From positions 50,060 to 114,059 of IMG/VR virus record IMGVR_UViG_3300024259_000016: a stretch of 64,000 nucleotides of DNA; one strand, 5' to 3'. Shown piece after piece: positions 1 through 64,000 of this stretch. The stretch is from a virus. Both the position numbers and the translations under genes were made by a program. Each line of letters begins with the position of its first letter. The first letter of the stretch is position 1. The notes under the pieces were generated by a model. It saw only the letters and a list, made by a program, of their open reading frames with translations. It was not told where the DNA came from and did no database searches.

Positions 1-175
1 GGACCGCCTCGGCCAGGTTGTTAAACCGCATGGACCTGGCGTAGGCATCCAGGGCGCCCTTCTCGCTCAGGGCTGTGTGGGTCCCCAGCAGGAGGCCAGA
101 GCGGTGCCCCCTGATCTCGTAGGTCTTGAGCTTGACTTCGGTGGGGCCGAAGAATATCCGTGTTGTCTTAGGCAT
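1..175 (-). CDS. Hypothetical protein, runs off the window edge (MPKTTRIFFGPTEVKLKTYEIRG...)
   Basis: ATG overlaps the TGA of 175..438 (TGATG coupling). Confidence 0.55.
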   Translation of the reverse strand, partial: MPKTTRIFFGPTEVKLKTYEIRGHRSGLLLGTHTALSEKGALDAYARSMRFNNLAEAV

Positions 176-438
176 CAGCAGTCCTCCCCCCAGCAGCCCC
201 AACAGTCAGAGCTGGGCTCGCAGCCCGAGGGGCAACGCAGGCCCTGGGCCTGCTCACGCCCCCACTGCCCGACCACGGCCTGCTTGTCCTGCTCCAGGTT
301 GCTCTTGAACTTCTGGCAGATCCCGAAGCAATCGAGCGGGGTGTACTGCTTGTAGGCAGAAACATCCGGGAAGGTTCGGCCGATGAGGCTGGCCAGTTCT
401 TCGCGGGTCAGGTTCTGATCCAATTCGTTGAAGGTCAT
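175..438 (-). CDS. Hypothetical protein with Cys-rich C-terminus
   Basis: GGAG SD upstream; coupled to the next ORF. Confidence 0.65.
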   Translation of the reverse strand: MTFNELDQNLTREELASLIGRTFPDVSAYKQYTPLDCFGICQKFKSNLEQDKQAVVGQWGREQAQGLRCPSGCEPSSDCWGCWGEDC

Positions 439-453
439 GAACTTTTCTCCATG

Positions 454-888
454 TCAGGCGACGAGCCAGTCGCATCCGGCGGCTCTGGCGGCATCCACTT
501 GCAGGCTACTACACACCTGTATCGCGACACACCGCATGGTAATCTCGGACTGGAATTGGCCAGCTACCCTATCTCTGATCAGGTGGGGCAAGGGCAGGTC
601 AGTCCAGGCCTCCGACTCGAAGACCAGATAGGCCGGCGTGGACATCCTGGGCAACTCGAACAGCTCAGGGAACAATACCTCATCAGCTGGACTGACAAGG
701 AGCTGATCTTCGTGCACCCACCTGGCCGGGGCCATCTGATCAACCCAGATTTCAGGGGGCTGGGACCGGACAACCAGGTCAGGCAGTGAAGTAACCCTGT
801 CCAGGCCACGACACCAAGGATCCGCCGGCAGCTCCTCCAGGAGCAGTGCCCCGAGGATCAGGAAGACGAGCAGAGCGAAGATGAACAT
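454..888 (-). CDS. Hypothetical protein with N-terminal hydrophobic segment
   Basis: GGAGGT SD upstream of ATG; MFIFALLVFLILGALLL. Confidence 0.6.
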   Translation of the reverse strand: MFIFALLVFLILGALLLEELPADPWCRGLDRVTSLPDLVVRSQPPEIWVDQMAPARWVHEDQLLVSPADEVLFPELFELPRMSTPAYLVFESEAWTDLPLPHLIRDRVAGQFQSEITMRCVAIQVCSSLQVDAARAAGCDWLVA

Positions 889-1015
889 GCTACCTCCAGT
901 TGAAGGTTAGGGGAGATCATTGAATTTGCAGGTGATTCAAGTTGCTGGCTACCCCTCGCACACGCGGGAGTTCACTAGTAGGTGAGCCTACTTAGGCGGA
1001 GCTAACTCCCCAGGT

Positions 1016-1206
1016 GTAATCGATTGTTCACAGTGTAATCGGTTGTTCACGTGAACCGCTGTTCACAGGGGGTGTGAACGATTGTTCACAGTCCAGGGGG
1101 TTGAGGGTGTGAACGTTGGGTTACAGGTGTGAACGTCTGTTCACGGTCAACGGGATATGCTACCCTGTGAACGATTGTTCACATAGAGGTGTGAACTTCT
1201 GTTCAC
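1016..1206. repeat. Array of 8 copies of a 16-bp palindrome GTGAAC-N4-GTTCAC
   Basis: Copies start at 1016, 1035, 1051, 1074, 1109, 1129, 1167, 1191; five have both arms perfect. Confidence 0.9.
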
Positions 1207-1324
1207 GTTCCCCTAAACTCCGTGCGATATCAAGGGATTAGGGGGAACCATGAGTTTTCATGGTCCGGACGTAGGTATGGTGTGGGCTACTGGGGGGTGT
1301 TGCTCCGCTTTCCCTGTGATACTG

Positions 1325-2425
1325 CTAGGTATTCGCGGGGTAGAGTCTCATTCCAAGCTCATTGGGGGTGACACAGTATGTTGCTCCTGACCTTGAAGGC
1401 CAGTGGACCCAATGGGGAATGCTATGTAGATAGTTGCTGTATGTCTCTTGTGTTGACTCCTGAGCTTGCCTAGTGGGTGCTACCTGGTTACGGTACGCCG
1501 CGACCCTGGATGGTGTCAGGCGACGGGTGGTGCGTTGCTGTGCAGTCGCTTGACGCTTGATCTGTCGGTTGAGCTTGCGACGTTGTTTCTTCGATAGTTT
1601 GGATGCAGGGGATCCGCATACCTTGCGACGGGTGGCGCGGGATTCTGAACCATTTTGTGCGTGTTCTTCTATGTCCCGTGCACTGTAACCATGGTTCTGG
1701 GGGTCGTTTATGGGGTCGATAGCGTCGACGATAGGAGCAATCCCCCCCTTCCCTAACACCTTGCGTATGTTCCCCCGTAGCCGCGCGCGCTCGCTTGTAT
1801 ATTCAGCTTTTTGGGATGGGTCAAGGGGAGTACGGCACTCGGTACAAACGACCTTTAAACCGCTTGTATCAATGTCTACTGGCGCCATACATACGGGACA
1901 TACTGCCCCATGGTATTGATACTGCTCCGCCCCTTCTACACTCCAACGTATGGATCCTTGTATACTGCCCGGTCCTTGTGTAGGGCCGTACCCGAATCCC
2001 TGCATATTGCGAGACTGTACACAAGCTAGCTTGCTATCTACTTGCCGCGATTGGCTGTCATTGCGACGTATAGAGGCTACTACAGATTGTATAGACTTGA
2101 GTAATATACGTTTATAGTGAACAGGGAGATTATCTACAGTGGTTTGTACATTATTGAATGATGATGCTACTTTGTATATTTCCCTAGTAGATAGGGATTC
2201 GAGATATTGTATACAACGTGTGTAGTATTGTGGGCCATACTCGCCAGCGACGGGAGTAGGTAGCCCGATGACATGATCGGGTGCGCGATAGCCTGTCACG
2301 TCCCTATGTACTAGGGACCATGACGGCCAGTGTACCTTGACCAATGGATCAGGTAGCAAGCAAGGGAGAATCCCTTTGTAGGTTTGCTGGAGGGTATCGG
2401 GGGATGGTATTAGGGGGGGAAGCAC
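1325..2425 (-). CDS. Hypothetical protein with zinc-ribbon-like CPVC...CTEC and a basic C-terminal region
   Basis: 366-codon ORF in AT-richer DNA; two CxxC pairs; start uncertain. Confidence 0.55.
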   Translation of the reverse strand: MLPPLIPSPDTLQQTYKGILPCLLPDPLVKVHWPSWSLVHRDVTGYRAPDHVIGLPTPVAGEYGPQYYTRCIQYLESLSTREIYKVASSFNNVQTTVDNLPVHYKRILLKSIQSVVASIRRNDSQSRQVDSKLACVQSRNMQGFGYGPTQGPGSIQGSIRWSVEGAEQYQYHGAVCPVCMAPVDIDTSGLKVVCTECRTPLDPSQKAEYTSERARLRGNIRKVLGKGGIAPIVDAIDPINDPQNHGYSARDIEEHAQNGSESRATRRKVCGSPASKLSKKQRRKLNRQIKRQATAQQRTTRRLTPSRVAAYRNQVAPTRQAQESTQETYSNYLHSIPHWVHWPSRSGATYCVTPNELGMRLYPANT

Positions 2426-2451
2426 AGTACGGTGGGAGTAGGGCAGGAGCC

Positions 2452-2730
2452 CTACGCCAGGGACATGCTCGCGATCTTGTTGGTGAGATCCGAGCGCCGG
2501 TCCTTGGCAGTCTCGCCGGGCAAAGTGTCGCGAAGCGACCCCTTAAAGTCCGAGTAGGCCAGGGAACCATACGCCGCAATGATGCTCGCCTTAGACTTGG
2601 CCAGCGCGTCGACGGTAGCCGCGTGAACATCCGGACCGGTAGCACCGGCAGCCACTTGGACCGGGATGGTGGCGGATCCGGACTTGTTCAGGGGAACGGT
2701 GAGGGTAACTTTCTTTGGTGAATCGGACAT
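2452..2730 (-). CDS. Hypothetical protein
   Basis: AAGGAG SD; biased codon usage. Confidence 0.75.
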   Translation of the reverse strand: MSDSPKKVTLTVPLNKSGSATIPVQVAAGATGPDVHAATVDALAKSKASIIAAYGSLAYSDFKGSLRDTLPGETAKDRRSDLTNKIASMSLA

Positions 2731-2762
2731 GATATTCTCCTTTGTTGGTTAACTACAAGGGG

Positions 2763-2864
2763 TTAACGTGCCAAGTACTTGTCAAGGATCGCGGTAGTGC
2801 TCGCGGGGGTTTTGATGGACTTGCAAGGGATGGCCTTGCCGTTCTTCAAGATGATAGTGAACAT
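2763..2864 (-). CDS. Small hypothetical protein (MFTIILKNGKAIPCK..., 33 aa)
   Basis: AAAGGA SD upstream of the ATG at 2864. Confidence 0.45.
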   Translation of the reverse strand: MFTIILKNGKAIPCKSIKTPASTTAILDKYLAR

Positions 2865-2883
2865 GGTTGCTATCCTTTGGTAA

Positions 2884-3081
2884 TTACCATCTGAGATTGA
2901 AGTCAGAGTAACCAAACAATTTGGCCACCCTTTTTGCTTGTTTCTTGATCTCCCCTCGGACAGCTGCTTTGTCAGTGGGGGAGAAGTTGTGATCATGGTT
3001 TTCATCTAAAGCCATCAAAGCATTCTCAAAGGAGTACAGAAGCCTGTCTTGTGCTTCCCGTTTTGCTTGTGTCTTTGTCAT
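2884..3081 (-). CDS. Hypothetical protein
   Basis: 65-aa ORF; TTGACC -35-like hexamer upstream on the minus strand. Confidence 0.65.
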   Translation of the reverse strand: MTKTQAKREAQDRLLYSFENALMALDENHDHNFSPTDKAAVRGEIKKQAKRVAKLFGYSDFNLRW

Positions 3082-3855
3082 ACCAGAAGAGTGGGTTATA
3101 TGAGAGTATAGGTCAAGGGAAAAGAACCTATGATATTACGCTAGGTTACTGTGATTCAGTGGTATCTGCTATCCCGGACCATGCAAATAAGGGAGATCCC
3201 CAAGGGAAGGGATCTCATAAGATAGAATGAACCGTGATCCTGCTACCATCGCGCGCGTACCCGTACCGCCAGTGCTGGCCGCCGGACCACCACTGAATCG
3301 GTCGAGACAGAGTCAAGCGATGGATCCGGACAGAGGACAGAATGTTAGCTAAGTGTAGGTAATGACAGATGGAATGCATACCTACATGATATGAGAGGTA
3401 TCCTACAGTTACATACCAATACAAGGAATACAAGGTATTTCTATCCTACACTGTAGGGAAGTGTATACAATCCACCTATAGGTTTTCTGTAGTGATAACA
3501 GATAGTTACGCTGGAATCAATTCTAAGCTCATAACCTATACTCCTATACCAGGGGATACCTCGAACCGGTAGGGAGCCTCACAGGACCTAGAATAATAGG
3601 GTCCATCCAGACATGGTTAGGGTTTCTGGAACCTAGTGCCAAGTCTATAGACAAGGTAGACAATGACCCCTTTTCCTGTGTAGGGTAGGGTAGTGTGGAG
3701 TAGGTAGCAGCCTACAGTGGGGGGTAGGGTAGGAGTAGGGACCGGGGTACGGTATACAGGGGAACCGGTCCGGACCTTGACCACCCTCGCCCGCCGGACA
3801 AGGGTATTCCCCTTGAATTGGGGTACCGAAATGCCGGATTTCCCACGCGGGGGGT

Positions 3856-4030
3856 CCCATCACGCTATCAACTACTCGGTCCTTAGATACATAAGTATAT
3901 ACTCCCGTGACAACCCCCATCACGATATCGTATCGAAAACTCCCCTATGATGATTCATATACTCCCATAACAACTCCCGTCACGCTATCAAATACCCCGA
4001 CCCCCCATAAACTGGCATATACTCCCATAG
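3856..4030. repeat. Degenerate direct-repeat array, 60-bp period (about 35-bp conserved unit YATATACTCCCRTRACAACYCCCRTCACGMTATCR plus about 25 bp variable)
   Basis: ATATACTCCC at 3897, 3957, 4017; TCACGMTATC at 3860, 3920, 3980. Confidence 0.8.
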
Positions 4031-4100
4031 CAGTTACCGGTGGACCTCGTGACCCCTCCTGTACTACATTCCCGACAGAGATTGGCGGCCAGCAACCGTT

Positions 4101-4139
4101 GCCCTCCAGGCGTCCTACCGCTTGGGGGGCTTTCTCTTT
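4101..4139 (+). terminator. Rho-independent terminator
   Basis: Stem GCCCTCCAGGCG/CGCTTGGGGGGC followed by TTTCTCTTT. Confidence 0.7.
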
Positions 4140-4271
4140 CCCTCCTGATGCAGCTATGAACCTGCAGCCGGCCCCCGCGGCGCCGGCCGTATTCCCTCTG
4201 CAGCACCTTCTCTTATCCCGAAGATCCTGACGGCCCTCTATTCTAAAAGAAAAGCTGGCCCCACATCTATT

Positions 4272-4313
4272 GTGCCACACGTGGCACCTGACAGGTATGT
4301 GTCAGTGTGCCAC
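4272..4313. promoter_or_regulatory. Operator-like GTGCCAC-AC-GTGGCAC inverted repeat plus an extra half site
   Basis: Perfect 7-2-7 palindrome at 4272-4287; GTGCCAC at 4307; directly upstream of the first plus-strand gene. Confidence 0.65.
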
Positions 4314-4322
4314 ACCTTTGTG

Positions 4323-4664
4323 ATGAAATACAGCGACAAGAAGAACCGCAAGGCGGTTGGATCCTTCGATTGGCAAGCGCAGGGGCGGCCGGAAGTCAAC
4401 CCGTTCTCGGCGGGTCAGGAAACCTTCAGCGCCGGCATATTCATGTGGAAGCTACGGCCCGCCAAGAAGGACGGCCAGCCGAGGTACAAGAAGGGTCCGA
4501 TCGTCCTACGTGTGAAGGGCTACGCCGCGGACCCGAGCAAAGACCTGTTCGTCAGCTACACCGTCGGGAAGGTGCTTCGGGTAGACATGGAGAAAGGGGA
4601 GGTGGTCCTGCAAAAGATACTACGATGTGTTGTGGCGGATCGCCAAGGCCTACAAGACACCTGA
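4323..4664 (+). CDS. Hypothetical protein, possibly continuing via a +1 frameshift to 4788
   Basis: GC3-biased ORF; protein-like +1 frame from about 4615 to TAA 4788. Confidence 0.6.
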   Translation: MKYSDKKNRKAVGSFDWQAQGRPEVNPFSAGQETFSAGIFMWKLRPAKKDGQPRYKKGPIVLRVKGYAADPSKDLFVSYTVGKVLRVDMEKGEVVLQKILRCVVADRQGLQDT

Positions 4665-4798
4665 CCAGCTCCGTAAGGATCCGAACGTGGAGGTCCTGGG
4701 CCTCGAGGAAGTCATGGAGATGGCCTACCAGAACATCCAGACCGAGGCCAAGAACGCTATCCGTCGACGGCGCCGGCCTGCAGAATAAGGGGAGAACC

Positions 4799-5218
4799 AT
4801 GGACAAGTTCAGGAAAGGGGACCTGGCCCACTGCACCAGCGGGGACCCGACGATGAAGATGACACATACGATGTGTTCCCAGCTGGGGCAGTGGTGGGCC
4901 GAGATGGCCCCAAAAGAGCTGCCGGGTCTCCTGCATGTTAATGGCCTCCGTACATGGATGGAAGTCAGGGGGACGGAGGCTGAATATGATATCCGCCCGC
5001 GCGCGCTAGAGTTTGCAGCCCGTCTCGTGGTGGACCCAGACAAGGAGAGCCCCGACCTTCCTCCCTCTGTCCCGAAGGAGTTTAACGTATCCTTCCTCGT
5101 CCCGAAGATCCTCTTGGCCGGCAAGAGCCGTCAGGAGGCCGAGGGGGCCGCCCGCCATCATATCTGCATACTGATGCCGTTCAGGGTTCGTGAAGCCCAT
5201 GAGCCGGGGTTGAAATGA
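4799..5218 (+). CDS. Hypothetical protein
   Basis: GGGGAG SD; ATGA overlap with the next gene. Confidence 0.7.
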   Translation: MDKFRKGDLAHCTSGDPTMKMTHTMCSQLGQWWAEMAPKELPGLLHVNGLRTWMEVRGTEAEYDIRPRALEFAARLVVDPDKESPDLPPSVPKEFNVSFLVPKILLAGKSRQEAEGAARHHICILMPFRVREAHEPGLK

Positions 5219-5445
5219 CCAGGTGGAGGGTGAAGAAGATCCCACCTAAAGGGGCCAGGACCTGGAGGTACACCTGCTCCAACGGAGAGCTGACCTGCGG
5301 GACAGAGCACAGGAACCCAGAGGCCGCCCGCCAGCACTGCATCGCCTTAAATGAGCAGGCCGCGGAGGGGAGAAATGAAGGAGCACAAGGTGGTGATCAC
5401 GGGGAAAGCGGAAGTCCGCTTCCGGAAGGTCGTGATGGTCCCTGA
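5215..5445 (+). CDS. Hypothetical protein
   Basis: ATGA coupling; Cys/His-containing small protein. Confidence 0.55.
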   Translation: MTRWRVKKIPPKGARTWRYTCSNGELTCGTEHRNPEAARQHCIALNEQAAEGRNEGAQGGDHGESGSPLPEGRDGP

Positions 5446-5575
5446 GGATGAGCTGGAGGAGTACTGCCAGCCGGAGGTCCTTGACATGCAAATCGATGAT
5501 GAAGACCTGGAGGACCGGATAGACCAGATTGTCTCACTCGAGCACACGGTGGATGGGGGAAGCCCTGATGGCTGA
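5375..5575 (+). CDS. Small acidic hypothetical protein
   Basis: GGAG SD; overlaps the next start. Confidence 0.65.
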   Translation: MKEHKVVITGKAEVRFRKVVMVPEDELEEYCQPEVLDMQIDDEDLEDRIDQIVSLEHTVDGGSPDG

Positions 5576-5897
5576 CAGGAGCATTGCTGAGATCGTGCTG
5601 GCTGTCCAGGAGCAGGAGGAAGTGTCTGATGAGGAGCTCCGGCTCTGCCTGCTCGCCCTGGACTACAAGGCCCAGCTCGCTCAACGTAGGATCGAGAGCG
5701 CATTAGAACACGGCTCCCTTTTCAGGCTGATGCACAGGACCAAGTTGCAAGCCTTCACGGACTGGCACACGTTCAACAATACAACACCGAAGAAGTACCT
5801 TGGCCCTCGGTATACCCCAGGGACTGAGGAGAACACCAAGGGCCGGCGGATGAGCAAGAGGATCATGGATGCAGCGATGAGCAAGAAGGGTGGGTGA
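5568..5897 (+). CDS. Hypothetical protein
   Basis: Coupled ORF; protein-like composition. Confidence 0.7.
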   Translation: MADRSIAEIVLAVQEQEEVSDEELRLCLLALDYKAQLAQRRIESALEHGSLFRLMHRTKLQAFTDWHTFNNTTPKKYLGPRYTPGTEENTKGRRMSKRIMDAAMSKKGG

Positions 5898-6004
5898 GAG
5901 GACCGGGACGAGGCTGTCGGGTTCCAGTGAGATAGGACATCAGCTCCTGGGGCGGCACAACTGGGATCAGAATAGCAGCCTGAGGGGATGAGGGCAACCA
6001 AGGG

Positions 6005-6032
6005 TTGACAAAGGTGCCACGTGTGGCACACT
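6005..6032 (+). promoter_or_regulatory. Sigma70-like promoter overlapped by a GTGCCAC-GT-GTGGCAC operator
   Basis: TTGACA at 6005; perfect 7-2-7 palindrome at 6014-6029 in the spacer; CACACT -10-like. Confidence 0.65.
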
Positions 6033-6039
6033 CCTTCGC

Positions 6040-6411
6040 ATGGACGAACCTATCAGGTACAGAAGGCGGGGGATGAAGACCCGGACGGGCCTACGGGATA
6101 CCCTTCTACGGTGCGCTGAGCTAGAGAGGCAAGTAGAGCTGAAGGCCGGCGCTCTCCATAGGGTTGCCAAAGAAGCCGAGGTCCCGCGGTTGCTCCAAGA
6201 CCTGATGAGCTACTGCCACGAATTTGAGATCCGGGTGAAGGACGATCTGCGGGAGACCCTCCCCTTTTGCCCAAGCCTCTTTCGGATTGCAGACAAGCAT
6301 CGTCTCGAGCGAGTTATTGCAGTGGGAACGTGTGCTACGAGGTGCCCCAGCTTCACCTTCGTCGGAGCATCGGATACGACTGGCTACTTCTCGGGAACAC
6401 GCCAGGGCTGA
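6040..6411 (+). CDS. Hypothetical protein (may join 6287..6577 by frameshift)
   Basis: Follows the promoter; 125-bp overlap with the next ORF. Confidence 0.55.
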   Translation: MDEPIRYRRRGMKTRTGLRDTLLRCAELERQVELKAGALHRVAKEAEVPRLLQDLMSYCHEFEIRVKDDLRETLPFCPSLFRIADKHRLERVIAVGTCATRCPSFTFVGASDTTGYFSGTRQG

Positions 6412-6577
6412 CAAGATTCTAGGACAGCGTCTGCAGTGCCTGATGTTGATCCTGAATCATCGAAGAGTGGTTATTGTGTGCTCTGACGAAGAAGCGGCCA
6501 AACAAGAAGCCCAGGCGATCAAGGAGTTGGCTGCCCTACTCGGATTGGGGGAGCTGATCGAGGGAGAAGAAGAATGA
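6287..6577 (+). CDS. Hypothetical protein or C-terminal part of a frameshifted gene
   Basis: Stop coupled (ATGA) to 6574; weak TTG start. Confidence 0.5.
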   Translation: MQTSIVSSELLQWERVLRGAPASPSSEHRIRLATSREHARADKILGQRLQCLMLILNHRRVVIVCSDEEAAKQEAQAIKELAALLGLGELIEGEEE

Positions 6578-7161
6578 GGCTGAAAGATTCACTTCGGGAT
6601 GAGGGGGACTGGACTGCTCTTCTGGACTGGGTGGATGGGCGGTTAGGGACTACGCCGGATGAGCCTGCTCCTGCGGTTAACTTCCTGGAGCGTTTCGTTG
6701 CGGGGGAGATCTGGGTCAAGGCCGAGACGTGGGGCCAGCGTGCTCAGTTCTTCTCGGCACTATGTGCTGCGGAGCCTTTGTTACGGCAGACGGCCCCTTT
6801 ACCAAATCCCTCGGATGCCCCCTACCTTCGTGCCCGCGAATACCTGGTCGCCCTACAAGCTCGCACCCCCTTCGAGGGGAATAGGTTGAGGGGGAGTATT
6901 GTGGTCTCGGTTAATACAGCCTCGGGGGTGGGCGTCACAATTGCAAAGAGTGATGAAGCGGTAGAGATCCTTCAGAGGGAACAGAAGTTACAAATTGTCT
7001 ACCATCCAAGTCCGGCTACTCCAAAGCGAGACTTCCGACCTGCCTGTGCCAACTGCAAGGATAAGAGGTTTGTGAAGTACGCCGGGGGGGATTGGTACCC
7101 GTGCGAGCCATCAGATCCAAATGAATGGACCAGGCCCTGCCCTGTCTGCACCAAGGAGTGA
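6574..7161 (+). CDS. Hypothetical protein with C-terminal Zn-finger-like CANC...CPVC
   Basis: ATGA coupling; CxxC pairs. Confidence 0.7.
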   Translation: MRLKDSLRDEGDWTALLDWVDGRLGTTPDEPAPAVNFLERFVAGEIWVKAETWGQRAQFFSALCAAEPLLRQTAPLPNPSDAPYLRAREYLVALQARTPFEGNRLRGSIVVSVNTASGVGVTIAKSDEAVEILQREQKLQIVYHPSPATPKRDFRPACANCKDKRFVKYAGGDWYPCEPSDPNEWTRPCPVCTKE

Positions 7162-7165
7162 GAAC

Positions 7166-7705
7166 ATGCTGAGTGATTTCCCCCTAACGAGGGTTTGGGT
7201 GCACAAGCTGGCCAGGTACGATGGGGAGCGGACCAGGATAAACGAGAAGGTCGCAGCCTCCATGATGGGAATGGCGATCGTCCCGACGGCGAAGATGCGT
7301 CGGTCGGTGAGTGGGGGCCGTCGGTCTTGGCTCCCGATGCCGTTGAACTTGGAGATGCCTCGTGCCGCTTACGTGGTGGGAGTGAAGTACCTCCAGACAG
7401 GTTCTCCTACTTATGGCCACAATGATGCAGGTCCCCTTCTATTCGATGAGGCCGAAGCGCGAGTGCCGGTGCTTGAGTGCCGGTTCTGGCCGAGCGGGAA
7501 GTCCTTCTTCGTTCCCTTGGGAGGTTGGGTCTTATGCGAGGGGAAGTACGCTGGCCTTCGCCCGGTCTCTCCCCAGCAGCGATCCTGGGATGAGACTCCC
7601 AAGAAGACGGGTGACGATGCCCGGAAGGTGCTGCGGGAGGATGCATCCAAGCAGAAGCGGGGGCCCAACGGGGGATTCATCAAGGGGGGGAAAACTGATG
7701 GGTAG
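7166..7705 (+). CDS. Hypothetical protein
   Basis: AAGGAG SD before ATG 7166. Confidence 0.7.
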   Translation: MLSDFPLTRVWVHKLARYDGERTRINEKVAASMMGMAIVPTAKMRRSVSGGRRSWLPMPLNLEMPRAAYVVGVKYLQTGSPTYGHNDAGPLLFDEAEARVPVLECRFWPSGKSFFVPLGGWVLCEGKYAGLRPVSPQQRSWDETPKKTGDDARKVLREDASKQKRGPNGGFIKGGKTDG

Positions 7706-8456
7706 ATTTGTCCTCTGGTGCGATGTTGACGGTGTGGTTTCTAACACTGTGGCGGGGATACAGATCGAGGTGGCTCGGAATACCGGTGTAGTCTTTCGTC
7801 CTCAGGATGTAGGCCAGCAGGCTGTCACCCAGGCCCTCGCCGACTCTGGCCTCTTTGAGAGTGGTTCGGACATGGAGGTATATGTCAAAGAGGCTATCTA
7901 TAAGGCCTTTGCCAGCCCTTTGTTCTACTCAGCGTTGGGGCACTATCCTGAGGCCTGGGCCGCGGTGGTATCCCTGTTGATGGCTAAGTCTCAGAAGGAG
8001 CTCTGGGCAGATCTGGTTGACGTCAGGTTCCTGACAGCCCGCCCCTTTGAGACGACCCGTATGCGGGTAGCTTCCCAGAAGTGGATCTCGGACAGGTTCG
8101 GCTGGGATGCCCTACTCTACTTTGAGCGTGCCCACGGTGCCAAGGACAAGGGAGAATTCCTGAGTCAGTGGGGTAGGGAGGCTGCAGAGTCTGAGACTTG
8201 GCTCATCCTCGAGGACAGCCTCGAGCAGGTCTACGGAATTCAACGAGAGATCATGGCAGGCTGCTTGCCATGCAAAAACATCTTTGTCTTCTTGGTTGAT
8301 CGGCCTTGGAACCAGATGGGTTGTAAGGGGAACGATGAGATTCTTCACAGTCTGGCTAATGGGCAATGGATAAGGATTTCAGAATCGGGGTTGGAGATGG
8401 CCCTCAGCAAGCAGGTTCTGCAACACGCGCAGGATAACACTGAGGAAGAGGGCTGA
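7698..8456 (+). CDS. HAD-superfamily hydrolase, 5'(3')-deoxyribonucleotidase (NT5C)-like
   Basis: Motif I CDVDGV, motif II FLTAR, ILEDS and C-terminal DRPWN. Confidence 0.8.
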   Translation: MGRFVLWCDVDGVVSNTVAGIQIEVARNTGVVFRPQDVGQQAVTQALADSGLFESGSDMEVYVKEAIYKAFASPLFYSALGHYPEAWAAVVSLLMAKSQKELWADLVDVRFLTARPFETTRMRVASQKWISDRFGWDALLYFERAHGAKDKGEFLSQWGREAAESETWLILEDSLEQVYGIQREIMAGCLPCKNIFVFLVDRPWNQMGCKGNDEILHSLANGQWIRISESGLEMALSKQVLQHAQDNTEEEG

Positions 8457-9010
8457 TGGGTAAGTATTGGGATCTGACTCTTCCCCAGAAGAGGGCTTTG
8501 GTTGTACTGGGGCACTATCTACTGAAAGTCCATGCAGGCCCCAATCCCGAGGATGCGGCAGATGGGATCCCTGCCAGGGACCTACTACCTGAAGAACCAT
8601 CAAGGTCCCGAGTGACCCAACAGGTTGCCCTAGTCCTTTCCCGACTGTCTCGACGTCGCCCCCCTCTGATCCGAATGACGATGGCTAGTAAGGGCCATAG
8701 CTCTCCGACAACTTACAATCTCACTTCGACTGGATGGGACTTCTATAATAGATTCTGCGGGGAGCTGCACCTGGACCAGGCCGCCGAGCGGATGTCGTGC
8801 GGGGCCTGCGTCCATCGCTGCTCCACGTGCGGGCTGCCTCACGATGGAGACCCGAACCACTGGCGCGGCGACCGGCACATGGTGGCGGATCCAGGTGCGG
8901 GGTTTGCCGGGTGCGCGGTGGCGGATTTGGTTGAGTGTGGGGCGGTGGGGGCGGGTGCGAAAATGACCGCTTGCAACAAGGGAGGGACGAGAAATGAATC
9001 CAAAACCTAA
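8456..9010 (+). CDS. Hypothetical protein, possible winged-helix N-terminus with Cys-rich tail
   Basis: TGATG coupling; VLSRL...LIR...YNLTSTG pattern. Confidence 0.6.
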   Translation: MGKYWDLTLPQKRALVVLGHYLLKVHAGPNPEDAADGIPARDLLPEEPSRSRVTQQVALVLSRLSRRRPPLIRMTMASKGHSSPTTYNLTSTGWDFYNRFCGELHLDQAAERMSCGACVHRCSTCGLPHDGDPNHWRGDRHMVADPGAGFAGCAVADLVECGAVGAGAKMTACNKGGTRNESKT

Positions 9011-9308
9011 CAGCCGAGATCAGATCCTGGCATTCGTCGGGGATATGAAAAAGAGGGCGCGCGCAACAGGTTCTGGCGGTGAGGAATATGCATACGACGT
9101 GGTTGAGGGATTCATTCAGTGGATGACACCTGATCCCGACGCGGCCCCGGCGAAGAGTGCGGGGGAGCGGGTGCTGGCGCTGGACTGCGACATCTTGCAC
9201 TTGAGGCACCCCGGCGAGTGGTGCGTCGTCAACGGTCACATGCGCGGCACAGGCCCGGACCCCCGAGTCGGCAGCGGCTGCGGTGCTCCGGGGCTTGAAG
9301 GAGTGTGA
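8994..9308 (+). CDS. Hypothetical protein
   Basis: GGAGG SD; tandem packing. Confidence 0.6.
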   Translation: MNPKPNSRDQILAFVGDMKKRARATGSGGEEYAYDVVEGFIQWMTPDPDAAPAKSAGERVLALDCDILHLRHPGEWCVVNGHMRGTGPDPRVGSGCGAPGLEGV

Positions 9309-9671
9309 GTGATGGGACACATGAGACACCATTCAATAATCGTGACCGGGTGCATGGACGGCGCACTGGACAAGGCCCACGACGAGGCGGTTCGTCTGTT
9401 CGCATGGGTAAGCCCAAGATGCCCAGACCAGACCAACGGCTACCGCTCCTTCTTCATCCCGCCCGATGGAAGCAAGGAGGGTTGGGATGAATCTGAAAGC
9501 GGAGACAGTCACAGGAACGCGTTCGTGGCCTTCCTCCAGTCACTCCGGTATGAGGACGGCTCATCTCCCGTTGACTGGGTCGAGGTGGTTTTCGGTGACG
9601 ATGGCGACTGGACCGAAGTTACGCGGGAGGTCAATAAGGACACCACCAAGGAGCCAGAAACCGATGCATAA
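9309..9671 (+). CDS. Hypothetical protein (MRHHSIIVT...PDGSKEGW)
   Basis: AAGGAG SD; globular-looking sequence. Confidence 0.7.
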   Translation: MMGHMRHHSIIVTGCMDGALDKAHDEAVRLFAWVSPRCPDQTNGYRSFFIPPDGSKEGWDESESGDSHRNAFVAFLQSLRYEDGSSPVDWVEVVFGDDGDWTEVTREVNKDTTKEPETDA

Positions 9672-9954
9672 CCAGGACCAGGAACGCGAGGGGCTGCGGG
9701 CGCTGGACACCGTGCGGCACTATATCAACGCGACAGGCCGACTCGGCATACACCCCAAGGCAGAAACCCTGGAAGCCCTCGCGACCCTGACCCGGCTCGT
9801 GTCCGGGCGTCAAGATGTGGCGGACGGCGATGCACCGCTGGCACTACAGCGCCTGGAGCGCAACCATATTCGCAACTGCAACGGGTGGGCGCCAGATCAG
9901 GCCGTAGCTGACCTTGCTACCGTGTGGCGGATTGTTTCGGGGAGTCGAGTTTAG
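9664..9954 (+). CDS. Hypothetical protein
   Basis: AAGGAG SD before ATG 9664; overlap coupling. Confidence 0.6.
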   Translation: MHNQDQEREGLRALDTVRHYINATGRLGIHPKAETLEALATLTRLVSGRQDVADGDAPLALQRLERNHIRNCNGWAPDQAVADLATVWRIVSGSRV

Positions 9955-10272
9955 GTGGGGGTTGATGCGATTGAGGCGCTGGAGCGGGAACGTGACGCGC
10001 TCCGATCCGAGGTTAAGGGTGTGCGCACATGGGCCGGCATAGAGGCTGATAACGTGGATGCGCTGAACGTGGAGCTGGCCCGTGTTCGGAAGCGTGTAGC
10101 CGCCATGACCGTTAGGATAACTATCCAGGCCAACCGTGTTCGGAAGCAGATATCCGCCATGACCGCCGCCCGCGCACTGTTGACCAGGTGCATACCACTA
10201 GCCAAGAGCCACGACGAGACCCTGTATCAGGACATCGTGCGGGCGCTCAAGGATGGGGAGAAAAATGGATAG
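9955..10272 (+). CDS. Coiled-coil hypothetical protein
   Basis: Heptad pattern; internal duplication ARVRKRVAAMT/NRVRKQISAMT. Confidence 0.6.
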   Translation: MGVDAIEALERERDALRSEVKGVRTWAGIEADNVDALNVELARVRKRVAAMTVRITIQANRVRKQISAMTAARALLTRCIPLAKSHDETLYQDIVRALKDGEKNG

Positions 10273-10444
10273 TCAACAAAAAATGCAGCGTGAGATTGCC
10301 GCACTTAAGGACAGGATTGTCGCCGTGGCAGAGGAGAAGGACGCCGAGATTGAGCGGCTGAGGCGGGAGCGAGACGAAGCCCGCGCCGGCGTCACCAGGC
10401 TACAAGGTGTGGTCGAGATGCTCAAGTCGGGCGGGGCGGGGTGA
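10265..10444 (+). CDS. Small coiled-coil hypothetical protein
   Basis: GGGGAG SD; ERDEARA motif. Confidence 0.6.
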   Translation: MDSQQKMQREIAALKDRIVAVAEEKDAEIERLRRERDEARAGVTRLQGVVEMLKSGGAG

Positions 10445-10782
10445 TGAGCACATGCAACTGCGGGCCGCGCGGACATGGCCCAGAATGTACAGCGCAGGCA
10501 GGGGAGATATCCCGGCTCAGCGAACAGGTCCGGGAACTGAAAAACGGGGTGGGAGCCACGACCGAGCGGTGGGAGATGGGGAAGTACGCGCAGATGGTCT
10601 ATGAGCGCCACGACTACAAACAGGGATACTGGGAGCAAAAATTCGGATTCCGGGTTGGCGACCGGATCTGGTGGGTGGGCGTGGAAGGGTACGGCCACGA
10701 CGAAGAACAGAGCAAGAAGGACAAAGGGACTTGCCGCGAGATAGTGCGGCGCTTGAATGCCGACCCCGAGCCCGGCGAGTAA
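10441..10782 (+). CDS. Hypothetical protein
   Basis: GTGA coupling. Confidence 0.6.
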   Translation: MMSTCNCGPRGHGPECTAQAGEISRLSEQVRELKNGVGATTERWEMGKYAQMVYERHDYKQGYWEQKFGFRVGDRIWWVGVEGYGHDEEQSKKDKGTCREIVRRLNADPEPGE

Positions 10783-10800
10783 CCGGCAGGGGGCGGGGGG

Positions 10801-10828
10801 TTGACTTCTGTGGCGCACGTGGCACACT
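10801..10828 (+). promoter_or_regulatory. Sigma70-like promoter with GTGGCGC-AC-GTGGCAC boxes
   Basis: TTGACT at 10801; same architecture and GTGGCACACT 3' end as the 6005 promoter. Confidence 0.6.
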
Positions 10829-10872
10829 CTGCTGGACTATCTAATCTGTGATGAAATACTGAGGAGGAAGAG

Positions 10873-11127
10873 ATGCCGAAACAGCCCAAGACCATTAAGT
10901 ACTCACCGGCGGATGAGCGCCTGCTGCTGGAGTACTGGAACAACCACCACAGGGCCTGGCAGTATCCGTCGGCTTCTGACCTGACCCTGTGCCGGAAGAT
11001 CGTTGCGGCGCCACAGAAGTATGGAGACATGATGGAGATGTCGGTGTGCCCTCACGGGGACCTGCAGGGACGCGAGAGGTTCCGCCTGACCCCGGTGGGC
11101 CGTGCCCGGGTTGGTAAGGACCTGTAG
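10873..11127 (+). CDS. Hypothetical protein
   Basis: GAGGAGG SD. Confidence 0.7.
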   Translation: MPKQPKTIKYSPADERLLLEYWNNHHRAWQYPSASDLTLCRKIVAAPQKYGDMMEMSVCPHGDLQGRERFRLTPVGRARVGKDL

Positions 11128-11448
11128 GTGGGGCGGCCAGATCCCATACTGGAGATGATGAAGCCTCTCGATGGGGCTGACCGGATCTTGGCTGTGCAAA
11201 CCTACCTCCGGCAGATGCTGACACTGTCATGCTCCAAGGCCGGTGTGACCGTTGAGGCGTATCGTAAACTCGAGCCGGCCTGGTGCAAATTCATCGATAA
11301 GTTCCCCGATGTGGGGGTAGCAGGTCTGCAACACCTGGAGCCAGCTTGGCAGCAGATGGCCAGTCAGGCATTTGTGTGGGCGGACCTGCCGGAGCCAGGG
11401 GAGACGACTGAAGGAAAACCCCTGAAGGTGCTGGAGGTGAAGATATGA
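11128..11448 (+). CDS. Hypothetical protein
   Basis: AAGGA SD; ATGA coupling to the next gene. Confidence 0.65.
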   Translation: MGRPDPILEMMKPLDGADRILAVQTYLRQMLTLSCSKAGVTVEAYRKLEPAWCKFIDKFPDVGVAGLQHLEPAWQQMASQAFVWADLPEPGETTEGKPLKVLEVKI

Positions 11449-11837
11449 GCCGCGAAGGTCTGACGTCCCATCCGATCGTTAACAAGATGGCGTCCCTGCT
11501 GCTTGATGAGGTCCAGGAACATGGCCTGGAGGCATTGGTCCTCCCTACCGGAGGCGGCCTGGACCTGTCATTGTGTGTCCAGAGAAAGAACTCTGTGCGC
11601 AGTCTCCTGCGAATCGAGGTAGTCTTCGGCAGGGAAGAGAGCGGTTCCGACTTGCTCCTGGTGGTCATGGACTGCGACTGTATCGCTGAGACCCACAAGG
11701 CGATCATGACCAATAAGGGGAGAGGAGGTCCTGACTCTACCTTGGTGTTCAATACAGGGGACCTGGAGACCGATCCGAAGTTGCCCGATGCTGTAGAGCA
11801 GGTCAAGGCGTTGGTCAAAGCCTGCGCCGGACTGTAG
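11445..11837 (+). CDS. Hypothetical protein
   Basis: GGAGGT SD. Confidence 0.7.
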   Translation: MSREGLTSHPIVNKMASLLLDEVQEHGLEALVLPTGGGLDLSLCVQRKNSVRSLLRIEVVFGREESGSDLLLVVMDCDCIAETHKAIMTNKGRGGPDSTLVFNTGDLETDPKLPDAVEQVKALVKACAGL

Positions 11838-11874
11838 AATAAGTTCTTCTGAAGACCGGGGAAAGTGAAAGTAC

Positions 11875-12123
11875 GTGGCCGCAAAGAAGAGACAGAAAAA
11901 AGTCGTAAAGGTCCGACATCGTCCCCCCCTCCATACCACCATCTCGAAGTACGCCCGGGGATTGCTTGACGGCCTGATTGCTGATGTCAAGACCGCGGGG
12001 AAACCCGAACTCAAGCAGTCAGCCATCCTTGATCGCTGCATCATCGCTCAGGTACCGAAGCTTCGGGAACAGAATGGTCTCCCCCCGGATCCCGAGCAGG
12101 TCGCCAGAGAGGGGGGCAAGTAA
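11875..12123 (+). CDS. Putative ribbon-helix-helix DNA-binding protein
   Basis: Basic N-terminus, strand PLHTTI, helix SKYARGLLDGLI, helix KQSAILDRCI. Confidence 0.5.
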   Translation: MAAKKRQKKVVKVRHRPPLHTTISKYARGLLDGLIADVKTAGKPELKQSAILDRCIIAQVPKLREQNGLPPDPEQVAREGGK

Positions 12124-12145
12124 CCCCTTCCCCCCCTCCCCCCTT

Positions 12146-12880
12146 ATGCCCCGACAACCGGCCTCGATTTATCTATACCAAGGGGACATGTTTGATGTCC
12201 TTCCTTACCTGGTGCGTGCCGGGTTGGACCTGCAGTCCATCTTCACTGATCCCCCCTATTCCGATGTAACCTGTGATGGCCACAACAAAGGAGCCTCTGG
12301 CGTAGAGGGGCGGGGAGTTATTGAGTACTCGAGCTGGGGGGCGGAGGAGGCCCGTCGGTTCTGTCGAGAGATTGCTGTATTGGCACATGGATGGGTTGGG
12401 GTGCTGACTGACGACATTCTGGCTGCTGTGTTCCGTGAGTATCTGAAGAAGCCTGTTGCAGACGGGGGGGCTGGTCGGTACAGCTTCGCACCGGTACCCT
12501 GTGTTGTCCCTGCCAGCCGGGTCCGGTTCCAAGGAGATGGGCCCCCTTGTGAATCCCACTACCTGGTGGTGGGCCGCCCGAAGCAGGACAGGTTCGTCGG
12601 AGGCTGGTCCCCGCGGGGATACTATATCGGGCATCGGGAGGAACCCTTGAAAGTCCTGGGGGGCAAACCCTTGTCCTTGATGGTCCCGATCGTGAGGGAC
12701 TACTACTCCAGGGGGGCTGGTGGGTTCGTTTGTGATCCGTGCCTCGGTAACGGCCAGACCTGCATTGCTTGCTCAATATCGGGAATCCCGTCAGTGGGGA
12801 TCGAGATGAGTGAGGAGAACCTGGACCTGGCGTATCGCCGATGTTTGGAACATGGTCTCCCTGTTACACTGGTCACCTAA
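12146..12880 (+). CDS. Orphan DNA N6-adenine/N4-cytosine methyltransferase (beta-class motif order)
   Basis: Catalytic TDPPY precedes GKP and the SAM-binding-like VCDPCLGNGQT...GIEM. Confidence 0.8.
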   Translation: MPRQPASIYLYQGDMFDVLPYLVRAGLDLQSIFTDPPYSDVTCDGHNKGASGVEGRGVIEYSSWGAEEARRFCREIAVLAHGWVGVLTDDILAAVFREYLKKPVADGGAGRYSFAPVPCVVPASRVRFQGDGPPCESHYLVVGRPKQDRFVGGWSPRGYYIGHREEPLKVLGGKPLSLMVPIVRDYYSRGAGGFVCDPCLGNGQTCIACSISGIPSVGIEMSEENLDLAYRRCLEHGLPVTLVT

Positions 12881-12891
12881 CGGAGGACTTG

Positions 12892-13749
12892 ATGTCTGAT
12901 TACCCTACTCTGAGACTTACCAAGCCGGCGACCCACAGCCCTGCTGTTACCCGTCTGCAGGAGCTCCTGGACCTTGCCGGGTTTGCTCTCCAATGCGATG
13001 GATGGTTTGGACGGGAAACCCATAAAGCGGTTGTTGCCTTTCAGAAGCTCACTTCTATCGAACCTGACGGGGTGGCCGGTCTGCGGACCTGGGCTGCCCT
13101 CGAGCCCCCGACGAATGCGGCCCCTCGTCCGGAAGATTCGGATCCGATCGTCAGCCGCATTGGCTACCATCCCAAGCCGCGGCTGTTCCAGCGGGTCAGG
13201 GAATGGGCCGATATCTGCGGCGTGACCCTGCATCAGATGGGGATCCTCGTTTCCGACACACCGCAACGTCAGGATACTCTCGGGGCACATATTTCTATCC
13301 TCCGCTCGGGTGCCATCGTCCGGGTGAACCCGATGACAGACATGATTTGGCATGCCCAGAAGCTGAGCCACAAGACCGTTGGGATTGAGTTCAATGGGAA
13401 TATGGAGGGTATCGAGGGGGACCGTTCTACTCTTTGGGGAGATGCCGGCCCTCATCCTGTAACTGATGCACAAGTGGATGCGGCCAACGACGTCCTGTTC
13501 CCTTGGTTGGTTCGATGTTTTGAGGCCAATGGGGTGCACTTCAGCAACGTCCATGCACATCGCCAATCCAGTGGTACCCGACGGGCCGACCCGGGGTCAG
13601 AGATCTGGCAGCGGGTAGGGATTCCGTGGATCGAGAGGCTGAAGGCACTAGGGATGGGCAAGCGGGGGGACGGTGGAGCAGGGTTCTCGGTGGGGGACGG
13701 TCGGTCAATTCCGAAGGAGTGGAACCCGGAGTACCCTGGGAAGTACTGA
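12892..13749 (+). CDS. Endolysin: peptidoglycan-binding domain plus Zn N-acetylmuramoyl-L-alanine amidase (Amidase_2)
   Basis: DGWFGRET...FQ...DGVAGLRTW binding domain; LHQ, AH, WHA, GIE, HR and DPG amidase motifs; GGAGG SD. Confidence 0.9.
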   Translation: MSDYPTLRLTKPATHSPAVTRLQELLDLAGFALQCDGWFGRETHKAVVAFQKLTSIEPDGVAGLRTWAALEPPTNAAPRPEDSDPIVSRIGYHPKPRLFQRVREWADICGVTLHQMGILVSDTPQRQDTLGAHISILRSGAIVRVNPMTDMIWHAQKLSHKTVGIEFNGNMEGIEGDRSTLWGDAGPHPVTDAQVDAANDVLFPWLVRCFEANGVHFSNVHAHRQSSGTRRADPGSEIWQRVGIPWIERLKALGMGKRGDGGAGFSVGDGRSIPKEWNPEYPGKY

Positions 13750-13877
13750 CCGGCGAGGCCCTGAGATGCTCTGTGCCGGGCCGAACCCACAATCCGGTAC
13801 ACCTGCATTGCCGGGTCCGGGCTCTGTCGGGGGCGTGTGCGGTGCGAATTGTGGCGGGGGTGTGCGGGTGGGGGTGT

Positions 13878-14435
13878 CTACGGGACGGAGGCGGGAGTCG
13901 CGGCGCTCTCTGCCGGCGCTGGGTCGGGTGTTGGGCACACCGGGCAGACCTTATCCGGGCACTCCAGCAGGCCGGCGAAGAACAGGCACCACGACTGCTC
14001 CATGCTCATGGGGTCGGGCCACTTCTTGAGGCACGCAGCCCCGGCCTTGTCGGCCCCCTTGGCAAGCAGGTCGGCCTTCACTCCCTGGGCGATGTTGGTG
14101 AGCATCGGGCTGGGCCTGAAGCCGTCGCACCCGTTGAGGGTCACCAGGGCGATGAGGACGCCGGCCGCAATGACGAACATACGCACCGACTCACCGAGCT
14201 GGACGTATCCGCCCTCCTTGGACGCGGCGGCGCCGATGGCCGTGGCCGCCCTGATTCGCCCGAAGATTGCGAGGCCTCCGGTGATAGTCATGAGCAGGGT
14301 TTTGAGCCATGCGGGCAGGTAGGGGTCGAGCACGCCGGTCATCTCGTGGGTGGCCCCCTGCGCGATAGTCGCCAGGGCTGCCAGGATGGTGAGACTCAGA
14401 TACCAGGGCTTGGCCCCGTTTGTTTCCTTGGTCAT
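13878..14435 (-). CDS. Holin-like membrane protein with C-terminal lipoprotein-like segment
   Basis: KPWYLSLT-TM...TM-AIFGRIRA, then a third hydrophobic stretch ending in lipobox LNGC; AGGAG SD. Confidence 0.6.
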   Translation of the reverse strand: MTKETNGAKPWYLSLTILAALATIAQGATHEMTGVLDPYLPAWLKTLLMTITGGLAIFGRIRAATAIGAAASKEGGYVQLGESVRMFVIAAGVLIALVTLNGCDGFRPSPMLTNIAQGVKADLLAKGADKAGAACLKKWPDPMSMEQSWCLFFAGLLECPDKVCPVCPTPDPAPAESAATPASVP

Positions 14436-15247
14436 GATTCTCCTCCTAGTACCTTGCGGCACCATGTTGTCGAACGTGGATTATACAACCCCCAGGGGCA
14501 CCTCTTGCAAGCGGGGATATTGGGCTTGGCTTCGCACTGACGGCGGGACCGGACCAGCAGACGTGCCGCCTCGGCCGCGTTCACGTAGAAGTCCTGCAGC
14601 GCCTCCCTGAAGCGGTCGCCCCCGCGGGTGTGTACATCCAGGGCGCGAACCTGCCAGGGGCCGACGTCTGCCTGCTTGCCGTCTCGGCGCACCACCATGC
14701 GGCACCGACTCTCGGCCTTACATACCTTCCAAAGCAGTCCACGGGGCAGGTCACGGGCTCGCTCTAGGGCACGGATGTAGGCCCGGCGTTCGGACCTCGC
14801 CGCCTCGGCTTCAGCAGGTCTGCACCCCGTCCTGAAGGCGAAGAAGGCCACCGCCGCAACGATCATGAACAACAGGCCCACAGCCCATACTGGCAACAGG
14901 CCCTTGCGTGGTCCGGGGATGACGTCCAGTTCCGCCAGTGCCAGGTCGACTAGGTTGTCCATCATTTCTTCAGTAATACCTGGGGCCTCAACCACCTTCT
15001 CACTGCAACCGTTCGGGCAGATGGCACGGGCGGGCTGACGGCGCGGGTCCCCGCCCTCGTTGCCGCGCACCCGGTCCGGGTCCCAGTAGCGCACCTTGAT
15101 TTGCACAGGGGGCCGCGGTGGCTTGCCGCACCCGCAGGAGAGCTCCACGTCGGCCCATACGGCATAGGTCCCCTTGGTTGGGTCATGCGGGTTCATCTGT
15201 GGCGGGTGGATTTTGTAGACGTGGAGGACTTGAAAGAGAGTGGGCAT
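14432..15247 (-). CDS. Membrane-anchored lytic transglycosylase (SLT/lysozyme-like)
   Basis: Central TM helix then LPRGLL...AES (catalytic Glu), GPWQV, NAAEAARLL, YN. Confidence 0.7.
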   Translation of the reverse strand: MPTLFQVLHVYKIHPPQMNPHDPTKGTYAVWADVELSCGCGKPPRPPVQIKVRYWDPDRVRGNEGGDPRRQPARAICPNGCSEKVVEAPGITEEMMDNLVDLALAELDVIPGPRKGLLPVWAVGLLFMIVAAVAFFAFRTGCRPAEAEAARSERRAYIRALERARDLPRGLLWKVCKAESRCRMVVRRDGKQADVGPWQVRALDVHTRGGDRFREALQDFYVNAAEAARLLVRSRRQCEAKPNIPACKRCPWGLYNPRSTTWCRKVLGGES

Positions 15248-15678
15248 TATCTGCGCCTGCGCGGCCTGTACTGCCCGCGGCTGTTCTTCTCCACGAGCGC
15301 GTCCATTTTGATGTTCATCTTACTGCGCCACAGATCGGCCTTGTGGCTCTCGTCTTTGATCAACCCTTTTACCTCAGCCACATCGTCCTTGTGATTCTCC
15401 CGGGTGACGTAGGATTCAAGGGCGTTGGTGATGGTCGGGTGGGATTCCTCAATTGGTGGGGCCCTGTGGGCGGTCATCGCTGCGGCGTCTTTCTTCTCCA
15501 CCGCATCATCAAACCACTTCTGCCCAGCGATAAACCAACCCAGGACAAGGACGCCGCTGAACAGGAGCGACCCCAGGAGTTTGATTGTTACCTGTTGTCC
15601 ATAGAACCCAGGTCCGGGTGTGGGGGGAAGTGGCTGGGCGTTTACCTGACTAACTTCTTCCATTTCGTCCTTCTCCAT
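15247..15678 (-). CDS. Single-TM protein with coiled-coil C-terminus (lysis accessory candidate)
   Basis: TM LLGSLLFSGVLVLGWFIAG; AGGAGG SD; TAATG coupling. Confidence 0.65.
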   Translation of the reverse strand: MEKDEMEEVSQVNAQPLPPTPGPGFYGQQVTIKLLGSLLFSGVLVLGWFIAGQKWFDDAVEKKDAAAMTAHRAPPIEESHPTITNALESYVTRENHKDDVAEVKGLIKDESHKADLWRSKMNIKMDALVEKNSRGQYRPRRRR

Positions 15679-15744
15679 GCGCCCTCCTGGCGCCGCCCGC
15701 AGTGACTGCGCCGTCCCGGGCGCGGTGCCGCACTCTCGCCCTTG

Positions 15745-15972
15745 CTACTGGATCTCCCACGCCTCGTCAAACCCGGGGTAGTCCTTGGTCCTGGTGGGTG
15801 GCCTGAACGTTGAATGGGTCTCGTTTCCATCCACCACCACGGCATAGATCCACCCATCCTCTGGTGCTGCAACAGGAGGGGTTCCGCGCACGTCGCCCTT
15901 TTTGCAGACCTCGTACTTGGTGGACCGCTTGAATTTCTTCCCGGTCGTTCGCCTCTTCAGTTTCTTTGCCAT
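15745..15972 (-). CDS. Small basic hypothetical protein
   Basis: GGGGA SD; operon packing. Confidence 0.65.
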   Translation of the reverse strand: MAKKLKRRTTGKKFKRSTKYEVCKKGDVRGTPPVAAPEDGWIYAVVVDGNETHSTFRPPTRTKDYPGFDEAWEIQ

Positions 15973-15981
15973 TGGGTTCCC

Positions 15982-17244
15982 CTACAGATTGGCCAGATAC
16001 AGACCGCGAGTCTCGCAGGTCACGGTTCCTGACCCGGTCGCGTTCAGGCACTTGAAGATTACCGACGGATTGATGTTCATGTCTGCCACGGCGACGGTCT
16101 TGGCCGTGGTGTGGACAGCCCACCCGGTAGCCCCTGGAAGCCCAGGATTAGAGCCGGCTGCGTTTCCTGAGTAGAATGCCTTAACCACTCCAGAGATTGG
16201 GTCGTAAATCATTCCAATCCAGAATGAATCATCGATGGTCGCGTTGGATAGCGTTGTGGTGTCCCCGTTCTCGGTGATAGTAAGCTTCCACGCGCCACCA
16301 GTCCGCTCCTGGAGAACGCCGACGTATTTGGCGAGACCGACAGGGGCAACGTACATCGCGAAGTATGTATCGTTTGCTGATCCGAGTTGCGTGACGTGGC
16401 ACCAGCACGCAACGGGCCGCGTTGGGATGGATAGTTGCAATTCAGGTGCCGCCGCTGCTCCGTGAGTATGCGCCCATGTGTACTTGGAACCGTCGGCGGT
16501 GATGGTGTAGCCGCTGCCAACCTGCTGAGTCCATGCCGTGACGATCGGGTTGGCGGTGCAGTCGTCGGAGATGCCCTGTTTGGCTACGCCGCCGTCCAGG
16601 ATGATTGTGCCCTGGTCGGTGTTGAACGGGGCGGCGGGGGCCTGAACCGCCGTGTCCGCCGTGGCCCCCTGCGCAGCCGTAGCGAAAAACCCCTCGCTCC
16701 TCAACGCAGCGTTGCCGAGTGCCACGGCTGCCACCCCCCCGGCGGAAGTTTTCAGGTATCCGGACAGCCCCGTGGTATCGATCTTGTCGTGCAGCACACC
16801 CTCGGCGAGTTGGCCGGTTCCGTCCAGGGAGGCGTACCCGCCGGCAGCACCCTTGTTGGCCGTGTCTTCGATGACCCCAGTTGTGCCATGGGTAGTAGTG
16901 AGTGCAGCATGGACCGAGACGGCGTTGGCCAACTCAGCCGCTGTTGTCACCGTGACCCCGATGATCGCTTCGAGCTTGCCCTCTGAATTGAGATCAGCGG
17001 TAGTCAGGAAAGCGGCAATCGCTGCGCCCAGTTCCGCTGTGGAGGTGAGGGTGACACCAGTGATCGCCTCAAGCTTGCCCTCTGTGTCTAGATCTGTACT
17101 TTGGAGGTACGGGATCAAGGCAGCCACCAGCTCGGCGTTGGAGGCCATGGCCTCACCAACAGCTGTCTCGAGTTGTGCCTGAGAAGTGATGGTTGTCCCC
17201 CCACCCCCTCTGCCCCTGCTGAATCCGCCATCGTAATCGGCCAT
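15982..17244 (-). CDS. Putative fibre/spike-like virion protein with C-terminal beta-sandwich
   Basis: Ala/Gly/Thr-rich; duplicated DLxxEGKLEAIxGVT unit; KGAAGGYASLDGTG fibre-type motif; aromatic beta-rich C-terminus. Confidence 0.6.
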   Translation of the reverse strand: MADYDGGFSRGRGGGGTTITSQAQLETAVGEAMASNAELVAALIPYLQSTDLDTEGKLEAITGVTLTSTAELGAAIAAFLTTADLNSEGKLEAIIGVTVTTAAELANAVSVHAALTTTHGTTGVIEDTANKGAAGGYASLDGTGQLAEGVLHDKIDTTGLSGYLKTSAGGVAAVALGNAALRSEGFFATAAQGATADTAVQAPAAPFNTDQGTIILDGGVAKQGISDDCTANPIVTAWTQQVGSGYTITADGSKYTWAHTHGAAAAPELQLSIPTRPVACWCHVTQLGSANDTYFAMYVAPVGLAKYVGVLQERTGGAWKLTITENGDTTTLSNATIDDSFWIGMIYDPISGVVKAFYSGNAAGSNPGLPGATGWAVHTTAKTVAVADMNINPSVIFKCLNATGSGTVTCETRGLYLANL

Positions 17245-17262
17245 CAGAATCTCCCTATACTG

Positions 17263-17631
17263 CTATCCGTGGTTCAAGTAGAACTCAATGTTGGCCACAT
17301 TGGCAGGACCAACCAAACCCAAGTGGGTGCACCGGGGTGACAGCAGGAAGCCTCGTTCGTATCTCTGTGCCGGCGCTGGGGAATCCCACCCAACTCGCAG
17401 GGCCCACTTCCCGTTGAGGTAGGCGTACAGCTCCAAGGCTTTGGCACCGGCCACAGCCACATCGTAGCCGACTGAGCCTCCGTCGTAGATGGCCTTCTGC
17501 TTCGGGAGCTCCACGACGTGCGTCAGGCTGGCGGGGAACGCCTCGGTCAGCAGGGCTGCGTAGTTGACATGCATCTGGGCCTGCGCCAAGACGATGATGG
17601 AACCATGAGGGTACAAGACATTTCCGGGCAT
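17263..17631 (-). CDS. Hypothetical beta-rich protein (possible virion protein)
   Basis: GGAGG SD; GC3-biased codons. Confidence 0.65.
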   Translation of the reverse strand: MPGNVLYPHGSIIVLAQAQMHVNYAALLTEAFPASLTHVVELPKQKAIYDGGSVGYDVAVAGAKALELYAYLNGKWALRVGWDSPAPAQRYERGFLLSPRCTHLGLVGPANVANIEFYLNHG

Positions 17632-17759
17632 GGCGGTGACAGCCTCCGGTGAGGGGTTCAGTAGATATTGCTACCTACAGTAGCGCGGGGGGTGGGGCTG
17701 GGGCAAGGACTACGGGATGGGGGGTGTGACAGAGTGTGTCGCCGGTGTGCCAGAATGTG

Positions 17760-18335
17760 TCAGGCAGCAGGTTTGTGGGCCATCAGGTTCAAGGAGATGT
17801 TTTCCTGGCAGGCATAATCTTGACCCTGCCAGATCGCAGGAATGGATACTGCGTCCCAGGTTTGTATGTCGATGAAGTCTGCTTGGAGGAGGACCTTGGC
17901 TAGTTTCTCCCTTGTGAAGCACCACTTGTGACGGTCCCAGTCAGGGGTTGTGGATAGGCAAGGCCCAAACAAGGGATAGTCAGGCTCCGGGCCAAAGTAT
18001 TCCGGGTCTTCAGGGGAGGTGAGAACACAGCCCAGGAGGACCTTCCTGAGATCAGGGACAGCAAGCCTGAGGATCCCCCCGGGGATCAAGGCCTGTCGTA
18101 GTTTGACCAGCAGAGCCGGAGCCAGATCCGGATATACATGCTCGAGGACATGACTCATGTAGATCTCAGAGAAGTGCCCGAGGGGTAGGTCATCAGCCAT
18201 GATGTCCACTGCGAATCCTGCAGGGGACTGGCTGAGTCGTCCATCCGTATTGGTATATCCGACCAGGTCTTTACCCCCGCACCCGAGCTGGAGCTTGCTG
18301 CCCCGGAGAACCTGATTGAGTCTCGACGGAGGCAT
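17760..18335 (-). CDS. Class I SAM-dependent methyltransferase (Methyltransf_11-like)
   Basis: LQLGCG, SHVLEH, LIPGGILRLAVPD. Confidence 0.9.
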   Translation of the reverse strand: MPPSRLNQVLRGSKLQLGCGGKDLVGYTNTDGRLSQSPAGFAVDIMADDLPLGHFSEIYMSHVLEHVYPDLAPALLVKLRQALIPGGILRLAVPDLRKVLLGCVLTSPEDPEYFGPEPDYPLFGPCLSTTPDWDRHKWCFTREKLAKVLLQADFIDIQTWDAVSIPAIWQGQDYACQENISLNLMAHKPAA

Positions 18336-19291
18336 TACCGTTGGGGGATGCGCTGGTGCATGACGTCGAGAATGTCTGTTCGGGCGAAGCCGGCAGCTCC
18401 TGATGCGACGAGGGAGGGGACTTTGTCCTCAGCGGAACCGATGAACCAGCCGCGGCCGTCAAGTAGGTCCATCTGCTGGCAGTTTTTGAATCCGACCTCC
18501 TGCATGATCTGAAGCCAGGTGTTGCCGGTCGGGATCCACCAGTTCCAACCTACCTGGGAGGGCCCCCGGTACTGAGCGTGGGGGTAGAACTTGTCAGGCA
18601 GGGTCATCGTCTCGAACAACAGCACCCCGCCTGGGCGGAGCATGAGACGGAGGATGGCCAGGGCGCACGCTGGGTCTGAGCAGTGGTAAAGCACTCCCGG
18701 ACAGTAGATGACGTCGTAGGTGGCCGACGGGTCCAGCAGGGATGCCTTGGGCATGTCGTACAGGCTGCAGCCGTAGACATTGTCACCCCGGATAGAAAAG
18801 ACCTCCTTGTGGCGTTTGGACCAGCTTGCAAAAACCGGGACCTCTTCGACCACATCGACTTCAGCCGCCCCGAAGCCATCGAGGAGCATGACCTCGTAGC
18901 CGCACCAGGCCCCCACTACGCAGCATCTATGGCCCTGGGACAGGGCACGTAGGTCAATCCCGGTCTCTCTGAGCCTGGCCGCATTCAAGAGTCCCCGGGT
19001 GTGACGGGCACCGGCCGCACCTTGGGGGCCCATGGCGCCGATTACCTGAAGGCCTTCTCCGTAGTCATGGTCCTGGTCCCAGGCGTAGCAGTCCAGGGCC
19101 GTTCCCTGGTTAGCCGCCCAGGTCTTGACCCATACATCGGTTGGGTTCTGGTCCACGAAGTCAGAGACTTCCTGTTTGAAAGCTTGGGCTTGTGCATCAC
19201 CGTGTAAGTCCCGGATCCGCTGCAGGGAATACCCCCCCATGATCTCCTGCTCGATGGCCACTCCTACTTCGTTCAGACTTCCTTGTCTCAT
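18335..19291 (-). CDS. Class I SAM-dependent methyltransferase (DUF1698/CmoB-like motifs)
   Basis: VVGAWCGY, YDVIYCPGVLYH, LRPGGVLLFET, NWWIPT. Confidence 0.85.
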   Translation of the reverse strand: MRQGSLNEVGVAIEQEIMGGYSLQRIRDLHGDAQAQAFKQEVSDFVDQNPTDVWVKTWAANQGTALDCYAWDQDHDYGEGLQVIGAMGPQGAAGARHTRGLLNAARLRETGIDLRALSQGHRCCVVGAWCGYEVMLLDGFGAAEVDVVEEVPVFASWSKRHKEVFSIRGDNVYGCSLYDMPKASLLDPSATYDVIYCPGVLYHCSDPACALAILRLMLRPGGVLLFETMTLPDKFYPHAQYRGPSQVGWNWWIPTGNTWLQIMQEVGFKNCQQMDLLDGRGWFIGSAEDKVPSLVASGAAGFARTDILDVMHQRIPQR

Positions 19292-19317
19292 TGCCTTGCT
19301 CCTCGATTATGGAGTTG

Positions 19318-20061
19318 TCAGTTCTTGATCCAAAAAACAGGTCCCCCACCTTCGGGGATCGGGATGATCTCTGGGTCCTCTTGCCGTATCTCGAGGTATT
19401 CCTCGATGGCCTTACGACAGCCCCGCAATGCGTAGTCGTCGATGATGACAATCCCACCAGACTGGACCAAGTCGATGAGGGGCCAACACGCCTTGGTTGA
19501 CTCATACAGATCTCCATCAAGCCTGAGCAGGGCGATCTGACGAATTGGGGGGTGGCCGATTTTATCCCCCGAGTGGATGGCCTCACGTATGGTTTGCTGA
19601 AACCACCCCTCGTACAGTGTGAATATCTGGGCAGGCATCCCCCTGGCCTCGAGGTTTTGATGCACCGCCGCCGCAGAGCATGCGCTGATACCAGAAGTCA
19701 CAAGGGCGCCATCCTTGCCATGGGAGAACAAGGTGTTGTCAATGTTGTCTGTGTCTTCCGGTCCCGCATGAGGGATCCCTTCGAAGCTGTCAAGCAGGTG
19801 AAAGTGGTGCTGAGGACTCGGTCCGGCTCCGGCGCCGCGCCACATGGCGATGACCTGTCCACCTGCGAACACACCGCACTCCACGATGTCACCAGCAATA
19901 CGGTGAGCAGCAACATGCCGGGCCAGTGCCCAGGAGGATAAGAGGGTGGGTCTGGTAGACAGACACAGGGGGCCGACGTTGGAGATGAGCCAGTTCTGTT
20001 CCTCCTCAGGAGGCCAGTTGTCAGAGAGGATCGAGGGCAGCTCTTTTGAATTAGAATTCAT
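19318..20061 (-). CDS. TylF/MycF/NovP-family sugar O-methyltransferase
   Basis: GDIVECGVFAGG, DSFEG, GWFQQT, LRLDGDLYEST, GGIVIIDDY. Confidence 0.92.
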   Translation of the reverse strand: MNSNSKELPSILSDNWPPEEEQNWLISNVGPLCLSTRPTLLSSWALARHVAAHRIAGDIVECGVFAGGQVIAMWRGAGAGPSPQHHFHLLDSFEGIPHAGPEDTDNIDNTLFSHGKDGALVTSGISACSAAAVHQNLEARGMPAQIFTLYEGWFQQTIREAIHSGDKIGHPPIRQIALLRLDGDLYESTKACWPLIDLVQSGGIVIIDDYALRGCRKAIEEYLEIRQEDPEIIPIPEGGGPVFWIKN

Positions 20062-20638
20062 AGTTTGCCTTGAGAAGTTCATCCCCAAAGAGTTCCTCCA
20101 CACGAAGGATCATCTTCGGTTCAGTGTAATAAGACCGATACCCTGGTCGACGGGTGGACCTATTAATATGGGGGAGGGCAGGCATGTCGGTACCAGCCAG
20201 CTCACAAAATGCCTTCAGGTCATTGGCGAGGATTTCAAATCGGAGAATTTTGTCAACGATGCAGGTCCCTTGCACATCCATGAGGAATTCGTGCATGTGC
20301 AATGGGCGACTGGTTGTACTCCCTGTTGATTCTGGTTCAGACAGCCAATGGGTTGGGCATCCATGGGTGACCCAGGCTTCAAAAGAGAGATGCTGATAGA
20401 TGTGGGGCGCAATGTTGGCACCCCGGCAAAAGTGGTAGAAAGAGACCAGTCGGTCGAAGGGGTTACGGATGATCGAGAAGGACAAGCCTTCTCTCCAGGT
20501 TTTCTCCCCAACCCTGTCGCGTATGGTCCGTGCTGGGAGATGATTGTGAGTTTCATCTACCAGACCTTGAAATGCTTGATAGATGCTTCGTGTCCCGGTC
20601 CTGGGGATGGAGACGAAGAACAGTTTTGGAGGACTCAT
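20051..20638 (-). CDS. Sulfotransferase (Sulfotransfer_2, carbohydrate sulfotransferase-like)
   Basis: 5'-PSB loop FVSIPRTGTRS, 3'-PB motif IRNPFDRLVSFY, RFE and HINRS. Confidence 0.88.
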   Translation of the reverse strand: MSPPKLFFVSIPRTGTRSIYQAFQGLVDETHNHLPARTIRDRVGEKTWREGLSFSIIRNPFDRLVSFYHFCRGANIAPHIYQHLSFEAWVTHGCPTHWLSEPESTGSTTSRPLHMHEFLMDVQGTCIVDKILRFEILANDLKAFCELAGTDMPALPHINRSTRRPGYRSYYTEPKMILRVEELFGDELLKANYEF

Positions 20639-20642
20639 ATTA

Positions 20643-21356
20643 TCAGATTCCTCTGATGTGCCACTGTCGAATGTCGTCCTGTGGGGTCGGGTAGGTTGAG
20701 CCATAGAGGAACGTGTTGGGAGGCAGGGGTTTGAGGCCCAGACGCTTGGCGAGTACTGTCATCGCAGGCATGTCATGGCGGTGACCTTGTACTCTCTCGT
20801 CGTCGCTGACAAAGCCCTGGGCCTTTCGCCAGGGCCCACACACTACTTCCGGATTCTGCATCATTTCACACATGCCCTTCAGGAAGGCATTCCCTGATGG
20901 ATGGCTGGGGTTAACCCCCCAGATTCCGCCAGCGACGATAGGCTCAGCCATAGCCTGTTCTCGAGTCCAACCAAAAACCTTGAGTGCCCGGTCACTCGTC
21001 CAGTGCCCCATACAGCCACTCTCCTGGACAAGATAGACTCCGGTGCGTTCCAGCTCCCTAAAGACGGGCTCCAACGACCTACCTGGCCAGACGGAGGAAT
21101 CCAGCCAGATGACCCCTGCTGGGGCCACATCTTTGTTTGCTTGGATAATGGTGGCAGCCTGATCTACGGCATAGGTTTTGAAGGCGTAAGGGAGTTGCTG
21201 GTGTGGGGGACAACCTGCGGGGAGAGTGTGTCTCCAGAGCATTTTCATGCCTCGGTAGTCCACACGGTCAAGTTCGAGACTCAACCGAGACACACCTGAA
21301 GCGTAGTTGCCGTTAACACCAATAGAGATGATGGCTCGATGACTGGGGGGAATCAT
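20643..21356 (-). CDS. Putative GT-A fold glycosyltransferase-like protein
   Basis: PYAFK, VIWLDSS (DxD-like), HRHD motifs; lies in the GT cluster. Confidence 0.6.
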   Translation of the reverse strand: MIPPSHRAIISIGVNGNYASGVSRLSLELDRVDYRGMKMLWRHTLPAGCPPHQQLPYAFKTYAVDQAATIIQANKDVAPAGVIWLDSSVWPGRSLEPVFRELERTGVYLVQESGCMGHWTSDRALKVFGWTREQAMAEPIVAGGIWGVNPSHPSGNAFLKGMCEMMQNPEVVCGPWRKAQGFVSDDERVQGHRHDMPAMTVLAKRLGLKPLPPNTFLYGSTYPTPQDDIRQWHIRGI

Positions 21357-21362
21357 TAGTGT

Positions 21363-24300
21363 CTACTCCCTACCAAGGATGGTAGTTCCACGGTGATGGC
21401 GAACGATGGCGAGGAACATCTCTACGACAGCCTCCCAGGACCACCAACGATAGGCCAGAGCTTTTACGTCTCTGCGCATCTGCTCCTTGAGTTTGTCCAT
21501 CTCTGGATCCTGTCCGGGGGGCTTGGCCCATGTTTTGGCCAGGGCCAGAAGTTCGGAAGGCGTCCCCCAACACAAGGCATGCTTTCCGTCGACAATTCCC
21601 CAATGCTCTTGTCCCTTGAACCGTTGCAAGGCGATGCATGCACTGGCCGCCCCAAGTCTATTGAGGCGGTCCGAACTGTAAGCCGTTAGGTCCGGGGTAA
21701 TCGAGGCGTTCACACTCAGGGCCGCAAGGTTGTAGACTGCGGGACAAGCTGCTCGGGGAATTGAGCCGAGTGTTTGGTCTGGTGTCCAACCGCTGCCGAA
21801 GATGAAGATGCCCTGCGGGTCGTGATTGAAAAGGGCTTCGATGCTGGACGTTCGAAGGTCGTAGTCGTAGGTTCTGGACCCGATGAAAACCGACGACCCT
21901 TGGAGTACTTCTTGGCTGACCTTCATCGGGATTCGATCTGGATCTGTCTGGTCATCGATCCCGATGTCGTAACCCACCTGGAGGTACCCGGGATGAGGGA
22001 CTTCGTGCTGGGCAAGCATACGGCAGTAATCGATGTTGCTCTGGAGGCATAGGTCTGCGGCGCGGCCCGTGTCCAACATCCAACGGGTTGGCCGGGGATA
22101 CCATTCCTGTCGAACATCCCCATTCCATGTTGCGATGACAGCTCCTGGGGCGCACAACTTTCTGAGCTGCTGGATGAACTCCGCTGTCCCCAGGAATCCT
22201 TCATCGTCCTGAATCTGGTACCAGACCAATGTAGGCCGCAGCTGTCGTGCAGCCTCGAAGATCGCCTGAGCCCGAACCTTTGGGCCAGCTGCTGCAAGGT
22301 CTCCACGAAGCCGAAGAACCTCTACTGTTTTGCCTATACGGCCGAAGGCCTCACGTAGGCCGATCTGGAGCTCAGCCTCGTGGGCCAGGGGTAGAAGTAG
22401 GAGTCGCTCTTCAGGCCCTGCCGGAATAGGAGAACGCCTGGGCATCTTCCCTGGCTCCGGGACGAGAAGTCGGGGCCACCAATCCCCCGGTGGGGTTGCG
22501 TCCAGGCGGGTAACCAGTCTGTCCAAAGAACCATCCCCATGTTTGGGGCCATACGCTCTGACGTTCTTTCGTCGGAGTCCGTCAGGAACCTGGTGGTCGA
22601 TAGCCCGGATCTCCCCGGGAAAGTATTGTGCCCGACGTCCAGCTTTGACCAGTGCAGCTCCCTGCAAGGTGTCACCGGCGTATGTCCTATCGATACGATA
22701 TTGACTGTCCCCCCAGAAACCTCCGATGAGCGTGGCCACATCCTCCAAGGCATTCCGTCTGGTCAAGGCGATATTGGGGTGGGCCGACTCGTTGAGGATC
22801 GACCTGAGTGCACCGGTGTGGTGGGGGGCAATCCAGTTGTCCCCCCCATCCGTTGAAAACTCGAAGCATACCTGGTCCAAACCTGGATCTTGGTCCAGAC
22901 GATCTACTGCCTTACGTAGGGACCCCGGGACCAACTCCACATCGTCATTGGCTTGGAATACGTACTGCCCACAGCTTGCCTCGTAGGCGAGATTGAAGGC
23001 ATCAATAGCCCCGGTCAATCCGCCGTGGACCACCCTGCAATCAGGTTGTTCTTTGAGCCATTCCAGAGTCCCATCTGTACTGCCTCCGTCACTCAGGATG
23101 AACTCAAATGGGCATGGGTCCATAACCTTGAAGTCTGCCCGGATGCTCCGTACCATACGCTTGAGGCTCTCCAGCCTGTTATATGTCCCGGAGATGACGG
23201 AGATCCGGACAGGTCCTGGCTGGGTCGGTCCTTTGAAGATGAAGGGGAGGTGGGCCTGAGGGACACGTCCATCACCATCGAGAAAACCTGTGTACTCTTG
23301 CCGTCTCCTGAGTTGATCACGCTCCGTCAGAAGCTTACGCATCAATTCTGAATCTTCTGGGCTGCGACTCGGAACCTGATTTACCACAACAGGGATAGTT
23401 GCAGATCCTTCGGGGGCCGAAGGGGGGGGAACATGGTGGTGCGCTGGGCTCCCCCGGTGGGCTGCTATTCGAAGCGCCTCACCAAGACACTCCCGCCAGT
23501 TCGACATGACATGGTGCCAGGTCCATTTATTACGGATGGCTGCCGCGGCCCGGTCCGCCATGTCCTGCAGCTCTTGACGCGGCCTGCGCCTGAGGTCCTC
23601 GATGACCGCACACAGATGGTCGACGGTCCGTTCAGGGAGCAAACGGCCGAAGTCCTCATTGATGGCCAGCTGGGCTGAGCCCACCTTGGTGGAGGTAGGG
23701 ATGCAACCGCAGGACATACCCTCGAAGATCGGGAAGGGGCCCCCTCCCTCTCCCTTGGACATACAGACGATGACCCCGATCTGGTTGTAGAACTCGGGCA
23801 TCTTGTAATGAGGCCAGGCTTGTTGTCCAGGCTGGGCGGTTGAGCTGTCGAGGATTGCGTGGGGGACCTTACAACGTTCGACTGCCTCCCGAAACATCCC
23901 TAGTCCCTTGTAGTCCTCCATGCCACCGACGGCTGGATTCATCCGTTGGCTGTTGCCCGTCCACCCGAAGACCAGGTCCCCTTTTGGTAGGGGGGTCTGG
24001 GCAAACAGGTCCGGATTGACACCGTTTGGAGTCACGATGATTGGGGGGAGGGCCTGCCCCTTGGCGAGCCTGACGATGTCATCCCGGACCATCTCGTTCC
24101 CGACTGCCAGGATGTCTGTGCAGCGCAACGTAGCCAAGAACTTGGGGCTGAGTCTCCCATTCGGGCCAAGGAAACTCATATGGTCGTCCACGCAAGACAC
24201 CACGGCACCGGGTCGCATAACCGATTTGAGCCTGGGGGTATCGAAGTGCCACAACGAGATCAGGACGCTGTCTGGTTCCACCCTCTTGTCCATGTCTCGG

Positions 24301-24410
24301 CCGAGACAGATGTTCACTCCATCCACCATGTCCTGAAAGCCCCTGCACATCTCCCGGGCCTTGGCATGGAATACAGAATCAGGCAGATCGATGGTGAGGT
24401 AGGCTTTCAT
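21363..24410 (-). CDS. Three-domain glycosyltransferase: GT4-like (GT-B) + GT2 (GT-A) + CgeB/Glyco_trans_1_2-like (GT-B)
   Basis: PNGVNPDLF, KGL, EGGGPFPIFE; ISVISGTYNR, DGGSTDGT, NDD; YNLAALSVN...YSSDRL. Confidence 0.9.
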   Translation of the reverse strand: MKAYLTIDLPDSVFHAKAREMCRGFQDMVDGVNICLGRDMDKRVEPDSVLISLWHFDTPRLKSVMRPGAVVSCVDDHMSFLGPNGRLSPKFLATLRCTDILAVGNEMVRDDIVRLAKGQALPPIIVTPNGVNPDLFAQTPLPKGDLVFGWTGNSQRMNPAVGGMEDYKGLGMFREAVERCKVPHAILDSSTAQPGQQAWPHYKMPEFYNQIGVIVCMSKGEGGGPFPIFEGMSCGCIPTSTKVGSAQLAINEDFGRLLPERTVDHLCAVIEDLRRRPRQELQDMADRAAAAIRNKWTWHHVMSNWRECLGEALRIAAHRGSPAHHHVPPPSAPEGSATIPVVVNQVPSRSPEDSELMRKLLTERDQLRRRQEYTGFLDGDGRVPQAHLPFIFKGPTQPGPVRISVISGTYNRLESLKRMVRSIRADFKVMDPCPFEFILSDGGSTDGTLEWLKEQPDCRVVHGGLTGAIDAFNLAYEASCGQYVFQANDDVELVPGSLRKAVDRLDQDPGLDQVCFEFSTDGGDNWIAPHHTGALRSILNESAHPNIALTRRNALEDVATLIGGFWGDSQYRIDRTYAGDTLQGAALVKAGRRAQYFPGEIRAIDHQVPDGLRRKNVRAYGPKHGDGSLDRLVTRLDATPPGDWWPRLLVPEPGKMPRRSPIPAGPEERLLLLPLAHEAELQIGLREAFGRIGKTVEVLRLRGDLAAAGPKVRAQAIFEAARQLRPTLVWYQIQDDEGFLGTAEFIQQLRKLCAPGAVIATWNGDVRQEWYPRPTRWMLDTGRAADLCLQSNIDYCRMLAQHEVPHPGYLQVGYDIGIDDQTDPDRIPMKVSQEVLQGSSVFIGSRTYDYDLRTSSIEALFNHDPQGIFIFGSGWTPDQTLGSIPRAACPAVYNLAALSVNASITPDLTAYSSDRLNRLGAASACIALQRFKGQEHWGIVDGKHALCWGTPSELLALAKTWAKPPGQDPEMDKLKEQMRRDVKALAYRWWSWEAVVEMFLAIVRHHRGTTILGRE

Positions 24411-24471
24411 TATAGGATGCTCCGGAACTCTGAGGGGGGATTAAACTGAGGGAGTGTTCGGGTGCTGAAGT

Positions 24472-24834
24472 TTACGGAGCGGGAGTGGCTGTGAAGTTGG
24501 CCACACCGTGTGCACCACCGGCCGAGTCGTACTGGATGAGGATCATGTCGCCGTTGTGCTGATCCTGGATCTGGAACTCGTCGACCTGCAGGCCCTCGGT
24601 GGCGGAAAACTTCATGTAGGGACCCTCGCCGTAGTACTCGCCCGGCCCGGCAACCGCGGCGTGAGAGCCGAGGTTCAGGGTGTCGGTGTCGATGATCGCC
24701 AGGATCGCATTGACCGCGGTGCGGATGGTGTTGAAGCGACTGACCAACGAACCAGGGTAACGGCCGGTGAAGATCAGCGCCCCCTTGTTGAAGGCGTTGT
24801 TTGCAAGCAGGGGAAGCGGGGTAATGGCGCCCAT
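24472..24834 (-). CDS. Hypothetical protein, candidate abundant virion protein
   Basis: AAGGAG SD; strongly GC3-biased codons like the capsid gene. Confidence 0.7.
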   Translation of the reverse strand: MGAITPLPLLANNAFNKGALIFTGRYPGSLVSRFNTIRTAVNAILAIIDTDTLNLGSHAAVAGPGEYYGEGPYMKFSATEGLQVDEFQIQDQHNGDMILIQYDSAGGAHGVANFTATPAP

Positions 24835-24954
24835 GATGTAGGTTCTCCTTTATCAGGACAGTCGGCCGGAGCCGGTCCTGACTCGATGACCGTCCTACCC
24901 TAAGCCGGAGCCGGGCAGGTACGGCGAGATGGGGTTTGACTTCTCGCATTGAGC

Positions 24955-25239
24955 CTACTTCACCCGGACATCGATGGTCAATAAGGACGGCAGACTTTTG
25001 AGTTCATCGGGGATGGTTGTACCCCCCAATATGAGCAGGCCCGGACTCGAGGCCTCCTGGGTTTGGTAACGGGCCTGGAGGGTACAGAGCCTCTTGTGCT
25101 CAGTGACAACCTGAGTAAAGGCGCGCTTCATACTCATGCCCGTTCTGGAGCCGGTGGACATCTCGATGATCTCGAGGAGTATCTCACGAGCGCCTGGCTC
25201 AACCTCGATGGTACAACCTCGTTTACGCTTGTGTGCCAT
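24955..25239 (-). CDS. Putative ribbon-helix-helix regulator
   Basis: Basic N-terminus, strand CTIEV, helix PGAREILLEII, helix SMKRAFTQVV; first gene after the promoter. Confidence 0.5.
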   Translation of the reverse strand: MAHKRKRGCTIEVEPGAREILLEIIEMSTGSRTGMSMKRAFTQVVTEHKRLCTLQARYQTQEASSPGLLILGGTTIPDELKSLPSLLTIDVRVK

Positions 25240-25251
25240 AACTGGGCTTGA

Positions 25252-25348
25252 ACGGTAGCAAGCAAGTCGGTGAGAGTCAACAGAGTTTGCGGGGGTACTG
25301 ACGATTCTGTGACACGGGGTTGCCGGGGGGGATTTGTGGTGGTAACGT
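25252..25348. promoter_or_regulatory. Divergent sigma70-like promoters (glycan operon leftwards, portal operon rightwards)
   Basis: Minus strand TTGACT-17-TACCGT; plus strand TTGCCG-17-TAACGT ending just before portal ATG 25357. Confidence 0.55.
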
Positions 25349-25356
25349 GGCTGGTC

Positions 25357-27267
25357 ATGAGGGATCTCAAAGACCGAATCAGTACGGCACGTGGGGGCAA
25401 GCAGGCGGTGTCCCCAGATGGTGCAACAGGGATGCCCAGCGGGACCCGAGAGGTTAGTGCCGGGGATATGGATGCCGGGGTCGCGGAGGAGTCTGGGCCC
25501 CCCGTCAACATCCAGCGGGTAGGAATGCAGACTTCAGCAATGGAACCTGCTGAGACTGCAGAGCCGGCGGAATGGTATGGCTCCTACGCTGACGGACGCC
25601 GCTACATCTCCCCCATCCAGTCCGACACTGATGCCGATCTGCTCATCCGGAACTCCTGGGTAATTTCCGGTGTGATCTCGGCCTACCTGGACAATGTGTA
25701 TGGGCGGCGCCCCTATGCAGTGCCCAAGGCTGACCCGATGACCCCGGAGGGTAAGCAGACCATTCGGCAGTGGATGCGGATGCAACGAGTCAAGGCCGGG
25801 AGCACCGATAAGTCCTGGCTCGACATCAAGGATTCTGCCCTCGACAAGGTGTGTAGGCAGATCGATGCACGAGTAGAGCTGGAGTCTGCCCTGGTCGACG
25901 GGTTTTTTGCGACTTGTCAGGTGGACCTCCCATACGATCAGATGGCCTCCTTGGCCGGCTACGATCTCGAGGTGAGAGGGCGTACCTTCTTGGAAGTCCT
26001 GCGGGATGCTCCTGGTGGCAAGCCTGTTGGGATGGTGTGGTCCCCTGCCCGTTTCATCAGAGTTGAGCCCCCAAGCCCTGCGGTCGGGTTCTCTGATCTG
26101 ATGGTCCACAACCCATTGGTTTACGAGAAGAACTTCAGGTTTCGTAGGTTCGTAGGGTGCTTCCAGTCTGCAAGCGCCAATGCTGTGAGTCCGGTGGCCT
26201 TCTTTAAGGACTTTGGTGACCCGCGGGTGCGTAGTCGCAGTGATGGACGATACTACGAGACCATGGACCAGCTGCTTGCCCGAGAAATGGGGGAGGAAGT
26301 TGGGGGGTACGGGGGAAACAAGCAGCGCCGCTGGCCTGTCGGGACACCATCCACTGAGATCGTCCGGATGGTGCATACGGCGCCCTGGGCTGCCCTGACG
26401 GGGATGGCCCCTTGGTACTCCACCAAGACAGAGCTCCTCGGGATCCGAGAGTGCGCCCAGGAGAATCGGGGCTTGCTGTCGGGCCAGTTGGTCCCTCTGC
26501 TCCTCTGGATGATCCACGGGGGGCAGCGCATCACCCCGGACCAGACAGAGCTGTGGCAAAAGGATTTGCAGGCTGCTGTCAAGCCTGGCGAACGTTCGGT
26601 CGTCATCATGCAGGTCATGTCCGACGCAATGGCTCGAGCAGGCAGTCGGGGGGCTGGGGAGCCCAAATCATCCATTGTCAACACCCGGCCGGCTCAGCAG
26701 GAAGATGCCCTGGCCATGAAGTACACCGAGCAGAGCTACCGGACTGCTCTTCGGGCCTACCGGATGAACCGGGCAGCCCTCGGGGATTTCGAGGGGATGA
26801 CCCAGCAGGAAATCCAGGAGGCCCTTCGGTATACTGAAACGCAGGTCTATGGTCCTCGTGGTGAGTCCTGGTGTGCCGGATTGCAACCTATTGTGGATGA
26901 CCTGGGTTTGTTGGCTACTCGACTCGAGCGGCCAACCCGGGCTTCTCTGGCCTTGGGGGAGTTGTCTGAGATCCTCGAGCGGTTGGGGAAAGAGAACTTT
27001 ATTACCCCTGAACAGGCCTGGCCTACGGTACGCCGAGCCATGAAGGATCTGGGGAGGATTGTCCAGGACAAGGGGCAGTGGAGTAAGTATCCCCGGCGGG
27101 TTGTTGACGGATTCATGATGGCTCGTGTCCCGCAGGCCGCGGGTAAGTTCATGGGTTTGGATGCCAAGTACATGCCTCCTATTGAGGCCACCGACAAGAT
27201 GGACGGGAACAATAAGGGTCCGGTTGTACCGGCTCCGGCACCTGTGGAGGACCCCGAAGATGAGTAA
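25357..27267 (+). CDS. Portal protein (PBSX-like)
   Basis: DLEVRGRTFLEVLRD, FFKDFGDPR, EIV...G.APW motifs; first gene of the head module. Confidence 0.85.
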   Translation: MRDLKDRISTARGGKQAVSPDGATGMPSGTREVSAGDMDAGVAEESGPPVNIQRVGMQTSAMEPAETAEPAEWYGSYADGRRYISPIQSDTDADLLIRNSWVISGVISAYLDNVYGRRPYAVPKADPMTPEGKQTIRQWMRMQRVKAGSTDKSWLDIKDSALDKVCRQIDARVELESALVDGFFATCQVDLPYDQMASLAGYDLEVRGRTFLEVLRDAPGGKPVGMVWSPARFIRVEPPSPAVGFSDLMVHNPLVYEKNFRFRRFVGCFQSASANAVSPVAFFKDFGDPRVRSRSDGRYYETMDQLLAREMGEEVGGYGGNKQRRWPVGTPSTEIVRMVHTAPWAALTGMAPWYSTKTELLGIRECAQENRGLLSGQLVPLLLWMIHGGQRITPDQTELWQKDLQAAVKPGERSVVIMQVMSDAMARAGSRGAGEPKSSIVNTRPAQQEDALAMKYTEQSYRTALRAYRMNRAALGDFEGMTQQEIQEALRYTETQVYGPRGESWCAGLQPIVDDLGLLATRLERPTRASLALGELSEILERLGKENFITPEQAWPTVRRAMKDLGRIVQDKGQWSKYPRRVVDGFMMARVPQAAGKFMGLDAKYMPPIEATDKMDGNNKGPVVPAPAPVEDPEDE

Positions 27268-27829
27268 ACTTTCCAAGATGGAGCAGGGCAAGCGGCTTCT
27301 TACCTCCATGCACGGACAACGGCAGATGTATGAAGCCCGAGAGCGGGAAATGCTCCGGCGGGCTGTCATTGATATTGGAGTCCCCCCAGTCGTTCGTGAA
27401 CTAGTGGCCTGCAATGCCGACAAGGGTCCTCTGATCATGACGACGATTGCGAAAACTGTCCGTCGGGCCATGGAAGACCCCAGGACACGGCCCCTGTTTC
27501 CAACCGATGCAGCTTTCAAGGATCGTCTGGAGATCGTGTACGACTGTCTAACCCGTATTTGCGGGGACGGACATGCCCCAATCAAGCTCGCTGCGGACCG
27601 TCTATGGGACATGGTTCTGGCACGGATGGCGGGAGGTGGGCACCCAGACGACATCGCTGAGCAGCAGGTCACCACGAAGGGGGGGGCAGACATCACAGGA
27701 GATGAAGTCACCGACGGTACGTTGGCTCGGGCTTGGGGGAAGAGTGAAGGGGAGGGGGTAGGTATCGCCCGACTGGGGGCCAAGGACATGGTTGACTTTC
27801 GTGACCAGCCGTCTGGACAGGAGGAGTAG
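27260..27829 (+). CDS. Hypothetical head-module protein
   Basis: GGAGG SD; overlaps the portal stop. Confidence 0.7.
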   Translation: MSKLSKMEQGKRLLTSMHGQRQMYEAREREMLRRAVIDIGVPPVVRELVACNADKGPLIMTTIAKTVRRAMEDPRTRPLFPTDAAFKDRLEIVYDCLTRICGDGHAPIKLAADRLWDMVLARMAGGGHPDDIAEQQVTTKGGADITGDEVTDGTLARAWGKSEGEGVGIARLGAKDMVDFRDQPSGQEE

Positions 27830-29218
27830 ATGCCGCTGTTTCCGAAAGCTGAAGCTGTAGATCCCTATGAGGACCGAGAGGACGTAATCTGTCGGGCAGC
27901 CTGGGTTGTAGCCGAGGCCATCAGCGAAGGCCTTCGTGAGGGGCCCGGTCGGGACCCTTCTGGCTGGGCTGCGTCCAACCGGGACAGGATTCTTGGGGCG
28001 TATCGCGAACTTCATGCCATGTTTGGTCGGGCCTCCAATCTCGCCGACCGAGTGATTGCAGCGGAGAAGGCCTTCGTTATGGCTTTGGACCTTCTCAAGG
28101 TCAAGACTCGCTACAACGACAAGTTGTCCGAGGCCGCGGGGATCGGGGTTGCAGAGGGATGGGGGGACGACCTTGCCCCGAATGAGGCTGCACAGGCGTG
28201 CATAGAGGCGCGCGCCCTGGCCCCAGACTGCATCATGATCAGTCCAGGGGACCTGGAACTGGCTGCCCGCATTGGCTCTGAAGGAGGCCAGCCTGAGCCG
28301 GTTCAGGTCCATACGACAACCGCAGCCTCCGGGATCGTAGGGACCTCCATGCTTCAGGCCTTGCTCCCGCCCGGGCTGGTGAGTCCTGTCCCCCTGCTAC
28401 CTGGAGCGGGAGATGTACGGGGCATTGAGGACATCCCCTCGATGGTTGCTGGCCTACCTGTCTACGACCTAGCCCTGGTGCGCGAGGGGCTGCTGCAGCA
28501 GTCCGGAATCGGGTCTTGGGATGTTCAAAGGTATCGGGCGGGCAAGGCTGTTCCACAGGTTTCCTTTCTGAACTACAAGCCCGGGCAGACGGTGGCCGGC
28601 GCCAAAGAGGCGGGGCTGCAGCCGGTGGAGTTCACGGTCCCGTTCGAGGTGGTGGGTTGTGGGGCTGGTGCCCTGGCGACAGATGCTGAAAGTCGTGCCC
28701 GGGTGGAGCAAGTCCTGCAACGGTTCTCTGGGATGAAGAAGGCCGGGGACAAGCACGATCCTCGGGGGACCATCCCCTTCGACATGGACGGGGACTTCCC
28801 CCTCCACCAGATCGTGACCGGTGAGGTCCTCAAGCCGGACACCCCTGATCGGAGCACTTCGTATGATGAGGTGACCGGGGAGAAGCTGTCCGACCATGAC
28901 ATCTACGATGACCCGACGATTCTGTTGTCGATGTTCTGGTGGATGGCCAACGCCAAGAGCCGTGTGACCTTTCTGCACACCGAGGATGGTGGCAAGGATG
29001 TCTCGGTGGATGTTCCTGTTCTGGCATGTTGGCAGCAGAGTCCCGATCGGACTTATGTTCGGGACGACAAGTCGGAGAAGATTGTCAAAGCGGGCACCTG
29101 GATGCTCACTGTCTGGGTCAAGTCCAAGCCTATCTGGAAGCTGATCCTGGACAAGAAGATCAAGGGTTTCTCGATCGGCTACATCGCCATGGGGCGCATC
29201 GAACAAGCAGCTGCCTGA
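27830..29218 (+). CDS. Prohead protease, XkdF-like C-terminal domain with long N-terminal extension
   Basis: IVTGEVLKPD, DHDIYD, GTWMLTV, IWKLI...KGFSIG. Confidence 0.8.
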   Translation: MPLFPKAEAVDPYEDREDVICRAAWVVAEAISEGLREGPGRDPSGWAASNRDRILGAYRELHAMFGRASNLADRVIAAEKAFVMALDLLKVKTRYNDKLSEAAGIGVAEGWGDDLAPNEAAQACIEARALAPDCIMISPGDLELAARIGSEGGQPEPVQVHTTTAASGIVGTSMLQALLPPGLVSPVPLLPGAGDVRGIEDIPSMVAGLPVYDLALVREGLLQQSGIGSWDVQRYRAGKAVPQVSFLNYKPGQTVAGAKEAGLQPVEFTVPFEVVGCGAGALATDAESRARVEQVLQRFSGMKKAGDKHDPRGTIPFDMDGDFPLHQIVTGEVLKPDTPDRSTSYDEVTGEKLSDHDIYDDPTILLSMFWWMANAKSRVTFLHTEDGGKDVSVDVPVLACWQQSPDRTYVRDDKSEKIVKAGTWMLTVWVKSKPIWKLILDKKIKGFSIGYIAMGRIEQAAA

Positions 29219-29315
29219 TCTGCTGGACTGAGCCAGTCTGACGCATCTGTGCCAGATTGTGCCAGATGGGGGTTGCCAAGTGTAGGGTGATGGGGCATTC
29301 TGCGGATCAAAGCCT

Positions 29316-30503
29316 ATGCCCCGTGTATCCTTCATAATGGGTCTCAAAGAAAGACTCCGCCGCCTGTTCTGGATTCGTTCCTACGAAGTGGCGATGGTCC
29401 CGGATGCCGCCAATGCCGAAGAAGAAGGTGAATTCTTCGTTGAGGCAATCAAGCGCGCCGGGACTGGGGGGGACCAGGACATGCCCCATCCCGACCTGAT
29501 GATCCGCTTGGGCCAGGCCCTGCTCGCTGCGGGACGTGGAGTCAAGGGATTCCAAGCCGGACAGGTAGGGGATGGGATCGAGGGCCTGGACGGAATGAGC
29601 AAGGTTGTAGAACAAGCTCTGGTCCAGGCCGGAGAGATCCTCGACGAAATGTTGGGGGCTAAAGAGGACGGCCAGGCGCAGGTCCTGCAGGTCAAAGACC
29701 TGATCGAGGGCCTCAAGACGCAGGCCATGATGGTCCAGGGACAGGCCCCGGCCACAAGTAAAGCCATGATCGAAGGCTGCGATACCTTGTATGATACCCT
29801 GGGGCTCGACGATACTGACGAGACACCTGGAAAGAAAGATAAAGGAGACGAGCCCATGAAGAAGGGAACCATCAAGATCGTGGCCAAGGGTGAAAAGGCC
29901 CTGGCTGGCAAGCTGAGCTTCGACGGCACCGAGCTGGAGGTCCAGATCGCTGAGGGTGCCAAGGAGTTCATCCTGCAGGACATCGAGCCGGGCGACCACA
30001 AGGTGGAGCTGGTGGACGGTGAGACCAAGATGGCCGCCGACGTGAAGGTCGAAGAGGGTGTCGAGGCGATCGTTGAGGTCGGCGAAGAGCCCGGGACCAA
30101 GACCGACAGCGACAAGCTGGACGAGCTGCTGGGTCTGGCCAAGACCCAGGGCGAGCGCCTGGATGTCCTCGAGGCCGACGTCAAGAAGATCAAGGAGCCC
30201 AAGGCTGAGGAAGGGGCTGGCGCCGGGGGTGTGGAGACCATCAAGGTTGACGACGTCAAGAAGATGATTCAGGAGACGGTGGGAGAGATCATGGAGACTG
30301 CCGGCAAGAAGTCCGCCGCGGTTCAGATGGTGTCTGTGCCGGCCACCATCCCGGTCATCGAGGACAAGAAGGGCGCTGAGGGCGGCGAGGGTGATGACGC
30401 CACCAAGGAGATCGAGGGGAAGAAGAACTCCTCGGCCCACGACCACAACCTCAGCAACAGCCCCCGCCTGAAAGCGATCCGCGAACAGGGCGGCGTCCTG
30501 TAA
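29316..30503 (+). CDS. Capsid scaffold-like acidic protein (start may be 29337)
   Basis: Acidic and helical; between protease and capsid genes; N-terminal YEVAMVPDAAN. Confidence 0.7.
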   Translation: MPRVSFIMGLKERLRRLFWIRSYEVAMVPDAANAEEEGEFFVEAIKRAGTGGDQDMPHPDLMIRLGQALLAAGRGVKGFQAGQVGDGIEGLDGMSKVVEQALVQAGEILDEMLGAKEDGQAQVLQVKDLIEGLKTQAMMVQGQAPATSKAMIEGCDTLYDTLGLDDTDETPGKKDKGDEPMKKGTIKIVAKGEKALAGKLSFDGTELEVQIAEGAKEFILQDIEPGDHKVELVDGETKMAADVKVEEGVEAIVEVGEEPGTKTDSDKLDELLGLAKTQGERLDVLEADVKKIKEPKAEEGAGAGGVETIKVDDVKKMIQETVGEIMETAGKKSAAVQMVSVPATIPVIEDKKGAEGGEGDDATKEIEGKKNSSAHDHNLSNSPRLKAIREQGGVL

Positions 30504-30592
30504 CGAAGAGCCCCCTCCGGTTTTACTACTGCCCGGGGGGTTGAACGGAATCATCAGTCGGCCGGTCTGACGGCCAAAAGGAGAGAACCAAT

Positions 30593-31543
30593 ATGGCTGT
30601 CATCGAAGGCACTGACCAGCGGCCGGTCTACGCCAAGAAGGCCGACGTGGAGATTGCTCAGTTCGCCGCGGGTGGCGAGCTGGTGCGTGAGCAGGTGCGC
30701 GACTACTTCCTGGTGGCCATCGCCGGCCAGGCAATGATGGAGAAGGTGCGTAACGTCATCATGCCTCGGGACCAGGTCGAATACCCGATCATGAAGCCGT
30801 TCGGCGAGGATGTGTGGCATCCCGTCGCCGAGTACCAGTCCCTGGCTGAGGGTCAGCGCGTGCGCCCGACCTTCGACCAGACCATCTTCACCGCCAAGGA
30901 GATCATGTGCGAGGTGCGTTACCCCAAGCACGCGCTCCAGGTGCAGGTGGAAGAGGGCCGGTTCAAGGACACCCTGCTGACCTACCTGGGTCTGCACACC
31001 AAGGGCGGCTGGGAGAACCTGATCATCCAGGGCGACACCGCCGCGGGCGCCACTCCGTTCCTCCGTATGTTCAACGGGATGATCGCTGGCGTGACGAGCT
31101 ACTCGTTCGATGCGCTGGGTGCCACGCTGGGCAGTTCCCTGCTCCGTACGGCCCGCTTCACGCGGCCCGTCCAGTACCGCGTGGAGGACAAACAGAATCT
31201 CGGCGTGTTCTGCACCGAGGAGACTCAGGACGGCTACGACGAGGAGCTGCGCAACCGGAACACCGAGCAGTCTGACGCCCGCCTGATCAACGGCGAGTCG
31301 TACCCGGCCTTCAAGAACCGGCCGGTCATCGATGTCCCCCGCTGGCCCAGCGCCGGTGGCCAGTGTGACGCGCTGGACTGCAACCCGGGCCGCTTCGTGT
31401 TCGGGCTCCGTGAGGCCATCGGCGTGGAGACCGAGTGGGACCCCCGCCAGCGTTCCCTGTCGGTCATCATGAATGCCTGGATCAGCGAGGGCTGGATCTT
31501 CGAGGAGATGGAGGTCAAGATCGAGAACCTGGCCAGCACGTAA
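30593..31543 (+). CDS. Major capsid protein
   Basis: 316 aa, strongest codon bias; GGELVREQ...F, ENLIIQGDT...FNG; position after scaffold. Confidence 0.88.
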   Translation: MAVIEGTDQRPVYAKKADVEIAQFAAGGELVREQVRDYFLVAIAGQAMMEKVRNVIMPRDQVEYPIMKPFGEDVWHPVAEYQSLAEGQRVRPTFDQTIFTAKEIMCEVRYPKHALQVQVEEGRFKDTLLTYLGLHTKGGWENLIIQGDTAAGATPFLRMFNGMIAGVTSYSFDALGATLGSSLLRTARFTRPVQYRVEDKQNLGVFCTEETQDGYDEELRNRNTEQSDARLINGESYPAFKNRPVIDVPRWPSAGGQCDALDCNPGRFVFGLREAIGVETEWDPRQRSLSVIMNAWISEGWIFEEMEVKIENLAST

Positions 31544-31621
31544 GCCGGGAACTCTGCGCCTGACTGAAACTAACGCTTGAACTGACCTCCTCCCAGAAGG
31601 GGGGAGGTCCTGGAGGACATC

Positions 31622-31963
31622 ATGGCTATCACCCTCACTGCCCTGGTTGGCAACAACCAGAAGTTCGGTAAGGCGCCGAGCGGCGTCTGCACCCGGTTCA
31701 CCCTGAAGCTCGACAACTCCTACGTGGCCGGCGGATATGCCGCCATCGTGGCCACCTTCATCAAGGGCGTGGCGAGCTACGAGGGGATCACCGTCACCCA
31801 CATCGAGGACCTGCTCGTCAATTTCGGCGGCGCCTGGTACATCCTGCACTGGGATCGTGCCAACGACAAGCTGCAGCTCATCGTGGCGGCCACCGGTGTC
31901 GAGGTTGCGGGCGGCGCGGCCATCGGCAGTCCGACTGTGGAGCTCGCGGTCCACCACTACTAA
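31622..31963 (+). CDS. Putative head decoration/cement protein
   Basis: GGAGG SD; biased codons; DNSYVAGGY motif; follows the capsid gene. Confidence 0.6.
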   Translation: MAITLTALVGNNQKFGKAPSGVCTRFTLKLDNSYVAGGYAAIVATFIKGVASYEGITVTHIEDLLVNFGGAWYILHWDRANDKLQLIVAATGVEVAGGAAIGSPTVELAVHHY

Positions 31964-31968
31964 GACCT

Positions 31969-31991
31969 CAGGGCCCTGTGCCCTGGATTTT
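31969..31991 (+). terminator. Possible terminator after capsid/decoration genes
   Basis: CAGGGC/GCCCTG stem then GATTTT. Confidence 0.4.
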
Positions 31992-32066
31992 CCAGTAGCC
32001 TCCCTCTTGCCATAGCAAGTTTCAGGGGTTATCCTCTCCAGGCATACAAACTGCTTGAGGATGCCC

Positions 32067-33263
32067 ATGGCCACCAAAAAGAAGAAAGGCGCTCCGCCCC
32101 CTCCCCCGCCACCTCCGAGTCCAGCTCCGTCCCCGGACCTTTTGTCCGCGGTCGAACCTCCCCCCATCGTGCAAGAGGAAGCAGAAGTTGTCCCTCCCCC
32201 GGAGGTCGCTGCCAAATCTGTTGATGATCTGGTGATCACGGATGAGGACGAGGATGCTGGGAAAGCCCCCGAGGGAAAGGGCGAGGTTGCCACCCCGGAG
32301 GTTGCCACCCGGGTCATCTCGGAGCCAAGTCCCCAGCATGAGGCGGAGCTGGCCCCTACCCCGGCACCTGTGGACCCGATGCTCCAGAGGATGATGGAGA
32401 TGATGGAGCAGCAGATGGCCGACAATGCGGACCTGCGCGCAGAATTGCAGGGCCTCAAAAATCAGGTTGCCACGGTCCCGGGGGCCTCGGCGCCGGCCGA
32501 GATCCGCAACATCGACCTGCGGCCGAAGACCTATGATGAGGTTGACCGGGAGCCCGAGCCGCCCGGTGGATACTTCGCCCGGGTCAAGTGCTACGACGAG
32601 TCGATCGGGCACAAGCTGAAGGGGACGAGCATCCTGCTGCCCAATGGGAAGTGGGCGCGACTTCAGGGAGGTACGGGACTGCCCGGGGACATCCCGGACT
32701 GGGCGGGCCCCATGGGCAAGAACGAGGCCTTGGCCTTCGCCAGAGCACGACAGAACGGGAGGAATCCGATGTCCCCGATGGCCTGCGACGTGGTGACCTT
32801 GGAGCAGAAGCGGGAGATCGATGCCAGGGAGAGCACCCAGCGTCAGTCCATGAGCGGGATGGGGGGCATGTACCAGGGTGATACCCAGGGTCTCGGTGTT
32901 GGGGGCAGCGCGGTTCACCCTCAGACCCAGGTGCTGGTGCGTGGCGGTGACAAGGGGACGGTGTCAGCCACAGCCGCGGCTGACCTTGGTATGGCATCAT
33001 TGGCCCGGGGTGGGGCCATGGCACCGGCCAGCGCCCAGAACCGGTTTGGTCTTGACGGTCCCGCCCAGCAGCTGGCTGGGAACGTCGTGGACCAGGTTCC
33101 CGCGGGTGGGGGAAACAAGCCTATTGAGCTGGAGCGGGTCGGTACCCCCTCGGCGTCCAGGCAGCGTCAGTCCGAGACCATGATTGCGGCCATCCACAAT
33201 GATCTCGGTGGAGAGCTCCCCGGTGGCGCGGCCAACATGCAACCAGGCCACCGCCGTCCGTAG
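32067..33263 (+). CDS. Pro/Glu-rich, largely disordered hypothetical protein
   Basis: Eight-proline run, acidic N-half, short coiled coil. Confidence 0.7.
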   Translation: MATKKKKGAPPPPPPPPSPAPSPDLLSAVEPPPIVQEEAEVVPPPEVAAKSVDDLVITDEDEDAGKAPEGKGEVATPEVATRVISEPSPQHEAELAPTPAPVDPMLQRMMEMMEQQMADNADLRAELQGLKNQVATVPGASAPAEIRNIDLRPKTYDEVDREPEPPGGYFARVKCYDESIGHKLKGTSILLPNGKWARLQGGTGLPGDIPDWAGPMGKNEALAFARARQNGRNPMSPMACDVVTLEQKREIDARESTQRQSMSGMGGMYQGDTQGLGVGGSAVHPQTQVLVRGGDKGTVSATAAADLGMASLARGGAMAPASAQNRFGLDGPAQQLAGNVVDQVPAGGGNKPIELERVGTPSASRQRQSETMIAAIHNDLGGELPGGAANMQPGHRRP

Positions 33264-33267
33264 GTAG

Positions 33268-33296
33268 TTGACCCTCCTGTTCTGTCCTCTTATACT
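33268..33296 (+). promoter_or_regulatory. Sigma70-like promoter
   Basis: TTGACC-17-TATACT. Confidence 0.75.
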
Positions 33297-33302
33297 CTAA
33301 TT

Positions 33303-33380
33303 TCGGTAGGACTTGTTTGGCATCAGGTCTTGTCCCCCTTTCGGGCCCCCGGCGTCCAGTGGCGCTGGGGGTTTTCTTTT
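33303..33380 (+). ncRNA. Candidate ~80-nt structured small RNA or attenuator leader
   Basis: Promoter upstream; hairpin TAGGACTTG/CAGGTCTTG; ends in a terminator. Confidence 0.45.
33345..33380 (+). terminator. Rho-independent terminator
   Basis: GCCCCCGGCGTC/GGCGCTGGGGGT stem then TTTCTTTT. Confidence 0.8.
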
Positions 33381-33406
33381 GGGTGGGGGCAGGCAATAAT
33401 AGAGTC

Positions 33407-34534
33407 ATGCGCGGACTGACCCAGGGTGAGCAGAGTTCGGCCAGCTGGCCGGTGTTGCAGTTCTTCTGCCGGCAGGGGGGCAAGCTGGCCGATCCGGTGT
33501 TGGCCTCCTTCACGATCGAGGATATCCGATCCGATGGGGTAGCACCTGCCACGTTGGTTGGGCCCACTATCTTGGGAGCTGGAGACAAGCTGGGGACCGG
33601 ACGGTACGCCTTGGCAACAGGGGCAACTGCTGTTTGGTCTCTGGGGACCCATCGGGTCGTGGTGACCTACAAGTTGGCCGCGGCTGGGCCTGACATCAAG
33701 CAGGTCATCGAGTTTGAGATTCTGGATGAAGTGGACTGGGCGCATGGAGGCGGTGAGTACATAGGATACCTGTCGACTCGTCAGGCCTATCGGGATGACC
33801 ACGCCGCGGCCGGCGACACCACGGCAATGCTCCACCGAGAGATTTGTCAGGCATCAAAGCAGATCGAGTTCTGGACGGCCCGGTGTTTCCACCCGGAGTA
33901 CCGCTCCGTGTATGTGGGAGGAAACGGGACTGAATGGCTGCTGCCGAACGAGCCCATTATCTGCATCGAACAGATTGCCTGGACCCACCGGGATTCCGAC
34001 GATGCCGAGGTCGAAGAGGTTGTGCAGGACTCGAGTTACGAGTGCAAAGCCATGACCCATCTGGACGGGGAGCGGGGCCGGGACGGACGCATCTTCGTTG
34101 GGATCGAATTGATGGACTCCTGGCGCAGTAGTAATGTAAGAGCGAGTGCCTCAACCGTCTGGTCCGACCCATCGAGAGCCTACAAGATCACGGGAGTGTT
34201 CGGTTACACCGATGGAATCTGGATGCCCGGGGAGCACCTGACGGGGATGGGGGAGACGCCGAGGGACCTGGCCCGGGTGGTTGGCGCCATGGTGTATCGG
34301 GCGCTCGAGGACGCCAACCTGCAGGCCCCCTTTGGCGGAGGGATCGGTGGCGTCTCGATGATCAAGACCCGGGACCAGACCATCAAGTGGGGCGCCTCGG
34401 CCGACGGTGTGGCTGGCTTCGGGGGGGTATTCACCGGAGACTCCGAGTTGGACCGGATCATTCACAGGTACGTAGCGCCAACCCGGATTACTGTTGCTGG
34501 TCGGGCAAGGGATTGGAGTGGAGGGACCTTCTGA
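33407..34534 (+). CDS. Putative head-tail adaptor with N-terminal beta domain
   Basis: GYLS...ASKQIEFWTARCF...TGVFGY...P.DL pattern; position in module. Confidence 0.65.
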   Translation: MRGLTQGEQSSASWPVLQFFCRQGGKLADPVLASFTIEDIRSDGVAPATLVGPTILGAGDKLGTGRYALATGATAVWSLGTHRVVVTYKLAAAGPDIKQVIEFEILDEVDWAHGGGEYIGYLSTRQAYRDDHAAAGDTTAMLHREICQASKQIEFWTARCFHPEYRSVYVGGNGTEWLLPNEPIICIEQIAWTHRDSDDAEVEEVVQDSSYECKAMTHLDGERGRDGRIFVGIELMDSWRSSNVRASASTVWSDPSRAYKITGVFGYTDGIWMPGEHLTGMGETPRDLARVVGAMVYRALEDANLQAPFGGGIGGVSMIKTRDQTIKWGASADGVAGFGGVFTGDSELDRIIHRYVAPTRITVAGRARDWSGGTF

Positions 34535-35070
34535 TGGGCCTGGAATACAACGTCTCTGCTCCGCTGATCAATCCTATATGGGTGAGAATTGAGCGGCTTG
34601 ACCATGCAGCGACCCACGCCAAGGATCCGCCGGGATCGCAGGGCTCGGCCGGGTACAACTATACTCGGGAAGAGCCCGTTGTGAGCTATGCAGCCGGAGT
34701 GGCCGATGGCGAACCGGAGTATATGACCGCGGTGGATGTCTCCGCCCAGATGGAGTACGAATCCTTCGAGCGAATTCGGGCTGTATTCGGTGGGGATGCC
34801 CCTGTCACGAAGCAGGGCTTCGTATTACACCGCCGGCTGTTGCGGCGCCAAGGGCTCATCGACGTGGCGACCGGCCAGTGCCTGTTGAAGAATCGAGACA
34901 AGATCACGGGCATCTATCGGGGTAGGTCACGGCGGCCGGTCTCCATCGACTTCGCCCTGCCTCTGTACATCTACGAGGTGAGAGGGCCTGGTTCTCCTGG
35001 CCTCGGCCGAGACGGCTACGATCTGCATATCATCTATACGTCTGAAAAAGACGTAGCGATCGGAGCGTAA
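34534..35070 (+). CDS. Putative head closure/neck protein
   Basis: TGATG coupling; size and position. Confidence 0.55.
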   Translation: MGLEYNVSAPLINPIWVRIERLDHAATHAKDPPGSQGSAGYNYTREEPVVSYAAGVADGEPEYMTAVDVSAQMEYESFERIRAVFGGDAPVTKQGFVLHRRLLRRQGLIDVATGQCLLKNRDKITGIYRGRSRRPVSIDFALPLYIYEVRGPGSPGLGRDGYDLHIIYTSEKDVAIGA

Positions 35071-35074
35071 TCTC

Positions 35075-35881
35075 ATGGCCGGGCGACGAAGGAATTGGGG
35101 TGGGGCAGGGCAGGTTTCCCTGGGCCAGATGGCTCAGTACCTCAACTCTTTGGTGGACCGAGGGAACATGAACTTGGCGGCCGGGGTTGTTGTCCCCCCT
35201 CTAGTCCAACAGGGTGCCAAACAGGTTGAAGAGCGTTATGACCAGATGGGGAGCGACGTCGACCAAAGCTCGATGAGCTCGATGATAGCCATGGCGGGCA
35301 AGCTCGTCGGGGAAGCACGCCCGGCCAAGCCGCCCCATACGCCCGGCGAGACTTACCGTCGGCTGGCTGAACATGTCACTGTCAGGTTTGGGGGAACAGG
35401 TAAGGGACCAAGCAGGACGGTTTTCTCTGCAGCCATGGGTATTTTCCCAGGAGGGCATGCCCCTGATCCCAGTCCAAAGTGGCCGAGAGGGACCCCTCTT
35501 GAGGTTGTCGATGGGGGGCTGAATCGGCCCGCCTGGACGATGAGCTATCGGGAGACGAAGCGATCTGTGGCCTACTCGATCATGGTCCGAGAGATGCGTG
35601 CGGGGCCCGGCTCAAGCTCTCGCTATCAAGGAAGGCCCCGCGGGGGGCGATTGCCGGATGGGCCTGCCTCTGGTGGGAGGATTATTATCACCCAGATGGG
35701 GGGCAAGATGGTCTGGCGTGATGAAGCTTGGCCTGTAACCGTCGGCGGCATCTTCGCTCTGGAGCAGGAGGGGAAAGGTGTGATCGGGAATTTGTCACGG
35801 ATCGCTGCCGCCCGCAGTGGTATCCGGGGGCGGGCAATCCGTGGAGCGAAGCCCACGGGCGTCCGCCTGATGAGGAGGTAG
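35075..35881 (+). CDS. Basic neck/tail-completion-region protein
   Basis: Arg/Gly-rich; position. Confidence 0.55.
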   Translation: MAGRRRNWGGAGQVSLGQMAQYLNSLVDRGNMNLAAGVVVPPLVQQGAKQVEERYDQMGSDVDQSSMSSMIAMAGKLVGEARPAKPPHTPGETYRRLAEHVTVRFGGTGKGPSRTVFSAAMGIFPGGHAPDPSPKWPRGTPLEVVDGGLNRPAWTMSYRETKRSVAYSIMVREMRAGPGSSSRYQGRPRGGRLPDGPASGGRIIITQMGGKMVWRDEAWPVTVGGIFALEQEGKGVIGNLSRIAAARSGIRGRAIRGAKPTGVRLMRR

Positions 35882-35884
35882 CAT

Positions 35885-36898
35885 ATGGCTGTCCCGACCA
35901 TTACAGGTATCTCCCCCTCCACAGGACCTGCTGAGGGGGGCCTAATTGTCACGATCACTGGTACCGACTTCGCCATCCATGCAGTCCCGGATGTCCATCC
36001 GGCCGAGGATGTAGCCCCCGGTGTCACTGTCACCTTCGGGGGATGGGCAGTGGACTGGGTTCAGGTTCGCTCTGCGACCCAAATAGTCTGTAAGCTTGGC
36101 CCATACCATGGCCCTGTTCGAAGCGGGATCCCACCGGTAGTGCTCGATGTTTATCCCGCCGTGGATGTAGTAGTCCAAAATCTGGATGTGACCGGGACGC
36201 CGGTGGTCGGGGAGGTTGCAACAGCTGCATCAGGTTTTACTTACCGACGGCGGGACCTTGGCCCCTCGACTGAGCAAGACCGACCACGGGGGGTACGGGC
36301 GAAATTCACCGATGCAGTACTCGATGAGCTCCGCCGACGAGTCTGTAAGAATATCTCAATGGGGAGGAGCTCTGAATATGCCGAGGGCTCTGAGGCTACT
36401 GTAAAGCTGGCCGGCTTGCCTGGGGTTGGGTGTGTGTTCAAGTGGGTACCTGATCCTGATTATGTCCAACTCACTGCGGGGTACGAAGAAGTTGAGGATC
36501 CGTCCGACTCGACAGTGGTTCATTCTTTTAAGGGGCTGCGGGTCAAAAGGTTGGAGGCTACACTCCTGCTGGGGGCCAACTCCTCTACTGAAATGGATGA
36601 GCTGTGCGAGCTGCTCGAAGATATGATTGAGGATCAGGAGGCTTTGGTTGTCGATGCGAACCCGACCCTCTACCCCGGTCTGCAGGACGACTACAACTGG
36701 CACTTCGGGCCAGGTGGGGAACCCACCCCCAATCAGCGGGGAGCAGACCTGGATGCTTGTAGTGGTCGGGCGGTCATCTGGGTCCGAGGGATCTTGATGA
36801 TGAGCGAGCACTCGGATGCCGATGACAAACGCATTCTGACCATTGAGCAGCAGTGGGCAAATATGGATGGGGAGACATACGATACAGAGCTTGTCTGA
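35885..36898 (+). CDS. IPT/TIG (Ig-like) domain protein fused to a putative tail-terminator domain
   Basis: PTITGISPSTGPAEGGLIVTITGTDF...FTY; immediately upstream of the sheath module. Confidence 0.75.
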   Translation: MAVPTITGISPSTGPAEGGLIVTITGTDFAIHAVPDVHPAEDVAPGVTVTFGGWAVDWVQVRSATQIVCKLGPYHGPVRSGIPPVVLDVYPAVDVVVQNLDVTGTPVVGEVATAASGFTYRRRDLGPSTEQDRPRGVRAKFTDAVLDELRRRVCKNISMGRSSEYAEGSEATVKLAGLPGVGCVFKWVPDPDYVQLTAGYEEVEDPSDSTVVHSFKGLRVKRLEATLLLGANSSTEMDELCELLEDMIEDQEALVVDANPTLYPGLQDDYNWHFGPGGEPTPNQRGADLDACSGRAVIWVRGILMMSEHSDADDKRILTIEQQWANMDGETYDTELV

Positions 36899-36901
36899 GA
36901 G

Positions 36902-36917
36902 GTGGCACAGGTGGCAC
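36902..36917. promoter_or_regulatory. GTGGCAC-AG-GTGGCAC tandem operator-like boxes
   Basis: Exact direct repeat with 9-bp period, intergenic, upstream of TTGCCC...TAGCAT. Confidence 0.55.
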
Positions 36918-36975
36918 AGTATGGCCCGTTTTGGCCCTTGCCCTGCCGATTTTGCTGAGGTAGCATGGACCTATT

Positions 36976-37269
36976 ATGATTCGTGTAGCCAACACCCACA
37001 GGTTTGAAACCTTCGGCTTCTCGTTGCCCCATGACCCTGTTTGTATTGAGAACGGGGAGTGTCAGTGCATCAAAGCGGAGGTCGCACTGATTGGGGGTCA
37101 TGTGGGAGAACGTCTGGAGCCCTTGTTCATCAACATCCCCGCAGGTGGAATCAGTAGGTCTGTCCCTGATGCTGTGGCCAGCCTCCCGGTTATCACACGT
37201 CGGGTATCTGAAGGTAATGCCAGGGTGGACCCGGTCGACGGATTCATCTCGGTGCAGCGTGCTGGGTAA
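36976..37269 (+). CDS. Small hypothetical protein preceding the sheath
   Basis: HxxxC...CxC cluster; position. Confidence 0.6.
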   Translation: MIRVANTHRFETFGFSLPHDPVCIENGECQCIKAEVALIGGHVGERLEPLFINIPAGGISRSVPDAVASLPVITRRVSEGNARVDPVDGFISVQRAG

Positions 37270-37340
37270 GAGAGCCTTTGGTCTGGTAGGCAGACAACTG
37301 CTCGTTGACCAAGGGTCGGCGACTCGAGGAGTATAACACC

Positions 37341-39008
37341 ATGCGTAACGGTCGCAGCCGCGTTGACAACAAGTGGCAGTCCAGCAATCTGCGGTCCATG
37401 CCCAACAGGGAGTTCGGGGTAACCCAGCTCCTTGGGGTGTTCGAATGGGGGCCTGAGGAAGTAACGGCGGTCACCTCCTTCGACGACTTCAAGCTCAAGT
37501 ACGGCGGCTTCTCGGTGGACTACCATGCCGCCCTGCATGCCTACTTGTACTTCGCCATGGGCGGTACCAAGCTGTGGGTCAAGAGGGTGTTCCACTACCT
37601 CAACCACACATCGGACATCGACCCCCTCACAGCTGCCAAGGGGACCGTTACGTTGGTCTCTGGCGCTGCGGGCCCCTACGGCGTCCAGAATACCCTGCGG
37701 GCCGATGGCTTGTACTATGGAGACCTGGCCCTGACTGTGCAGCCTGTCGCTGCGCAGAGCGGCCTGGCGGGCTACTTCGACCTGCTGGTATTCCACCCCC
37801 GTGAGATTCAGCCCATCGAGTGGATTCGCAACGTGACCATGGATTCCACCTCGAACGACTACGTGGAGGACGTGGTCAACACCAGCGCCCGGCGCAGCAA
37901 CTACGTCAAGGTCACCGATCTGTTGGCCAGTGGCACCGTAACGCAACGTATGCCCGCGGCCCTGGGATCTGCTGTGGCGTTGGTGGGTGGAGATGATGGA
38001 TTGGCAGCCCTCGTGGATGCCGACTACGTCGGGGGCACCGCCGGCCGGACCGGTCTGTATGGCTTCCAGCTGGTCAACGAAGGCAACATGATGTTGGTGC
38101 CGGATGGTCTGTCCTCCACGGTCCAGAACGCCGCCATCTCGTACTGTGAGAACTACCAGTACAAGCAGGAAAAGGTCATCTACATCCCAGAGACGCAGGC
38201 TGGTCTAGGGTATCTGGCCGCGGTGGCGCAGTATTCGGCATTGACCGGGAGCCGGGCGAAGACCGGCATGGCTTGGCCGCGGGTGCGAATCACCAATCCC
38301 GACAAGACAGTCTTCGGCCTGAACAACGACAACATCGTGTGCGGCTACGGCGGCCTGCTCGCCGGTCTCATCTGCGGTCAGTCCAAGCGGTACCTGGCGC
38401 AGATGGCGGTCAACCCGTCGAACCAGGATTTCGGATGGCTCAATGACATGGTGGTCGGGCTCGAAGGGGCCGACGACAAGCATGAAGTCCTGGACCCCAA
38501 CGTCCAGAACTATGTCACCGACTACGGGATCAACCCGATCCTGTTTGGCCGGCATGAGAGGACTGGTCGCTACGGTGCCTGGTTCAACGACTGTCAGTCC
38601 GGCGAGGATGTGACTACGGAGCTGGAGCTCGAGAGTATTGGCAACCAGATGCTCTGCTCGCACCTTCGCTACCGGCATACCGCTTTCCTGGAGCGCCACC
38701 GTACCCAGGGCAACTCCAAGCGGCGTCGGGGGATCATCCAAAAGGCTCTCATCGAGGACAACAAGTACTGGACCTCTCTGGGTGTCTTCGCATCTGACAG
38801 TGCCAACGAGGCGTTCTTCGTCAATGTGGACCCCGAGGGCGAGAACATCAACAACGCGGTGGTGCAGCGCCAGCAGAAGCTGGTGGTCAAGGAGGGCTTC
38901 GCTTTTGCCTCCCCCGCCCGCTTCGTGGACTTGTACTTCACCAGAGACAATCGCGCCGTCGAGAGCTACATGTCTCAGGCGGCCAAGGCTGCCGGCATCG
39001 CAGGATAA
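37341..39008 (+). CDS. Tail sheath protein
   Basis: GVFEWGP...SFDDF...YG, YFAMGG..LWV.RV, AWPRV, GINPI, F.VNVD...N, FASPARFV; GAGGAG SD. Confidence 0.92.
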   Translation: MRNGRSRVDNKWQSSNLRSMPNREFGVTQLLGVFEWGPEEVTAVTSFDDFKLKYGGFSVDYHAALHAYLYFAMGGTKLWVKRVFHYLNHTSDIDPLTAAKGTVTLVSGAAGPYGVQNTLRADGLYYGDLALTVQPVAAQSGLAGYFDLLVFHPREIQPIEWIRNVTMDSTSNDYVEDVVNTSARRSNYVKVTDLLASGTVTQRMPAALGSAVALVGGDDGLAALVDADYVGGTAGRTGLYGFQLVNEGNMMLVPDGLSSTVQNAAISYCENYQYKQEKVIYIPETQAGLGYLAAVAQYSALTGSRAKTGMAWPRVRITNPDKTVFGLNNDNIVCGYGGLLAGLICGQSKRYLAQMAVNPSNQDFGWLNDMVVGLEGADDKHEVLDPNVQNYVTDYGINPILFGRHERTGRYGAWFNDCQSGEDVTTELELESIGNQMLCSHLRYRHTAFLERHRTQGNSKRRRGIIQKALIEDNKYWTSLGVFASDSANEAFFVNVDPEGENINNAVVQRQQKLVVKEGFAFASPARFVDLYFTRDNRAVESYMSQAAKAAGIAG

Positions 39009-39032
39009 CCCGGCTCTCAAGGAGCACCAATT

Positions 39033-39521
39033 ATGGGTCAGCAGGCACGATCAAGAGAGCTGGCAGGACAGTACAACTTCCTTGTGGAGGACCTGTCGGG
39101 CGGCCTGAGCAACTCGAAGTATCGGGACGTGTCCGGCGGCGACGTCAACTTCGAGATCGCGCTGAACCGTGAGGGCGGTGCGGTCTACGCCCAGAAGATG
39201 GCAACCATCGCCAATGTGGACGACATCACATTGTCGGTGGGTCTCATCCCCAGCGGCGGGGAGATGTACGACTGGCTGTTGGAGAACTGCGATGTACTGG
39301 CCAGTATGCCGGAGGGGGCTGGAGTAGACGATCCATACAACCTGCGCACCCTGGCCATCGCTGGGTTGAGCAGGGGCCGGCGCGACCTGATCGCCTGGAA
39401 CTGTCACAACTGCCAGGTCGCAGGTTATCCCATGTTCCAGTTCGACAACAACTCCGGTGACATCCTCATCGAGCAGCTCATCCTCGCTTACGAGTACCCC
39501 ACCGTCGAGTTCCTCGGCTGA
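39033..39521 (+). CDS. Tail tube protein (T4 gp19-like)
   Basis: YNFLVE, REGG, DITL..G, MYDW, FDNNSGDILIEQLILAYE. Confidence 0.9.
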   Translation: MGQQARSRELAGQYNFLVEDLSGGLSNSKYRDVSGGDVNFEIALNREGGAVYAQKMATIANVDDITLSVGLIPSGGEMYDWLLENCDVLASMPEGAGVDDPYNLRTLAIAGLSRGRRDLIAWNCHNCQVAGYPMFQFDNNSGDILIEQLILAYEYPTVEFLG

Positions 39522-39542
39522 TCCTCTCCTCCAGTTTCTCCG

Positions 39543-39570
39543 TTGACACACGTGGCACACCTGGTAGACT
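39543..39570 (+). promoter_or_regulatory. Sigma70-like promoter containing a GTGGCAC box
   Basis: TTGACA at 39543, TAGACT at 39565, GTGGCAC at 39552. Confidence 0.7.
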
Positions 39571-39579
39571 TTGTCCCAG

Positions 39580-39660
39580 GTTCGTCGTTCAGCCTTCCTT
39601 TAAGTTGCATCCCCTGCGGAGGTCGGAGCCGCAGTTCGATACCTGCTAACGTCACCCCCC
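39580..39660 (+). ncRNA. Degenerate tRNA-like element (pseudo-tRNA candidate)
   Basis: CT-GCG-GA anticodon-like loop, 5-nt variable region, GCAG-TTCGATAC-CTGC T-arm, ...GTCACCC end; D-arm and acceptor stem poor. Confidence 0.35.
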
Positions 39661-39780
39661 GGTCACGTGGGTAGGGAGCCCTTTCGTCCTGCCTAACTCT
39701 GCGCCCTGTTGCTGGATCCAACCTCTGGAGCAGGGCTGCCGGCGGGCCTAATTACCTATCCCGAACAGGAGCTGTGGCTG

Positions 39781-40788
39781 ATGGCTATCGAGATCGAGTG
39801 TATCCCCTCTGGACTGAAGTTGGCCTGCCGCGGGATCAAGACCGGGGACATCCACGACGCCCTCCATTCGATGGGGCAGGGGGGGACCATGACCAAGGAC
39901 CCTCAGGGTCGCGATCGAGCCAAGACGGGCCACCTGGCGGCCGAGATGCTGGCCTTGAGCCTGGTCCCCCCTTACGTGGTGCATCCCGGTCCTTATTCCA
40001 GCTTGCAGGTGGGGGAGATGCCCGACCTGCGCGAGGTGATGGTCACCGACGTCCTGTCCGCCATCTACCAGCTTCGCGCTCGGGCCGGAACCCCTATCGA
40101 GACCCGCCCGAATTGCCAGCACTGTGGTCGGATCCCGAAGTCCCCACTGCAGATTTCTGCTGGAGAATGTGAGCACTTTGAGTGCAGTGAGGAAGGGAAG
40201 ACAGCTATCACCGAAGAGGGGGGGCTGTTTGTCACTTATGGCCCCTGGAAGATTGAGATGTGCCCCCCAATCATCCGGCGCTCCTCTGCCTTGGACCGCA
40301 TCCTGGATGGGGGGGAGTACCCCCCGACGTTGGGCTGCGACTCGATGTACATGGCCTCGATCAAGAGCGTGGCGCGAACTGATGGTGTGGGGATCTGGGG
40401 GCAGAAGGAGTTGTCCCCGGAGCAGAAGAAGATGGCCGGAGACCTGGCCGGCGAGAAGGTTGAGGACAAAGGGACTGGGGAGGAGCGTCCTCAGGTCGAC
40501 ATCCAGCGCAAGCTCACCATCCTGACCGACATTGTCAGGTGGTGGTACAGTCAGGAAGACTGGGGCCTGCTCGACGCTGTCCGCGACAAGGGACAGGAAA
40601 CCTGGGGCGACGTGGATACCTTCTACAACTGGACCTGCAGCGTGGACCCAACGGTTTGCCACCAGGAGCAGGAAGGTGGGATCCCTTTGGGCCCGGGGTT
40701 TTTTGGGATTTCGGTCGAGCGCGCGCGCAAGCGCCGGAAGAAAGGTTCCGGGAAGAAGCCCGGGATGCTGGCTGGCCCGCAGAGCTAG
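39781..40788 (+). CDS. Tail assembly chaperone / T4 gp26-like hub assembly protein
   Basis: Between tube and tape measure; CQHC and C...C pairs; IPLGPGFF near the end. Confidence 0.65.
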   Translation: MAIEIECIPSGLKLACRGIKTGDIHDALHSMGQGGTMTKDPQGRDRAKTGHLAAEMLALSLVPPYVVHPGPYSSLQVGEMPDLREVMVTDVLSAIYQLRARAGTPIETRPNCQHCGRIPKSPLQISAGECEHFECSEEGKTAITEEGGLFVTYGPWKIEMCPPIIRRSSALDRILDGGEYPPTLGCDSMYMASIKSVARTDGVGIWGQKELSPEQKKMAGDLAGEKVEDKGTGEERPQVDIQRKLTILTDIVRWWYSQEDWGLLDAVRDKGQETWGDVDTFYNWTCSVDPTVCHQEQEGGIPLGPGFFGISVERARKRRKKGSGKKPGMLAGPQS

Positions 40789-41093
40789 ATTACGTCCTGG
40801 AGCAGCCCATGGCTCCGCTGTGGGTGTGCACATTCTTTGATTTCCCTGTCAGTCGATTCGCCTACCTGTCGCTAGTCCAGACGCTGTTGATGCGTAGTGG
40901 GCAGGGCCTGTCCCTGGGATTTTCCTCCCTGCAAGAGATCAATGAGATGGACCTGACTCTCGCCTGCGAGCTTCGCCAGTTGCTAACCTCCAGCATTGAG
41001 AAGATAATGGAGGAGCAGGACCGTCCCGGATCGGGAGGCCCCGGCTCCAAGATCTCGATGCGTGATACCCTGCGTGGTTCCCAACGGAGGTAG
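40695..41093 (+). CDS. Tail assembly chaperone extension, probable -1 frameshift product
   Basis: Open -1 frame across GGGGTTTTTTG (40695-40705) ending just before the tape measure start. Confidence 0.55.
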   Translation, partial: GVFWDFGRARAQAPEERFREEARDAGWPAELDYVLEQPMAPLWVCTFFDFPVSRFAYLSLVQTLLMRSGQGLSLGFSSLQEINEMDLTLACELRQLLTSSIEKIMEEQDRPGSGGPGSKISMRDTLRGSQRR

Positions 41094-41096
41094 GCC

Positions 41097-44000
41097 GTGG
41101 CCGGCACTGTAGCGAATCTGTACTCCCGCCTGAATCTTGATGTGGTTGCCCCAACCTCGGGGGAGATCACCCGCGTCAAAAACATGGCCAAGGCCATCAC
41201 CCAGCTCGACACCGCCTACAACAAGTTCGGCAGGACCATGTCAGCCCAGACCGTGGTCGGAGGCATCAAGCAGATGAACGCCTTCACCCGGACCTCGGCG
41301 GCGGGCTTTGCCCTGGCCACGGCCGAGATCGAGAGGATGCGCCTGGAGATGGCTCAGGCCCGACGGGAAGCCGTCCAGACAGGTCATGCCATGGCTGGAG
41401 CCGGCCAGCGGGTCGTCCAGCGGACTGCAGGTGCTTCAGCTCCTCGTGCGGGGGGCGGGGCCGGAATGGGTGGGAGCGGGGGCGGAGGACGGCGTCTGGG
41501 GGCGACCAGGGCACGCGCAGCTGGCGCCAGGGGGATGCAGGGGGGTGGACGGCGTCTGGGGGCGACCAGGGCACGCGCAGCTGGCGCCAGGGGGGTGCAG
41601 GGGGGTGGAGGGGGGTTCCGGAACATCGCCGGAGCCTTTGTGGGGATGCTCGTCGGTGGCGCTCTGTTCCGGGGCATGGGTGTATTCGTCAACAAGAGCA
41701 AGGAAATGGAGCTGGCCCTGACCCAGATCCGTGCTCTGACCCGGGCCACCAGCATGGAGATGTCCGGATACGAAAAGCAGATCCTGAGGGTAGCCAGCCT
41801 GACTCCCTTCGATCCGAAGGAGATCGCTGAGGCAGCTCTGTCCCTGCGGCGCCTGACTGGCTCATCGTCGGCTGCTCTGGCCACCTTGAGGGAGACGGCC
41901 TCGCTGTCTGTGGCATCGTTCGGGAAGTTGTCGTTGCAGCAGTCCGCGGCCTTCATGGGGCGTATGGTTGCAACAGGTGGCAGCGCCAAGGTGGCCAAGG
42001 GGCGGGCCGCCCAGCTCTTTGGCCTTGGTCGTGCCCTCGGTGTCGGGATCGAAGACTTCGCCCCGGTGGCTGGTCAGCTGGGGGCCGCTGCCTTCCGCGG
42101 GCAGCAGGACTTCTTGACCACAAGCTCCGTCTTTGCCGTGGCTAGCCAGCTCCAGGGGTCGAACCGTCGGGCCGCCACCCAGACCTTCCGCCTGATGTCC
42201 GAGCTGGGCCGCGGCCGAGCTGAAGAGGGTCTAAGACGTATTGGGGTGTCCACCCGTGCCGGTGGGAAGATCCGAGGCATCGACCAGATTCTCGGTGACA
42301 TCATGGACCGCATGATGGGAACCGGGAAGTTCGGGGGCAAGGGGAAGCTCGGGACCCAGGCCGTCATGGATGCTCTGTCGTCGAAGACCCCAGCTGGGGT
42401 GCCGATTGGGGAGCGGTCGATCCGGCCGCTGGTCATGGCCATCCAGAGGTTCACCCAGGGCGTGAAAATTCAAGGCAAGGGTGTGCTGTACGGACGGGAG
42501 GCTCTAGCAGCTCTGAGGGATGAAGCAAAGCAAGCCAAGAACATCATCGACATGATCGCCGAGCAGAGGCTCCAGACTCTGAGTGGGCAGATCGAACTGA
42601 TGGCTGAAGAGATGGGTAAGGCGGCCCGTGTCGTCGGCGACATGTTCACGCCGGCCCTCAAGACAGTCGTGACCGGCTTGAAGGGAATCGCCGCGGGCTT
42701 CCAGTCCTTGGCCAACAACTCCGTGTTCGGTGCCCTGTTTGGAATGCTGACGAAGGTAGGTGTTGTTGGGGGTTCTTTGTTTGCCTCGGTAGCTCTGCTC
42801 AAGGGCGCCAAGGGGTTGCTGACGAACGTGTCTCAATACATCGGGGTGAGCAAAGCTGCGGGTTGGGCGGGGGGACTGCTTGCCGCGGCTCCTATGGTCA
42901 ATCCTTACGTCGGGACATACGCGAGGCCTAAGAGTATGCGTTCAGGTCTCGGGGGGCAAATTGGGGGATTTGGGCCAGTAGGTCGTGGTATCGGCAGCGG
43001 TGCTGGCGCTGCCGTCTGGGGTGCAACGATGGGCCTCGGGAAATTCGCTGCTGGACTTGGTATTGCCTACGGCGCGATCCTGGCCTTCGAGGAGGTCTTG
43101 TCCCTGGCCACCAAGGGTTGGAAGGAGTACTGGGCGGACAAACGAGGGGGGGCTGCTGTTGAAGCTGCTCGTCGTGGAGGAGGAATGGCCTTCGAGGCGT
43201 TCGGCGTCAAGGGGGTGAAAGGGTTGGGACGTAAGGATGCAATGGCATTTGCTGATGCCTACCAGGCCAAGTTCGGCCAGAACTTTGGCACGGAGATGAC
43301 GAAGTTTCAGAAGGAGTGGGCCGGCTGGCGTCTCAAGTTCCACAAGGAGATCATGGGGAGTGAAGTTGCCAAGACCACCATGCAGATTCAGAAGCAGATC
43401 AACTTGACTGCACGTCAGGTCACACTGCAAAAGGAACTCAACAACACCTTCCAGTACGGCTTTGAAAAGATGAACAAGGTGTTGCAGGAGACCAAGGCGC
43501 TGGCTGCCTATGAGCCCCCTGTCATCAAGTGGGGAACCTACCGTACAGCCACTCGGATGATGCAGAAGGCTGCTGTCGGAGGTCGGCTCGGGTCGACTGA
43601 GCAACGTATGGCCCAGACGGTTGTTGCTTCGTCTCCTGAGGCTGAGATGCTGATGGAGAAGGCGGCCACCGGGATGGCTACTCCGCGAGAGCATGCTCGG
43701 TTAATGAAGCTGCTGCAGGTCCGGCAGGCCGTCCTCACTCATATGGGGACTATGGGTGTCGGCGGGTTCACCAAAGGCTTCGCCGGCAAGCACGGTAAGG
43801 GGGTGTTGGGTCAGGTTGCTGGCATCGGGACCCCACAGAATTTGCAGTATTCCAATCTCCTCACCCTGGCTGCGGGGGGGAAATATCGAGGCGGCCATGG
43901 AAGTTTTGTTCCGGGGTACAACCAGAATGTGGCCGGTCTCCCCGGTGGTCCTCAGGAAAAGAGTGGGGACTTCGGTCTGTTCGGCTCTGTCCTTGGTATG

Positions 44001-44456
44001 CCCTTCGGCCGCGGAGGGGGGACTCGGATCGGGGGGGACCTTGGACCTGGCCCAAAAGCTGGACTACATTTTGGGGGGGTTGCTGCATTAGTCAAACAAG
44101 CATCGCCCCACCCTGGTCCTGGTCCGAAAGCAGGCATACATTACGGCGGGATTGCGGCAATGACTGCCCAGGCATCATCAGCCATTAATGCTCCCCAGAG
44201 TCGAAAGGCCGAGATTGAAAAAGGGGTTGAAGCAGATTACACAGCGATGGTTGAGGCGGGGGTCGGCTTTGTTGCGGGCCAGCAGGCCAAGAGAATGAAT
44301 CAGGCACTTGAGGCTGCCTTGGCACATGAAAAGTTAGCCTCAGCCATGGCTGAGGGTATCCGCCGGGCGGGGGTGCTCCCTGTCCGTAATGAAGGTTCGG
44401 GGGATCCGTTGACCAACGATGGCCGACGCCCTGACGGGCCCGGAGGAACTCTCTGA
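41097..44456 (+). CDS. Tape measure protein
   Basis: 1119 aa, Ala/Gly-rich helical; TPFDPKEIAEA...L and TLSGQ motifs; GGAGGT SD. Confidence 0.92.
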   Translation: MAGTVANLYSRLNLDVVAPTSGEITRVKNMAKAITQLDTAYNKFGRTMSAQTVVGGIKQMNAFTRTSAAGFALATAEIERMRLEMAQARREAVQTGHAMAGAGQRVVQRTAGASAPRAGGGAGMGGSGGGGRRLGATRARAAGARGMQGGGRRLGATRARAAGARGVQGGGGGFRNIAGAFVGMLVGGALFRGMGVFVNKSKEMELALTQIRALTRATSMEMSGYEKQILRVASLTPFDPKEIAEAALSLRRLTGSSSAALATLRETASLSVASFGKLSLQQSAAFMGRMVATGGSAKVAKGRAAQLFGLGRALGVGIEDFAPVAGQLGAAAFRGQQDFLTTSSVFAVASQLQGSNRRAATQTFRLMSELGRGRAEEGLRRIGVSTRAGGKIRGIDQILGDIMDRMMGTGKFGGKGKLGTQAVMDALSSKTPAGVPIGERSIRPLVMAIQRFTQGVKIQGKGVLYGREALAALRDEAKQAKNIIDMIAEQRLQTLSGQIELMAEEMGKAARVVGDMFTPALKTVVTGLKGIAAGFQSLANNSVFGALFGMLTKVGVVGGSLFASVALLKGAKGLLTNVSQYIGVSKAAGWAGGLLAAAPMVNPYVGTYARPKSMRSGLGGQIGGFGPVGRGIGSGAGAAVWGATMGLGKFAAGLGIAYGAILAFEEVLSLATKGWKEYWADKRGGAAVEAARRGGGMAFEAFGVKGVKGLGRKDAMAFADAYQAKFGQNFGTEMTKFQKEWAGWRLKFHKEIMGSEVAKTTMQIQKQINLTARQVTLQKELNNTFQYGFEKMNKVLQETKALAAYEPPVIKWGTYRTATRMMQKAAVGGRLGSTEQRMAQTVVASSPEAEMLMEKAATGMATPREHARLMKLLQVRQAVLTHMGTMGVGGFTKGFAGKHGKGVLGQVAGIGTPQNLQYSNLLTLAAGGKYRGGHGSFVPGYNQNVAGLPGGPQEKSGDFGLFGSVLGMPFGRGGGTRIGGDLGPGPKAGLHFGGVAALVKQASPHPGPGPKAGIHYGGIAAMTAQASSAINAPQSRKAEIEKGVEADYTAMVEAGVGFVAGQQAKRMNQALEAALAHEKLASAMAEGIRRAGVLPVRNEGSGDPLTNDGRRPDGPGGTL
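41487..41606 (+). repeat. 60-bp in-frame tandem duplication in the tape measure gene
   Basis: Two near-identical copies encoding GRRLGATRARAAGARG(M/V)QGG. Confidence 0.9.
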
Positions 44457-45118
44457 TGTCGGGTAAAGGGACAGAGCCTACTCGAGCAAGAGCGCGATTG
44501 AGGTTTGCCGACCTAATGGACCCGTCGGACTACATCACTGCCTTATACAATCCAACACAGTTGGATCAGAAGATCCAAGCGCGGACAGGCAGCCCCAAGC
44601 CGATTGGGGGGGCGGCGGTCCCCCAATATGAGGGGACGGATGGATTCGAAACCTTCTCCATTGTGCTCCAGCATTCTGAGCGCAGGATGCTCGACAAGAT
44701 GCGGCACGGAGGGAAAAAGTCGAAGGACCGATGGACAGATCGGGACGAAGCTGAGCTCCCGATGGCCGAACGGTGGCTCATCTCGAAGCTGCATCCACGG
44801 GGGTACGGCCTGGCCCCGTCTCGGCTGATGCTTCTGTGGCCTAATACCTGCACCATGTTGATTTCTGTAGATGCTGTGCAGCGGTCCATCGTTCGATGGG
44901 ACGAAGACCTGGTCCCGCGACAGGGTACGTTAATAGTAACTGTCACTGAGCATGTCGAGGGCCTCCGCACAGCGGGGTATGTGATGGCCCAGGGCATGTC
45001 AGGGATTGGCCTCGGGGGTATCTATAATGCACTCAACAGTCTCGGTGTCGACGGAGGAGTCGGGGCTGTGGGTCTTGGTATAGGGAGTGGGGGACAGGGA
45101 GGGACCAGTGGCCAATAG
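44456..45118 (+). CDS. Tube-initiator / contractile-injection tube-like protein
   Basis: ALYNPTQL...QY.G...P..LMLLW pattern; directly after the tape measure gene. Confidence 0.7.
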   Translation: MSGKGTEPTRARARLRFADLMDPSDYITALYNPTQLDQKIQARTGSPKPIGGAAVPQYEGTDGFETFSIVLQHSERRMLDKMRHGGKKSKDRWTDRDEAELPMAERWLISKLHPRGYGLAPSRLMLLWPNTCTMLISVDAVQRSIVRWDEDLVPRQGTLIVTVTEHVEGLRTAGYVMAQGMSGIGLGGIYNALNSLGVDGGVGAVGLGIGSGGQGGTSGQ

Positions 45119-45494
45119 TGCATCCAGGAGTGATCTGGCGGCCTATGATGTTGGGGGCCTTGGTCGGCACGGCTATATTTATGAAGGAACAGATGGTCGT
45201 ATGGTGTTGTCCGTCCCGGAGAGACTGCCCAACCTGGAGATGGTCGGCGAGGCGTTTCCCGAGGCGTATGAGTGCAAGGGGTGGGAGCTGCCGATGTCTT
45301 TGCCGGGAATGTTCTACCGGGGGATCCTCGGTAGGCCTATCGACGCCTGGGAGATCATTGCTCAGTTCCAGGAGGACCCGATTGAGGACCCGTTTGAACC
45401 GCTGGCCCGGGGGAGGATTATCATGATCCCACCCATCGAGTACTTCTCAATCGCCTATGGGTCATCTTTGTCCGAGCAACCCGAGTTGGGGTAA
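45108..45494 (+). CDS. gpX/LysM-like baseplate protein
   Basis: WEIIAQF...IEDPF..L..GRIIMIP. Confidence 0.7.
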   Translation: MANSASRSDLAAYDVGGLGRHGYIYEGTDGRMVLSVPERLPNLEMVGEAFPEAYECKGWELPMSLPGMFYRGILGRPIDAWEIIAQFQEDPIEDPFEPLARGRIIMIPPIEYFSIAYGSSLSEQPELG

Positions 45495-45497
45495 GAC

Positions 45498-46970
45498 ATG
45501 CCGGCCACTGATTTCCAGACCTGGAATCCTGTCTTCAATGTACAGGTGCTGCAGGGCAAGATTGGCCCCCGGGCCTTTCTGGAGAGAGTGCTGCGTGTCA
45601 AGTATGTGGACCGAATCAAAGAGTATGATCAGCTTGAGATGGATGTCCTGAACCACGACGGGCTCTTCTCTGACCATAGGTCATTGTCCGCCGGGATGAT
45701 CATCGCTATCAAGTTGGGGTACATCGACGGCACATTTCCGTGGAAGGTATTTGTTTTAAACCGACAGCGAGGGGGAGTCGGAGTTCGTGCTCATGGCGAG
45801 GGGCGCCATACGGTTGGGCAGAATGAGAGTGTGGCTACTCTGTTCGGCCGGAACAGGAATGCCAAGGGCGGCAAGATGCCGCAAGGATGGAAGCTGAATC
45901 GTCGGAACCCACCTGGTGTCCAGATTGTTCGAACGGATAGCAAGGGTCAAATTCGAAAGTCCCGACGAGCCTTCGCCGCCACGAGCGACCTAATGGGGAT
46001 GGAGATGCAACTTGGCGAGTCCGGGACAAAGGGCCCCCGGATCATCGTCGCCAAGTCCTCCTCTGCAGCTGTGCAAGAGATCGCCCGCCGGGCCGGCTTC
46101 AACCCTAGTGGTATCTTGGTCCAGACCACCTCGGACCATCTGGAGCGTATCGAAATTCCCGCTGGTCGGGCCGATGCGGACCACCTGCAGATCATGGCGG
46201 ACCAGTTCGGCTTCCAGTTCAAGATCGACGACGAGGGAGTACTCCACTGGCATTCCCCAACCTGGGAAGGAGACCGGGAGAAGGGGGAACCTGTTGAAAG
46301 TTCAGTCTATGGGGCAGGGCAAGATTTACTCAAGCTCTCCATCGATTCGGACTTCCGGCTCCCTATGCCCAAGAAGGTTAAGCGCACCGGTGTGGACCCG
46401 AAGACCCGCAAGGTGATCGTGCGGGACGCTGAGATGGAACAGGTCACCCGGTCCATTAATATGGGGACTGGCTATGTTCAGGACCTTGGGCTTGTGCCTG
46501 GAGGGGGGGCCGGGACGTCACTGCCGGCTGCGCATCGGGATGCCATCATGAGGAACTATGTGTATCCGGCGTTGGCCAACTCCCCTATTCAGGTATCTGA
46601 CCAGGCCAAGAGGGACTTCATCCATAAACTCTCCCAGGGCTTCATGCTCTCTGCAGAAGATGTTGGCAACCCCCGTTTGCAAGCAGGTAAGACTCGTCGA
46701 ATTGGAGGGACTGGCTCCATTTTCTGTGATGGTGTCTGGCTCATCGGGGAGGCCCATCATACGCTCCAGCCGGGTCAACCAGGCGGGGGGGGTGGGATTG
46801 TCTACGGGACCAACACCCGCCTGAAACTTCCCCCCGAGGACAAAAGGAGAAAAGACATAGAGGTTGTCAAGACGGGGGGGCAAAAGTGGTGGCAGGTGAC
46901 GCGTAACATCCAGATTGGAACTGGGTACGTTACGGGCCGCAAACGGATGAGAGCTGGGGGAGGAACCTGA
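45498..46970 (+). CDS. Baseplate hub protein (gpD/gp27-like)
   Basis: I.IKLGY, EIARRAG, D..HLQ.MA...GF, GNPRLQAG...DG.W. Confidence 0.8.
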   Translation: MPATDFQTWNPVFNVQVLQGKIGPRAFLERVLRVKYVDRIKEYDQLEMDVLNHDGLFSDHRSLSAGMIIAIKLGYIDGTFPWKVFVLNRQRGGVGVRAHGEGRHTVGQNESVATLFGRNRNAKGGKMPQGWKLNRRNPPGVQIVRTDSKGQIRKSRRAFAATSDLMGMEMQLGESGTKGPRIIVAKSSSAAVQEIARRAGFNPSGILVQTTSDHLERIEIPAGRADADHLQIMADQFGFQFKIDDEGVLHWHSPTWEGDREKGEPVESSVYGAGQDLLKLSIDSDFRLPMPKKVKRTGVDPKTRKVIVRDAEMEQVTRSINMGTGYVQDLGLVPGGGAGTSLPAAHRDAIMRNYVYPALANSPIQVSDQAKRDFIHKLSQGFMLSAEDVGNPRLQAGKTRRIGGTGSIFCDGVWLIGEAHHTLQPGQPGGGGGIVYGTNTRLKLPPEDKRRKDIEVVKTGGQKWWQVTRNIQIGTGYVTGRKRMRAGGGT

Positions 46971-46974
46971 GACG

Positions 46975-47622
46975 ATGGGCGAACGCATCAGTGGCTTTAT
47001 ACCTGGAATTGTAACCGATCGGGCTGATCCTGATGGACTGCACAGGGTACGGGCTCGCCTTCCTGGATACTATGAAGAAGCCACTCCATTCTGGATCTGG
47101 CCGGGCAATGTGCCAGGGTCAAGCATCAGCGAGGACGGCAAAGTTCAGGGGTCGTGTTATCCACCCCCCAGGGTTGGGTCGATGATTGATGTGACCTTTG
47201 CCTGGGGGGAATGGGATCGTCCTGATGCCTACGCCAAGTACTTTCCCTCCCACTTCACTCTTGGCGAGGACGGGTCAGTGCAGGGGCCACCTTCCGTGTT
47301 CAACCCTGACGTAGATGTTGCGAAGCGGCGAGAGCGGGTGTGTATCTGGGAGGATGATAAGTTTGTATTCTCTGTTCAAGAGGAAGGTGTTGAGGGAGTG
47401 GATGGAGAACACACCATGACCATGGCATCAAAGAGTGGCCTGACCAAAGTCCAGATTGTGAGGGGTGGTGGTCAGACAGGGACCGGAGAGATCCTGAGGA
47501 TTGAGGGTCGAGCTGGGATCAAGATCTTCGCCATGGGGTCCATCAACATCGATGCGAAGTTGGGGGTTGAAATTCAGGGACGCAAGGTCACCAAGGGTGG
47601 CCTGAACAATGGAACTATCTGA
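46975..47622 (+). CDS. Baseplate spike protein (gpV/gp5 OB-fold)
   Basis: GIVTDRADPDGLHRVRARLP...PPPRVG...V.F..G. Confidence 0.85.
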   Translation: MGERISGFIPGIVTDRADPDGLHRVRARLPGYYEEATPFWIWPGNVPGSSISEDGKVQGSCYPPPRVGSMIDVTFAWGEWDRPDAYAKYFPSHFTLGEDGSVQGPPSVFNPDVDVAKRRERVCIWEDDKFVFSVQEEGVEGVDGEHTMTMASKSGLTKVQIVRGGGQTGTGEILRIEGRAGIKIFAMGSINIDAKLGVEIQGRKVTKGGLNNGTI

Positions 47623-48638
47623 TGGCTGATGATCCCTCCCTGGAAGCACTCGACGTAATCTGCCGGCCGCTTCCTGTCCCGGAGACCCTACCAGAGTTGG
47701 AGCTTCCGAACTTTGGTGCCCTGCGTAAGGCCTGGGGGTCTTTAGCTCAGGTGCCCGACACAGGGGACCTACTGTGTGAGTTCCAGGACATGATCGCCCC
47801 GGCCATGGCATCGATTCGTCGATGGATGGTTCTGCAGAAGCTCGCCCAGCAGATTTCCAAGTGCTTCCAAGTAATCCCCGATTCGATCATGACTCTGTCG
47901 CCAGATCCTATCTTCGACTGCATCGAGAACCTGACCAAGTATGTGCTTGAGATTGTCAAGTCTCTTCCCCCCCTGGCTTACGTTCAATACGGAATGACGA
48001 TTGCTCGGTACTGCATCCTGTTCATTGACGAGATCTTTCTCCTGTTACAGGCCATGAATCAGATCATTGCAGACTACCAGTCGATCGCCTCGGATGCTCT
48101 ACTCCTTATGGACAAGGAACTTCAGGGTCAGATTCCGTGTGCGGCAACCGACATGCTTGCACCTGTCGCAACAATCTCTGACCAGATGCTTTTTATTGGA
48201 CCCGCCATGTCCGTCCTTCTAGAGCCCTTCCTTCTGCTACCTGGAGGCCAACTCCTCAAGCCCATGATCGATCAGTTCAAGGACATGGAAGACTTCATGA
48301 AGGACATCAAGGATCAGATTCAGCAGGGGGGTGCGCCAACTCCGTTCCCCCCGCCCCCATCCTTCATAAGTATCATCGCTGGTGGTCCAACCGGGGAATC
48401 CCCGCCCTTCCTCCCAATCCCCCCGTTAGGACCTATGGTGTCGGTCATCGGATTTAATCGGTATCTCTTGGTCGAGATCTACAACTTCCTAAAACCCCTG
48501 GCCTCTGGAGTAATTGTCAAGCCCATTTTCATTGATGGAGTCCCGCGGCCCATGCTTATCGATGTCCAGTCTGGTGCTGTGATCGGCCCTCCGTTCATGG
48601 ACATCCTGGATAACCTCCCCACCTTCGAGTATTTCTAG
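47622..48638 (+). CDS. Hydrophobic, Pro-rich baseplate-region protein
   Basis: TGATG coupling; 338-aa ORF. Confidence 0.7.
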   Translation: MADDPSLEALDVICRPLPVPETLPELELPNFGALRKAWGSLAQVPDTGDLLCEFQDMIAPAMASIRRWMVLQKLAQQISKCFQVIPDSIMTLSPDPIFDCIENLTKYVLEIVKSLPPLAYVQYGMTIARYCILFIDEIFLLLQAMNQIIADYQSIASDALLLMDKELQGQIPCAATDMLAPVATISDQMLFIGPAMSVLLEPFLLLPGGQLLKPMIDQFKDMEDFMKDIKDQIQQGGAPTPFPPPPSFISIIAGGPTGESPPFLPIPPLGPMVSVIGFNRYLLVEIYNFLKPLASGVIVKPIFIDGVPRPMLIDVQSGAVIGPPFMDILDNLPTFEYF

Positions 48639-48666
48639 GGGATAAATGAGGTAGAATAGGGAGATC

Positions 48667-49146
48667 ATGAACGGAGCTGGCCAAAATCCATCACAGAATA
48701 TTGCAAGGATGCCTCCAGGGTTGCGCGCCCAGGCATTGTCGTGGCCACTGACCTTCGTTGGGCCTCAGATGCTCACGACGCAGGGAGTGGGACGTGTACG
48801 GCAAGCCCTCGAGCATCTTGTCAGGACACCAATGGGGGCCTACTGGATTGACCTGGAGTATGGGACCATCTTTGATGCGGTCCGGACGCAGCACATGACC
48901 CAGTCCTCTTCTGATGGGGGAGTCTTGTCTGGGGGGCTGGTAGATAGCGCTGTGGCCCACTTCCAGCGCCAGGTGAGCATCTACTGTCCAGGTATTGTGC
49001 TACACTCAGTCCATATGTTCAGGCAGTCGGGTGCTCGACTGCGAGTGGATATTGTCTGGACGGTCAAGTCCCTCCGAGGTCAGGGAGCTCTCGGGGCACT
49101 GCCTGATGGCGGAGGGCTGGGTAGCTCCTTGTCAGTGGTGCTCTAA
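48667..49146 (+). CDS. Baseplate wedge gp25/gpW-like protein
   Basis: VRQALEHLVRTPMG......EYGT. Confidence 0.8.
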   Translation: MNGAGQNPSQNIARMPPGLRAQALSWPLTFVGPQMLTTQGVGRVRQALEHLVRTPMGAYWIDLEYGTIFDAVRTQHMTQSSSDGGVLSGGLVDSAVAHFQRQVSIYCPGIVLHSVHMFRQSGARLRVDIVWTVKSLRGQGALGALPDGGGLGSSLSVVL

Positions 49147-50739
49147 ATGTACAGACCTCTCGTCCCGGAAGATGACCTGATTCTGGTCCAGCAGGATCGT
49201 GAGTCCATTCGTGCTCGCCAGGCTTGGATGGCAGCTCGGGCACATGACGGTTGGGTTGACCAGTCGTTGGCCAGTGCGGAAAACGTCCTGTTAGAAGGCC
49301 AGGCCCTTGTCGGGGGGGCGGCTTTCTCCCTGATCAATGAGCGTGCACGCCAGCTTACCTTCGCCCAGGTCACCGATCGGTTAATGTGCATCCGGAAGAT
49401 CCGACCGAGTGGGTTGTCTATGTCCGGAGCAAAGGCTGCCATCGTTCCGGGCTACTTCTCGACGGCCGGCGCCGCTGCAGCCCCGAAGCGCATTTTTCTC
49501 CCCGGGGCAGGGGAGGTGCAGCCGATTCGTCTGCAGTCCGGACAGGGGATTTGGCAACTGGCTTCCACAGGGGTTTCCGAGATCACTGGTGGCTCCATCC
49601 AGTCCCCCTCTCTGACACTGGAGCAATCAGACTCACACGAAGCCATCGAACAGGCATCAGGATTTCCGGGGCAGATTATTGTCCTCGGGCACTGGCCTGT
49701 GATTCCAGCCTCCATTGTCGTGTCCGATCCAAACGGGCCCTTTGACCGGGTCCGCCCTGACACTGGTCTCCCTTGGATCAGTCCTTTGGAGATGGGGAAT
49801 AGCGACCGGGGATACATCATCCTCATCGACAACTACGGCAAGGCGTACCTGCAATTCGGGGATGGTATTCATGGTGTAATGGGCGAAGGGGACATCGAGA
49901 TTCTGTACAAGACTGGAGGTGGGAAAGACAACGCCGTGGTCGCCGGTGCCCGATGGACCATCTTGGATGCCGTGTACAACGAGGACGGTGATAAGGTCAC
50001 TGTTCAGTTCACCAATTCGGCACCATCCTCCGGGGGTCTCGACCAGATGTCTGTTGAGGAGGCCCGGGTACGGATGCCTGCCCAGATTCGTGCTTGGGAG
50101 CGGACTGTTAACGAAGTTGACGCCGAGGCTATGGCGGAGACGGTCGGGGGGGTAGGTCAATCGGCCCTGATTACCTCAAACCATGTCGCAGGTGTCCCCG
50201 AGGATGTAGGACGTTTATACATCGTGGCCCTCGGATCACAATACTCTGATTCGCTGTATTACCCCCCTGCTGCTCCTACAGATTCCCAACGAGATGCCAT
50301 CGGGGCCATCTTTGCACCTGGGGGGGCGGCGCCGGGTTTGATGGGGACCCGAATAGATGTCTTTGATGCTGTCTTCAAGACAGTCAACATCGTAGTTCAG
50401 GTCTATAAGGCTGCAGGGGTTTCCCAGACCGCGGCGAGGAGTGCCATCGTTCGTGCATTGCAGATGCACTTCGCCATTGCCGATAGCGAGCGTGCCCCCC
50501 TGTACACCGTAGACTTCGGATTCCGCTTGACAGATTCCGGTGGGACCATCACCTCCCAGATGGCCTGGTCTGGCATCTTCGAGGTGATCGCCGGGACATC
50601 TGCTGTAGCGAGCATTCCCCCCGACGACGAGAACCTGGTCTTGAATGGAACCCGCGGCTCGGTTGTTTTGGGTTATGAGGAGTTCCCAGTGCTCGGAACG
50701 GTCACCATCTGGGACATGGATGAGGGTGTGGAGATCTAA
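49147..50739 (+). CDS. Baseplate J/gp6-like wedge protein
   Basis: LQFGDGIHG, YKTGGG..N, GGLD...EEAR.R.P...RTV...D. Confidence 0.85.
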   Translation: MYRPLVPEDDLILVQQDRESIRARQAWMAARAHDGWVDQSLASAENVLLEGQALVGGAAFSLINERARQLTFAQVTDRLMCIRKIRPSGLSMSGAKAAIVPGYFSTAGAAAAPKRIFLPGAGEVQPIRLQSGQGIWQLASTGVSEITGGSIQSPSLTLEQSDSHEAIEQASGFPGQIIVLGHWPVIPASIVVSDPNGPFDRVRPDTGLPWISPLEMGNSDRGYIILIDNYGKAYLQFGDGIHGVMGEGDIEILYKTGGGKDNAVVAGARWTILDAVYNEDGDKVTVQFTNSAPSSGGLDQMSVEEARVRMPAQIRAWERTVNEVDAEAMAETVGGVGQSALITSNHVAGVPEDVGRLYIVALGSQYSDSLYYPPAAPTDSQRDAIGAIFAPGGAAPGLMGTRIDVFDAVFKTVNIVVQVYKAAGVSQTAARSAIVRALQMHFAIADSERAPLYTVDFGFRLTDSGGTITSQMAWSGIFEVIAGTSAVASIPPDDENLVLNGTRGSVVLGYEEFPVLGTVTIWDMDEGVEI

Positions 50740-50744
50740 TCGGG

Positions 50745-51665
50745 ATGACCGCAGACGTCAAAAATCCCTCTTTCGAGATCGCCGGCCCAGGCTGGGGGCA
50801 AGCCCAAGATTGGATCGAAGAGCAGACCGGTGTGGCCGAGGATGTAGCTACTTTCGTGGATGGGGGGCGGCGAGTTCCGTTTGAGAGATATTGTGCTGGG
50901 TGGGGGTCAAACCAACTAGCTCAGGTAGCTTTTGGGGTTGGGGACCTGGTGGTTGCTATGTTTGAGAACAACAGCGAGCCCCAGGAGACCTACTGCACCT
51001 CCTGGGTCGAGCCACAGACACTGGTTGATCCCCTCAATCCCAGGTATAACCATGATGCCCAGTCCCAGTTTGGTGTATCCGATCTGGTTGAGGCTATGTT
51101 CAATGCCCTAACAGATGACTATGAGGGATACCAGGAAGGGTGGGAGGACAACGAGGACTCCAGCTACATGTTCCCTGGTGGAGTCCTGTGGTCCAAGTTC
51201 ACCGAAGCATTGTCGCTGAGCATCCTGATGGGGGAGACGGTAGTTGTAGAAATCGATGGGGGCGCACCTGCTGTCTTGGTTTTCACCAGGGACTTGAATG
51301 GAGCTGTAGACATTGCTCTGGACCTGACTACCCTTCTCGGCGCCGCCGGGTTTGGGGTGGCGCCAGATGATGACCATCTCGGTCTGCAATCAGCTACAGA
51401 TGAGACCGGAACGGTAAAAGTGACCGGAGGGACCGCCCGGCTCGGATTCCCCTTGGATGCGGATATTGGAGTATCCACGCCGGCCACCTTCACCTTCGGG
51501 ATCCCCAGGGATTGGGAGCACTACAGTACCGATTGGGAAAACAACGAGGACGCCGAAGATGGTTTCCCACCCCTCGGCGCCGGGGTGCTATCGGCGGCAA
51601 TGTTTGATGGGGCTGCAAAGAGCTACGAGAATTACGGGGGGGCGTGGACTGAGACCTTGCCATAA
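50745..51665 (+). CDS. Acidic virion protein with internal E-x-Y-x3-W repeats
   Basis: NPSFE N-terminus; five ExYxxxW units, three AMF motifs. Confidence 0.7.
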   Translation: MTADVKNPSFEIAGPGWGQAQDWIEEQTGVAEDVATFVDGGRRVPFERYCAGWGSNQLAQVAFGVGDLVVAMFENNSEPQETYCTSWVEPQTLVDPLNPRYNHDAQSQFGVSDLVEAMFNALTDDYEGYQEGWEDNEDSSYMFPGGVLWSKFTEALSLSILMGETVVVEIDGGAPAVLVFTRDLNGAVDIALDLTTLLGAAGFGVAPDDDHLGLQSATDETGTVKVTGGTARLGFPLDADIGVSTPATFTFGIPRDWEHYSTDWENNEDAEDGFPPLGAGVLSAAMFDGAAKSYENYGGAWTETLP

Positions 51666-51707
51666 GGTAGGGGCTGGCCTGTAGAAGACGGGCCCTGGAG
51701 GTGTATC

Positions 51708-52430
51708 ATCGCTCAAGCTGACTGGACTGACTGTGACGGAAGTTCCCTCGATACCGCGTCGATCCTGAGAGGTGTATCGAATGCGTTCACCCCGCCGGCC
51801 GGACCGGACACCTTTGTCTACGGCTTTCGGGCGATCAAGTCCGCAACTGGGGCTGGTGGGAAACGGGTGGCGCTGGCCAACTTCCAACCGTTCACTGGGT
51901 CCCGAAAGGCAGGAAGCCTATCGTGGCCGATGAAGCGGTTCTCCTCGGGAATCAAGTTCGCTCCGTTCTTTGCCCTGCTCAATGACACTGACCTGTCGGT
52001 GGCCCAGGGGTACATGGTAGCTCTGACCCAGGAGGCCAGTTACAAGATCGGTCTGTTTAAGGGGAGTCCCCTGAGTGGGTTTTCCTCTTCGGCATCCCAC
52101 TGCCTTGCCAAGTCCTCGGCTGCCTTCGATGATGTCGGGGATGTGGCCGCGGCCTGGAAGCACTTGAAGCTCGATGTGCTAGTCAATCCCCACGGAGAAG
52201 CTGTCCTGAATGTGTGGGAAAACGATCTGGCGTCCAATGATGTGGACAGTCCGTCCTGGGCGGCCATCCCTGGCTTGTCTCAGTTCATCGACGACTCACT
52301 CGGGCATTTCTCCGGAGGGGTCCCGGTCCTTGATGGATTCTATGGGATCAAGGGGATGTACACCAATGGGCAGTCCGGTGACATGGTCTTGTTTGGCCGG
52401 GCCACCGTCCACCGTCAGACTAGCCCCTAA
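51708..52430 (+). CDS. Beta-rich tail/baseplate protein; apparent ATC start
   Basis: GGAGGT SD at 51697, in-frame ATC at 51708, frame open through GTG 51867. Confidence 0.65.
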   Translation: MAQADWTDCDGSSLDTASILRGVSNAFTPPAGPDTFVYGFRAIKSATGAGGKRVALANFQPFTGSRKAGSLSWPMKRFSSGIKFAPFFALLNDTDLSVAQGYMVALTQEASYKIGLFKGSPLSGFSSSASHCLAKSSAAFDDVGDVAAAWKHLKLDVLVNPHGEAVLNVWENDLASNDVDSPSWAAIPGLSQFIDDSLGHFSGGVPVLDGFYGIKGMYTNGQSGDMVLFGRATVHRQTSP

Positions 52431-52452
52431 AACAGGCTGAAGGAGAGAGTAC

Positions 52453-53307
52453 GTGGCAGGGCCGCTTTGGGCATACCCGGGAGTCAAGGAAGGGAGGATC
52501 ACTCCGGTCTTTTCCCAGGCCGGAGGCTCGGGTGGTTACGGGTATTCCCCTTACGTGGGCTACTACTCCCCCTACCCAAATTACTACTACGGGTTCTCCA
52601 GCGACAAGGTTTTCTGCCTCGGTAGGGATTCAGTCCCGCACTCGCTTCGGAAGCTCCAAATCGGGGCCACGGCCAGTGTCCGGCAGTCAACTGTTGTCAG
52701 CGGAGCTGACAAGTTCTGGCTCTTCATGTTCCACATGCGGGTACCTGAAGGGCTGCCCGAGTTGGCACCAATCTGTTTGGGTGAGGAGGTCTCTTTTGTT
52801 GCTGGTGCCGGTGGGTCCCCCCCAGGGAGCCGGGGCCTCATCGATCCCGCTGATGGTCTGTCGGGGGTGATCCTGGATCCTGCCAGTGCCTCAGTATTCC
52901 CAGATGGATTAGATGGCCTGCAGCAGTGGTGCCAGATCTCTGGGGCAACCGACGGGGATAACAATGGCATCCACAGGCTGGTATGCGTCCCGGAAGGTCA
53001 AAGAAGTAAGGTTGCTGTCATCGAGAATCAGAAAACGTTGCTCAGTGCCCCCCTCCCAGATACTGGGGCCATGATGCAGACCCTCAACGACAACGGCCTG
53101 CTCGGGGCTGGAGTTGACATCTCCCTACTTGGCGCCCGATGGGTTGGCCGGGCATATGCTGATTGGGGTACCGGCTACCAGGAGCGTGTGGCCCTCATCG
53201 AGTATAAGGGTGGGAATATAGTACGGGGTGCAATGTCCTTGCACCTGTCTCAGTACGTCGGGCCCTTAACTGTCAAGTTTGAGGTGAAGCTGGAGCAGGT
53301 GTCCTGA
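52453..53307 (+). CDS. Hypothetical tail-region protein with Tyr/Gly-rich insert
   Basis: AAGGAG SD; GGSGGYGYSPYVGYYSPYPNYYYG. Confidence 0.7.
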   Translation: MAGPLWAYPGVKEGRITPVFSQAGGSGGYGYSPYVGYYSPYPNYYYGFSSDKVFCLGRDSVPHSLRKLQIGATASVRQSTVVSGADKFWLFMFHMRVPEGLPELAPICLGEEVSFVAGAGGSPPGSRGLIDPADGLSGVILDPASASVFPDGLDGLQQWCQISGATDGDNNGIHRLVCVPEGQRSKVAVIENQKTLLSAPLPDTGAMMQTLNDNGLLGAGVDISLLGARWVGRAYADWGTGYQERVALIEYKGGNIVRGAMSLHLSQYVGPLTVKFEVKLEQVS

Positions 53308-55082
53308 TGGCGACTCCTATCCTTATCAAGACTCCAGCCCTGTACATCGACGAGATCCGGGGGTACAGCCCTGTAGGATCTCTGCATCTGGTCAATTGCG
53401 TTCCTGGGGGCCAAGAAGTAGATGTCCCGATCTCAGCATTGGTGTCGCTCCAGCTCGTCGGGACGGTAGGGATAGCTCTCGAGCCGGACACTATCATCGA
53501 GATCGTCCGGGGAACATCGGGCACCAGTGAGGTGGTGGTGGACATGGGAGCTGGCGGTGTGCAAGCCGGCTGGGCCGGCTCTGCAACCCTTCGGCAGAGT
53601 ATTGGTTCTGCAGTCCTCGATGAATTGGTAGTAGCTGTGACACCAACGCTACCTTTCAAATCCCTGGAGGAGATCACCATTCGGGTGAGGGGCCAGCTGG
53701 TTGGCGGAGCTGCTGTCCTCGACGAACACTACCAGTTTACCTGTGAGGATCAGACATCTCCCACCATCTCCAAGGTCTTGTGGATGACACCCGTCAAGGC
53801 AATGGTGGTCTTCGACGAAGTTGTCAGCCTTGATACTCTGTTTTCGGTATATGGAAAAGGCAACGTTGAGGTGGTCACCGGGCATGTACGGCTGCGAGGG
53901 GAGAGCGAGCAGGCCCTCTCCATTGATGCTGGGATGGTCCTTGGGGTACGGGGATCCATCGAGAGCCTTAATAATTGGGACGACCTGATCACCTCGACGG
54001 CAGGTTATGGGGTAGATTCCGGGGGGTACCTGGACATCACCCCGAACCGAGCATCCCTCCTTGTTGCCGACGATGGGATCGACAGGGACGAGTTGGGGCA
54101 AAAGACGTTCCAGCGGCAGATTCGTGCGGTGGTGAGTCATGTCGAAATTACGCACAGGATCGATGATGAAGGAGCTGGTGGGGGGGCAGGTTCCCCGGAG
54201 ACCATTCAGGTAGCCTACGTCCCCCTGGTCAAAGACCTCCAGTTCGTTGTGGAGGAGGACCTACCAGAGGGGGTTGCCGCGGGCCAAGCCGTGTGGCTTG
54301 AAGTAGACGAACCTATGTCCCTCGGCCGGTTATACGCCATCAACTGGAATTGCTCCGATGCCAATGGGAACTGGGGAACAACCTCAATCAGTTTCGAGAT
54401 GCCGAGTTTCCAGGTCAACCTGCAGGGGCTCGATTTCACCACCCCGGGTATCCAAAGCCCCAAGGACTTACGACAGGATATCGAGGAGGGAGAAGGGTCC
54501 CTCTACAAGATCTGCAGGATCCTGAACGATCCGATTCTCTTGGTCAGGTACTATGCCGAACGGATGAAGTACCTGGAAGACCCGTTTGGGTGCCCTGACG
54601 AGTTTCTCCCCTTCCTCCTGTACGATCTTGGAAATCCTTTTCGGTTCGCCCTGCGTACCTTGCGATTGGGTCGGTTGGCCGCTCTGTACTTTCCGGATCT
54701 GATGAGGAGGAGGCCCACGCCTGGGTCTATCGAAGACTTCATCTTCGGGGTATTTGGTATCCCCTGCAGGGTAGTCCCCTTCTGGACAGCACAGCACTGG
54801 CAACTGGATGACCCTGTGTACAGCCGCCTTGGGCACACAACCTCTCTGGCGCCCAGTTCTTCCTGGGAAAAAAACTGCTGGGTCCTGGAGCTACAACTGA
54901 ACGTGGATGCGCAAACCGAGCTGGACATCATCGAGACCTGTGAGTGGTCTGATGGTTGGAACATGCACTTCATCGGCGTCATCGAGCCTGAAGATATCGC
55001 GGCCGGTGCCTTGCTCCCGGGTGGGGGATACTGGACACTAAACACATCAGCCCTTGGCTCCGGAACGATCTTGAGTCCGTAG
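53307..55082 (+). CDS. Baseplate wedge protein with C-terminal P2 gpI-like domain
   Basis: DPFGCPDEFLPFLLYDLG...R.T.GSIE pattern; beta-rich N-terminus. Confidence 0.7.
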   Translation: MATPILIKTPALYIDEIRGYSPVGSLHLVNCVPGGQEVDVPISALVSLQLVGTVGIALEPDTIIEIVRGTSGTSEVVVDMGAGGVQAGWAGSATLRQSIGSAVLDELVVAVTPTLPFKSLEEITIRVRGQLVGGAAVLDEHYQFTCEDQTSPTISKVLWMTPVKAMVVFDEVVSLDTLFSVYGKGNVEVVTGHVRLRGESEQALSIDAGMVLGVRGSIESLNNWDDLITSTAGYGVDSGGYLDITPNRASLLVADDGIDRDELGQKTFQRQIRAVVSHVEITHRIDDEGAGGGAGSPETIQVAYVPLVKDLQFVVEEDLPEGVAAGQAVWLEVDEPMSLGRLYAINWNCSDANGNWGTTSISFEMPSFQVNLQGLDFTTPGIQSPKDLRQDIEEGEGSLYKICRILNDPILLVRYYAERMKYLEDPFGCPDEFLPFLLYDLGNPFRFALRTLRLGRLAALYFPDLMRRRPTPGSIEDFIFGVFGIPCRVVPFWTAQHWQLDDPVYSRLGHTTSLAPSSSWEKNCWVLELQLNVDAQTELDIIETCEWSDGWNMHFIGVIEPEDIAAGALLPGGGYWTLNTSALGSGTILSP

Positions 55083-55103
55083 GCCCAAAGAGAGGAAGCA
55101 GCC

Positions 55104-56906
55104 ATGCAGCAAAAATACAACGACTACGCAGGTCAGATTGTCACTCAGGGTCACATGGACGACAGGACCGATGCAGTCGAAGATGCCGAACGAGATCTAG
55201 CCTTCGAGGCTGGGCTCTTGCAGGCCAAGGCATCGGCCACACCTGGTGCCGAAATTTTTGGGGGCATCCGCAACGGACTGGTCGTCACCAAAAACTCCAG
55301 TACCAAGGTCGATGTGACTCCCGGCAACTGCCGAGACGATGCCAGGGTTCGTGTCGAGCTTCCCCTCGCGGCCACTGTCTTAATGACCAAAGCAGGCGCC
55401 ACTGATGCGGCAGATTACACCGACGCTATCAGTGCCTCTGGTGTGGACATCCTGACCGCCTGCCCGGTTGGCAGGTACATCGTGGCCTCCCTGTTCCTGG
55501 TCAAGGACGAGGTCCTGTCAGACCTGCAGCAGGATGAGACCCTCGTCTGGGTCTACCATTCAATCCAGGAGAGCTTCCACTTCTCCATCGAGCTGGGGAC
55601 TTCCTTCAATCCGGCAGCCGTCCCTGTGGTCCCGAACAGGGCTTCCCTCTCCGATGGTAAGGTGCTCCTGTCTGACGTCCTGATCTTGAACGTGGCGGGC
55701 AACTTGGTCATCCAGGCATGCTGTGCTTCCTCTGCCGACTGGGACGCCCTCGCCGGCAACTTCATGGACTGGTCCGGCCGGCGAAGCGACTGGTTCGCAG
55801 CCGAGATCGACGACACCAACCTGGACTATCAGATTGAGCAGATTCGTGGAGGTTCAGCCCGTGAGGTCCTCTATGACGTACTGCAGCTGCTGCAGCGGAA
55901 TACAGCTGCCCTGAACTCCGGCGCCAGCACCATCGGCGCGCCGGGCAGAACCGTGTCCTTGTCAGAGCTGCCGGCTGTAGCCACGGTTCTGACCCAAGGC
56001 ACTATTGAAACCCAGTTGGCAGTACTACTCTCCTACGCTGCGAACACCCTGGTCAGGGGGGGGAACAACACCCTCAAACCCTACGGGAGCGTGGATGGGA
56101 TCACTGCAGTCCCAACAATGCTCAATGCTACTAAGGCCATGTATGTAATCCAGGCCCTGCAAGATGCTGGCGCCGCGGATGTCTTCCGGCTCGGGAAGCT
56201 TCGGGGGCACATCAGCCTCCCAGATGTCTTCTATGAGAACTGGCTCAGCACCCCAGCCGCTGCGTCCGGACTACGCTCCGTACCCGACTTCACCCACAAG
56301 ACGTGGCAGACAATTCTCGGGGGGACCGGGGCAGTGTACCTCCGCAACAGCAACGACGGCGCCCCGAACCATCGAGGAATTCTGGAGCTCCAGAATACAG
56401 CTGGAGGGGATTCCGCCCAGGTGTATTCCCATATAGACAAGGGAGGGGTGAGGGTACATGGGGGCTGGACCTTAGGAAGTTCCCCATGGGGGGTCTTCGT
56501 CGTCCGGGTCAGAGTCAGCTCCGTGGCGGCCGGCTTTGAGTTTCAGGTCGGAATGATGACCCAGGGTGGGATTTCCTTTGTCCGCTTTAGGGTGGACCGC
56601 ACCTTATATGGCAATAGCAATTGGCACCTGGATGTGACCGACGGGGCAGCAAACAACATCGCAACGGATACAGGGGAGGCTTGTGCGGCGGACACCTGGT
56701 ACACCCTCCGTTTGGCCATGCTTTCTACTACCCAGATTGCCTACCAAATTAACAACGGATCGGAGGGAGTACATACAGCAGCCAATGCCATGGCCACCAA
56801 TCCTTATGTACTCGAAAGCTACACCACCTCCAACGTCGGTGGCACTTATGGACTCATCCAAGAGATCATGGCCCACAACGGCCTACTTCAGGCCGACAAG
56901 TATTAA
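55104..56906 (+). CDS. Tail fibre / receptor-binding protein candidate
   Basis: Baseplate-anchor-like N-terminus (GQIVTQ..MD...GLVV...VTPG); concanavalin-like C-terminus (DTWYTLRL...YQINN). Confidence 0.7.
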   Translation: MQQKYNDYAGQIVTQGHMDDRTDAVEDAERDLAFEAGLLQAKASATPGAEIFGGIRNGLVVTKNSSTKVDVTPGNCRDDARVRVELPLAATVLMTKAGATDAADYTDAISASGVDILTACPVGRYIVASLFLVKDEVLSDLQQDETLVWVYHSIQESFHFSIELGTSFNPAAVPVVPNRASLSDGKVLLSDVLILNVAGNLVIQACCASSADWDALAGNFMDWSGRRSDWFAAEIDDTNLDYQIEQIRGGSAREVLYDVLQLLQRNTAALNSGASTIGAPGRTVSLSELPAVATVLTQGTIETQLAVLLSYAANTLVRGGNNTLKPYGSVDGITAVPTMLNATKAMYVIQALQDAGAADVFRLGKLRGHISLPDVFYENWLSTPAAASGLRSVPDFTHKTWQTILGGTGAVYLRNSNDGAPNHRGILELQNTAGGDSAQVYSHIDKGGVRVHGGWTLGSSPWGVFVVRVRVSSVAAGFEFQVGMMTQGGISFVRFRVDRTLYGNSNWHLDVTDGAANNIATDTGEACAADTWYTLRLAMLSTTQIAYQINNGSEGVHTAANAMATNPYVLESYTTSNVGGTYGLIQEIMAHNGLLQADKY

Positions 56907-56924
56907 CCCCCGAGGAGGAACACC

Positions 56925-57209
56925 ATGCCACTTTTGAATGGGCGAGTCGAGGTACGGATTAGGAGGCTGACCCGAATTAAGGGGGGCCCAAAGACTGCGA
57001 AGAATCAGGATCGTTATCAGGTGGAGATCGATAACCAGCCAGCACTGGGTTTCAACATCGGGGCGGACCTGCCCTCGGAGCTGCTTCGCAAGGCCAAGGC
57101 AGAGGCAAAGGAGAGGTTCAAGGGAGCCTTTTCTATCTACGCACTGAACCTGACGGCCAGGGACAAGGCTCTGCTCACCTTAGCCCCCATCGAGCCTCGG
57201 GCAGTATAG
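56925..57209 (+). CDS. Small basic hypothetical protein
   Basis: GAGGAGG SD. Confidence 0.65.
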   Translation: MPLLNGRVEVRIRRLTRIKGGPKTAKNQDRYQVEIDNQPALGFNIGADLPSELLRKAKAEAKERFKGAFSIYALNLTARDKALLTLAPIEPRAV

Positions 57210-57222
57210 CCACCCAACCCTT

Positions 57223-57753
57223 ATGGCCTACACCTACCCTACTCTCAAAGGGATCATCCAGCTTGCAGCTGACCTGCTTGCTGATCTTGGCACCAAGGTC
57301 GCACTAGGGAGCACTACTGGTGACCCCGTCCTTATGCCCGCCGCAGCCAAGAAAGGGCGGAGGAGCTGGGCGAGGGGGACCTTATGGTTGTCGGGAACGT
57401 CTCCGCCGGATGTAGTGCTTCAGGAGATCGGTGCCCACCTCGATAAATTCTGGGCCCCCTGGGCAGAGATATCAACCAGCGGAGCTGGTGTCGCCCCGGC
57501 CATCACAACACAAGAAGGGATCGCCTCTGCTACCAAGAGTGAGATTCTAGATATGCTCTACATCAACTTCTCACCAGAGTTCCTGTCGGCCAACTACGTA
57601 GCCCATGCGAGCCTGGGGGTAGTCCCCTCTTGCGCGGCCTACTACAGGTTTTCCAAGTCCCAGCTAGGCGTCCGCTTCTCCGACCCCGGCACCGGCGCCA
57701 TCATCAACATCAATAACCAAACCGTTCTGGTCTCCGCTACGGGAAGAGTCTAG
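57223..57753 (+). CDS. Hypothetical fibre-associated protein
   Basis: End of the tail operon; beta-rich C-terminus. Confidence 0.65.
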   Translation: MAYTYPTLKGIIQLAADLLADLGTKVALGSTTGDPVLMPAAAKKGRRSWARGTLWLSGTSPPDVVLQEIGAHLDKFWAPWAEISTSGAGVAPAITTQEGIASATKSEILDMLYINFSPEFLSANYVAHASLGVVPSCAAYYRFSKSQLGVRFSDPGTGAIININNQTVLVSATGRV

Positions 57754-58362
57754 CTTCGTCCCGACAACCATAGCGATAGGGGCAGCCTCCTTGGGCTTGT
57801 AGCCCTTAATGTGCCACCCCAGGTCGAACTGTGCTTGCCCTTTGCCAGGGTCTACTCCGAGAACCTGGATGGGAGCCATCAGGACTCGACGGAAATCAAG
57901 GACCACCACAACCTCATGCGGCATACCCCGCACACCAATCCGTGCATTGAACGGGAGGCTGTCGCTCAGCCCTTGGCTCAACAGCTGTGGCAGTAGAGGG
58001 GGACTGGTATACAGGGCAAGGTCTGGAGATAGCTGGGCGTAGAGGGCCAGTCGCCTCCATAGGACGTTCGCCCAGCTGGTGCCGGAACGAAGACCGAGAG
58101 GGACCTCGTGGCGACAGACAGCAGCATCGCACCCGTCGATCAGCAAGTCAAGCTGCGCACGCCTCAGAGACTCATCGAGAGAATCTTCGAGGGGGAGAGT
58201 AACTTGCCTGCGGCAAAGGACATCCGAGGGCTTATGGATCTCCTTGCATTCGAAGGGGAGTAGGTCCTGGGCCTGTGCGACCTCTCGCTTGATCAACTCC
58301 CGCTCTTCGGGGAATTCCTTCAAGGCATTAGGCAACTGACCTGGTTTCTTGGGCTTGGGCAT
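57664..58362 (-). CDS. Hypothetical protein
   Basis: GAGGA SD; 3' end overlaps the convergent gene by 90 bp. Confidence 0.6.
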   Translation of the reverse strand: MPKPKKPGQLPNALKEFPEERELIKREVAQAQDLLPFECKEIHKPSDVLCRRQVTLPLEDSLDESLRRAQLDLLIDGCDAAVCRHEVPLGLRSGTSWANVLWRRLALYAQLSPDLALYTSPPLLPQLLSQGLSDSLPFNARIGVRGMPHEVVVVLDFRRVLMAPIQVLGVDPGKGQAQFDLGWHIKGYKPKEAAPIAMVVGTKLDSSRSGDQNGLVIDVDDGAGAGVGEADA

Positions 58363-58381
58363 GTGATATCCTCAGCGAATT

Positions 58382-58624
58382 ATGCAGCTAACGAAAGGGA
58401 AAAAGAGGATTCTGCTCGAGGCCTTGGATGCACCTGAGACCGGACTGAGCATCGATACCCCCGGGACCGCGGTGTCCTGCAAGTCGATGCAGGCCGCTGG
58501 ATGGGGAACCTACAAACCAGTGTATCTGAAGGGATCAACGCGGTCAGCGGGGGGTGTCTTCGTTCTGTCTCCCGAGGGCCGGCGTGTAGCTCTGGGCCTA
58601 CGGACCAAGGCTCGGGGCAGGTAG
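58382..58624 (+). CDS. Small hypothetical protein, possible winged helix
   Basis: MQLTKGKKRIL...FVLSPEGR pattern; fills the gap between minus-strand genes. Confidence 0.5.
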   Translation: MQLTKGKKRILLEALDAPETGLSIDTPGTAVSCKSMQAAGWGTYKPVYLKGSTRSAGGVFVLSPEGRRVALGLRTKARGR

Positions 58625-58630
58625 GGAGCA

Positions 58631-59068
58631 TCAGGGGCCGTCGACAGCCTGTGCCAGCTCTCCGAGGCGCCCCCAGAGCCAGCGGGCGTACCGGCCCACC
58701 AAAGAGGTCAGGGGCTCTTCTAGAGGCTCCTGATGGTCCACCAAGAGCTCCTCCGGGTACCGCAAGGTCTTACAGATTTGGGGGCCGTTCCGATTCCCTA
58801 TCAAGGACATCAGAACTTTCTGAGGATCCACCCCGGCCGAGAGGGCCAAATTAGCCATCGCTAACACAGTTTGACATCCATGCAGAGGGCTGTGGTTCCC
58901 GATGTGGCCGCGGGCGTTGAGCATCTCGCTGCGACACATCAGAGTCTTCGGTCGCCCCCCTCCTGGATCCGGCTCGATGATCACGTAGATGCGCCAGATG
59001 CGTTGGTCCTCATCCGTTATTGTGAAGGAGCCAAAGGGTGACTGAGTCGTCTGGGGTGGCTGAGGCAT
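58631..59068 (-). CDS. Stand-alone TSCPD-like domain (class II ribonucleotide reductase C-terminal domain)
   Basis: IYVII...P; ANLALSAGVDPQKVLMSLIG...GP; TSLVG in place of TSCPD. Confidence 0.6.
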   Translation of the reverse strand: MPQPPQTTQSPFGSFTITDEDQRIWRIYVIIEPDPGGGRPKTLMCRSEMLNARGHIGNHSPLHGCQTVLAMANLALSAGVDPQKVLMSLIGNRNGPQICKTLRYPEELLVDHQEPLEEPLTSLVGRYARWLWGRLGELAQAVDGP

Positions 59069-59108
59069 AGGGGGTAATTGTGGCCTTGGAGGCGTAGGTT
59101 AGTCCAGC

Positions 59109-59372
59109 CTACTTACCTCTTCGAAGGCCTGTTAGTCGTATCACCAGGCGATCATAGTATTTTTGGAAGCGCAAAGGGACTTGTTCGCGAATGGCGCCAG
59201 GGATGTTGTCGACTGTCACCTCCAGGTGTGTGTTTTTGGTCCGGCCGGGATGACCTGTGGTAGACGTCTCCATCTCTAAATGGAATTTGCCGTGAACGAG
59301 GATCTCCAGTCGCTGCATTGGGGTTAGGGAGATATCCAGGTCGGTGAAGATGCAGTCTTTGTATGTGGGCAT
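59109..59372 (-). CDS. Hypothetical protein
   Basis: GGAGG SD before MPTYKDC. Confidence 0.6.
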   Translation of the reverse strand: MPTYKDCIFTDLDISLTPMQRLEILVHGKFHLEMETSTTGHPGRTKNTHLEVTVDNIPGAIREQVPLRFQKYYDRLVIRLTGLRRGK

Positions 59373-59374
59373 GG

Positions 59375-59629
59375 TTATTCCGCCTCCTGTGCCTTCAAGA
59401 CTCTTTTTCCTTTGGCAGTGATGTACCAAAGCAGGGCACCTCGGGTCTCCCCCTTTTTTACTGTCTTTCGGGACCTAACTAAACCCTTGCCTCGGAGGCG
59501 GCGGAGGCGGCCAGCGACAGTGTTGTGTTGGGTTGGCCACAAGGCGGAAGAGATACAGTCCGTGGTGAGGCCGGAACGATAAGACCCGAATGCCTTGAGT
59601 GTTCTAATCTGGGGGGCTTTGAGGATCAT
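59375..59629 (-). CDS. Winged-helix DNA-binding protein
   Basis: IS..L......V..RLRRLRGKGLV...WYITAKG. Confidence 0.7.
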   Translation of the reverse strand: MILKAPQIRTLKAFGSYRSGLTTDCISSALWPTQHNTVAGRLRRLRGKGLVRSRKTVKKGETRGALLWYITAKGKRVLKAQEAE

Positions 59630-61863
59630 TTACAGTCCTTGATATTGGATGCGATCGAGGGTTCCATGGTGAGGTAGATGGGGCCGAAGTCAGACTGCAT
59701 CTCGACCTTGCCGAGGTGTTTCTTGTAGATGGCAGCAGCTTCCTCAGCGTGATTGTTGCGGACCAGAGAGGCCCCCTGGTCGTGCAGGTGCAGGAGCATG
59801 CCGAACTCGTGGGGGAACTTCTTCGTCCCCTCCTCCATGATACGCCAGAGCCGGGAGTTGAACTGGTCGCCGCATTCGGTCTGGGTGTCCCAGTTTGCCA
59901 GTTCGGTGGCAGGGAGGGGACGCAAGGGGCAGTAGCGACGACGGCGGAAGGGTTTAATCTCCATGTAGCCATCCCGCTCTACCTTCTTCAGGTTCTCCTC
60001 GTGGTAAACGTAGACCTCGGACAGGGCGCCGTGGAACAGGCGGGTGTGAACCTCCTTGACCATGTCGAGGGTGAGCATGCGCCGGGTCTCCATGTCCACC
60101 CACTTGGAGTTGCGGGCGGTGGACTGAATCTTGAAGGGCCCCCCGAGGTACATGCCATTGAAGAACACGTTCTTCTCAACCTTACGCAGGCGCCCGCGGT
60201 AGACGTTGTCCCAGCGTTCCCAGTTGTCTGGACCGAACACCTGCACGGCGCAGTAGGTGTGGGGGTCCACCTTGTCAGCAAAGTAGGAGCCCGGCTCGAT
60301 TTTCCCCTGAAGTACCTCGATGAGGCGGCGGCAACCAGACCGGGCGGCCAGGCGTCGGAGCTCCTGTTGGTCCACGTCCCCACCCACCATGCACCAGCCC
60401 TCAGGGGCCTCGAAGATGTCGCGGTCGATGGCCCTCATGTTCTGCAAGTTCGGCGACGAGGTGAACCTGATTCCCTTCTGGTCGTAGGACTTCCACTTGG
60501 TGTGCATGTAGCCGCCGGTGATCGCCGCGGCGTAGCTCCCGCACTTCTTGTTCTTGATGATGTCCAGGAGCCCTTCCTCGAGGTCAGTCTCCGTGAACTC
60601 CACCTCGTCCATCACGTTGCCCTGCTTGTCCAGGATGGAGAAGACATCACAGTCGATCAGACTCCCGCCGGCCTCTTTGATCTTGGCACGTTCCTCGTCG
60701 GGGGTGTCTTGGTAGATGGTGGCATAGGCAGTGGACTCTTCAATGAGGGTGACGAGCAAGGACACGAAGGGGTGCTCGATGTGGTCGATGATGGCCTTAT
60801 AGGAGGTGGAGGGTTCACCCAGTTCCTTGGTTGTCTCCGTCGGGACCAGTCCCAGGTTGTAAGGGGCCTGGGCGTACTTGGCGCCAAAGAGAGCCTCGGC
60901 CTTGTGGGCCGTGGACCTGTGGTTGAAGTCCGGCCAGCTGAGCCAGTCGCGAATTCTCTTACGGATGGCCATCATCTGCTTGAGACGGTCGACTGCTCTG
61001 GCCCGACGCTTCGCCATGTTGACCGGGATGCCCCAGTTCTGCATGTTGGCTGCCAGCTCAGCGTATCGGGATTGCCACTGAATCAACTCCTGGGACATGC
61101 CGAGCTGCTGGATATGGGCACTGATCTCTGGTACCAGCTGGATGGTATAAAGAGCATCCTTGGCGTTGTAGATGAGGAGCTTCCAGGGATTCTTTATCTT
61201 GACGCCGTAGCCCTCGTTGGTCTTGTACTCCATCTTCCAGGCGCCCACCTGCAAGTAGGAGTGCCCGACGTAGCCGAGGTCGTGGTAGATGTCCGGCTGG
61301 ACCAGATGGTGCAGGCCGATGGTGTCTCGGATCTCCCCTCGGACAGGCAGCCCCTTGCGTTCACAGACCGCGATGTCGTAGGGAGCGTTGTGGAAGACCT
61401 TGACGATCTCCGGGTCTGCCAGGATCTGCATGGTCAGCCCAACCAGGCACTGCTCCCAGGCCTCGGGCAGGAGCGACAGGTCCATTAGCGGGAAGGCGAC
61501 CGCCACGTTGTTGGGGGCCGCCTCAGCTATGGAGATCGAGTGGAGCCGGCACTTGGCGTAATCAAGGGAGGTGGACTCCACATCGATGGCCAGGGCCGGC
61601 TTGGCGATGAGCCAGTACTCGAGCCACCGTTTGGCATGCTCGAAGTACTCCACCGCGTTGACAGGCCCCCGCGGCAGCACACAGATTAGGGTCTCCTCGT
61701 GGGTGATTCCCCCCCGAGAAATCTGGTGGGCCTTCTCGAAGTCCTGGGCAACCACCCCGGTGATCGGCTTGATCCCCTTGGTGTCCAGGCCCCGCTTGCC
61801 CCTTCCCTTCTTCGCTTGGTGGAAGATGGAGGCAAGGTGGTTCGTTGGAATCACATGGGCCAC
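59626..61863 (-). CDS. polA: Family A DNA polymerase with 3'-5' exonuclease and N-terminal UDG C-terminal fragment
   Basis: Exo I DVES, Exo II HNAPYD, Exo III YNAKD; PNLQN; motif A DVDQQELR, motif B RKVEKNVFFNGMY, motif C HLHDQ. Confidence 0.93.
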   Translation of the reverse strand: MAHVIPTNHLASIFHQAKKGRGKRGLDTKGIKPITGVVAQDFEKAHQISRGGITHEETLICVLPRGPVNAVEYFEHAKRWLEYWLIAKPALAIDVESTSLDYAKCRLHSISIAEAAPNNVAVAFPLMDLSLLPEAWEQCLVGLTMQILADPEIVKVFHNAPYDIAVCERKGLPVRGEIRDTIGLHHLVQPDIYHDLGYVGHSYLQVGAWKMEYKTNEGYGVKIKNPWKLLIYNAKDALYTIQLVPEISAHIQQLGMSQELIQWQSRYAELAANMQNWGIPVNMAKRRARAVDRLKQMMAIRKRIRDWLSWPDFNHRSTAHKAEALFGAKYAQAPYNLGLVPTETTKELGEPSTSYKAIIDHIEHPFVSLLVTLIEESTAYATIYQDTPDEERAKIKEAGGSLIDCDVFSILDKQGNVMDEVEFTETDLEEGLLDIIKNKKCGSYAAAITGGYMHTKWKSYDQKGIRFTSSPNLQNMRAIDRDIFEAPEGWCMVGGDVDQQELRRLAARSGCRRLIEVLQGKIEPGSYFADKVDPHTYCAVQVFGPDNWERWDNVYRGRLRKVEKNVFFNGMYLGGPFKIQSTARNSKWVDMETRRMLTLDMVKEVHTRLFHGALSEVYVYHEENLKKVERDGYMEIKPFRRRRYCPLRPLPATELANWDTQTECGDQFNSRLWRIMEEGTKKFPHEFGMLLHLHDQGASLVRNNHAEEAAAIYKKHLGKVEMQSDFGPIYLTMEPSIASNIKDCK

Positions 61864-62102
61864 TATGGTTCTTTCCTCGGGACATTGGCTTTGTTGGGGG
61901 TGGAGGCGAACCGGGTGCCCTTCTGGTTATACGGTTTCCAGGCGGGGCACTCAGGGGCTAACGCTTCGAGTTCATCAGCCCTATAGGCTGCTATGAGCAG
62001 ACCTTTAGCTAACTGACGGGCATCCTCTGCATCGATGACTTCCATCGATCCAGCATTGTAGTGGGAGGGATGGTCGACGGTTTCTTTACTCATGGTCTCC
62101 AT
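61863..62102 (-). CDS. Chimeric protein with truncated DUF3310-like N-terminus
   Basis: VDHPSHYNAGSMEVIDA then unrelated sequence. Confidence 0.6.
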   Translation of the reverse strand: METMSKETVDHPSHYNAGSMEVIDAEDARQLAKGLLIAAYRADELEALAPECPAWKPYNQKGTRFASTPNKANVPRKEP

Positions 62103-62455
62103 GGTCTCCCGTTCTCGTCGGTGAGGGTGGCACCCTCAAAGGTAGACATTTCCCAACCTGAGAAGTCCTTCCCCTCGGTCTGCCCGAGTCGCTCAAGCCC
62201 TTTCCATACGTACAGGTGGTAGGCAAGACATTGCTCCTCGCTGACCACGATCTTGTCGGGCTTGCCCTGGCGCTCCCAGGCCTCCCTGATATCCCACTCA
62301 GGCAGTCGGTCGATGAACGTCAAAGCCTTGGAGTAGGAGGTGAACTTTCGCTGCTCATGACCCTCGGCGAGGATAGCCCCATGGGGTGTCCTCTGGTACA
62401 GACGCCAGCGACGATCCCTATCCTGCTGAGTGAAGATGTATCCCACGTCAGGCAT
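62090..62455 (-). CDS. Hypothetical protein
   Basis: Overlap coupling on both sides. Confidence 0.65.
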   Translation of the reverse strand: MPDVGYIFTQQDRDRRWRLYQRTPHGAILAEGHEQRKFTSYSKALTFIDRLPEWDIREAWERQGKPDKIVVSEEQCLAYHLYVWKGLERLGQTEGKDFSGWEMSTFEGATLTDENGRPWRP

Positions 62456-62975
62456 TGTTTTGCTCAATCCGAGTTGAGGTTTGGAGGAGCCTGTCGTACC
62501 AACCATCCCGTTGCATATTGACGACAGGGATGTTGTGGGCACTGGCAATCCTTATAGCCTGCCCGGTGCCCCCTGTTCTGCGGGATGTCTGGTGTCCCCG
62601 CTCTGCCCCGTCCGGAGTCCAGCAGACGACCAGGTGGGTTGGACTCTTGAGGTTCAACCCGAGGATCTGATAGCCGTTACGGGCATGGAGCTTCTGAGCT
62701 TGCAGAGGACAGGCCCCCCAAGCTGGGTGATGGTGAGCAGCGAGTCGTAGGGCATATGCACGCTGGTCCTGTGATGCCCCCTCAAAGGAGTTCGTTGTAT
62801 AGATGATCTTGTGGTTATCAGCCCCATCAGCAAAGGCTGTGTCAGCCCCTTTGGCCCCTCCGGATCTAAGCCACCACCCCCGGCCCAGTAGGTATTGTGC
62901 CCACTGCCTCATCTGAGCCAGGAACTCTGGGGGGGTCCTCCTTGAACCTATACCTGTATACATAAGGTTTCCCAT
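62448..62975 (-). CDS. SLOG-superfamily (DprA/Smf-like) protein
   Basis: YTGIGSR, LRSGGAKGAD, ARN, GGTGQAIRIA...IPVVN. Confidence 0.85.
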   Translation of the reverse strand: MGNLMYTGIGSRRTPPEFLAQMRQWAQYLLGRGWWLRSGGAKGADTAFADGADNHKIIYTTNSFEGASQDQRAYALRLAAHHHPAWGACPLQAQKLHARNGYQILGLNLKSPTHLVVCWTPDGAERGHQTSRRTGGTGQAIRIASAHNIPVVNMQRDGWYDRLLQTSTRIEQNNA

Positions 62976-63039
62976 CCGGCTATTCCTCAGATTTTTTAAG
63001 TAGGTGGATCATCATGTCCATGGCTTCCGATGGGGTAGA

Positions 63040-63570
63040 TCATCGGTGGCACTCCTTCCAGAGTTCTTGGAGGTCGATGGGATTGACGCTGCCGCGGTAG
63101 TCCCTGATGGATCCTTTGATGCCGGTCAAGGCTTTCATGGAGTGCTTGCCTACAGCAACGATGACGGTGTCCGGGTGGTCCTCACTGACGGCGAGGAGTT
63201 CTCCGATGAGGCGCTTACGGCAGTGGTCCATTGCGAGCTTGTGCACCAGGTCGGAGGACAGGGTAGGGCCGCCGCCGGGTGGCTTGATGGGGCGCTTTCT
63301 GCACAACGTTGTGTTGGTTACCCAACAGTCCATCCGGGAGAAACCAGGGTCGCCGTTTTCGGTCAGGTACCACTGGGCTCTACCGGTTGGGCCGATGAAG
63401 AACTTCCGTTCTCTCTTGGGATTGTTCCCTTCCTCCTCAAATCCAGGCCCCTCTCCTACAAGGATAAGTCGGGAGGGGACTTTGCCGTCGGGATAGACCA
63501 TGACGGACTTCCCATCATTGAGGGGGCATCCCTGGCAATCCGGCTGGGTTATGAGGCCGTGGTAGTACAT
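63040..63570 (-). CDS. Family-4-like uracil-DNA glycosylase domain, C-terminally incomplete
   Basis: CQGC, VGEGPG, FIGPTG, VTNTTLC, C..RL..E, IVAVG, RG; no terminal HP motif. Confidence 0.85.
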   Translation of the reverse strand: MYYHGLITQPDCQGCPLNDGKSVMVYPDGKVPSRLILVGEGPGFEEEGNNPKRERKFFIGPTGRAQWYLTENGDPGFSRMDCWVTNTTLCRKRPIKPPGGGPTLSSDLVHKLAMDHCRKRLIGELLAVSEDHPDTVIVAVGKHSMKALTGIKGSIRDYRGSVNPIDLQELWKECHR

Positions 63571-63574
63571 TCCA

Positions 63575-63856
63575 TCAGCTCCTGAATTCTATGTTCTTGT
63601 AGCCAACTTCATCAGGGTCAGATACTGCATACCAGAGTCCATCTCTCTGTATCGCCTCGACATGCCATTGCTCAGGGAAAGGTCCATAGTTGAACTCCAG
63701 GACCTGCTGGACAACAACTTTATTTCCGGATGTATCCTTATAGAATTCTGCAGCCCTGACCCGATATATTTCCCCGACGGAGGCGCTCCAACCCCAGCTT
63801 GGCCTGTCAATTCCTTCAGCTGTCTCTAGATTAGGTTGGGTCAGATCGATGGACAT
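63575..63856 (-). CDS. Hypothetical protein
   Basis: AAGGAG SD. Confidence 0.7.
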   Translation of the reverse strand: MSIDLTQPNLETAEGIDRPSWGWSASVGEIYRVRAAEFYKDTSGNKVVVQQVLEFNYGPFPEQWHVEAIQRDGLWYAVSDPDEVGYKNIEFRS

Positions 63857-63871
63857 GATGCTCCTTATGTT

Positions 63872-63906
63872 GAAAGACCCCGGGGGGCATTGTGGACCCC
63901 CCGGGG
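63872..63906 (-). terminator. Probable terminator hairpin
   Basis: Perfect 10-bp inverted repeat 63878-63887/63897-63906 followed by TCTTTC on the minus strand. Confidence 0.6.
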
Positions 63907-63940
63907 AGAGGACCGCTTTACCGGCTAAACCGTCTGGCTG

Positions 63941-64000
63941 CTACGGCTTGGGCGGGGGCGGAGGGGGCGGGGGAGCTGCCGCGGCGGCGCCATCCGCAGG
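63941..64000 (-). CDS. C-terminal end of a gene entering from outside the window (..PADGAAAAAPPPPPPPPKP*)
   Basis: Open frame to TAG at 63941-63943, followed by the hairpin. Confidence 0.5.
   Translation of the reverse strand, partial: PADGAAAAAPPPPPPPPKP

What the first reader, a model, noticed from the sequence alone, without database searches (positions are those of the whole stretch)
15982..25239. Phage pathway for a sulfated, O-methylated glycan, embedded among candidate virion proteins
Seen: a tightly packed minus-strand operon diverging from the portal promoter. Order: RHH-like gene, a strongly codon-biased 120-aa protein, a three-domain glycosyltransferase, a GT-A-like protein, a PAPS-motif sulfotransferase, a TylF-family O-methyltransferase, two more SAM methyltransferases, then a 122-aa protein and a 420-aa fibre-like protein. 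Established: TylF/MycF/NovP methylate sugar hydroxyls, Sulfotransfer_2 enzymes sulfate carbohydrates, and some mycobacteriophages glycosylate their virions with GTs encoded near structural genes. No nucleotide-sugar, PAPS-synthesis, flippase/polymerase or base-hydroxymethylase gene is in the window, and the enzymes have no obvious TM or signal segments. Inference: up to four GT sites build an oligosaccharide on capsid or fibre proteins in the cytoplasm, then cap it by sulfation and methylation. I do not know of a characterised sulfated, methylated phage virion glycan. Alternatives are DNA hypermodification or host-surface conversion.
Basis: partly seen in the sequence, partly recalled or inferred. 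Interest (0 to 1): 0.85.

Follow-up and report, generated by a model that had tools for sequence, protein, structure and literature searches.

The report
Phage sugar-coating cassette with sulfotransferase
An uncultured 114-kb tailed phage carries, next to its head genes, soluble enzymes able to build, methylate and sulfate a sugar chain; the chain most likely ends up on a virus-particle protein, which would be a sulfated glycan of a kind not yet described for any phage.

Summary
Window 15982-25239 (minus strand) is a tight run of ten genes. Its enzymes are a 1015-aa protein with three glycosyltransferase (GT) domains, a 237-aa GT-A-fold protein, a sulfotransferase with both PAPS motifs, a TylF-family sugar O-methyltransferase and two further SAM methyltransferases. 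None has a membrane segment. The 120-aa protein ranks 4th of 147 ORFs in structural-gene codon usage. The "RHH" and "fibre" labels could not be verified; both AlphaFold models failed.

The whole 114-kb genome lacks nucleotide-sugar and PAPS-synthesis genes and the known entry enzymes for DNA glycosylation. Relatives fuse the small methyltransferase into the GT, and fuse the 318-aa methyltransferase to an NDP-sugar epimerase. Related GT2-plus-methyltransferase cassettes sit beside or inside head modules in three other phage contigs (L004, L005, L007). L007 also has a sulfotransferase, acquired independently.

Best reading (about 0.55): cytoplasmic glycosylation of a virion protein, capped by methylation and sulfation. 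The acceptor is unknown; the 120-aa protein is my first candidate.

The closest known systems are chlorovirus capsid-glycan enzymes and mycobacteriophage virion glycosylation. This scan has noted similar cassettes on other DNA many times.

The parts
24955..25239 (-). 94-aa first gene of the leftward operon; function unknown (RHH-like label unverified)
   Evidence: ORF; no Pfam, PHROG or PDB hit. TTGACT-N17-TACCGT lies just upstream (read by eye; below the scan threshold).
24472..24834 (-). 120-aa abundant-protein candidate (p120); my first candidate for the glycan acceptor or a virion accessory protein
   Evidence: SD AAGGAGA upstream. GC3 0.82 and CAI rank 4 of 147. Small family of 113-120 aa proteins (A2). 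The 57% homologue lies on a 109,690-bp contig, the same length as the contig carrying the 56% GT homologue. AF2 failed.
21363..24410 (-). 1015-aa three-domain glycosyltransferase: GT-B/GT4-like (about 1-330), GT2 (about 400-620), CgeB-like GT-B-type C-domain (about 650-1015)
   Evidence: Pfam. Homologues and alignment A1, with invariant DGGSTD and NDD motifs. Free-standing C-domain homologue in L004 hits PF13524 at 1.6e-9.
20643..21356 (-). 237-aa GT-A-fold protein, probable fourth glycosyltransferase
   Evidence: No sequence-family hit. ESM Atlas: viral clusters score 0.98; structure TM 0.82 to a DUF1647 cluster, 0.77 to a Glyco_transf_34-type cluster, 0.76 to a GT2-like cluster.
20051..20638 (-). 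PAPS-type sulfotransferase (longest ORF reaches 20704; start at 20638 is likelier)
   Evidence: Sulfotransfer_2 2.3e-6 and phrog_3347 3e-11. PRTGTRS and RNPFDRLVS motifs. SD before 20638. Lowest CAI in the cassette, rank 137 of 147. Only two distant homologues.
19318..20061 (-). TylF/NovP/MycF-family sugar O-methyltransferase (longest ORF reaches 20103)
   Evidence: PF05711 2.7e-28. PDB hits NovP and MycF at 5e-15 to 5e-13. 39.5% identity to M. avium MtfB. Its start overlaps the ST stop.
18335..19291 (-). 318-aa class I SAM methyltransferase
   Evidence: Methyltransf_23 6e-10. The homologue in L002 is fused to an NDP-sugar epimerase/dehydratase.
17760..18335 (-). 191-aa SAM methyltransferase
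   Evidence: Weak Pfam hit. The homologous domain is inserted inside the GT in P0003-P0005 and L002, and lies next to it in L055 and L004.
17263..17631 (-). 122-aa protein of unknown function
   Evidence: ORF with GC3 0.76 and CAI rank 21; no hits.
15982..17244 (-). 420-aa fibre-like protein: helical repeat N-part, beta-rich C-domain
   Evidence: Motifs GYASLDGTGQL and AQGATADTA. The C-domain is conserved in its only relative, P0026. AF2 pLDDT 37. No phage or PDB hit.
13878..15972 (-). Co-directional downstream genes: 75-aa protein, 143-aa single-TM protein, 271-aa TM plus lysozyme-like protein, 195-aa holin-like/lipobox protein (lysis cassette)
   Evidence: KD profiles and sequences; SLT_3 E 0.0068.
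25270..27267 (+). Portal-like protein, first gene of the rightward structural module
   Evidence: Similarity to the L004 portal, which hits Pfam Phage_portal at 8e-19.
30593..31543 (+). Major capsid protein; ends ...NLAST, with no C-terminal extension
   Evidence: phrog_1623 3.8e-31. tblastn to annotated capsid proteins. C-terminus.

Best explanation
The cassette is a host-independent, cytoplasmic glycan-assembly line that decorates a phage particle protein.

Proposed mechanism (inferred): using host NDP-sugars, the three GT domains of the 1015-aa enzyme and the 237-aa GT-A protein add sugars stepwise to an acceptor protein. The TylF-type enzyme and the two class I methyltransferases O-methylate sugar hydroxyls with SAM. 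The sulfotransferase adds sulfate from host PAPS. The methyl and sulfate groups probably act as terminal caps.

The acceptor is not identified. Candidates, in my order, are the abundant 120-aa protein encoded just upstream of the GT, the 420-aa fibre-like protein, and the capsid protein.

Shown: the enzyme families, their solubility, the fusions and the gene order. Inferred: the protein target, the order of steps and late expression.
For: 1. Enzyme set.
2. No TM segments in the enzymes.
3. No flippase, polymerase or lipid-carrier parts among the ORFs scanned. No sugar-nucleotide or PAPS-synthesis genes in the 114-kb genome, so the donors are host metabolites.
4. Fusions tie the parts into one pathway. 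The MT191 domain sits inside the GT in P0003-5 and L002. The MT318 homologue is fused to an NDP-sugar epimerase in L002.
5. Position: between the lysis genes and the portal, on the strand of the holin-like and lysozyme-like genes.
6. Cassettes built on the same GT2 subfamily lie directly upstream of portal and MuF in L004, downstream of the capsid gene in L005, and between the capsid gene and the head-tail adaptor in L007. L007 also has its own sulfotransferase, FkbM methyltransferase and epimerase.
7. The full GT2 plus C-domain enzyme was found in viral and metagenome contigs.
8. p120 has the codon usage of a major structural gene. It appears to be conserved with the GT in the sister phage.
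9. Precedents: chlorovirus A064R (two GT domains plus a methyltransferase) and A111/114R (three GT domains) glycosylate the capsid protein in the cytoplasm (PMC7826918). [quoted passage not shown]
Against: - No chemistry and no expression data.
- The cassette is on the opposite strand from the structural operon. It is preceded by a sigma-70-like TTGACT-N17-TACCGT, which could mean non-late expression.
- The capsid protein has no C-terminal tail like those glycosylated in mycobacteriophages.
- p120, p122 and fib420 have no recognised virion fold; both models failed.
- No sequence homology to any mycobacteriophage GT.
- The sulfotransferase looks recently acquired, and no homologue turned up on the sister contig, so sulfation may be accessory.
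- The sulfotransferase's acceptor could be something other than the glycan.
Confidence: 0.55

Rival explanations
1. Host-envelope or exopolysaccharide remodelling. The enzymes modify a host glycolipid, LPS, capsule precursor or cell-wall glycan during infection, for example to block superinfection or to keep progeny from sticking to debris.
For: GT, methyltransferase and sulfotransferase sets are typical of bacterial surface-polysaccharide loci. The TylF homologue is 39.5% identical to M. avium MtfB of glycopeptidolipid synthesis. JGI names some family members 'glycosyltransferase involved in cell wall biosynthesis'. The cassette is transcribed away from the structural operon.
Against: No TM segment, flippase, polymerase or lipid-carrier transferase. 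The phage looks lytic, and no integrase-family hit appeared among the roughly 50 of its 147 ORFs that were scanned. In L004, L005 and L007 the equivalent cassettes are inside late head operons, where surface conversion has little time to act. No full-length relative appeared in the prokaryote genome scan.
Confidence: 0.15
2. Glycosylation of a non-virion target: a host protein, a phage non-structural protein, or a free or lipid-linked small molecule (the TylF, NovP and MycF relatives act on natural-product sugars).
For: No acceptor was identified. p120 could be an abundant non-structural protein. The characterised TylF-family members are small-molecule tailoring enzymes.
Against: The genome has no aglycone, polyketide or NRPS genes among the ORFs scanned. 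The recurring head-module context in other phages is unexplained by this reading.
Confidence: 0.15
3. DNA hypermodification: the GT domains build a glycan on a modified base of the phage DNA, which is then methylated or sulfated.
For: Phage GTs can hypermodify DNA with di- and tri-saccharides (10.1101/2023.12.21.572611). The genome holds a PAPS_reduct-domain protein and a B12-radical SAM enzyme of unknown role, and an adenine-type DNA methyltransferase-like gene at 11978-12880.
Against: The whole genome lacks Tet/JBP dioxygenase, C5-cytosine methyltransferase and ThyA-family hydroxymethylase, which are the known entry points. The cassette is 40 kb or more from the replication genes. TylF enzymes and Sulfotransfer_2 have no known DNA role.
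Confidence: 0.07

Closest known systems
Chlorovirus PBCV-1 capsid-glycan machinery (A064R: two rhamnosyltransferase domains plus an O-2 methyltransferase; A111/114R: three GT domains) - PMC7826918
   Same: Virus-encoded, soluble, multi-domain assembly-line GTs, with a methyltransferase fused (as in this family's relatives P0003-5) or adjacent. They act in the cytoplasm before lysis and produce O-methylated sugars on a particle protein.
   Different: That is a giant virus of a eukaryote. Sequence homology was not tested here. PMC7826918 does not mention sulfate (term count 0). The acceptor there is known (Vp54); here it is unknown.
Mycobacteriophage virion glycosylation (Che8, Corndog, Myrna; Freeman et al. 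2023, known here through PMC12363180 and PMC12619734)
   Same: A tailed phage encodes its own GTs that decorate capsid and tail proteins.
   Different: tblastn of the 1015-aa GT against 50,697 phage records found no mycobacteriophage hit. This capsid protein has no C-terminal tail. The primary paper could not be read, so its enzyme inventory was not compared.
Bacterial sugar O-methyltransferases TylF, NovP, MycF and M. avium MtfB
   Same: Clear family membership of the 261-aa protein, including an LDGDLYEST stretch.
   Different: Those enzymes tailor macrolide, aminocoumarin or glycopeptidolipid sugars in bacteria. Here the enzyme is phage-borne with no aglycone pathway.
Spore-surface glycosylation by soluble mother-cell enzymes (B. 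subtilis CgeB-type Glyco_trans_1_2; Bacillus/C. difficile BclA glycans) - from memory, not tested
   Same: A PF13524-type domain. Cytoplasmic decoration of a proteinaceous particle surface, with methylated deoxy-sugars in the BclA case.
   Different: Cellular rather than viral. Only a domain-family resemblance.

Membership tests
TylF O-methyltransferase family (PF05711) | Profile match above the curated cut-off over the catalytic domain | tested here: met
   99.4 bits against a cut-off of 23, residues 61-250. PDB relatives NovP and MycF.
TylF O-methyltransferase family (PF05711) | Metal-binding acidic motif (D...DGD.YEST, recalled from memory) | tested here: inconclusive
   LRLDGDLYEST is present in the sequence. 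I matched it against the family motif from memory only, without a structural alignment.
PAPS-dependent sulfotransferase (Sulfotransfer_2, PF03567) | Profile match above the cut-off | tested here: met
   28.4 bits against a cut-off of 22; phrog_3347 3e-11.
PAPS-dependent sulfotransferase (Sulfotransfer_2, PF03567) | 5'-phosphosulfate loop (P-K/R-x-G-T/S) and 3'-phosphate motif (R-x7-S) | tested here: met
   PRTGTRS at residues 34-40. RNPFDRLVS at 80-88, aligned to the SULT1C3 RNPKDCLVS. An Arg replaces the usual Lys.
GT2 glycosyltransferase (PF00535) | Profile match plus DxD-type acidic motif | tested here: met
   63.5 bits. DGGSTD and NDD are invariant across six homologues.
GT-B glycosyltransferase (Glyco_trans_1_2 / GT4-like) | Profile match above the cut-off; E-x7-E region | tested here: met
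   N-domain: 31.1 bits against a cut-off of 25; the E-x7-E equivalent has one extra residue. C-domain: 14 bits on its own, supported through its L004 homologue at 38.3 bits.
Mycobacteriophage-type virion glycosylation | Homology to the Che8, Corndog or Myrna GTs | tested here: not met
   tblastn of the 1015-aa GT against the phage collection gave only two weak hits, both in an uncultured phage.
Mycobacteriophage-type virion glycosylation | Glycans on C-terminal tails of the capsid and tail-tube subunits | not testable with these tools
   The capsid ends ...NLAST with no extension. The tube ends ...VEFLG. Chemistry is needed.
Phage DNA glycan hypermodification (C5-MT/5mYOX or hydroxymethylase route) | A base-hydroxymethylating or oxidising enzyme encoded in the genome | tested here: not met
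   No Tet_JBP, DNA_methylase (C5) or Thymidylat_synt match in the 114 kb.
Gtr / O-antigen-type seroconversion | Membrane GT, flippase or polymerase | tested here: not met
   The highest 19-residue hydropathy in any cassette enzyme is 1.72, within a SAM-binding fold. No such Pfam families were hit.

The most novel reading that the evidence does not exclude
A tailed phage coats an abundant particle protein with an oligosaccharide that it builds itself, using a chlorovirus-like multi-domain enzyme, and finishes with O-methyl and sulfate groups. That would be the first sulfated glycan on a phage particle. Sulfation would be a recently added, exchangeable cap that changes surface charge, adhesion or recognition.
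Probability: 0.35. Interest if true: 0.8.

Novelty: new variant of a known kind. Interest (0 to 1): 0.6.

Why it matters
Virion glycosylation by tailed phages is established only for mycobacteriophages, where it shields particles from antibodies. If soluble GT, methyltransferase and sulfotransferase cassettes in head-proximal slots really decorate particles, then phage surfaces carry a variable, charged glycan layer. Genome annotation currently ignores this.

Such a layer would bear on adsorption, environmental stability, mucus or particle adhesion, and phage-therapy pharmacology. It would also give a concrete role to phage sulfotransferases, whose function "remains unclear" (PMC10580990).

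The fused three- and four-domain enzymes are also compact candidates for glyco-engineering.

Tried and rejected
- **Close relatives.** None in INPHARED by DNA. Single-protein scans of IMG/VR with the GT, capsid protein, p237 and ST found nothing, nor did a scan with the p120 alignment A2.
- **Sister phage context.** The 109,690-bp sister contig carrying P0002 and P0029 could therefore not be read.
- **Structure.** AlphaFold2 of p120 (4-sequence alignment) and fib420 (single sequence) gave pLDDT 38 and 37. No fold search was possible. The ESM Atlas gave nothing usable for p120.
- **p120 as a paralogue of the 113-aa gene after the capsid gene.** Rejected: BLASTP E 0.13, hhalign probability 0.4%.
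- **p120 matches inside giant proteins (P0030, P0032, P0033).** They look like repeat or composition artefacts.
- **Common origin of the window's and L007's sulfotransferases.** Rejected: only the P-loop aligns, E 0.02. These are analogous, not orthologous, acquisitions.
- **p237 in L007.** No homologue.
- **Promoter and terminator scan.** No more sites than in shuffled sequence.
- **Freeman et al. 2023.** The paper is not held.
- **PAPS_reduct-domain protein.** Could not be assigned to CysH, CysD or DndC type.

Full report
**Setting**

The window is the last 64 kb of a 114,059-bp IMG/VR virus record. Its ends repeat over only 32 bp, which suggests a circular assembly.

The phage looks myovirus-like and lytic. 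Evidence:
- a portal-like gene at 25270-27267
- an XkdF-type protease domain at 27830-29218
- the capsid protein at 30593-31543 (phrog_1623, 3.8e-31)
- a head-tail adaptor, tape measure and baseplate wedge
- a DNA polymerase at 59626-61863
- intein-bearing helicases in the first 50 kb

. It has no near relative among 50,697 isolated phages.

**The observation**

Ten minus-strand ORFs fill 15982-25239, with gaps of 128 bp or less. Family assignments:

| Gene | Result |
|---|---|
| TylF-type methyltransferase | PF05711 2.7e-28; PDB relatives NovP and MycF; 39.5% identical to M. avium MtfB |
| Sulfotransferase | Sulfotransfer_2 above cut-off; phrog_3347 3e-11; both PAPS motifs readable (PRTGTRS, RNPFDRLVS) |
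| 1015-aa protein, N-domain | GT-B domain, PF13524 2.7e-7 |
| 1015-aa protein, central domain | GT2, 3e-17, with invariant DGGSTD and NDD |
| 1015-aa protein, C-domain | about 360 aa; free-standing homologue in L004 hits PF13524 at 1.6e-9 |
| p237 | no sequence-family hit; ESM Atlas model superposes on DUF1647, Glyco_transf_34 and GT2-like clusters (TM 0.76-0.82); its nearest clusters are viral |
| MT318 | class I methyltransferase, 6e-10 |
| MT191 | sub-threshold on its own; homologous to a methyltransferase domain found in relatives |

No cassette enzyme has a membrane segment.

The sulfotransferase probably starts at 20638, behind an AGAGGA. The TylF gene probably starts at 20061, overlapping the sulfotransferase stop, so the genes look translationally coupled.

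The 120-aa gene has a strong SD and GC3 of 0.82. I built a codon index on the capsid gene, its 113-aa neighbour, the sheath and the tube. On that index the 120-aa gene ranks 4th of 147 ORFs, while the sulfotransferase ranks 137th.

Two labels could not be verified. The 94-aa protein gave no support for "RHH". For the 420-aa protein, "fibre" rests only on fibre-like motifs and a modular relative. Both AlphaFold jobs failed.

**What the rest of the genome says**

The complete record has no match to any of these families:
- NDP-sugar epimerase
- nucleotidyltransferase
- ATP sulfurylase
- APS kinase
- Tet/JBP dioxygenase
- C5 DNA methyltransferase
- ThyA-family hydroxymethylase

Its only GT2 domain is the one in the cassette. 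Donors must therefore come from the host, and the known routes into DNA glycosylation are missing.

Immediately downstream of the 420-aa gene, on the same strand, lie four more genes. They are a 75-aa protein, a single-TM protein, a TM plus lysozyme-like protein, and a holin-like/lipobox protein. The leftward transcription unit may therefore end in lysis genes, which suggests late expression but does not prove it. A TTGACT-N17-TACCGT lies before the first gene, and it leaves the timing open.

**Relatives**

The 1015-aa enzyme has a 56%-identical full-length homologue, P0002, on a 109,690-bp contig. The 57% homologue of the 120-aa protein, P0029, lies on a contig of the same length. This is probably one sister phage that keeps both genes. 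In contrast, the nearest relatives of the sulfotransferase (38%) and the 420-aa protein (34%) lie on other, short contigs.

Fusions link the parts:
- In P0003, P0004, P0005 and L002, an MT191-like domain is inserted between the GT4 and GT2 domains.
- In L055 and L004, an MT191-like domain lies next to the GT.
- In L002, the MT318 homologue is fused to an NDP-sugar epimerase/dehydratase.

The GT2 plus C-domain core recurs in L002, L003, L004 and L055-L057, often with an epimerase. A pattern-limited scan of 185,579 prokaryote genomes returned only generic GT2 matches.

**Context elsewhere**

| Contig | Arrangement |
|---|---|
| L004 | GT2, MT191-like plus FkbM methyltransferase, radical SAM, C-domain homologue, an unknown gene and a second GT2 run straight into portal, MuF and then capsid |
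| L005 | an HK97 capsid gene is followed on the same strand by an MT191-like gene and the GT2 |
| L007 (complete 71-kb phage) | between the capsid gene and the head-tail adaptor/Neck1 genes: an Asn-synthase-like gene, a Sulfotransfer_2 gene, GT2, FkbM methyltransferase, a second GT2, another methyltransferase, an epimerase and a further GT |

L007's GT2 belongs to the same subfamily (33-36% identity to family members). Its sulfotransferase is unrelated beyond the P-loop. The pairing of sulfotransferase with GTs next to head genes has therefore arisen more than once.

Notes from this scan report the same theme in at least 165 other genomes. I treat those notes as leads, not as evidence.

**Mechanism and rivals**

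I favour cytoplasmic glycosylation of a virion protein, capped by methylation and sulfation (about 0.55). The chlorovirus enzymes A064R and A111/114R are the best functional analogue (PMC7826918). Mycobacteriophage virion glycosylation is the only tailed-phage precedent (PMC12363180, PMC12619734), and there is no sequence homology to it.

The acceptor is unknown. The capsid protein has no C-terminal tail. The 120-aa protein is my first guess, from its codon usage, its position and its co-conservation with the GT.

Rivals:
- Host-envelope remodelling (0.15). It lacks any membrane machinery.
- Another protein or a small-molecule target (0.15).
- DNA hypermodification (0.07). It lacks every known entry enzyme.

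**Limits**

- The key primary paper was not held.
- Both structure models failed.

Noticed in passing
genome 23779-24819 (-), = L052:3779-4819, about 26 kb upstream of the window: A 346-aa PAPS_reduct-domain protein (2.8e-21) in the same genome as a PAPS-using sulfotransferase. PDB matches are weak and split between APS/PAPS reductases and CysD, so its role (sulfur metabolism, DNA modification or other) is open.
   Followed up: partly
genome 6619-10500 (-) and 15784-17838 (-), = L051: A UvrD-type helicase and a DEAD/ResIII helicase each carry an intein (Intein_splicing; HNH_3 in the first, PT-HINT in the second). Several free-standing HNH endonucleases lie nearby (L052:6278-7852 and 8609-9445).
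   Followed up: no
genome 32461-33705 (-), = L052:12461-13705: A B12-binding radical SAM enzyme of unknown role. L004 carries a small radical SAM gene inside its GT cassette.
   Followed up: no
window 20051-20704: The sulfotransferase has the lowest GC3 (0.54) and codon index (rank 137 of 147) in the cassette, within a 2-kb dip in GC (0.546). This suggests recent horizontal acquisition.
   Followed up: partly
window 13878-14465 (-): A 195-aa protein with two hydrophobic segments followed by LNGC (lipobox-like) and a Cys/Pro-rich tail. It has a very high GC3 (0.85). It may be a holin-spanin-like fusion.
   Followed up: partly
window 31622-31963 (+): A 113-aa gene right after the capsid gene has the second-highest codon index in the genome. 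It is probably a decoration or cement protein and another possible glycan acceptor. It is not related to p120.
   Followed up: partly
window 175-438 (-): An 87-aa ORF has the third-highest structural-type codon index in the genome (0.736). Function unknown.
   Followed up: no
L003:12724-19737 (-): A 2337-aa ORF converges on the GT2 plus C-domain enzyme of this 70-kb phage. It was not annotated because the family searches were exhausted.
   Followed up: no
genome 21230-23245 (+) and L004:7053-8834 (-): A 671-aa protein with no Pfam hit is homologous (21% identity, E 3e-9) to the gene flanking the L004 cassette. No terminase large subunit was identified in either phage, so this is a candidate.
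   Followed up: no

Follow-up and report, generated by a model that had tools for sequence, protein, structure and literature searches.

[quoted passage not shown] The question is raised by a locus in a 114-kb phage genome (IMG/VR record IMGVR_UViG_3300024259_000016), where a sequence-only reading had placed the first part of a family-4 UDG in a free ORF (here UDG-N) and the last part at the N-terminus of a family-A DNA polymerase (here UDG-C and PolA). In the window, by which we mean the whole 64,000-nucleotide stretch that was analysed, we confirm five minus-strand ORFs at the locus, all co-directional (Table 1). The polymerase starts at a GTG, the earliest possible start codon in its frame, which overlaps the TAG stop codon of the DUF3310-like ORF (TAGTG) and has a GAGGA Shine-Dalgarno (SD) sequence 11 nt upstream, as the sequence-only reading had noted; the start lies 1176 nt from the UDG-N stop.

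Table 1. Features of the split UDG locus, in window coordinates
Feature	Position	Strand	Length	Content or match	Remark
UDG-N (UDG-like)	63040-63570	-	176 aa	~first three-quarters of family-4 UDG fold	only PF03167 match in the 114-kb genome
DprA/SLOG-like gene	62448-62975	-		phrog_768, E 1.3e-47	sits between UDG-N and polymerase
Small hypothetical ORF	62090-62455	-		motif W...F-x-S-Y-x-x-A-x-x-[AF]-I	
DUF3310-like small ORF	61863-62102	-		HPSHY motif; weak Pfam PF11753 match, E 0.031	
PolA (family-A DNA polymerase)	59626-61863	-	745 aa	UDG-C, exonuclease and polymerase domain	
UDG-C	61708-61863	-	first ~52 residues of polymerase	motif-B strand, 14-residue basic insertion, closing helix	

The three intervening ORFs reported earlier are present in the window, but they are not a general feature, as many relatives have the halves abutting with coupled stop and start codons. 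The small hypothetical ORF has no Pfam or PHROG family, and an atlas search gave no usable match; members of its protein family are found in many relatives, again between UDG-N and the polymerase. The genes in the gap vary from one relative to another, and the DprA/SLOG-like gene and the other intervening ORFs are secondary, lineage-specific filling that lies outside the split domain.

UDG-N carries GEGPG, FxGxxG, four cysteines for a putative 4Fe-4S cluster (C12, C15, C90 and C117), the Asn of ‘VTNTT’, IVAVG and YRGS, and it ends ∼16 residues past YRGS in a short helical tail (DLQELW...). GEGPG is motif A (GE[AG]PG) with its catalytic Glu, while motif B is absent; the features first recognized in this ORF (GEGPG, the Fe-S-type cysteines, IVAVG...RG and the want of motif B) are thus all present as described. 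The Pfam UDG profile PF03167 matches at positions 4-102 of 141 only (E 2.6e-8). On the Pfam superfamily model the protein scores 34.5 bits, above the cut-off of 24.3, whereas its scores on the NCBIfam models TIGR00758 (36.5 bits) and NF040953 (37.6 bits) are under the cut-offs of 125.3 (far under) and 250, respectively. Aligned to Thermotoga maritima TM0511, UDG-N reaches from residue 17 to residue 149 of 192 and thus lacks the C-terminal ∼40 residues of the fold. The family-4 motif B (HP[SA]) is not on this polypeptide; it corresponds to polymerase residues 5-12.

The polymerase belongs to family A by matches to PF01612 (E 1.4e-13) and PF00476 (E 6.1e-13), both over cut-offs, and has its 3'-5' exonuclease at residues 87-249 and its polymerase domain at residues 451-719. 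Its N-terminus (MAHVIPTNHLAS...QDFEKA) begins three residues ahead of the motif-B strand VIPTNH, after which come the closing helices. UDG-C of the window reads VIPTNH(L)AS, with the conserved His, and its closing helix reads ...QDFEKAHQI. The window's subclade has HLAS instead of HPA, and after it a basic insertion of 14 residues that is peculiar to this subclade; to judge from these residues, catalysis there may be altered. Searched alone against Pfam, the first 60 and the first 80 residues gave no match. For a profile of ten polymerase N-termini, the best natural matches among PDB sequences were family-4 UDGs, exactly at the part missing from UDG-N (TM0511 residues 156-185, E 0.23; Sulfolobus tokodaii UDG residues 159-191, E 1.3), with E-values not significant alone. 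These weak E-values aside, the comparative, Pfam read-through and fold results given below are decisive for the split.

The same break occurs at about 24 distinct metagenomic or viral loci, a clade of uncultured relatives; whether relatives share the breakpoint was a check named by the sequence-only reading. A word-indexed search for UDG-N homologues gave 2 proteins, and an exhaustive profile search supplied the set used here. Wherever the upstream DNA of a core-clade locus extends far enough (23 distinct loci plus the window), a separate UDG-N ORF is present on the same strand, ending 15-30 aa past YRGS and always upstream of and co-directional with the polymerase, and about 30 polymerase homologues (32-72% identity) open with M-x-x-[VI]-P-T-x-H-P-A at residues 1-10. 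The spacer between UDG-N and polymerase runs from -4 to 3830 nt, and all three relative frames are seen. Translational coupling is frequent (TAGTG, ATGA, TGATG and TAGATG junctions at abutting loci), and SD-like purine runs stand ahead of the polymerase start in relatives. Invariant residues number twelve in 23 UDG-N sequences (C12, C15, E40, P42, G43, G60, G63, N86, C90, C117, R159 and G160) and four in 20 polymerase N-termini (P6, H9, D41 and A45). By this pattern of conservation, both pieces are under selection. Decay of the UDG ORF is not seen: its catalytic and Fe-S residues are invariant, and in some relatives it hosts LAGLIDADG inteins, at two conserved sites. Against 50,697 phage records, tblastn gave no match for UDG-N and only distant matches (<30% identity) for the polymerase; hence no cultured relative is known. 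A polymerase profile run against one genome per prokaryote species found no relative, and thus no prophage or host clue.

Descent from single-chain enzymes is supported by phylogeny. In a tree of the exonuclease and polymerase domains (64 leaves), the polymerases of split loci are monophyletic (support 0.99-1.0), and their sister group consists of single-chain UDG-PolAs of 870-945 aa in which both pieces are colinear. Fused polymerases of this same length range are also the next-best matches of the UDG-N profile behind the split forms. Along the fused polymerase of virus vir526, the match to the UDG-N profile stops at residue 145 and that to the polymerase profile starts at residue 154, with the Pfam UDG domain (residues 23-167) covering the junction. 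The window and ∼24 relatives thus share ancestry with enzymes that hold UDG, exonuclease and polymerase in one chain, while themselves encoding the UDG-N part in a separate ORF. The earlier proposal of a break inside the domain of an ancestral fusion is supported by the tree, and its location can now be refined to a ∼25-aa insertion loop that pre-exists in the fused sister clade (‘...VDLxxL...(loop)...TYV.P..HPA’).

Relatives with the halves in frame allow the junction to be read through a single stop. When this is done, the Pfam UDG match grows from profile position 102 to 123/124, with a gain of 9.4 bits for the relative L038 and 6.6 bits for L033. The structure predictions were likewise made on covalent read-throughs from relatives (L038 and L004), as the window's pair has 18 stops between the halves. 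For L038, AlphaFold2 (AF2) run on an alignment without fused homologues gave pLDDT 89.9 and pTM 0.86, with the polymerase-derived strand and helices at pLDDT 87-96. This model (residues 8-225) matches TM0511 (1vk2) with Z 21.5 and rmsd 2.7 Å over 183 of 190 residues, the residues equivalent to UDG-C folding as strand and helices that superpose on the TM0511 C-terminus; in this model of a relative the complete alpha/beta UDG fold is formed, by both pieces together only. The full-length L004 read-through (pLDDT 89.8, pTM 0.86) is near homology modelling, its alignment having held fused homologues. For this model the top match in BFVD is an 823-aa polymerase (TM 0.80 normalized by target), and the Klenow fragment is matched with Z 32. 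A VIA search with the model of 950 residues yielded no matches other than Klenow-type polymerases (residues 314-944) and is uninformative on UDG placement. Colinearity with fused homologues, the Pfam match across the junction and the family-4 fold of the AF2 model together establish what the sequence-only reading had suggested, namely that the motif-B strand and closing helices absent from UDG-N make up the polymerase N-terminus.

Several other accounts of the locus need to be weighed against these data. Chance resemblance of the polymerase N-terminus to motif B, or an assembly artefact of one contig, might be thought of because the window's 60-aa N-terminus has no Pfam match and the profile E-values against PDB exceed 0.1; comparative data already refute it, leaving it a negligible probability, since the arrangement recurs in >20 independent assemblies and is colinear with fused homologues, the Pfam score climbs over the junction, and the fold match spans the entire family-4 UDG. 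A conventional single-chain UDG-PolA could also arise if the two ORFs were joined into one polypeptide or mRNA frame, whether by a self-splicing intron, a split intein, frameshifting, bypassing or stop read-through. Introns and inteins are common in phage polymerase genes, several relatives have inteins elsewhere in both genes, and L038 and L033 have a single stop between in-frame halves. Joining is nonetheless very improbable. The spacers hold ordinary genes (DprA-like, Dam methylase, DHH, DUF1848 and a 905-aa vault-like protein), and because relative frames 0, 1 and 2 all occur, no single recoding rule fits; the many stops in the window frame are a further obstacle. Nearly all members have a start codon 2-5 codons ahead of the motif-B strand, with SD-like sequences, and the UDG-N tail and the polymerase N-terminus are too short for split-intein halves. 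Rfam detects no intron or other RNA family in the window region (E ≤ 1) or at eight relative loci (gathering threshold), intein motifs are absent at the break, and no HNH, GIY-YIG or LAGLIDADG gene is found in any gap examined (Pfam, 18 gap ORFs); the sequence-only reading, too, had seen no intron or intein signatures, and none bridges the gap.

A more serious rival accepts the fission and denies functional reassembly: UDG-N alone would be a truncated DNA- or uracil-binding or Fe-S protein, and the polymerase N-terminus a remnant that caps or stabilizes the exonuclease domain. The window's degenerate motif B (HL for HP) is in its favor, as is the persistence in N4-like UDG-PolAs of UDG domains without catalytic residues (PMC10201439). 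Yet a clade diverged to 32% identity keeps the motif-B His without exception and the neighboring Pro, Thr and Ala almost without exception; UDG-N shows no variation at the motif-A Glu, the Asn or any of the four Cys; and the gene order and orientation never vary, often with translational coupling. Moreover, an edge strand and helix lacking a partner would expose hydrophobic surface, and AF2 confidently places them within the UDG-N fold. We therefore consider this account unlikely.

The explanation that we favor, and think likely, is that a single-chain UDG-PolA was long ago broken at a surface loop by gene fission, and that its fold and active site are restored in trans. With the UDG fold divided over two genes, the free protein and the polymerase probably join as a two-subunit replicase that senses uracil; we infer its physical assembly, stoichiometry, glycosylase activity and biological role. 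One product would be UDG-N, a ∼170-190-aa Fe-S protein with the motif-A Glu, a base-stacking Phe and a uracil-recognizing Asn; the other would be a polymerase whose first ∼40-50 residues supply what UDG-N lacks, namely an edge strand bearing the motif-B His and the closing helices. By fold complementation the polymerase N-terminus would insert into UDG-N, rebuilding the four-stranded sheet and a composite active site (Glu and Asn from UDG-N, His from the polymerase). Assembly would tether a uracil-reading or uracil-excising module at the exonuclease/fingers side of the polymerase, the position from which fused UDG-PolAs such as that of phiLo scan the template ssDNA before it is copied. On its own, UDG-N would lack a complete catalytic site, and we propose that activity is thereby restricted to the replicase. 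Because UDG domains of some N4-like fused polymerases are catalytically dead, the module may serve binding or processivity only. A link to thymine-modified DNA is unsupported: ThyA, ThyX and dUTPase are absent from the genome, which thus gives no sign of the thymine-modification context known from some active UDG-PolAs.

More tentatively, and leaning slightly against it, we entertain an obligate two-subunit UDG-polymerase that forms its glycosylase active site solely where the two subunits meet, with the same loop cut at least twice. The free protein would contribute Glu, Asn, Phe and the Fe-S cluster and the polymerase N-terminus the His, so that uracil excision would be licensed on the replicating polymerase only. 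The core clade and the L066-type phages seem to have acquired the cut independently of each other, which makes at least two events; if true, the loop is a natural, evolutionarily favored split-enzyme site.

Reassembly in trans would make the split UDG-PolA a widespread natural version of the enzyme, with its UDG fold and catalytic residues distributed over the polymerase and a detachable Fe-S subunit. It would offer a clean system for the role of the UDG module on a replicase, as either half can be removed or mutated with the other half not truncated, and a ready-made split-protein pair of possible use in protein engineering. The locus is a rare case of intradomain gene fission retained over long evolutionary time. 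It is also an annotation pitfall, as the free ORF resembles a ‘truncated UDG’ and the polymerase N-terminus an unannotated leader.

Single-chain UDG-PolAs are the SPO1-like, SP15-like (phiLo, YerA41) and N4-like family-A polymerases with an N-terminal UDG domain (PMC10201439; PMC13697223). Fused enzymes act on dU in the template by means of the catalytic residues Glu53 and His178, and the coupling of uracil surveillance to replication by UDG-PolAs was shown recently (NAR 2026, PMC13697223). The split form has the same three modules in the same order (family-4 UDG, 3'-5' exonuclease, polymerase), conserves the catalytic Glu and His in common with the SPO1-like and SP15-like enzymes, and, in the model of a relative, is predicted to resemble a fused viral polymerase in overall architecture. 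The difference is a cut within the UDG domain itself, by which the first three-quarters of the fold become a separate gene product and the polymerase keeps only the last strand and helices, with up to 3.8 kb of other genes between. Stand-alone family-4 UDGs (TM0511, Thermus thermophilus UDGA, S. tokodaii UDG and Mycobacterium smegmatis UdgX) have the same fold (Z 20-21.5) and Fe-S cysteines, with motif A, the Asn and, after addition of the polymerase piece, motif B also in common; they are single polypeptides, whereas UDG-N alone lacks motif B.

An intradomain UDG split is not reported in PMC10201439 or PMC13697223, where only the exonuclease/polymerase split of T7-like phages is found. Like the PolA of S-SBP1-like T7-like cyanophages (PMC10201439), the present enzyme is a family-A polymerase in two separately encoded, presumably interacting subunits; the cyanophage split falls between domains, while the UDG split falls inside one and divides the active site. 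A further parallel is nrdA (ribonucleotide reductase) of Aeromonas phage Aeh1, which is split by the mobE homing endonuclease and whose halves reassemble (PMC3045599). In both cases the break falls in a conserved catalytic domain of a phage enzyme, both genes are kept with unrelated DNA between them, and the active site is formed, or in the UDG is proposed to be formed, from two polypeptides without RNA or protein splicing. Unlike in Aeh1, no homing endonuclease lies between the UDG halves in the loci examined, and the UDG-N tail goes back to a loop that the fused ancestor already had and not to a mobile element; the Aeh1 split is confined to one phage, whereas the UDG split is old and clade-wide.

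The five tightly packed, co-directional ORFs on the minus strand at 59626-63570 are arranged as the sequence-only reading had described, with SLOG (DprA-like), hypothetical and DUF3310-like ORFs separating a free uracil-DNA glycosylase (UDG)-like ORF, here UDG-N, from a family-A DNA polymerase. That reading had also given the polymerase its own Shine-Dalgarno sequence and a coupled start, in agreement with the GAGGA that lies 11 nt before a GTG start codon overlapping the preceding TAG. No earlier start codon is possible in the polymerase frame, and no minus-strand terminator was found from the UDG ORF to the polymerase. Equally borne out is the description of UDG-N as a family-4 UDG that stops without motif B. 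It holds two N-terminal cysteines, GEGPG, FxGxxG, the Asn of 'VTNTT', two further cysteines, IVAVG and YRGS, and is missing motif B and the closing helices; of the 141 positions of the Pfam UDG model only 4-102 are matched, and alignment with solved family-4 UDGs stops at residue 149 of 192 of TM0511, the Thermotoga maritima enzyme. UDG-N is the sole PF03167 match in the whole 114,059-bp source record, which has direct terminal repeats and whose right-hand 64 kb make up the window. Despite the uracil-glycosylase-type module on the replicase, ThyA, ThyX and dUTPase are not encoded anywhere in this genome, so a link to thymine hypermodification is not indicated.

Coordinates of features at the window locus and at related viral/metagenomic loci (L-numbers)
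Locus	Feature	Coordinates	Strand	Details
Window	UDG-like ORF (UDG-N)	63040-63570	-	176 aa
Window	DprA/SLOG-like gene	62448-62975	-	phrog_768, E 1.3e-47
Window	Hypothetical gene; small gap-protein family	62090-62455	-	121 aa
Window	DUF3310-like ORF	61863-62102	-	79 aa
Window	Family-A DNA polymerase	59626-61863	-	745 aa; exonuclease residues 87-249, polymerase 451-719
Window	14-residue insertion after motif-B strand	61770-61823	-	polymerase residues ~14-31
L002	Small gap-protein family	9663-9995
L005	Small gap-protein family	9750-10013
L010	Small gap-protein family	9737-9991
L014	Small gap-protein family	534-866
L016	Small gap-protein family	755-970
L021	Small gap-protein family	6519-6779
L026	Small gap-protein family	4635-4859
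L003	Vault-like ORF	6558-9275		905 aa
L045	Intein-bearing UDG-N (also L044)	6338-7984		...GEGPG|C...VIHN|S
L066	UDG-like domain cut at same place	5818-9051		~200-nt spacer
L086	UDG-like domain cut at same place	5941-7417		338-nt spacer

The window polymerase begins MAHVIPTNHLAS...QDFEKAHQI, to be compared with ...VIPTFHPSYLL...EDIEKAK at TM0511 residues 156-185. That this N-terminal segment, UDG-C, is the missing motif-B part, as originally proposed, is upheld by colinearity with fused proteins, by read-through alignments and by the predicted fold of a relative. In vir526, a fused polymerase of 859 aa (Caudoviricetes sp.), the UDG-N profile covers residues 8-145, the profile of the polymerase family takes over at residue 154 (its position 4), and the Pfam UDG domain (residues 23-167) crosses the junction; about 40 more loci are fused and colinear in this way. 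At L038 and L033 both ORFs are in frame with one stop between them, and when that stop is read through, the one Pfam UDG match ends at profile position 123/124 instead of 102, with score gains of 9.4 bits (L038) and 6.6 bits (L033) in spite of the inserted tail. Among natural PDB entries, a profile of ten polymerase N-termini matched the C-termini of family-4 UDGs best, though weakly when taken alone (E 0.23 and 1.3).

The AlphaFold2 model of the L038 read-through (UDG-N, tail and polymerase residues 1-60), built from split-clade alignment rows only, reached pLDDT 89.9 and pTM 0.86, with pLDDT 87-96 for the polymerase-derived strand (model residues 189-194) and helices (198-203, 208-222). Its residues 8-225 match TM0511 chain residues 3-190 (Z 21.5, rmsd 2.7 A, 183/190 residues), and it superposes equally well on UdgX and the T. 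thermophilus and S. tokodaii UDGs. A 950-residue L004 read-through, with two TGA codons taken as Trp, an 87-aa junk spacer and the polymerase in full, was modelled with pLDDT 89.8 and pTM 0.86, disorder being confined to the spacer; its best viral-model match was an 823-aa polymerase (target-normalised TM 0.80). Since its alignment contained fused homologues, this model shows compatibility and is no independent test. In the window's subclade motif B reads HLAS (HP to HL), and directly after its strand lies a Lys/Arg/Gly-rich insertion of 14 residues (QAKKGRGKRGLDTKG...), specific to this subclade and common to the window, the related protein P0002 and L002, which may provide extra DNA contacts or change catalysis.

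A word-indexed search retrieved about 30 polymerase homologues (32-72% identity), nearly all starting at residue 1 with M-x-x-[VI]-P-T-x-H-P-A-x-x-L-R...D-L-x-K-A, and none with a UDG domain in its precomputed annotation. Scanning viral and metagenomic contigs under profile guidance yielded 63 loci, whose six-frame ORFs were then scanned with HMMs; all relatives are metagenomic. The breakpoint is shared: among 27 distinct N-termini recovered from core-clade polymerases, 23 have a separate same-strand UDG-N ORF upstream, ending 15-30 residues past YRGS, and the other four have less than 1.9 kb of upstream DNA or lie on a permuted contig. At L036, polymerase profile positions 490-578 precede 2-469, probably through a permuted or circular assembly artefact.

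Nor is the UDG ORF decaying in relatives, which the sequence-only reading had named as a refuting outcome. C12, C15, E40, P42, G43, G60, G63, N86, C90, C117, R159 and G160 are invariant in 23 UDG-N sequences, as are P6, H9, D41 and A45 of UDG-C in 20 polymerases, the His being retained in 27/27 distinct N-termini. At E <= 1e-30, an exhaustive search with the UDG-N profile yielded 45 clusters (50% identity level). The ~35 top-ranking ones consist of short proteins without motif B, or of these proteins broken by inteins, and fused polymerases enter only from E ~1e-37. The inteins, of LAGLIDADG type, occupy two sites in relatives' split-type genes, directly after the GE.PG motif A and near the TN..C motif (P0072, P0075, P0078, P0085, P0092, P0094). 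Inteins typically sit in conserved sites of proteins that must stay functional. Judged by sequence conservation, both halves are under selection. Many clade polymerases reach 1000-1160 aa through extra sequence inserted beyond profile position ~420 (P0006, P0010, P0012, P0018, P0019, P0028, P0030; L008, L009, L010, L033), and that of P0006 has an intein-splicing Pfam domain.

The distance from UDG-N stop to polymerase start is -4 to 13 nt at L008, L023, L039, L019, L033, L035, L038, L041, L044 and L045 (junctions TAGTG, ATGA, TGATG or TAGATG), ~200-400 nt at ten loci, ~800 nt at L006 and L037, 1176 nt in the window, 1265 nt at L014 and L017, 2079 nt at L021, 3520 nt at L003 and 3830 nt at L002. 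Gap occupants vary by locus (DUF1848, DHH phosphoesterases, Dam methylase, a vault-like protein; a DprA-like gene in the window), and the window's three ORFs are therefore a secondary filling of an old break. The vault-like ORF has Major Vault Protein repeat and shoulder domains, unusual for a phage. Recurrent in the gap at many loci is a small protein family (70-120 aa; W-x-[IV]...F-x-S-Y-x-x-A-x-x-A-I) with no Pfam or PHROG family found; the sole occupant at several loci, it may have been the wedge that first entered the gap, or may act as a third partner.

Joining of the halves by splicing or recoding is very unlikely, because spacers are variable and gene-filled, relative frames take all of 0, 1 and 2, start codons are conserved, Rfam has no match in the window region or in eight related loci, and the halves of a split intein would not fit, in keeping with the lack of intron or intein signatures in the original reading. 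Purine-rich SD-like stretches precede the polymerase start. The alternative of a polymerase N-terminus that is a non-interacting remnant is less likely: it is hard to square with a catalytic His that never varies in the polymerase, with the invariant Glu, Asn and Cys on UDG-N, and with translational coupling.

The proposed breakage of an ancestral fusion inside the domain accords with an exonuclease-plus-polymerase tree built with UDG-C columns removed, in which split-type polymerases form one clade (64 leaves, support 0.99-1.0) with no fused member, sister to fused UDG-PolAs of 870-945 aa. In the sister proteins, 'HG[AS]' and motif B are already separated by an insertion of ~25 residues, reading ...VDLxxL...(loop)...TY[VI].P..HPA; split proteins finish with this '...DLxxL...' helix and resume at '(M)TY.IP..HPA'. 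Because these coincide, the fission was a stop followed by a restart within a surface loop that already existed, with no mobile element required and none seen. Two more distant loci cut at the same place, L066 and L086, hint that fission occurred independently more than once, the L066 polymerase being placed among fused forms and not in the core split clade; the topology is that of a FastTree tree whose branches are long.

Biochemical and cryo-EM studies of fused UDG-PolAs describe a UDG that acts on template dU through catalytic Glu53 and His178 and lies by the exonuclease and fingers (PMC13697223; PMC10201439). By analogy, a reassembled module would scan single-stranded template DNA for uracil before the polymerase reaches it, and free UDG-N should be inactive, as the polymerase supplies the His. 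Between them, these papers cover fused UDG-PolAs and the exo/pol split of T7-like phages; searching their text turned up no split within the UDG domain, and a wider literature search found none. The closest mechanistic precedent is the 'genes-in-pieces' enzyme Aeh1 NrdA (PMC3045599).
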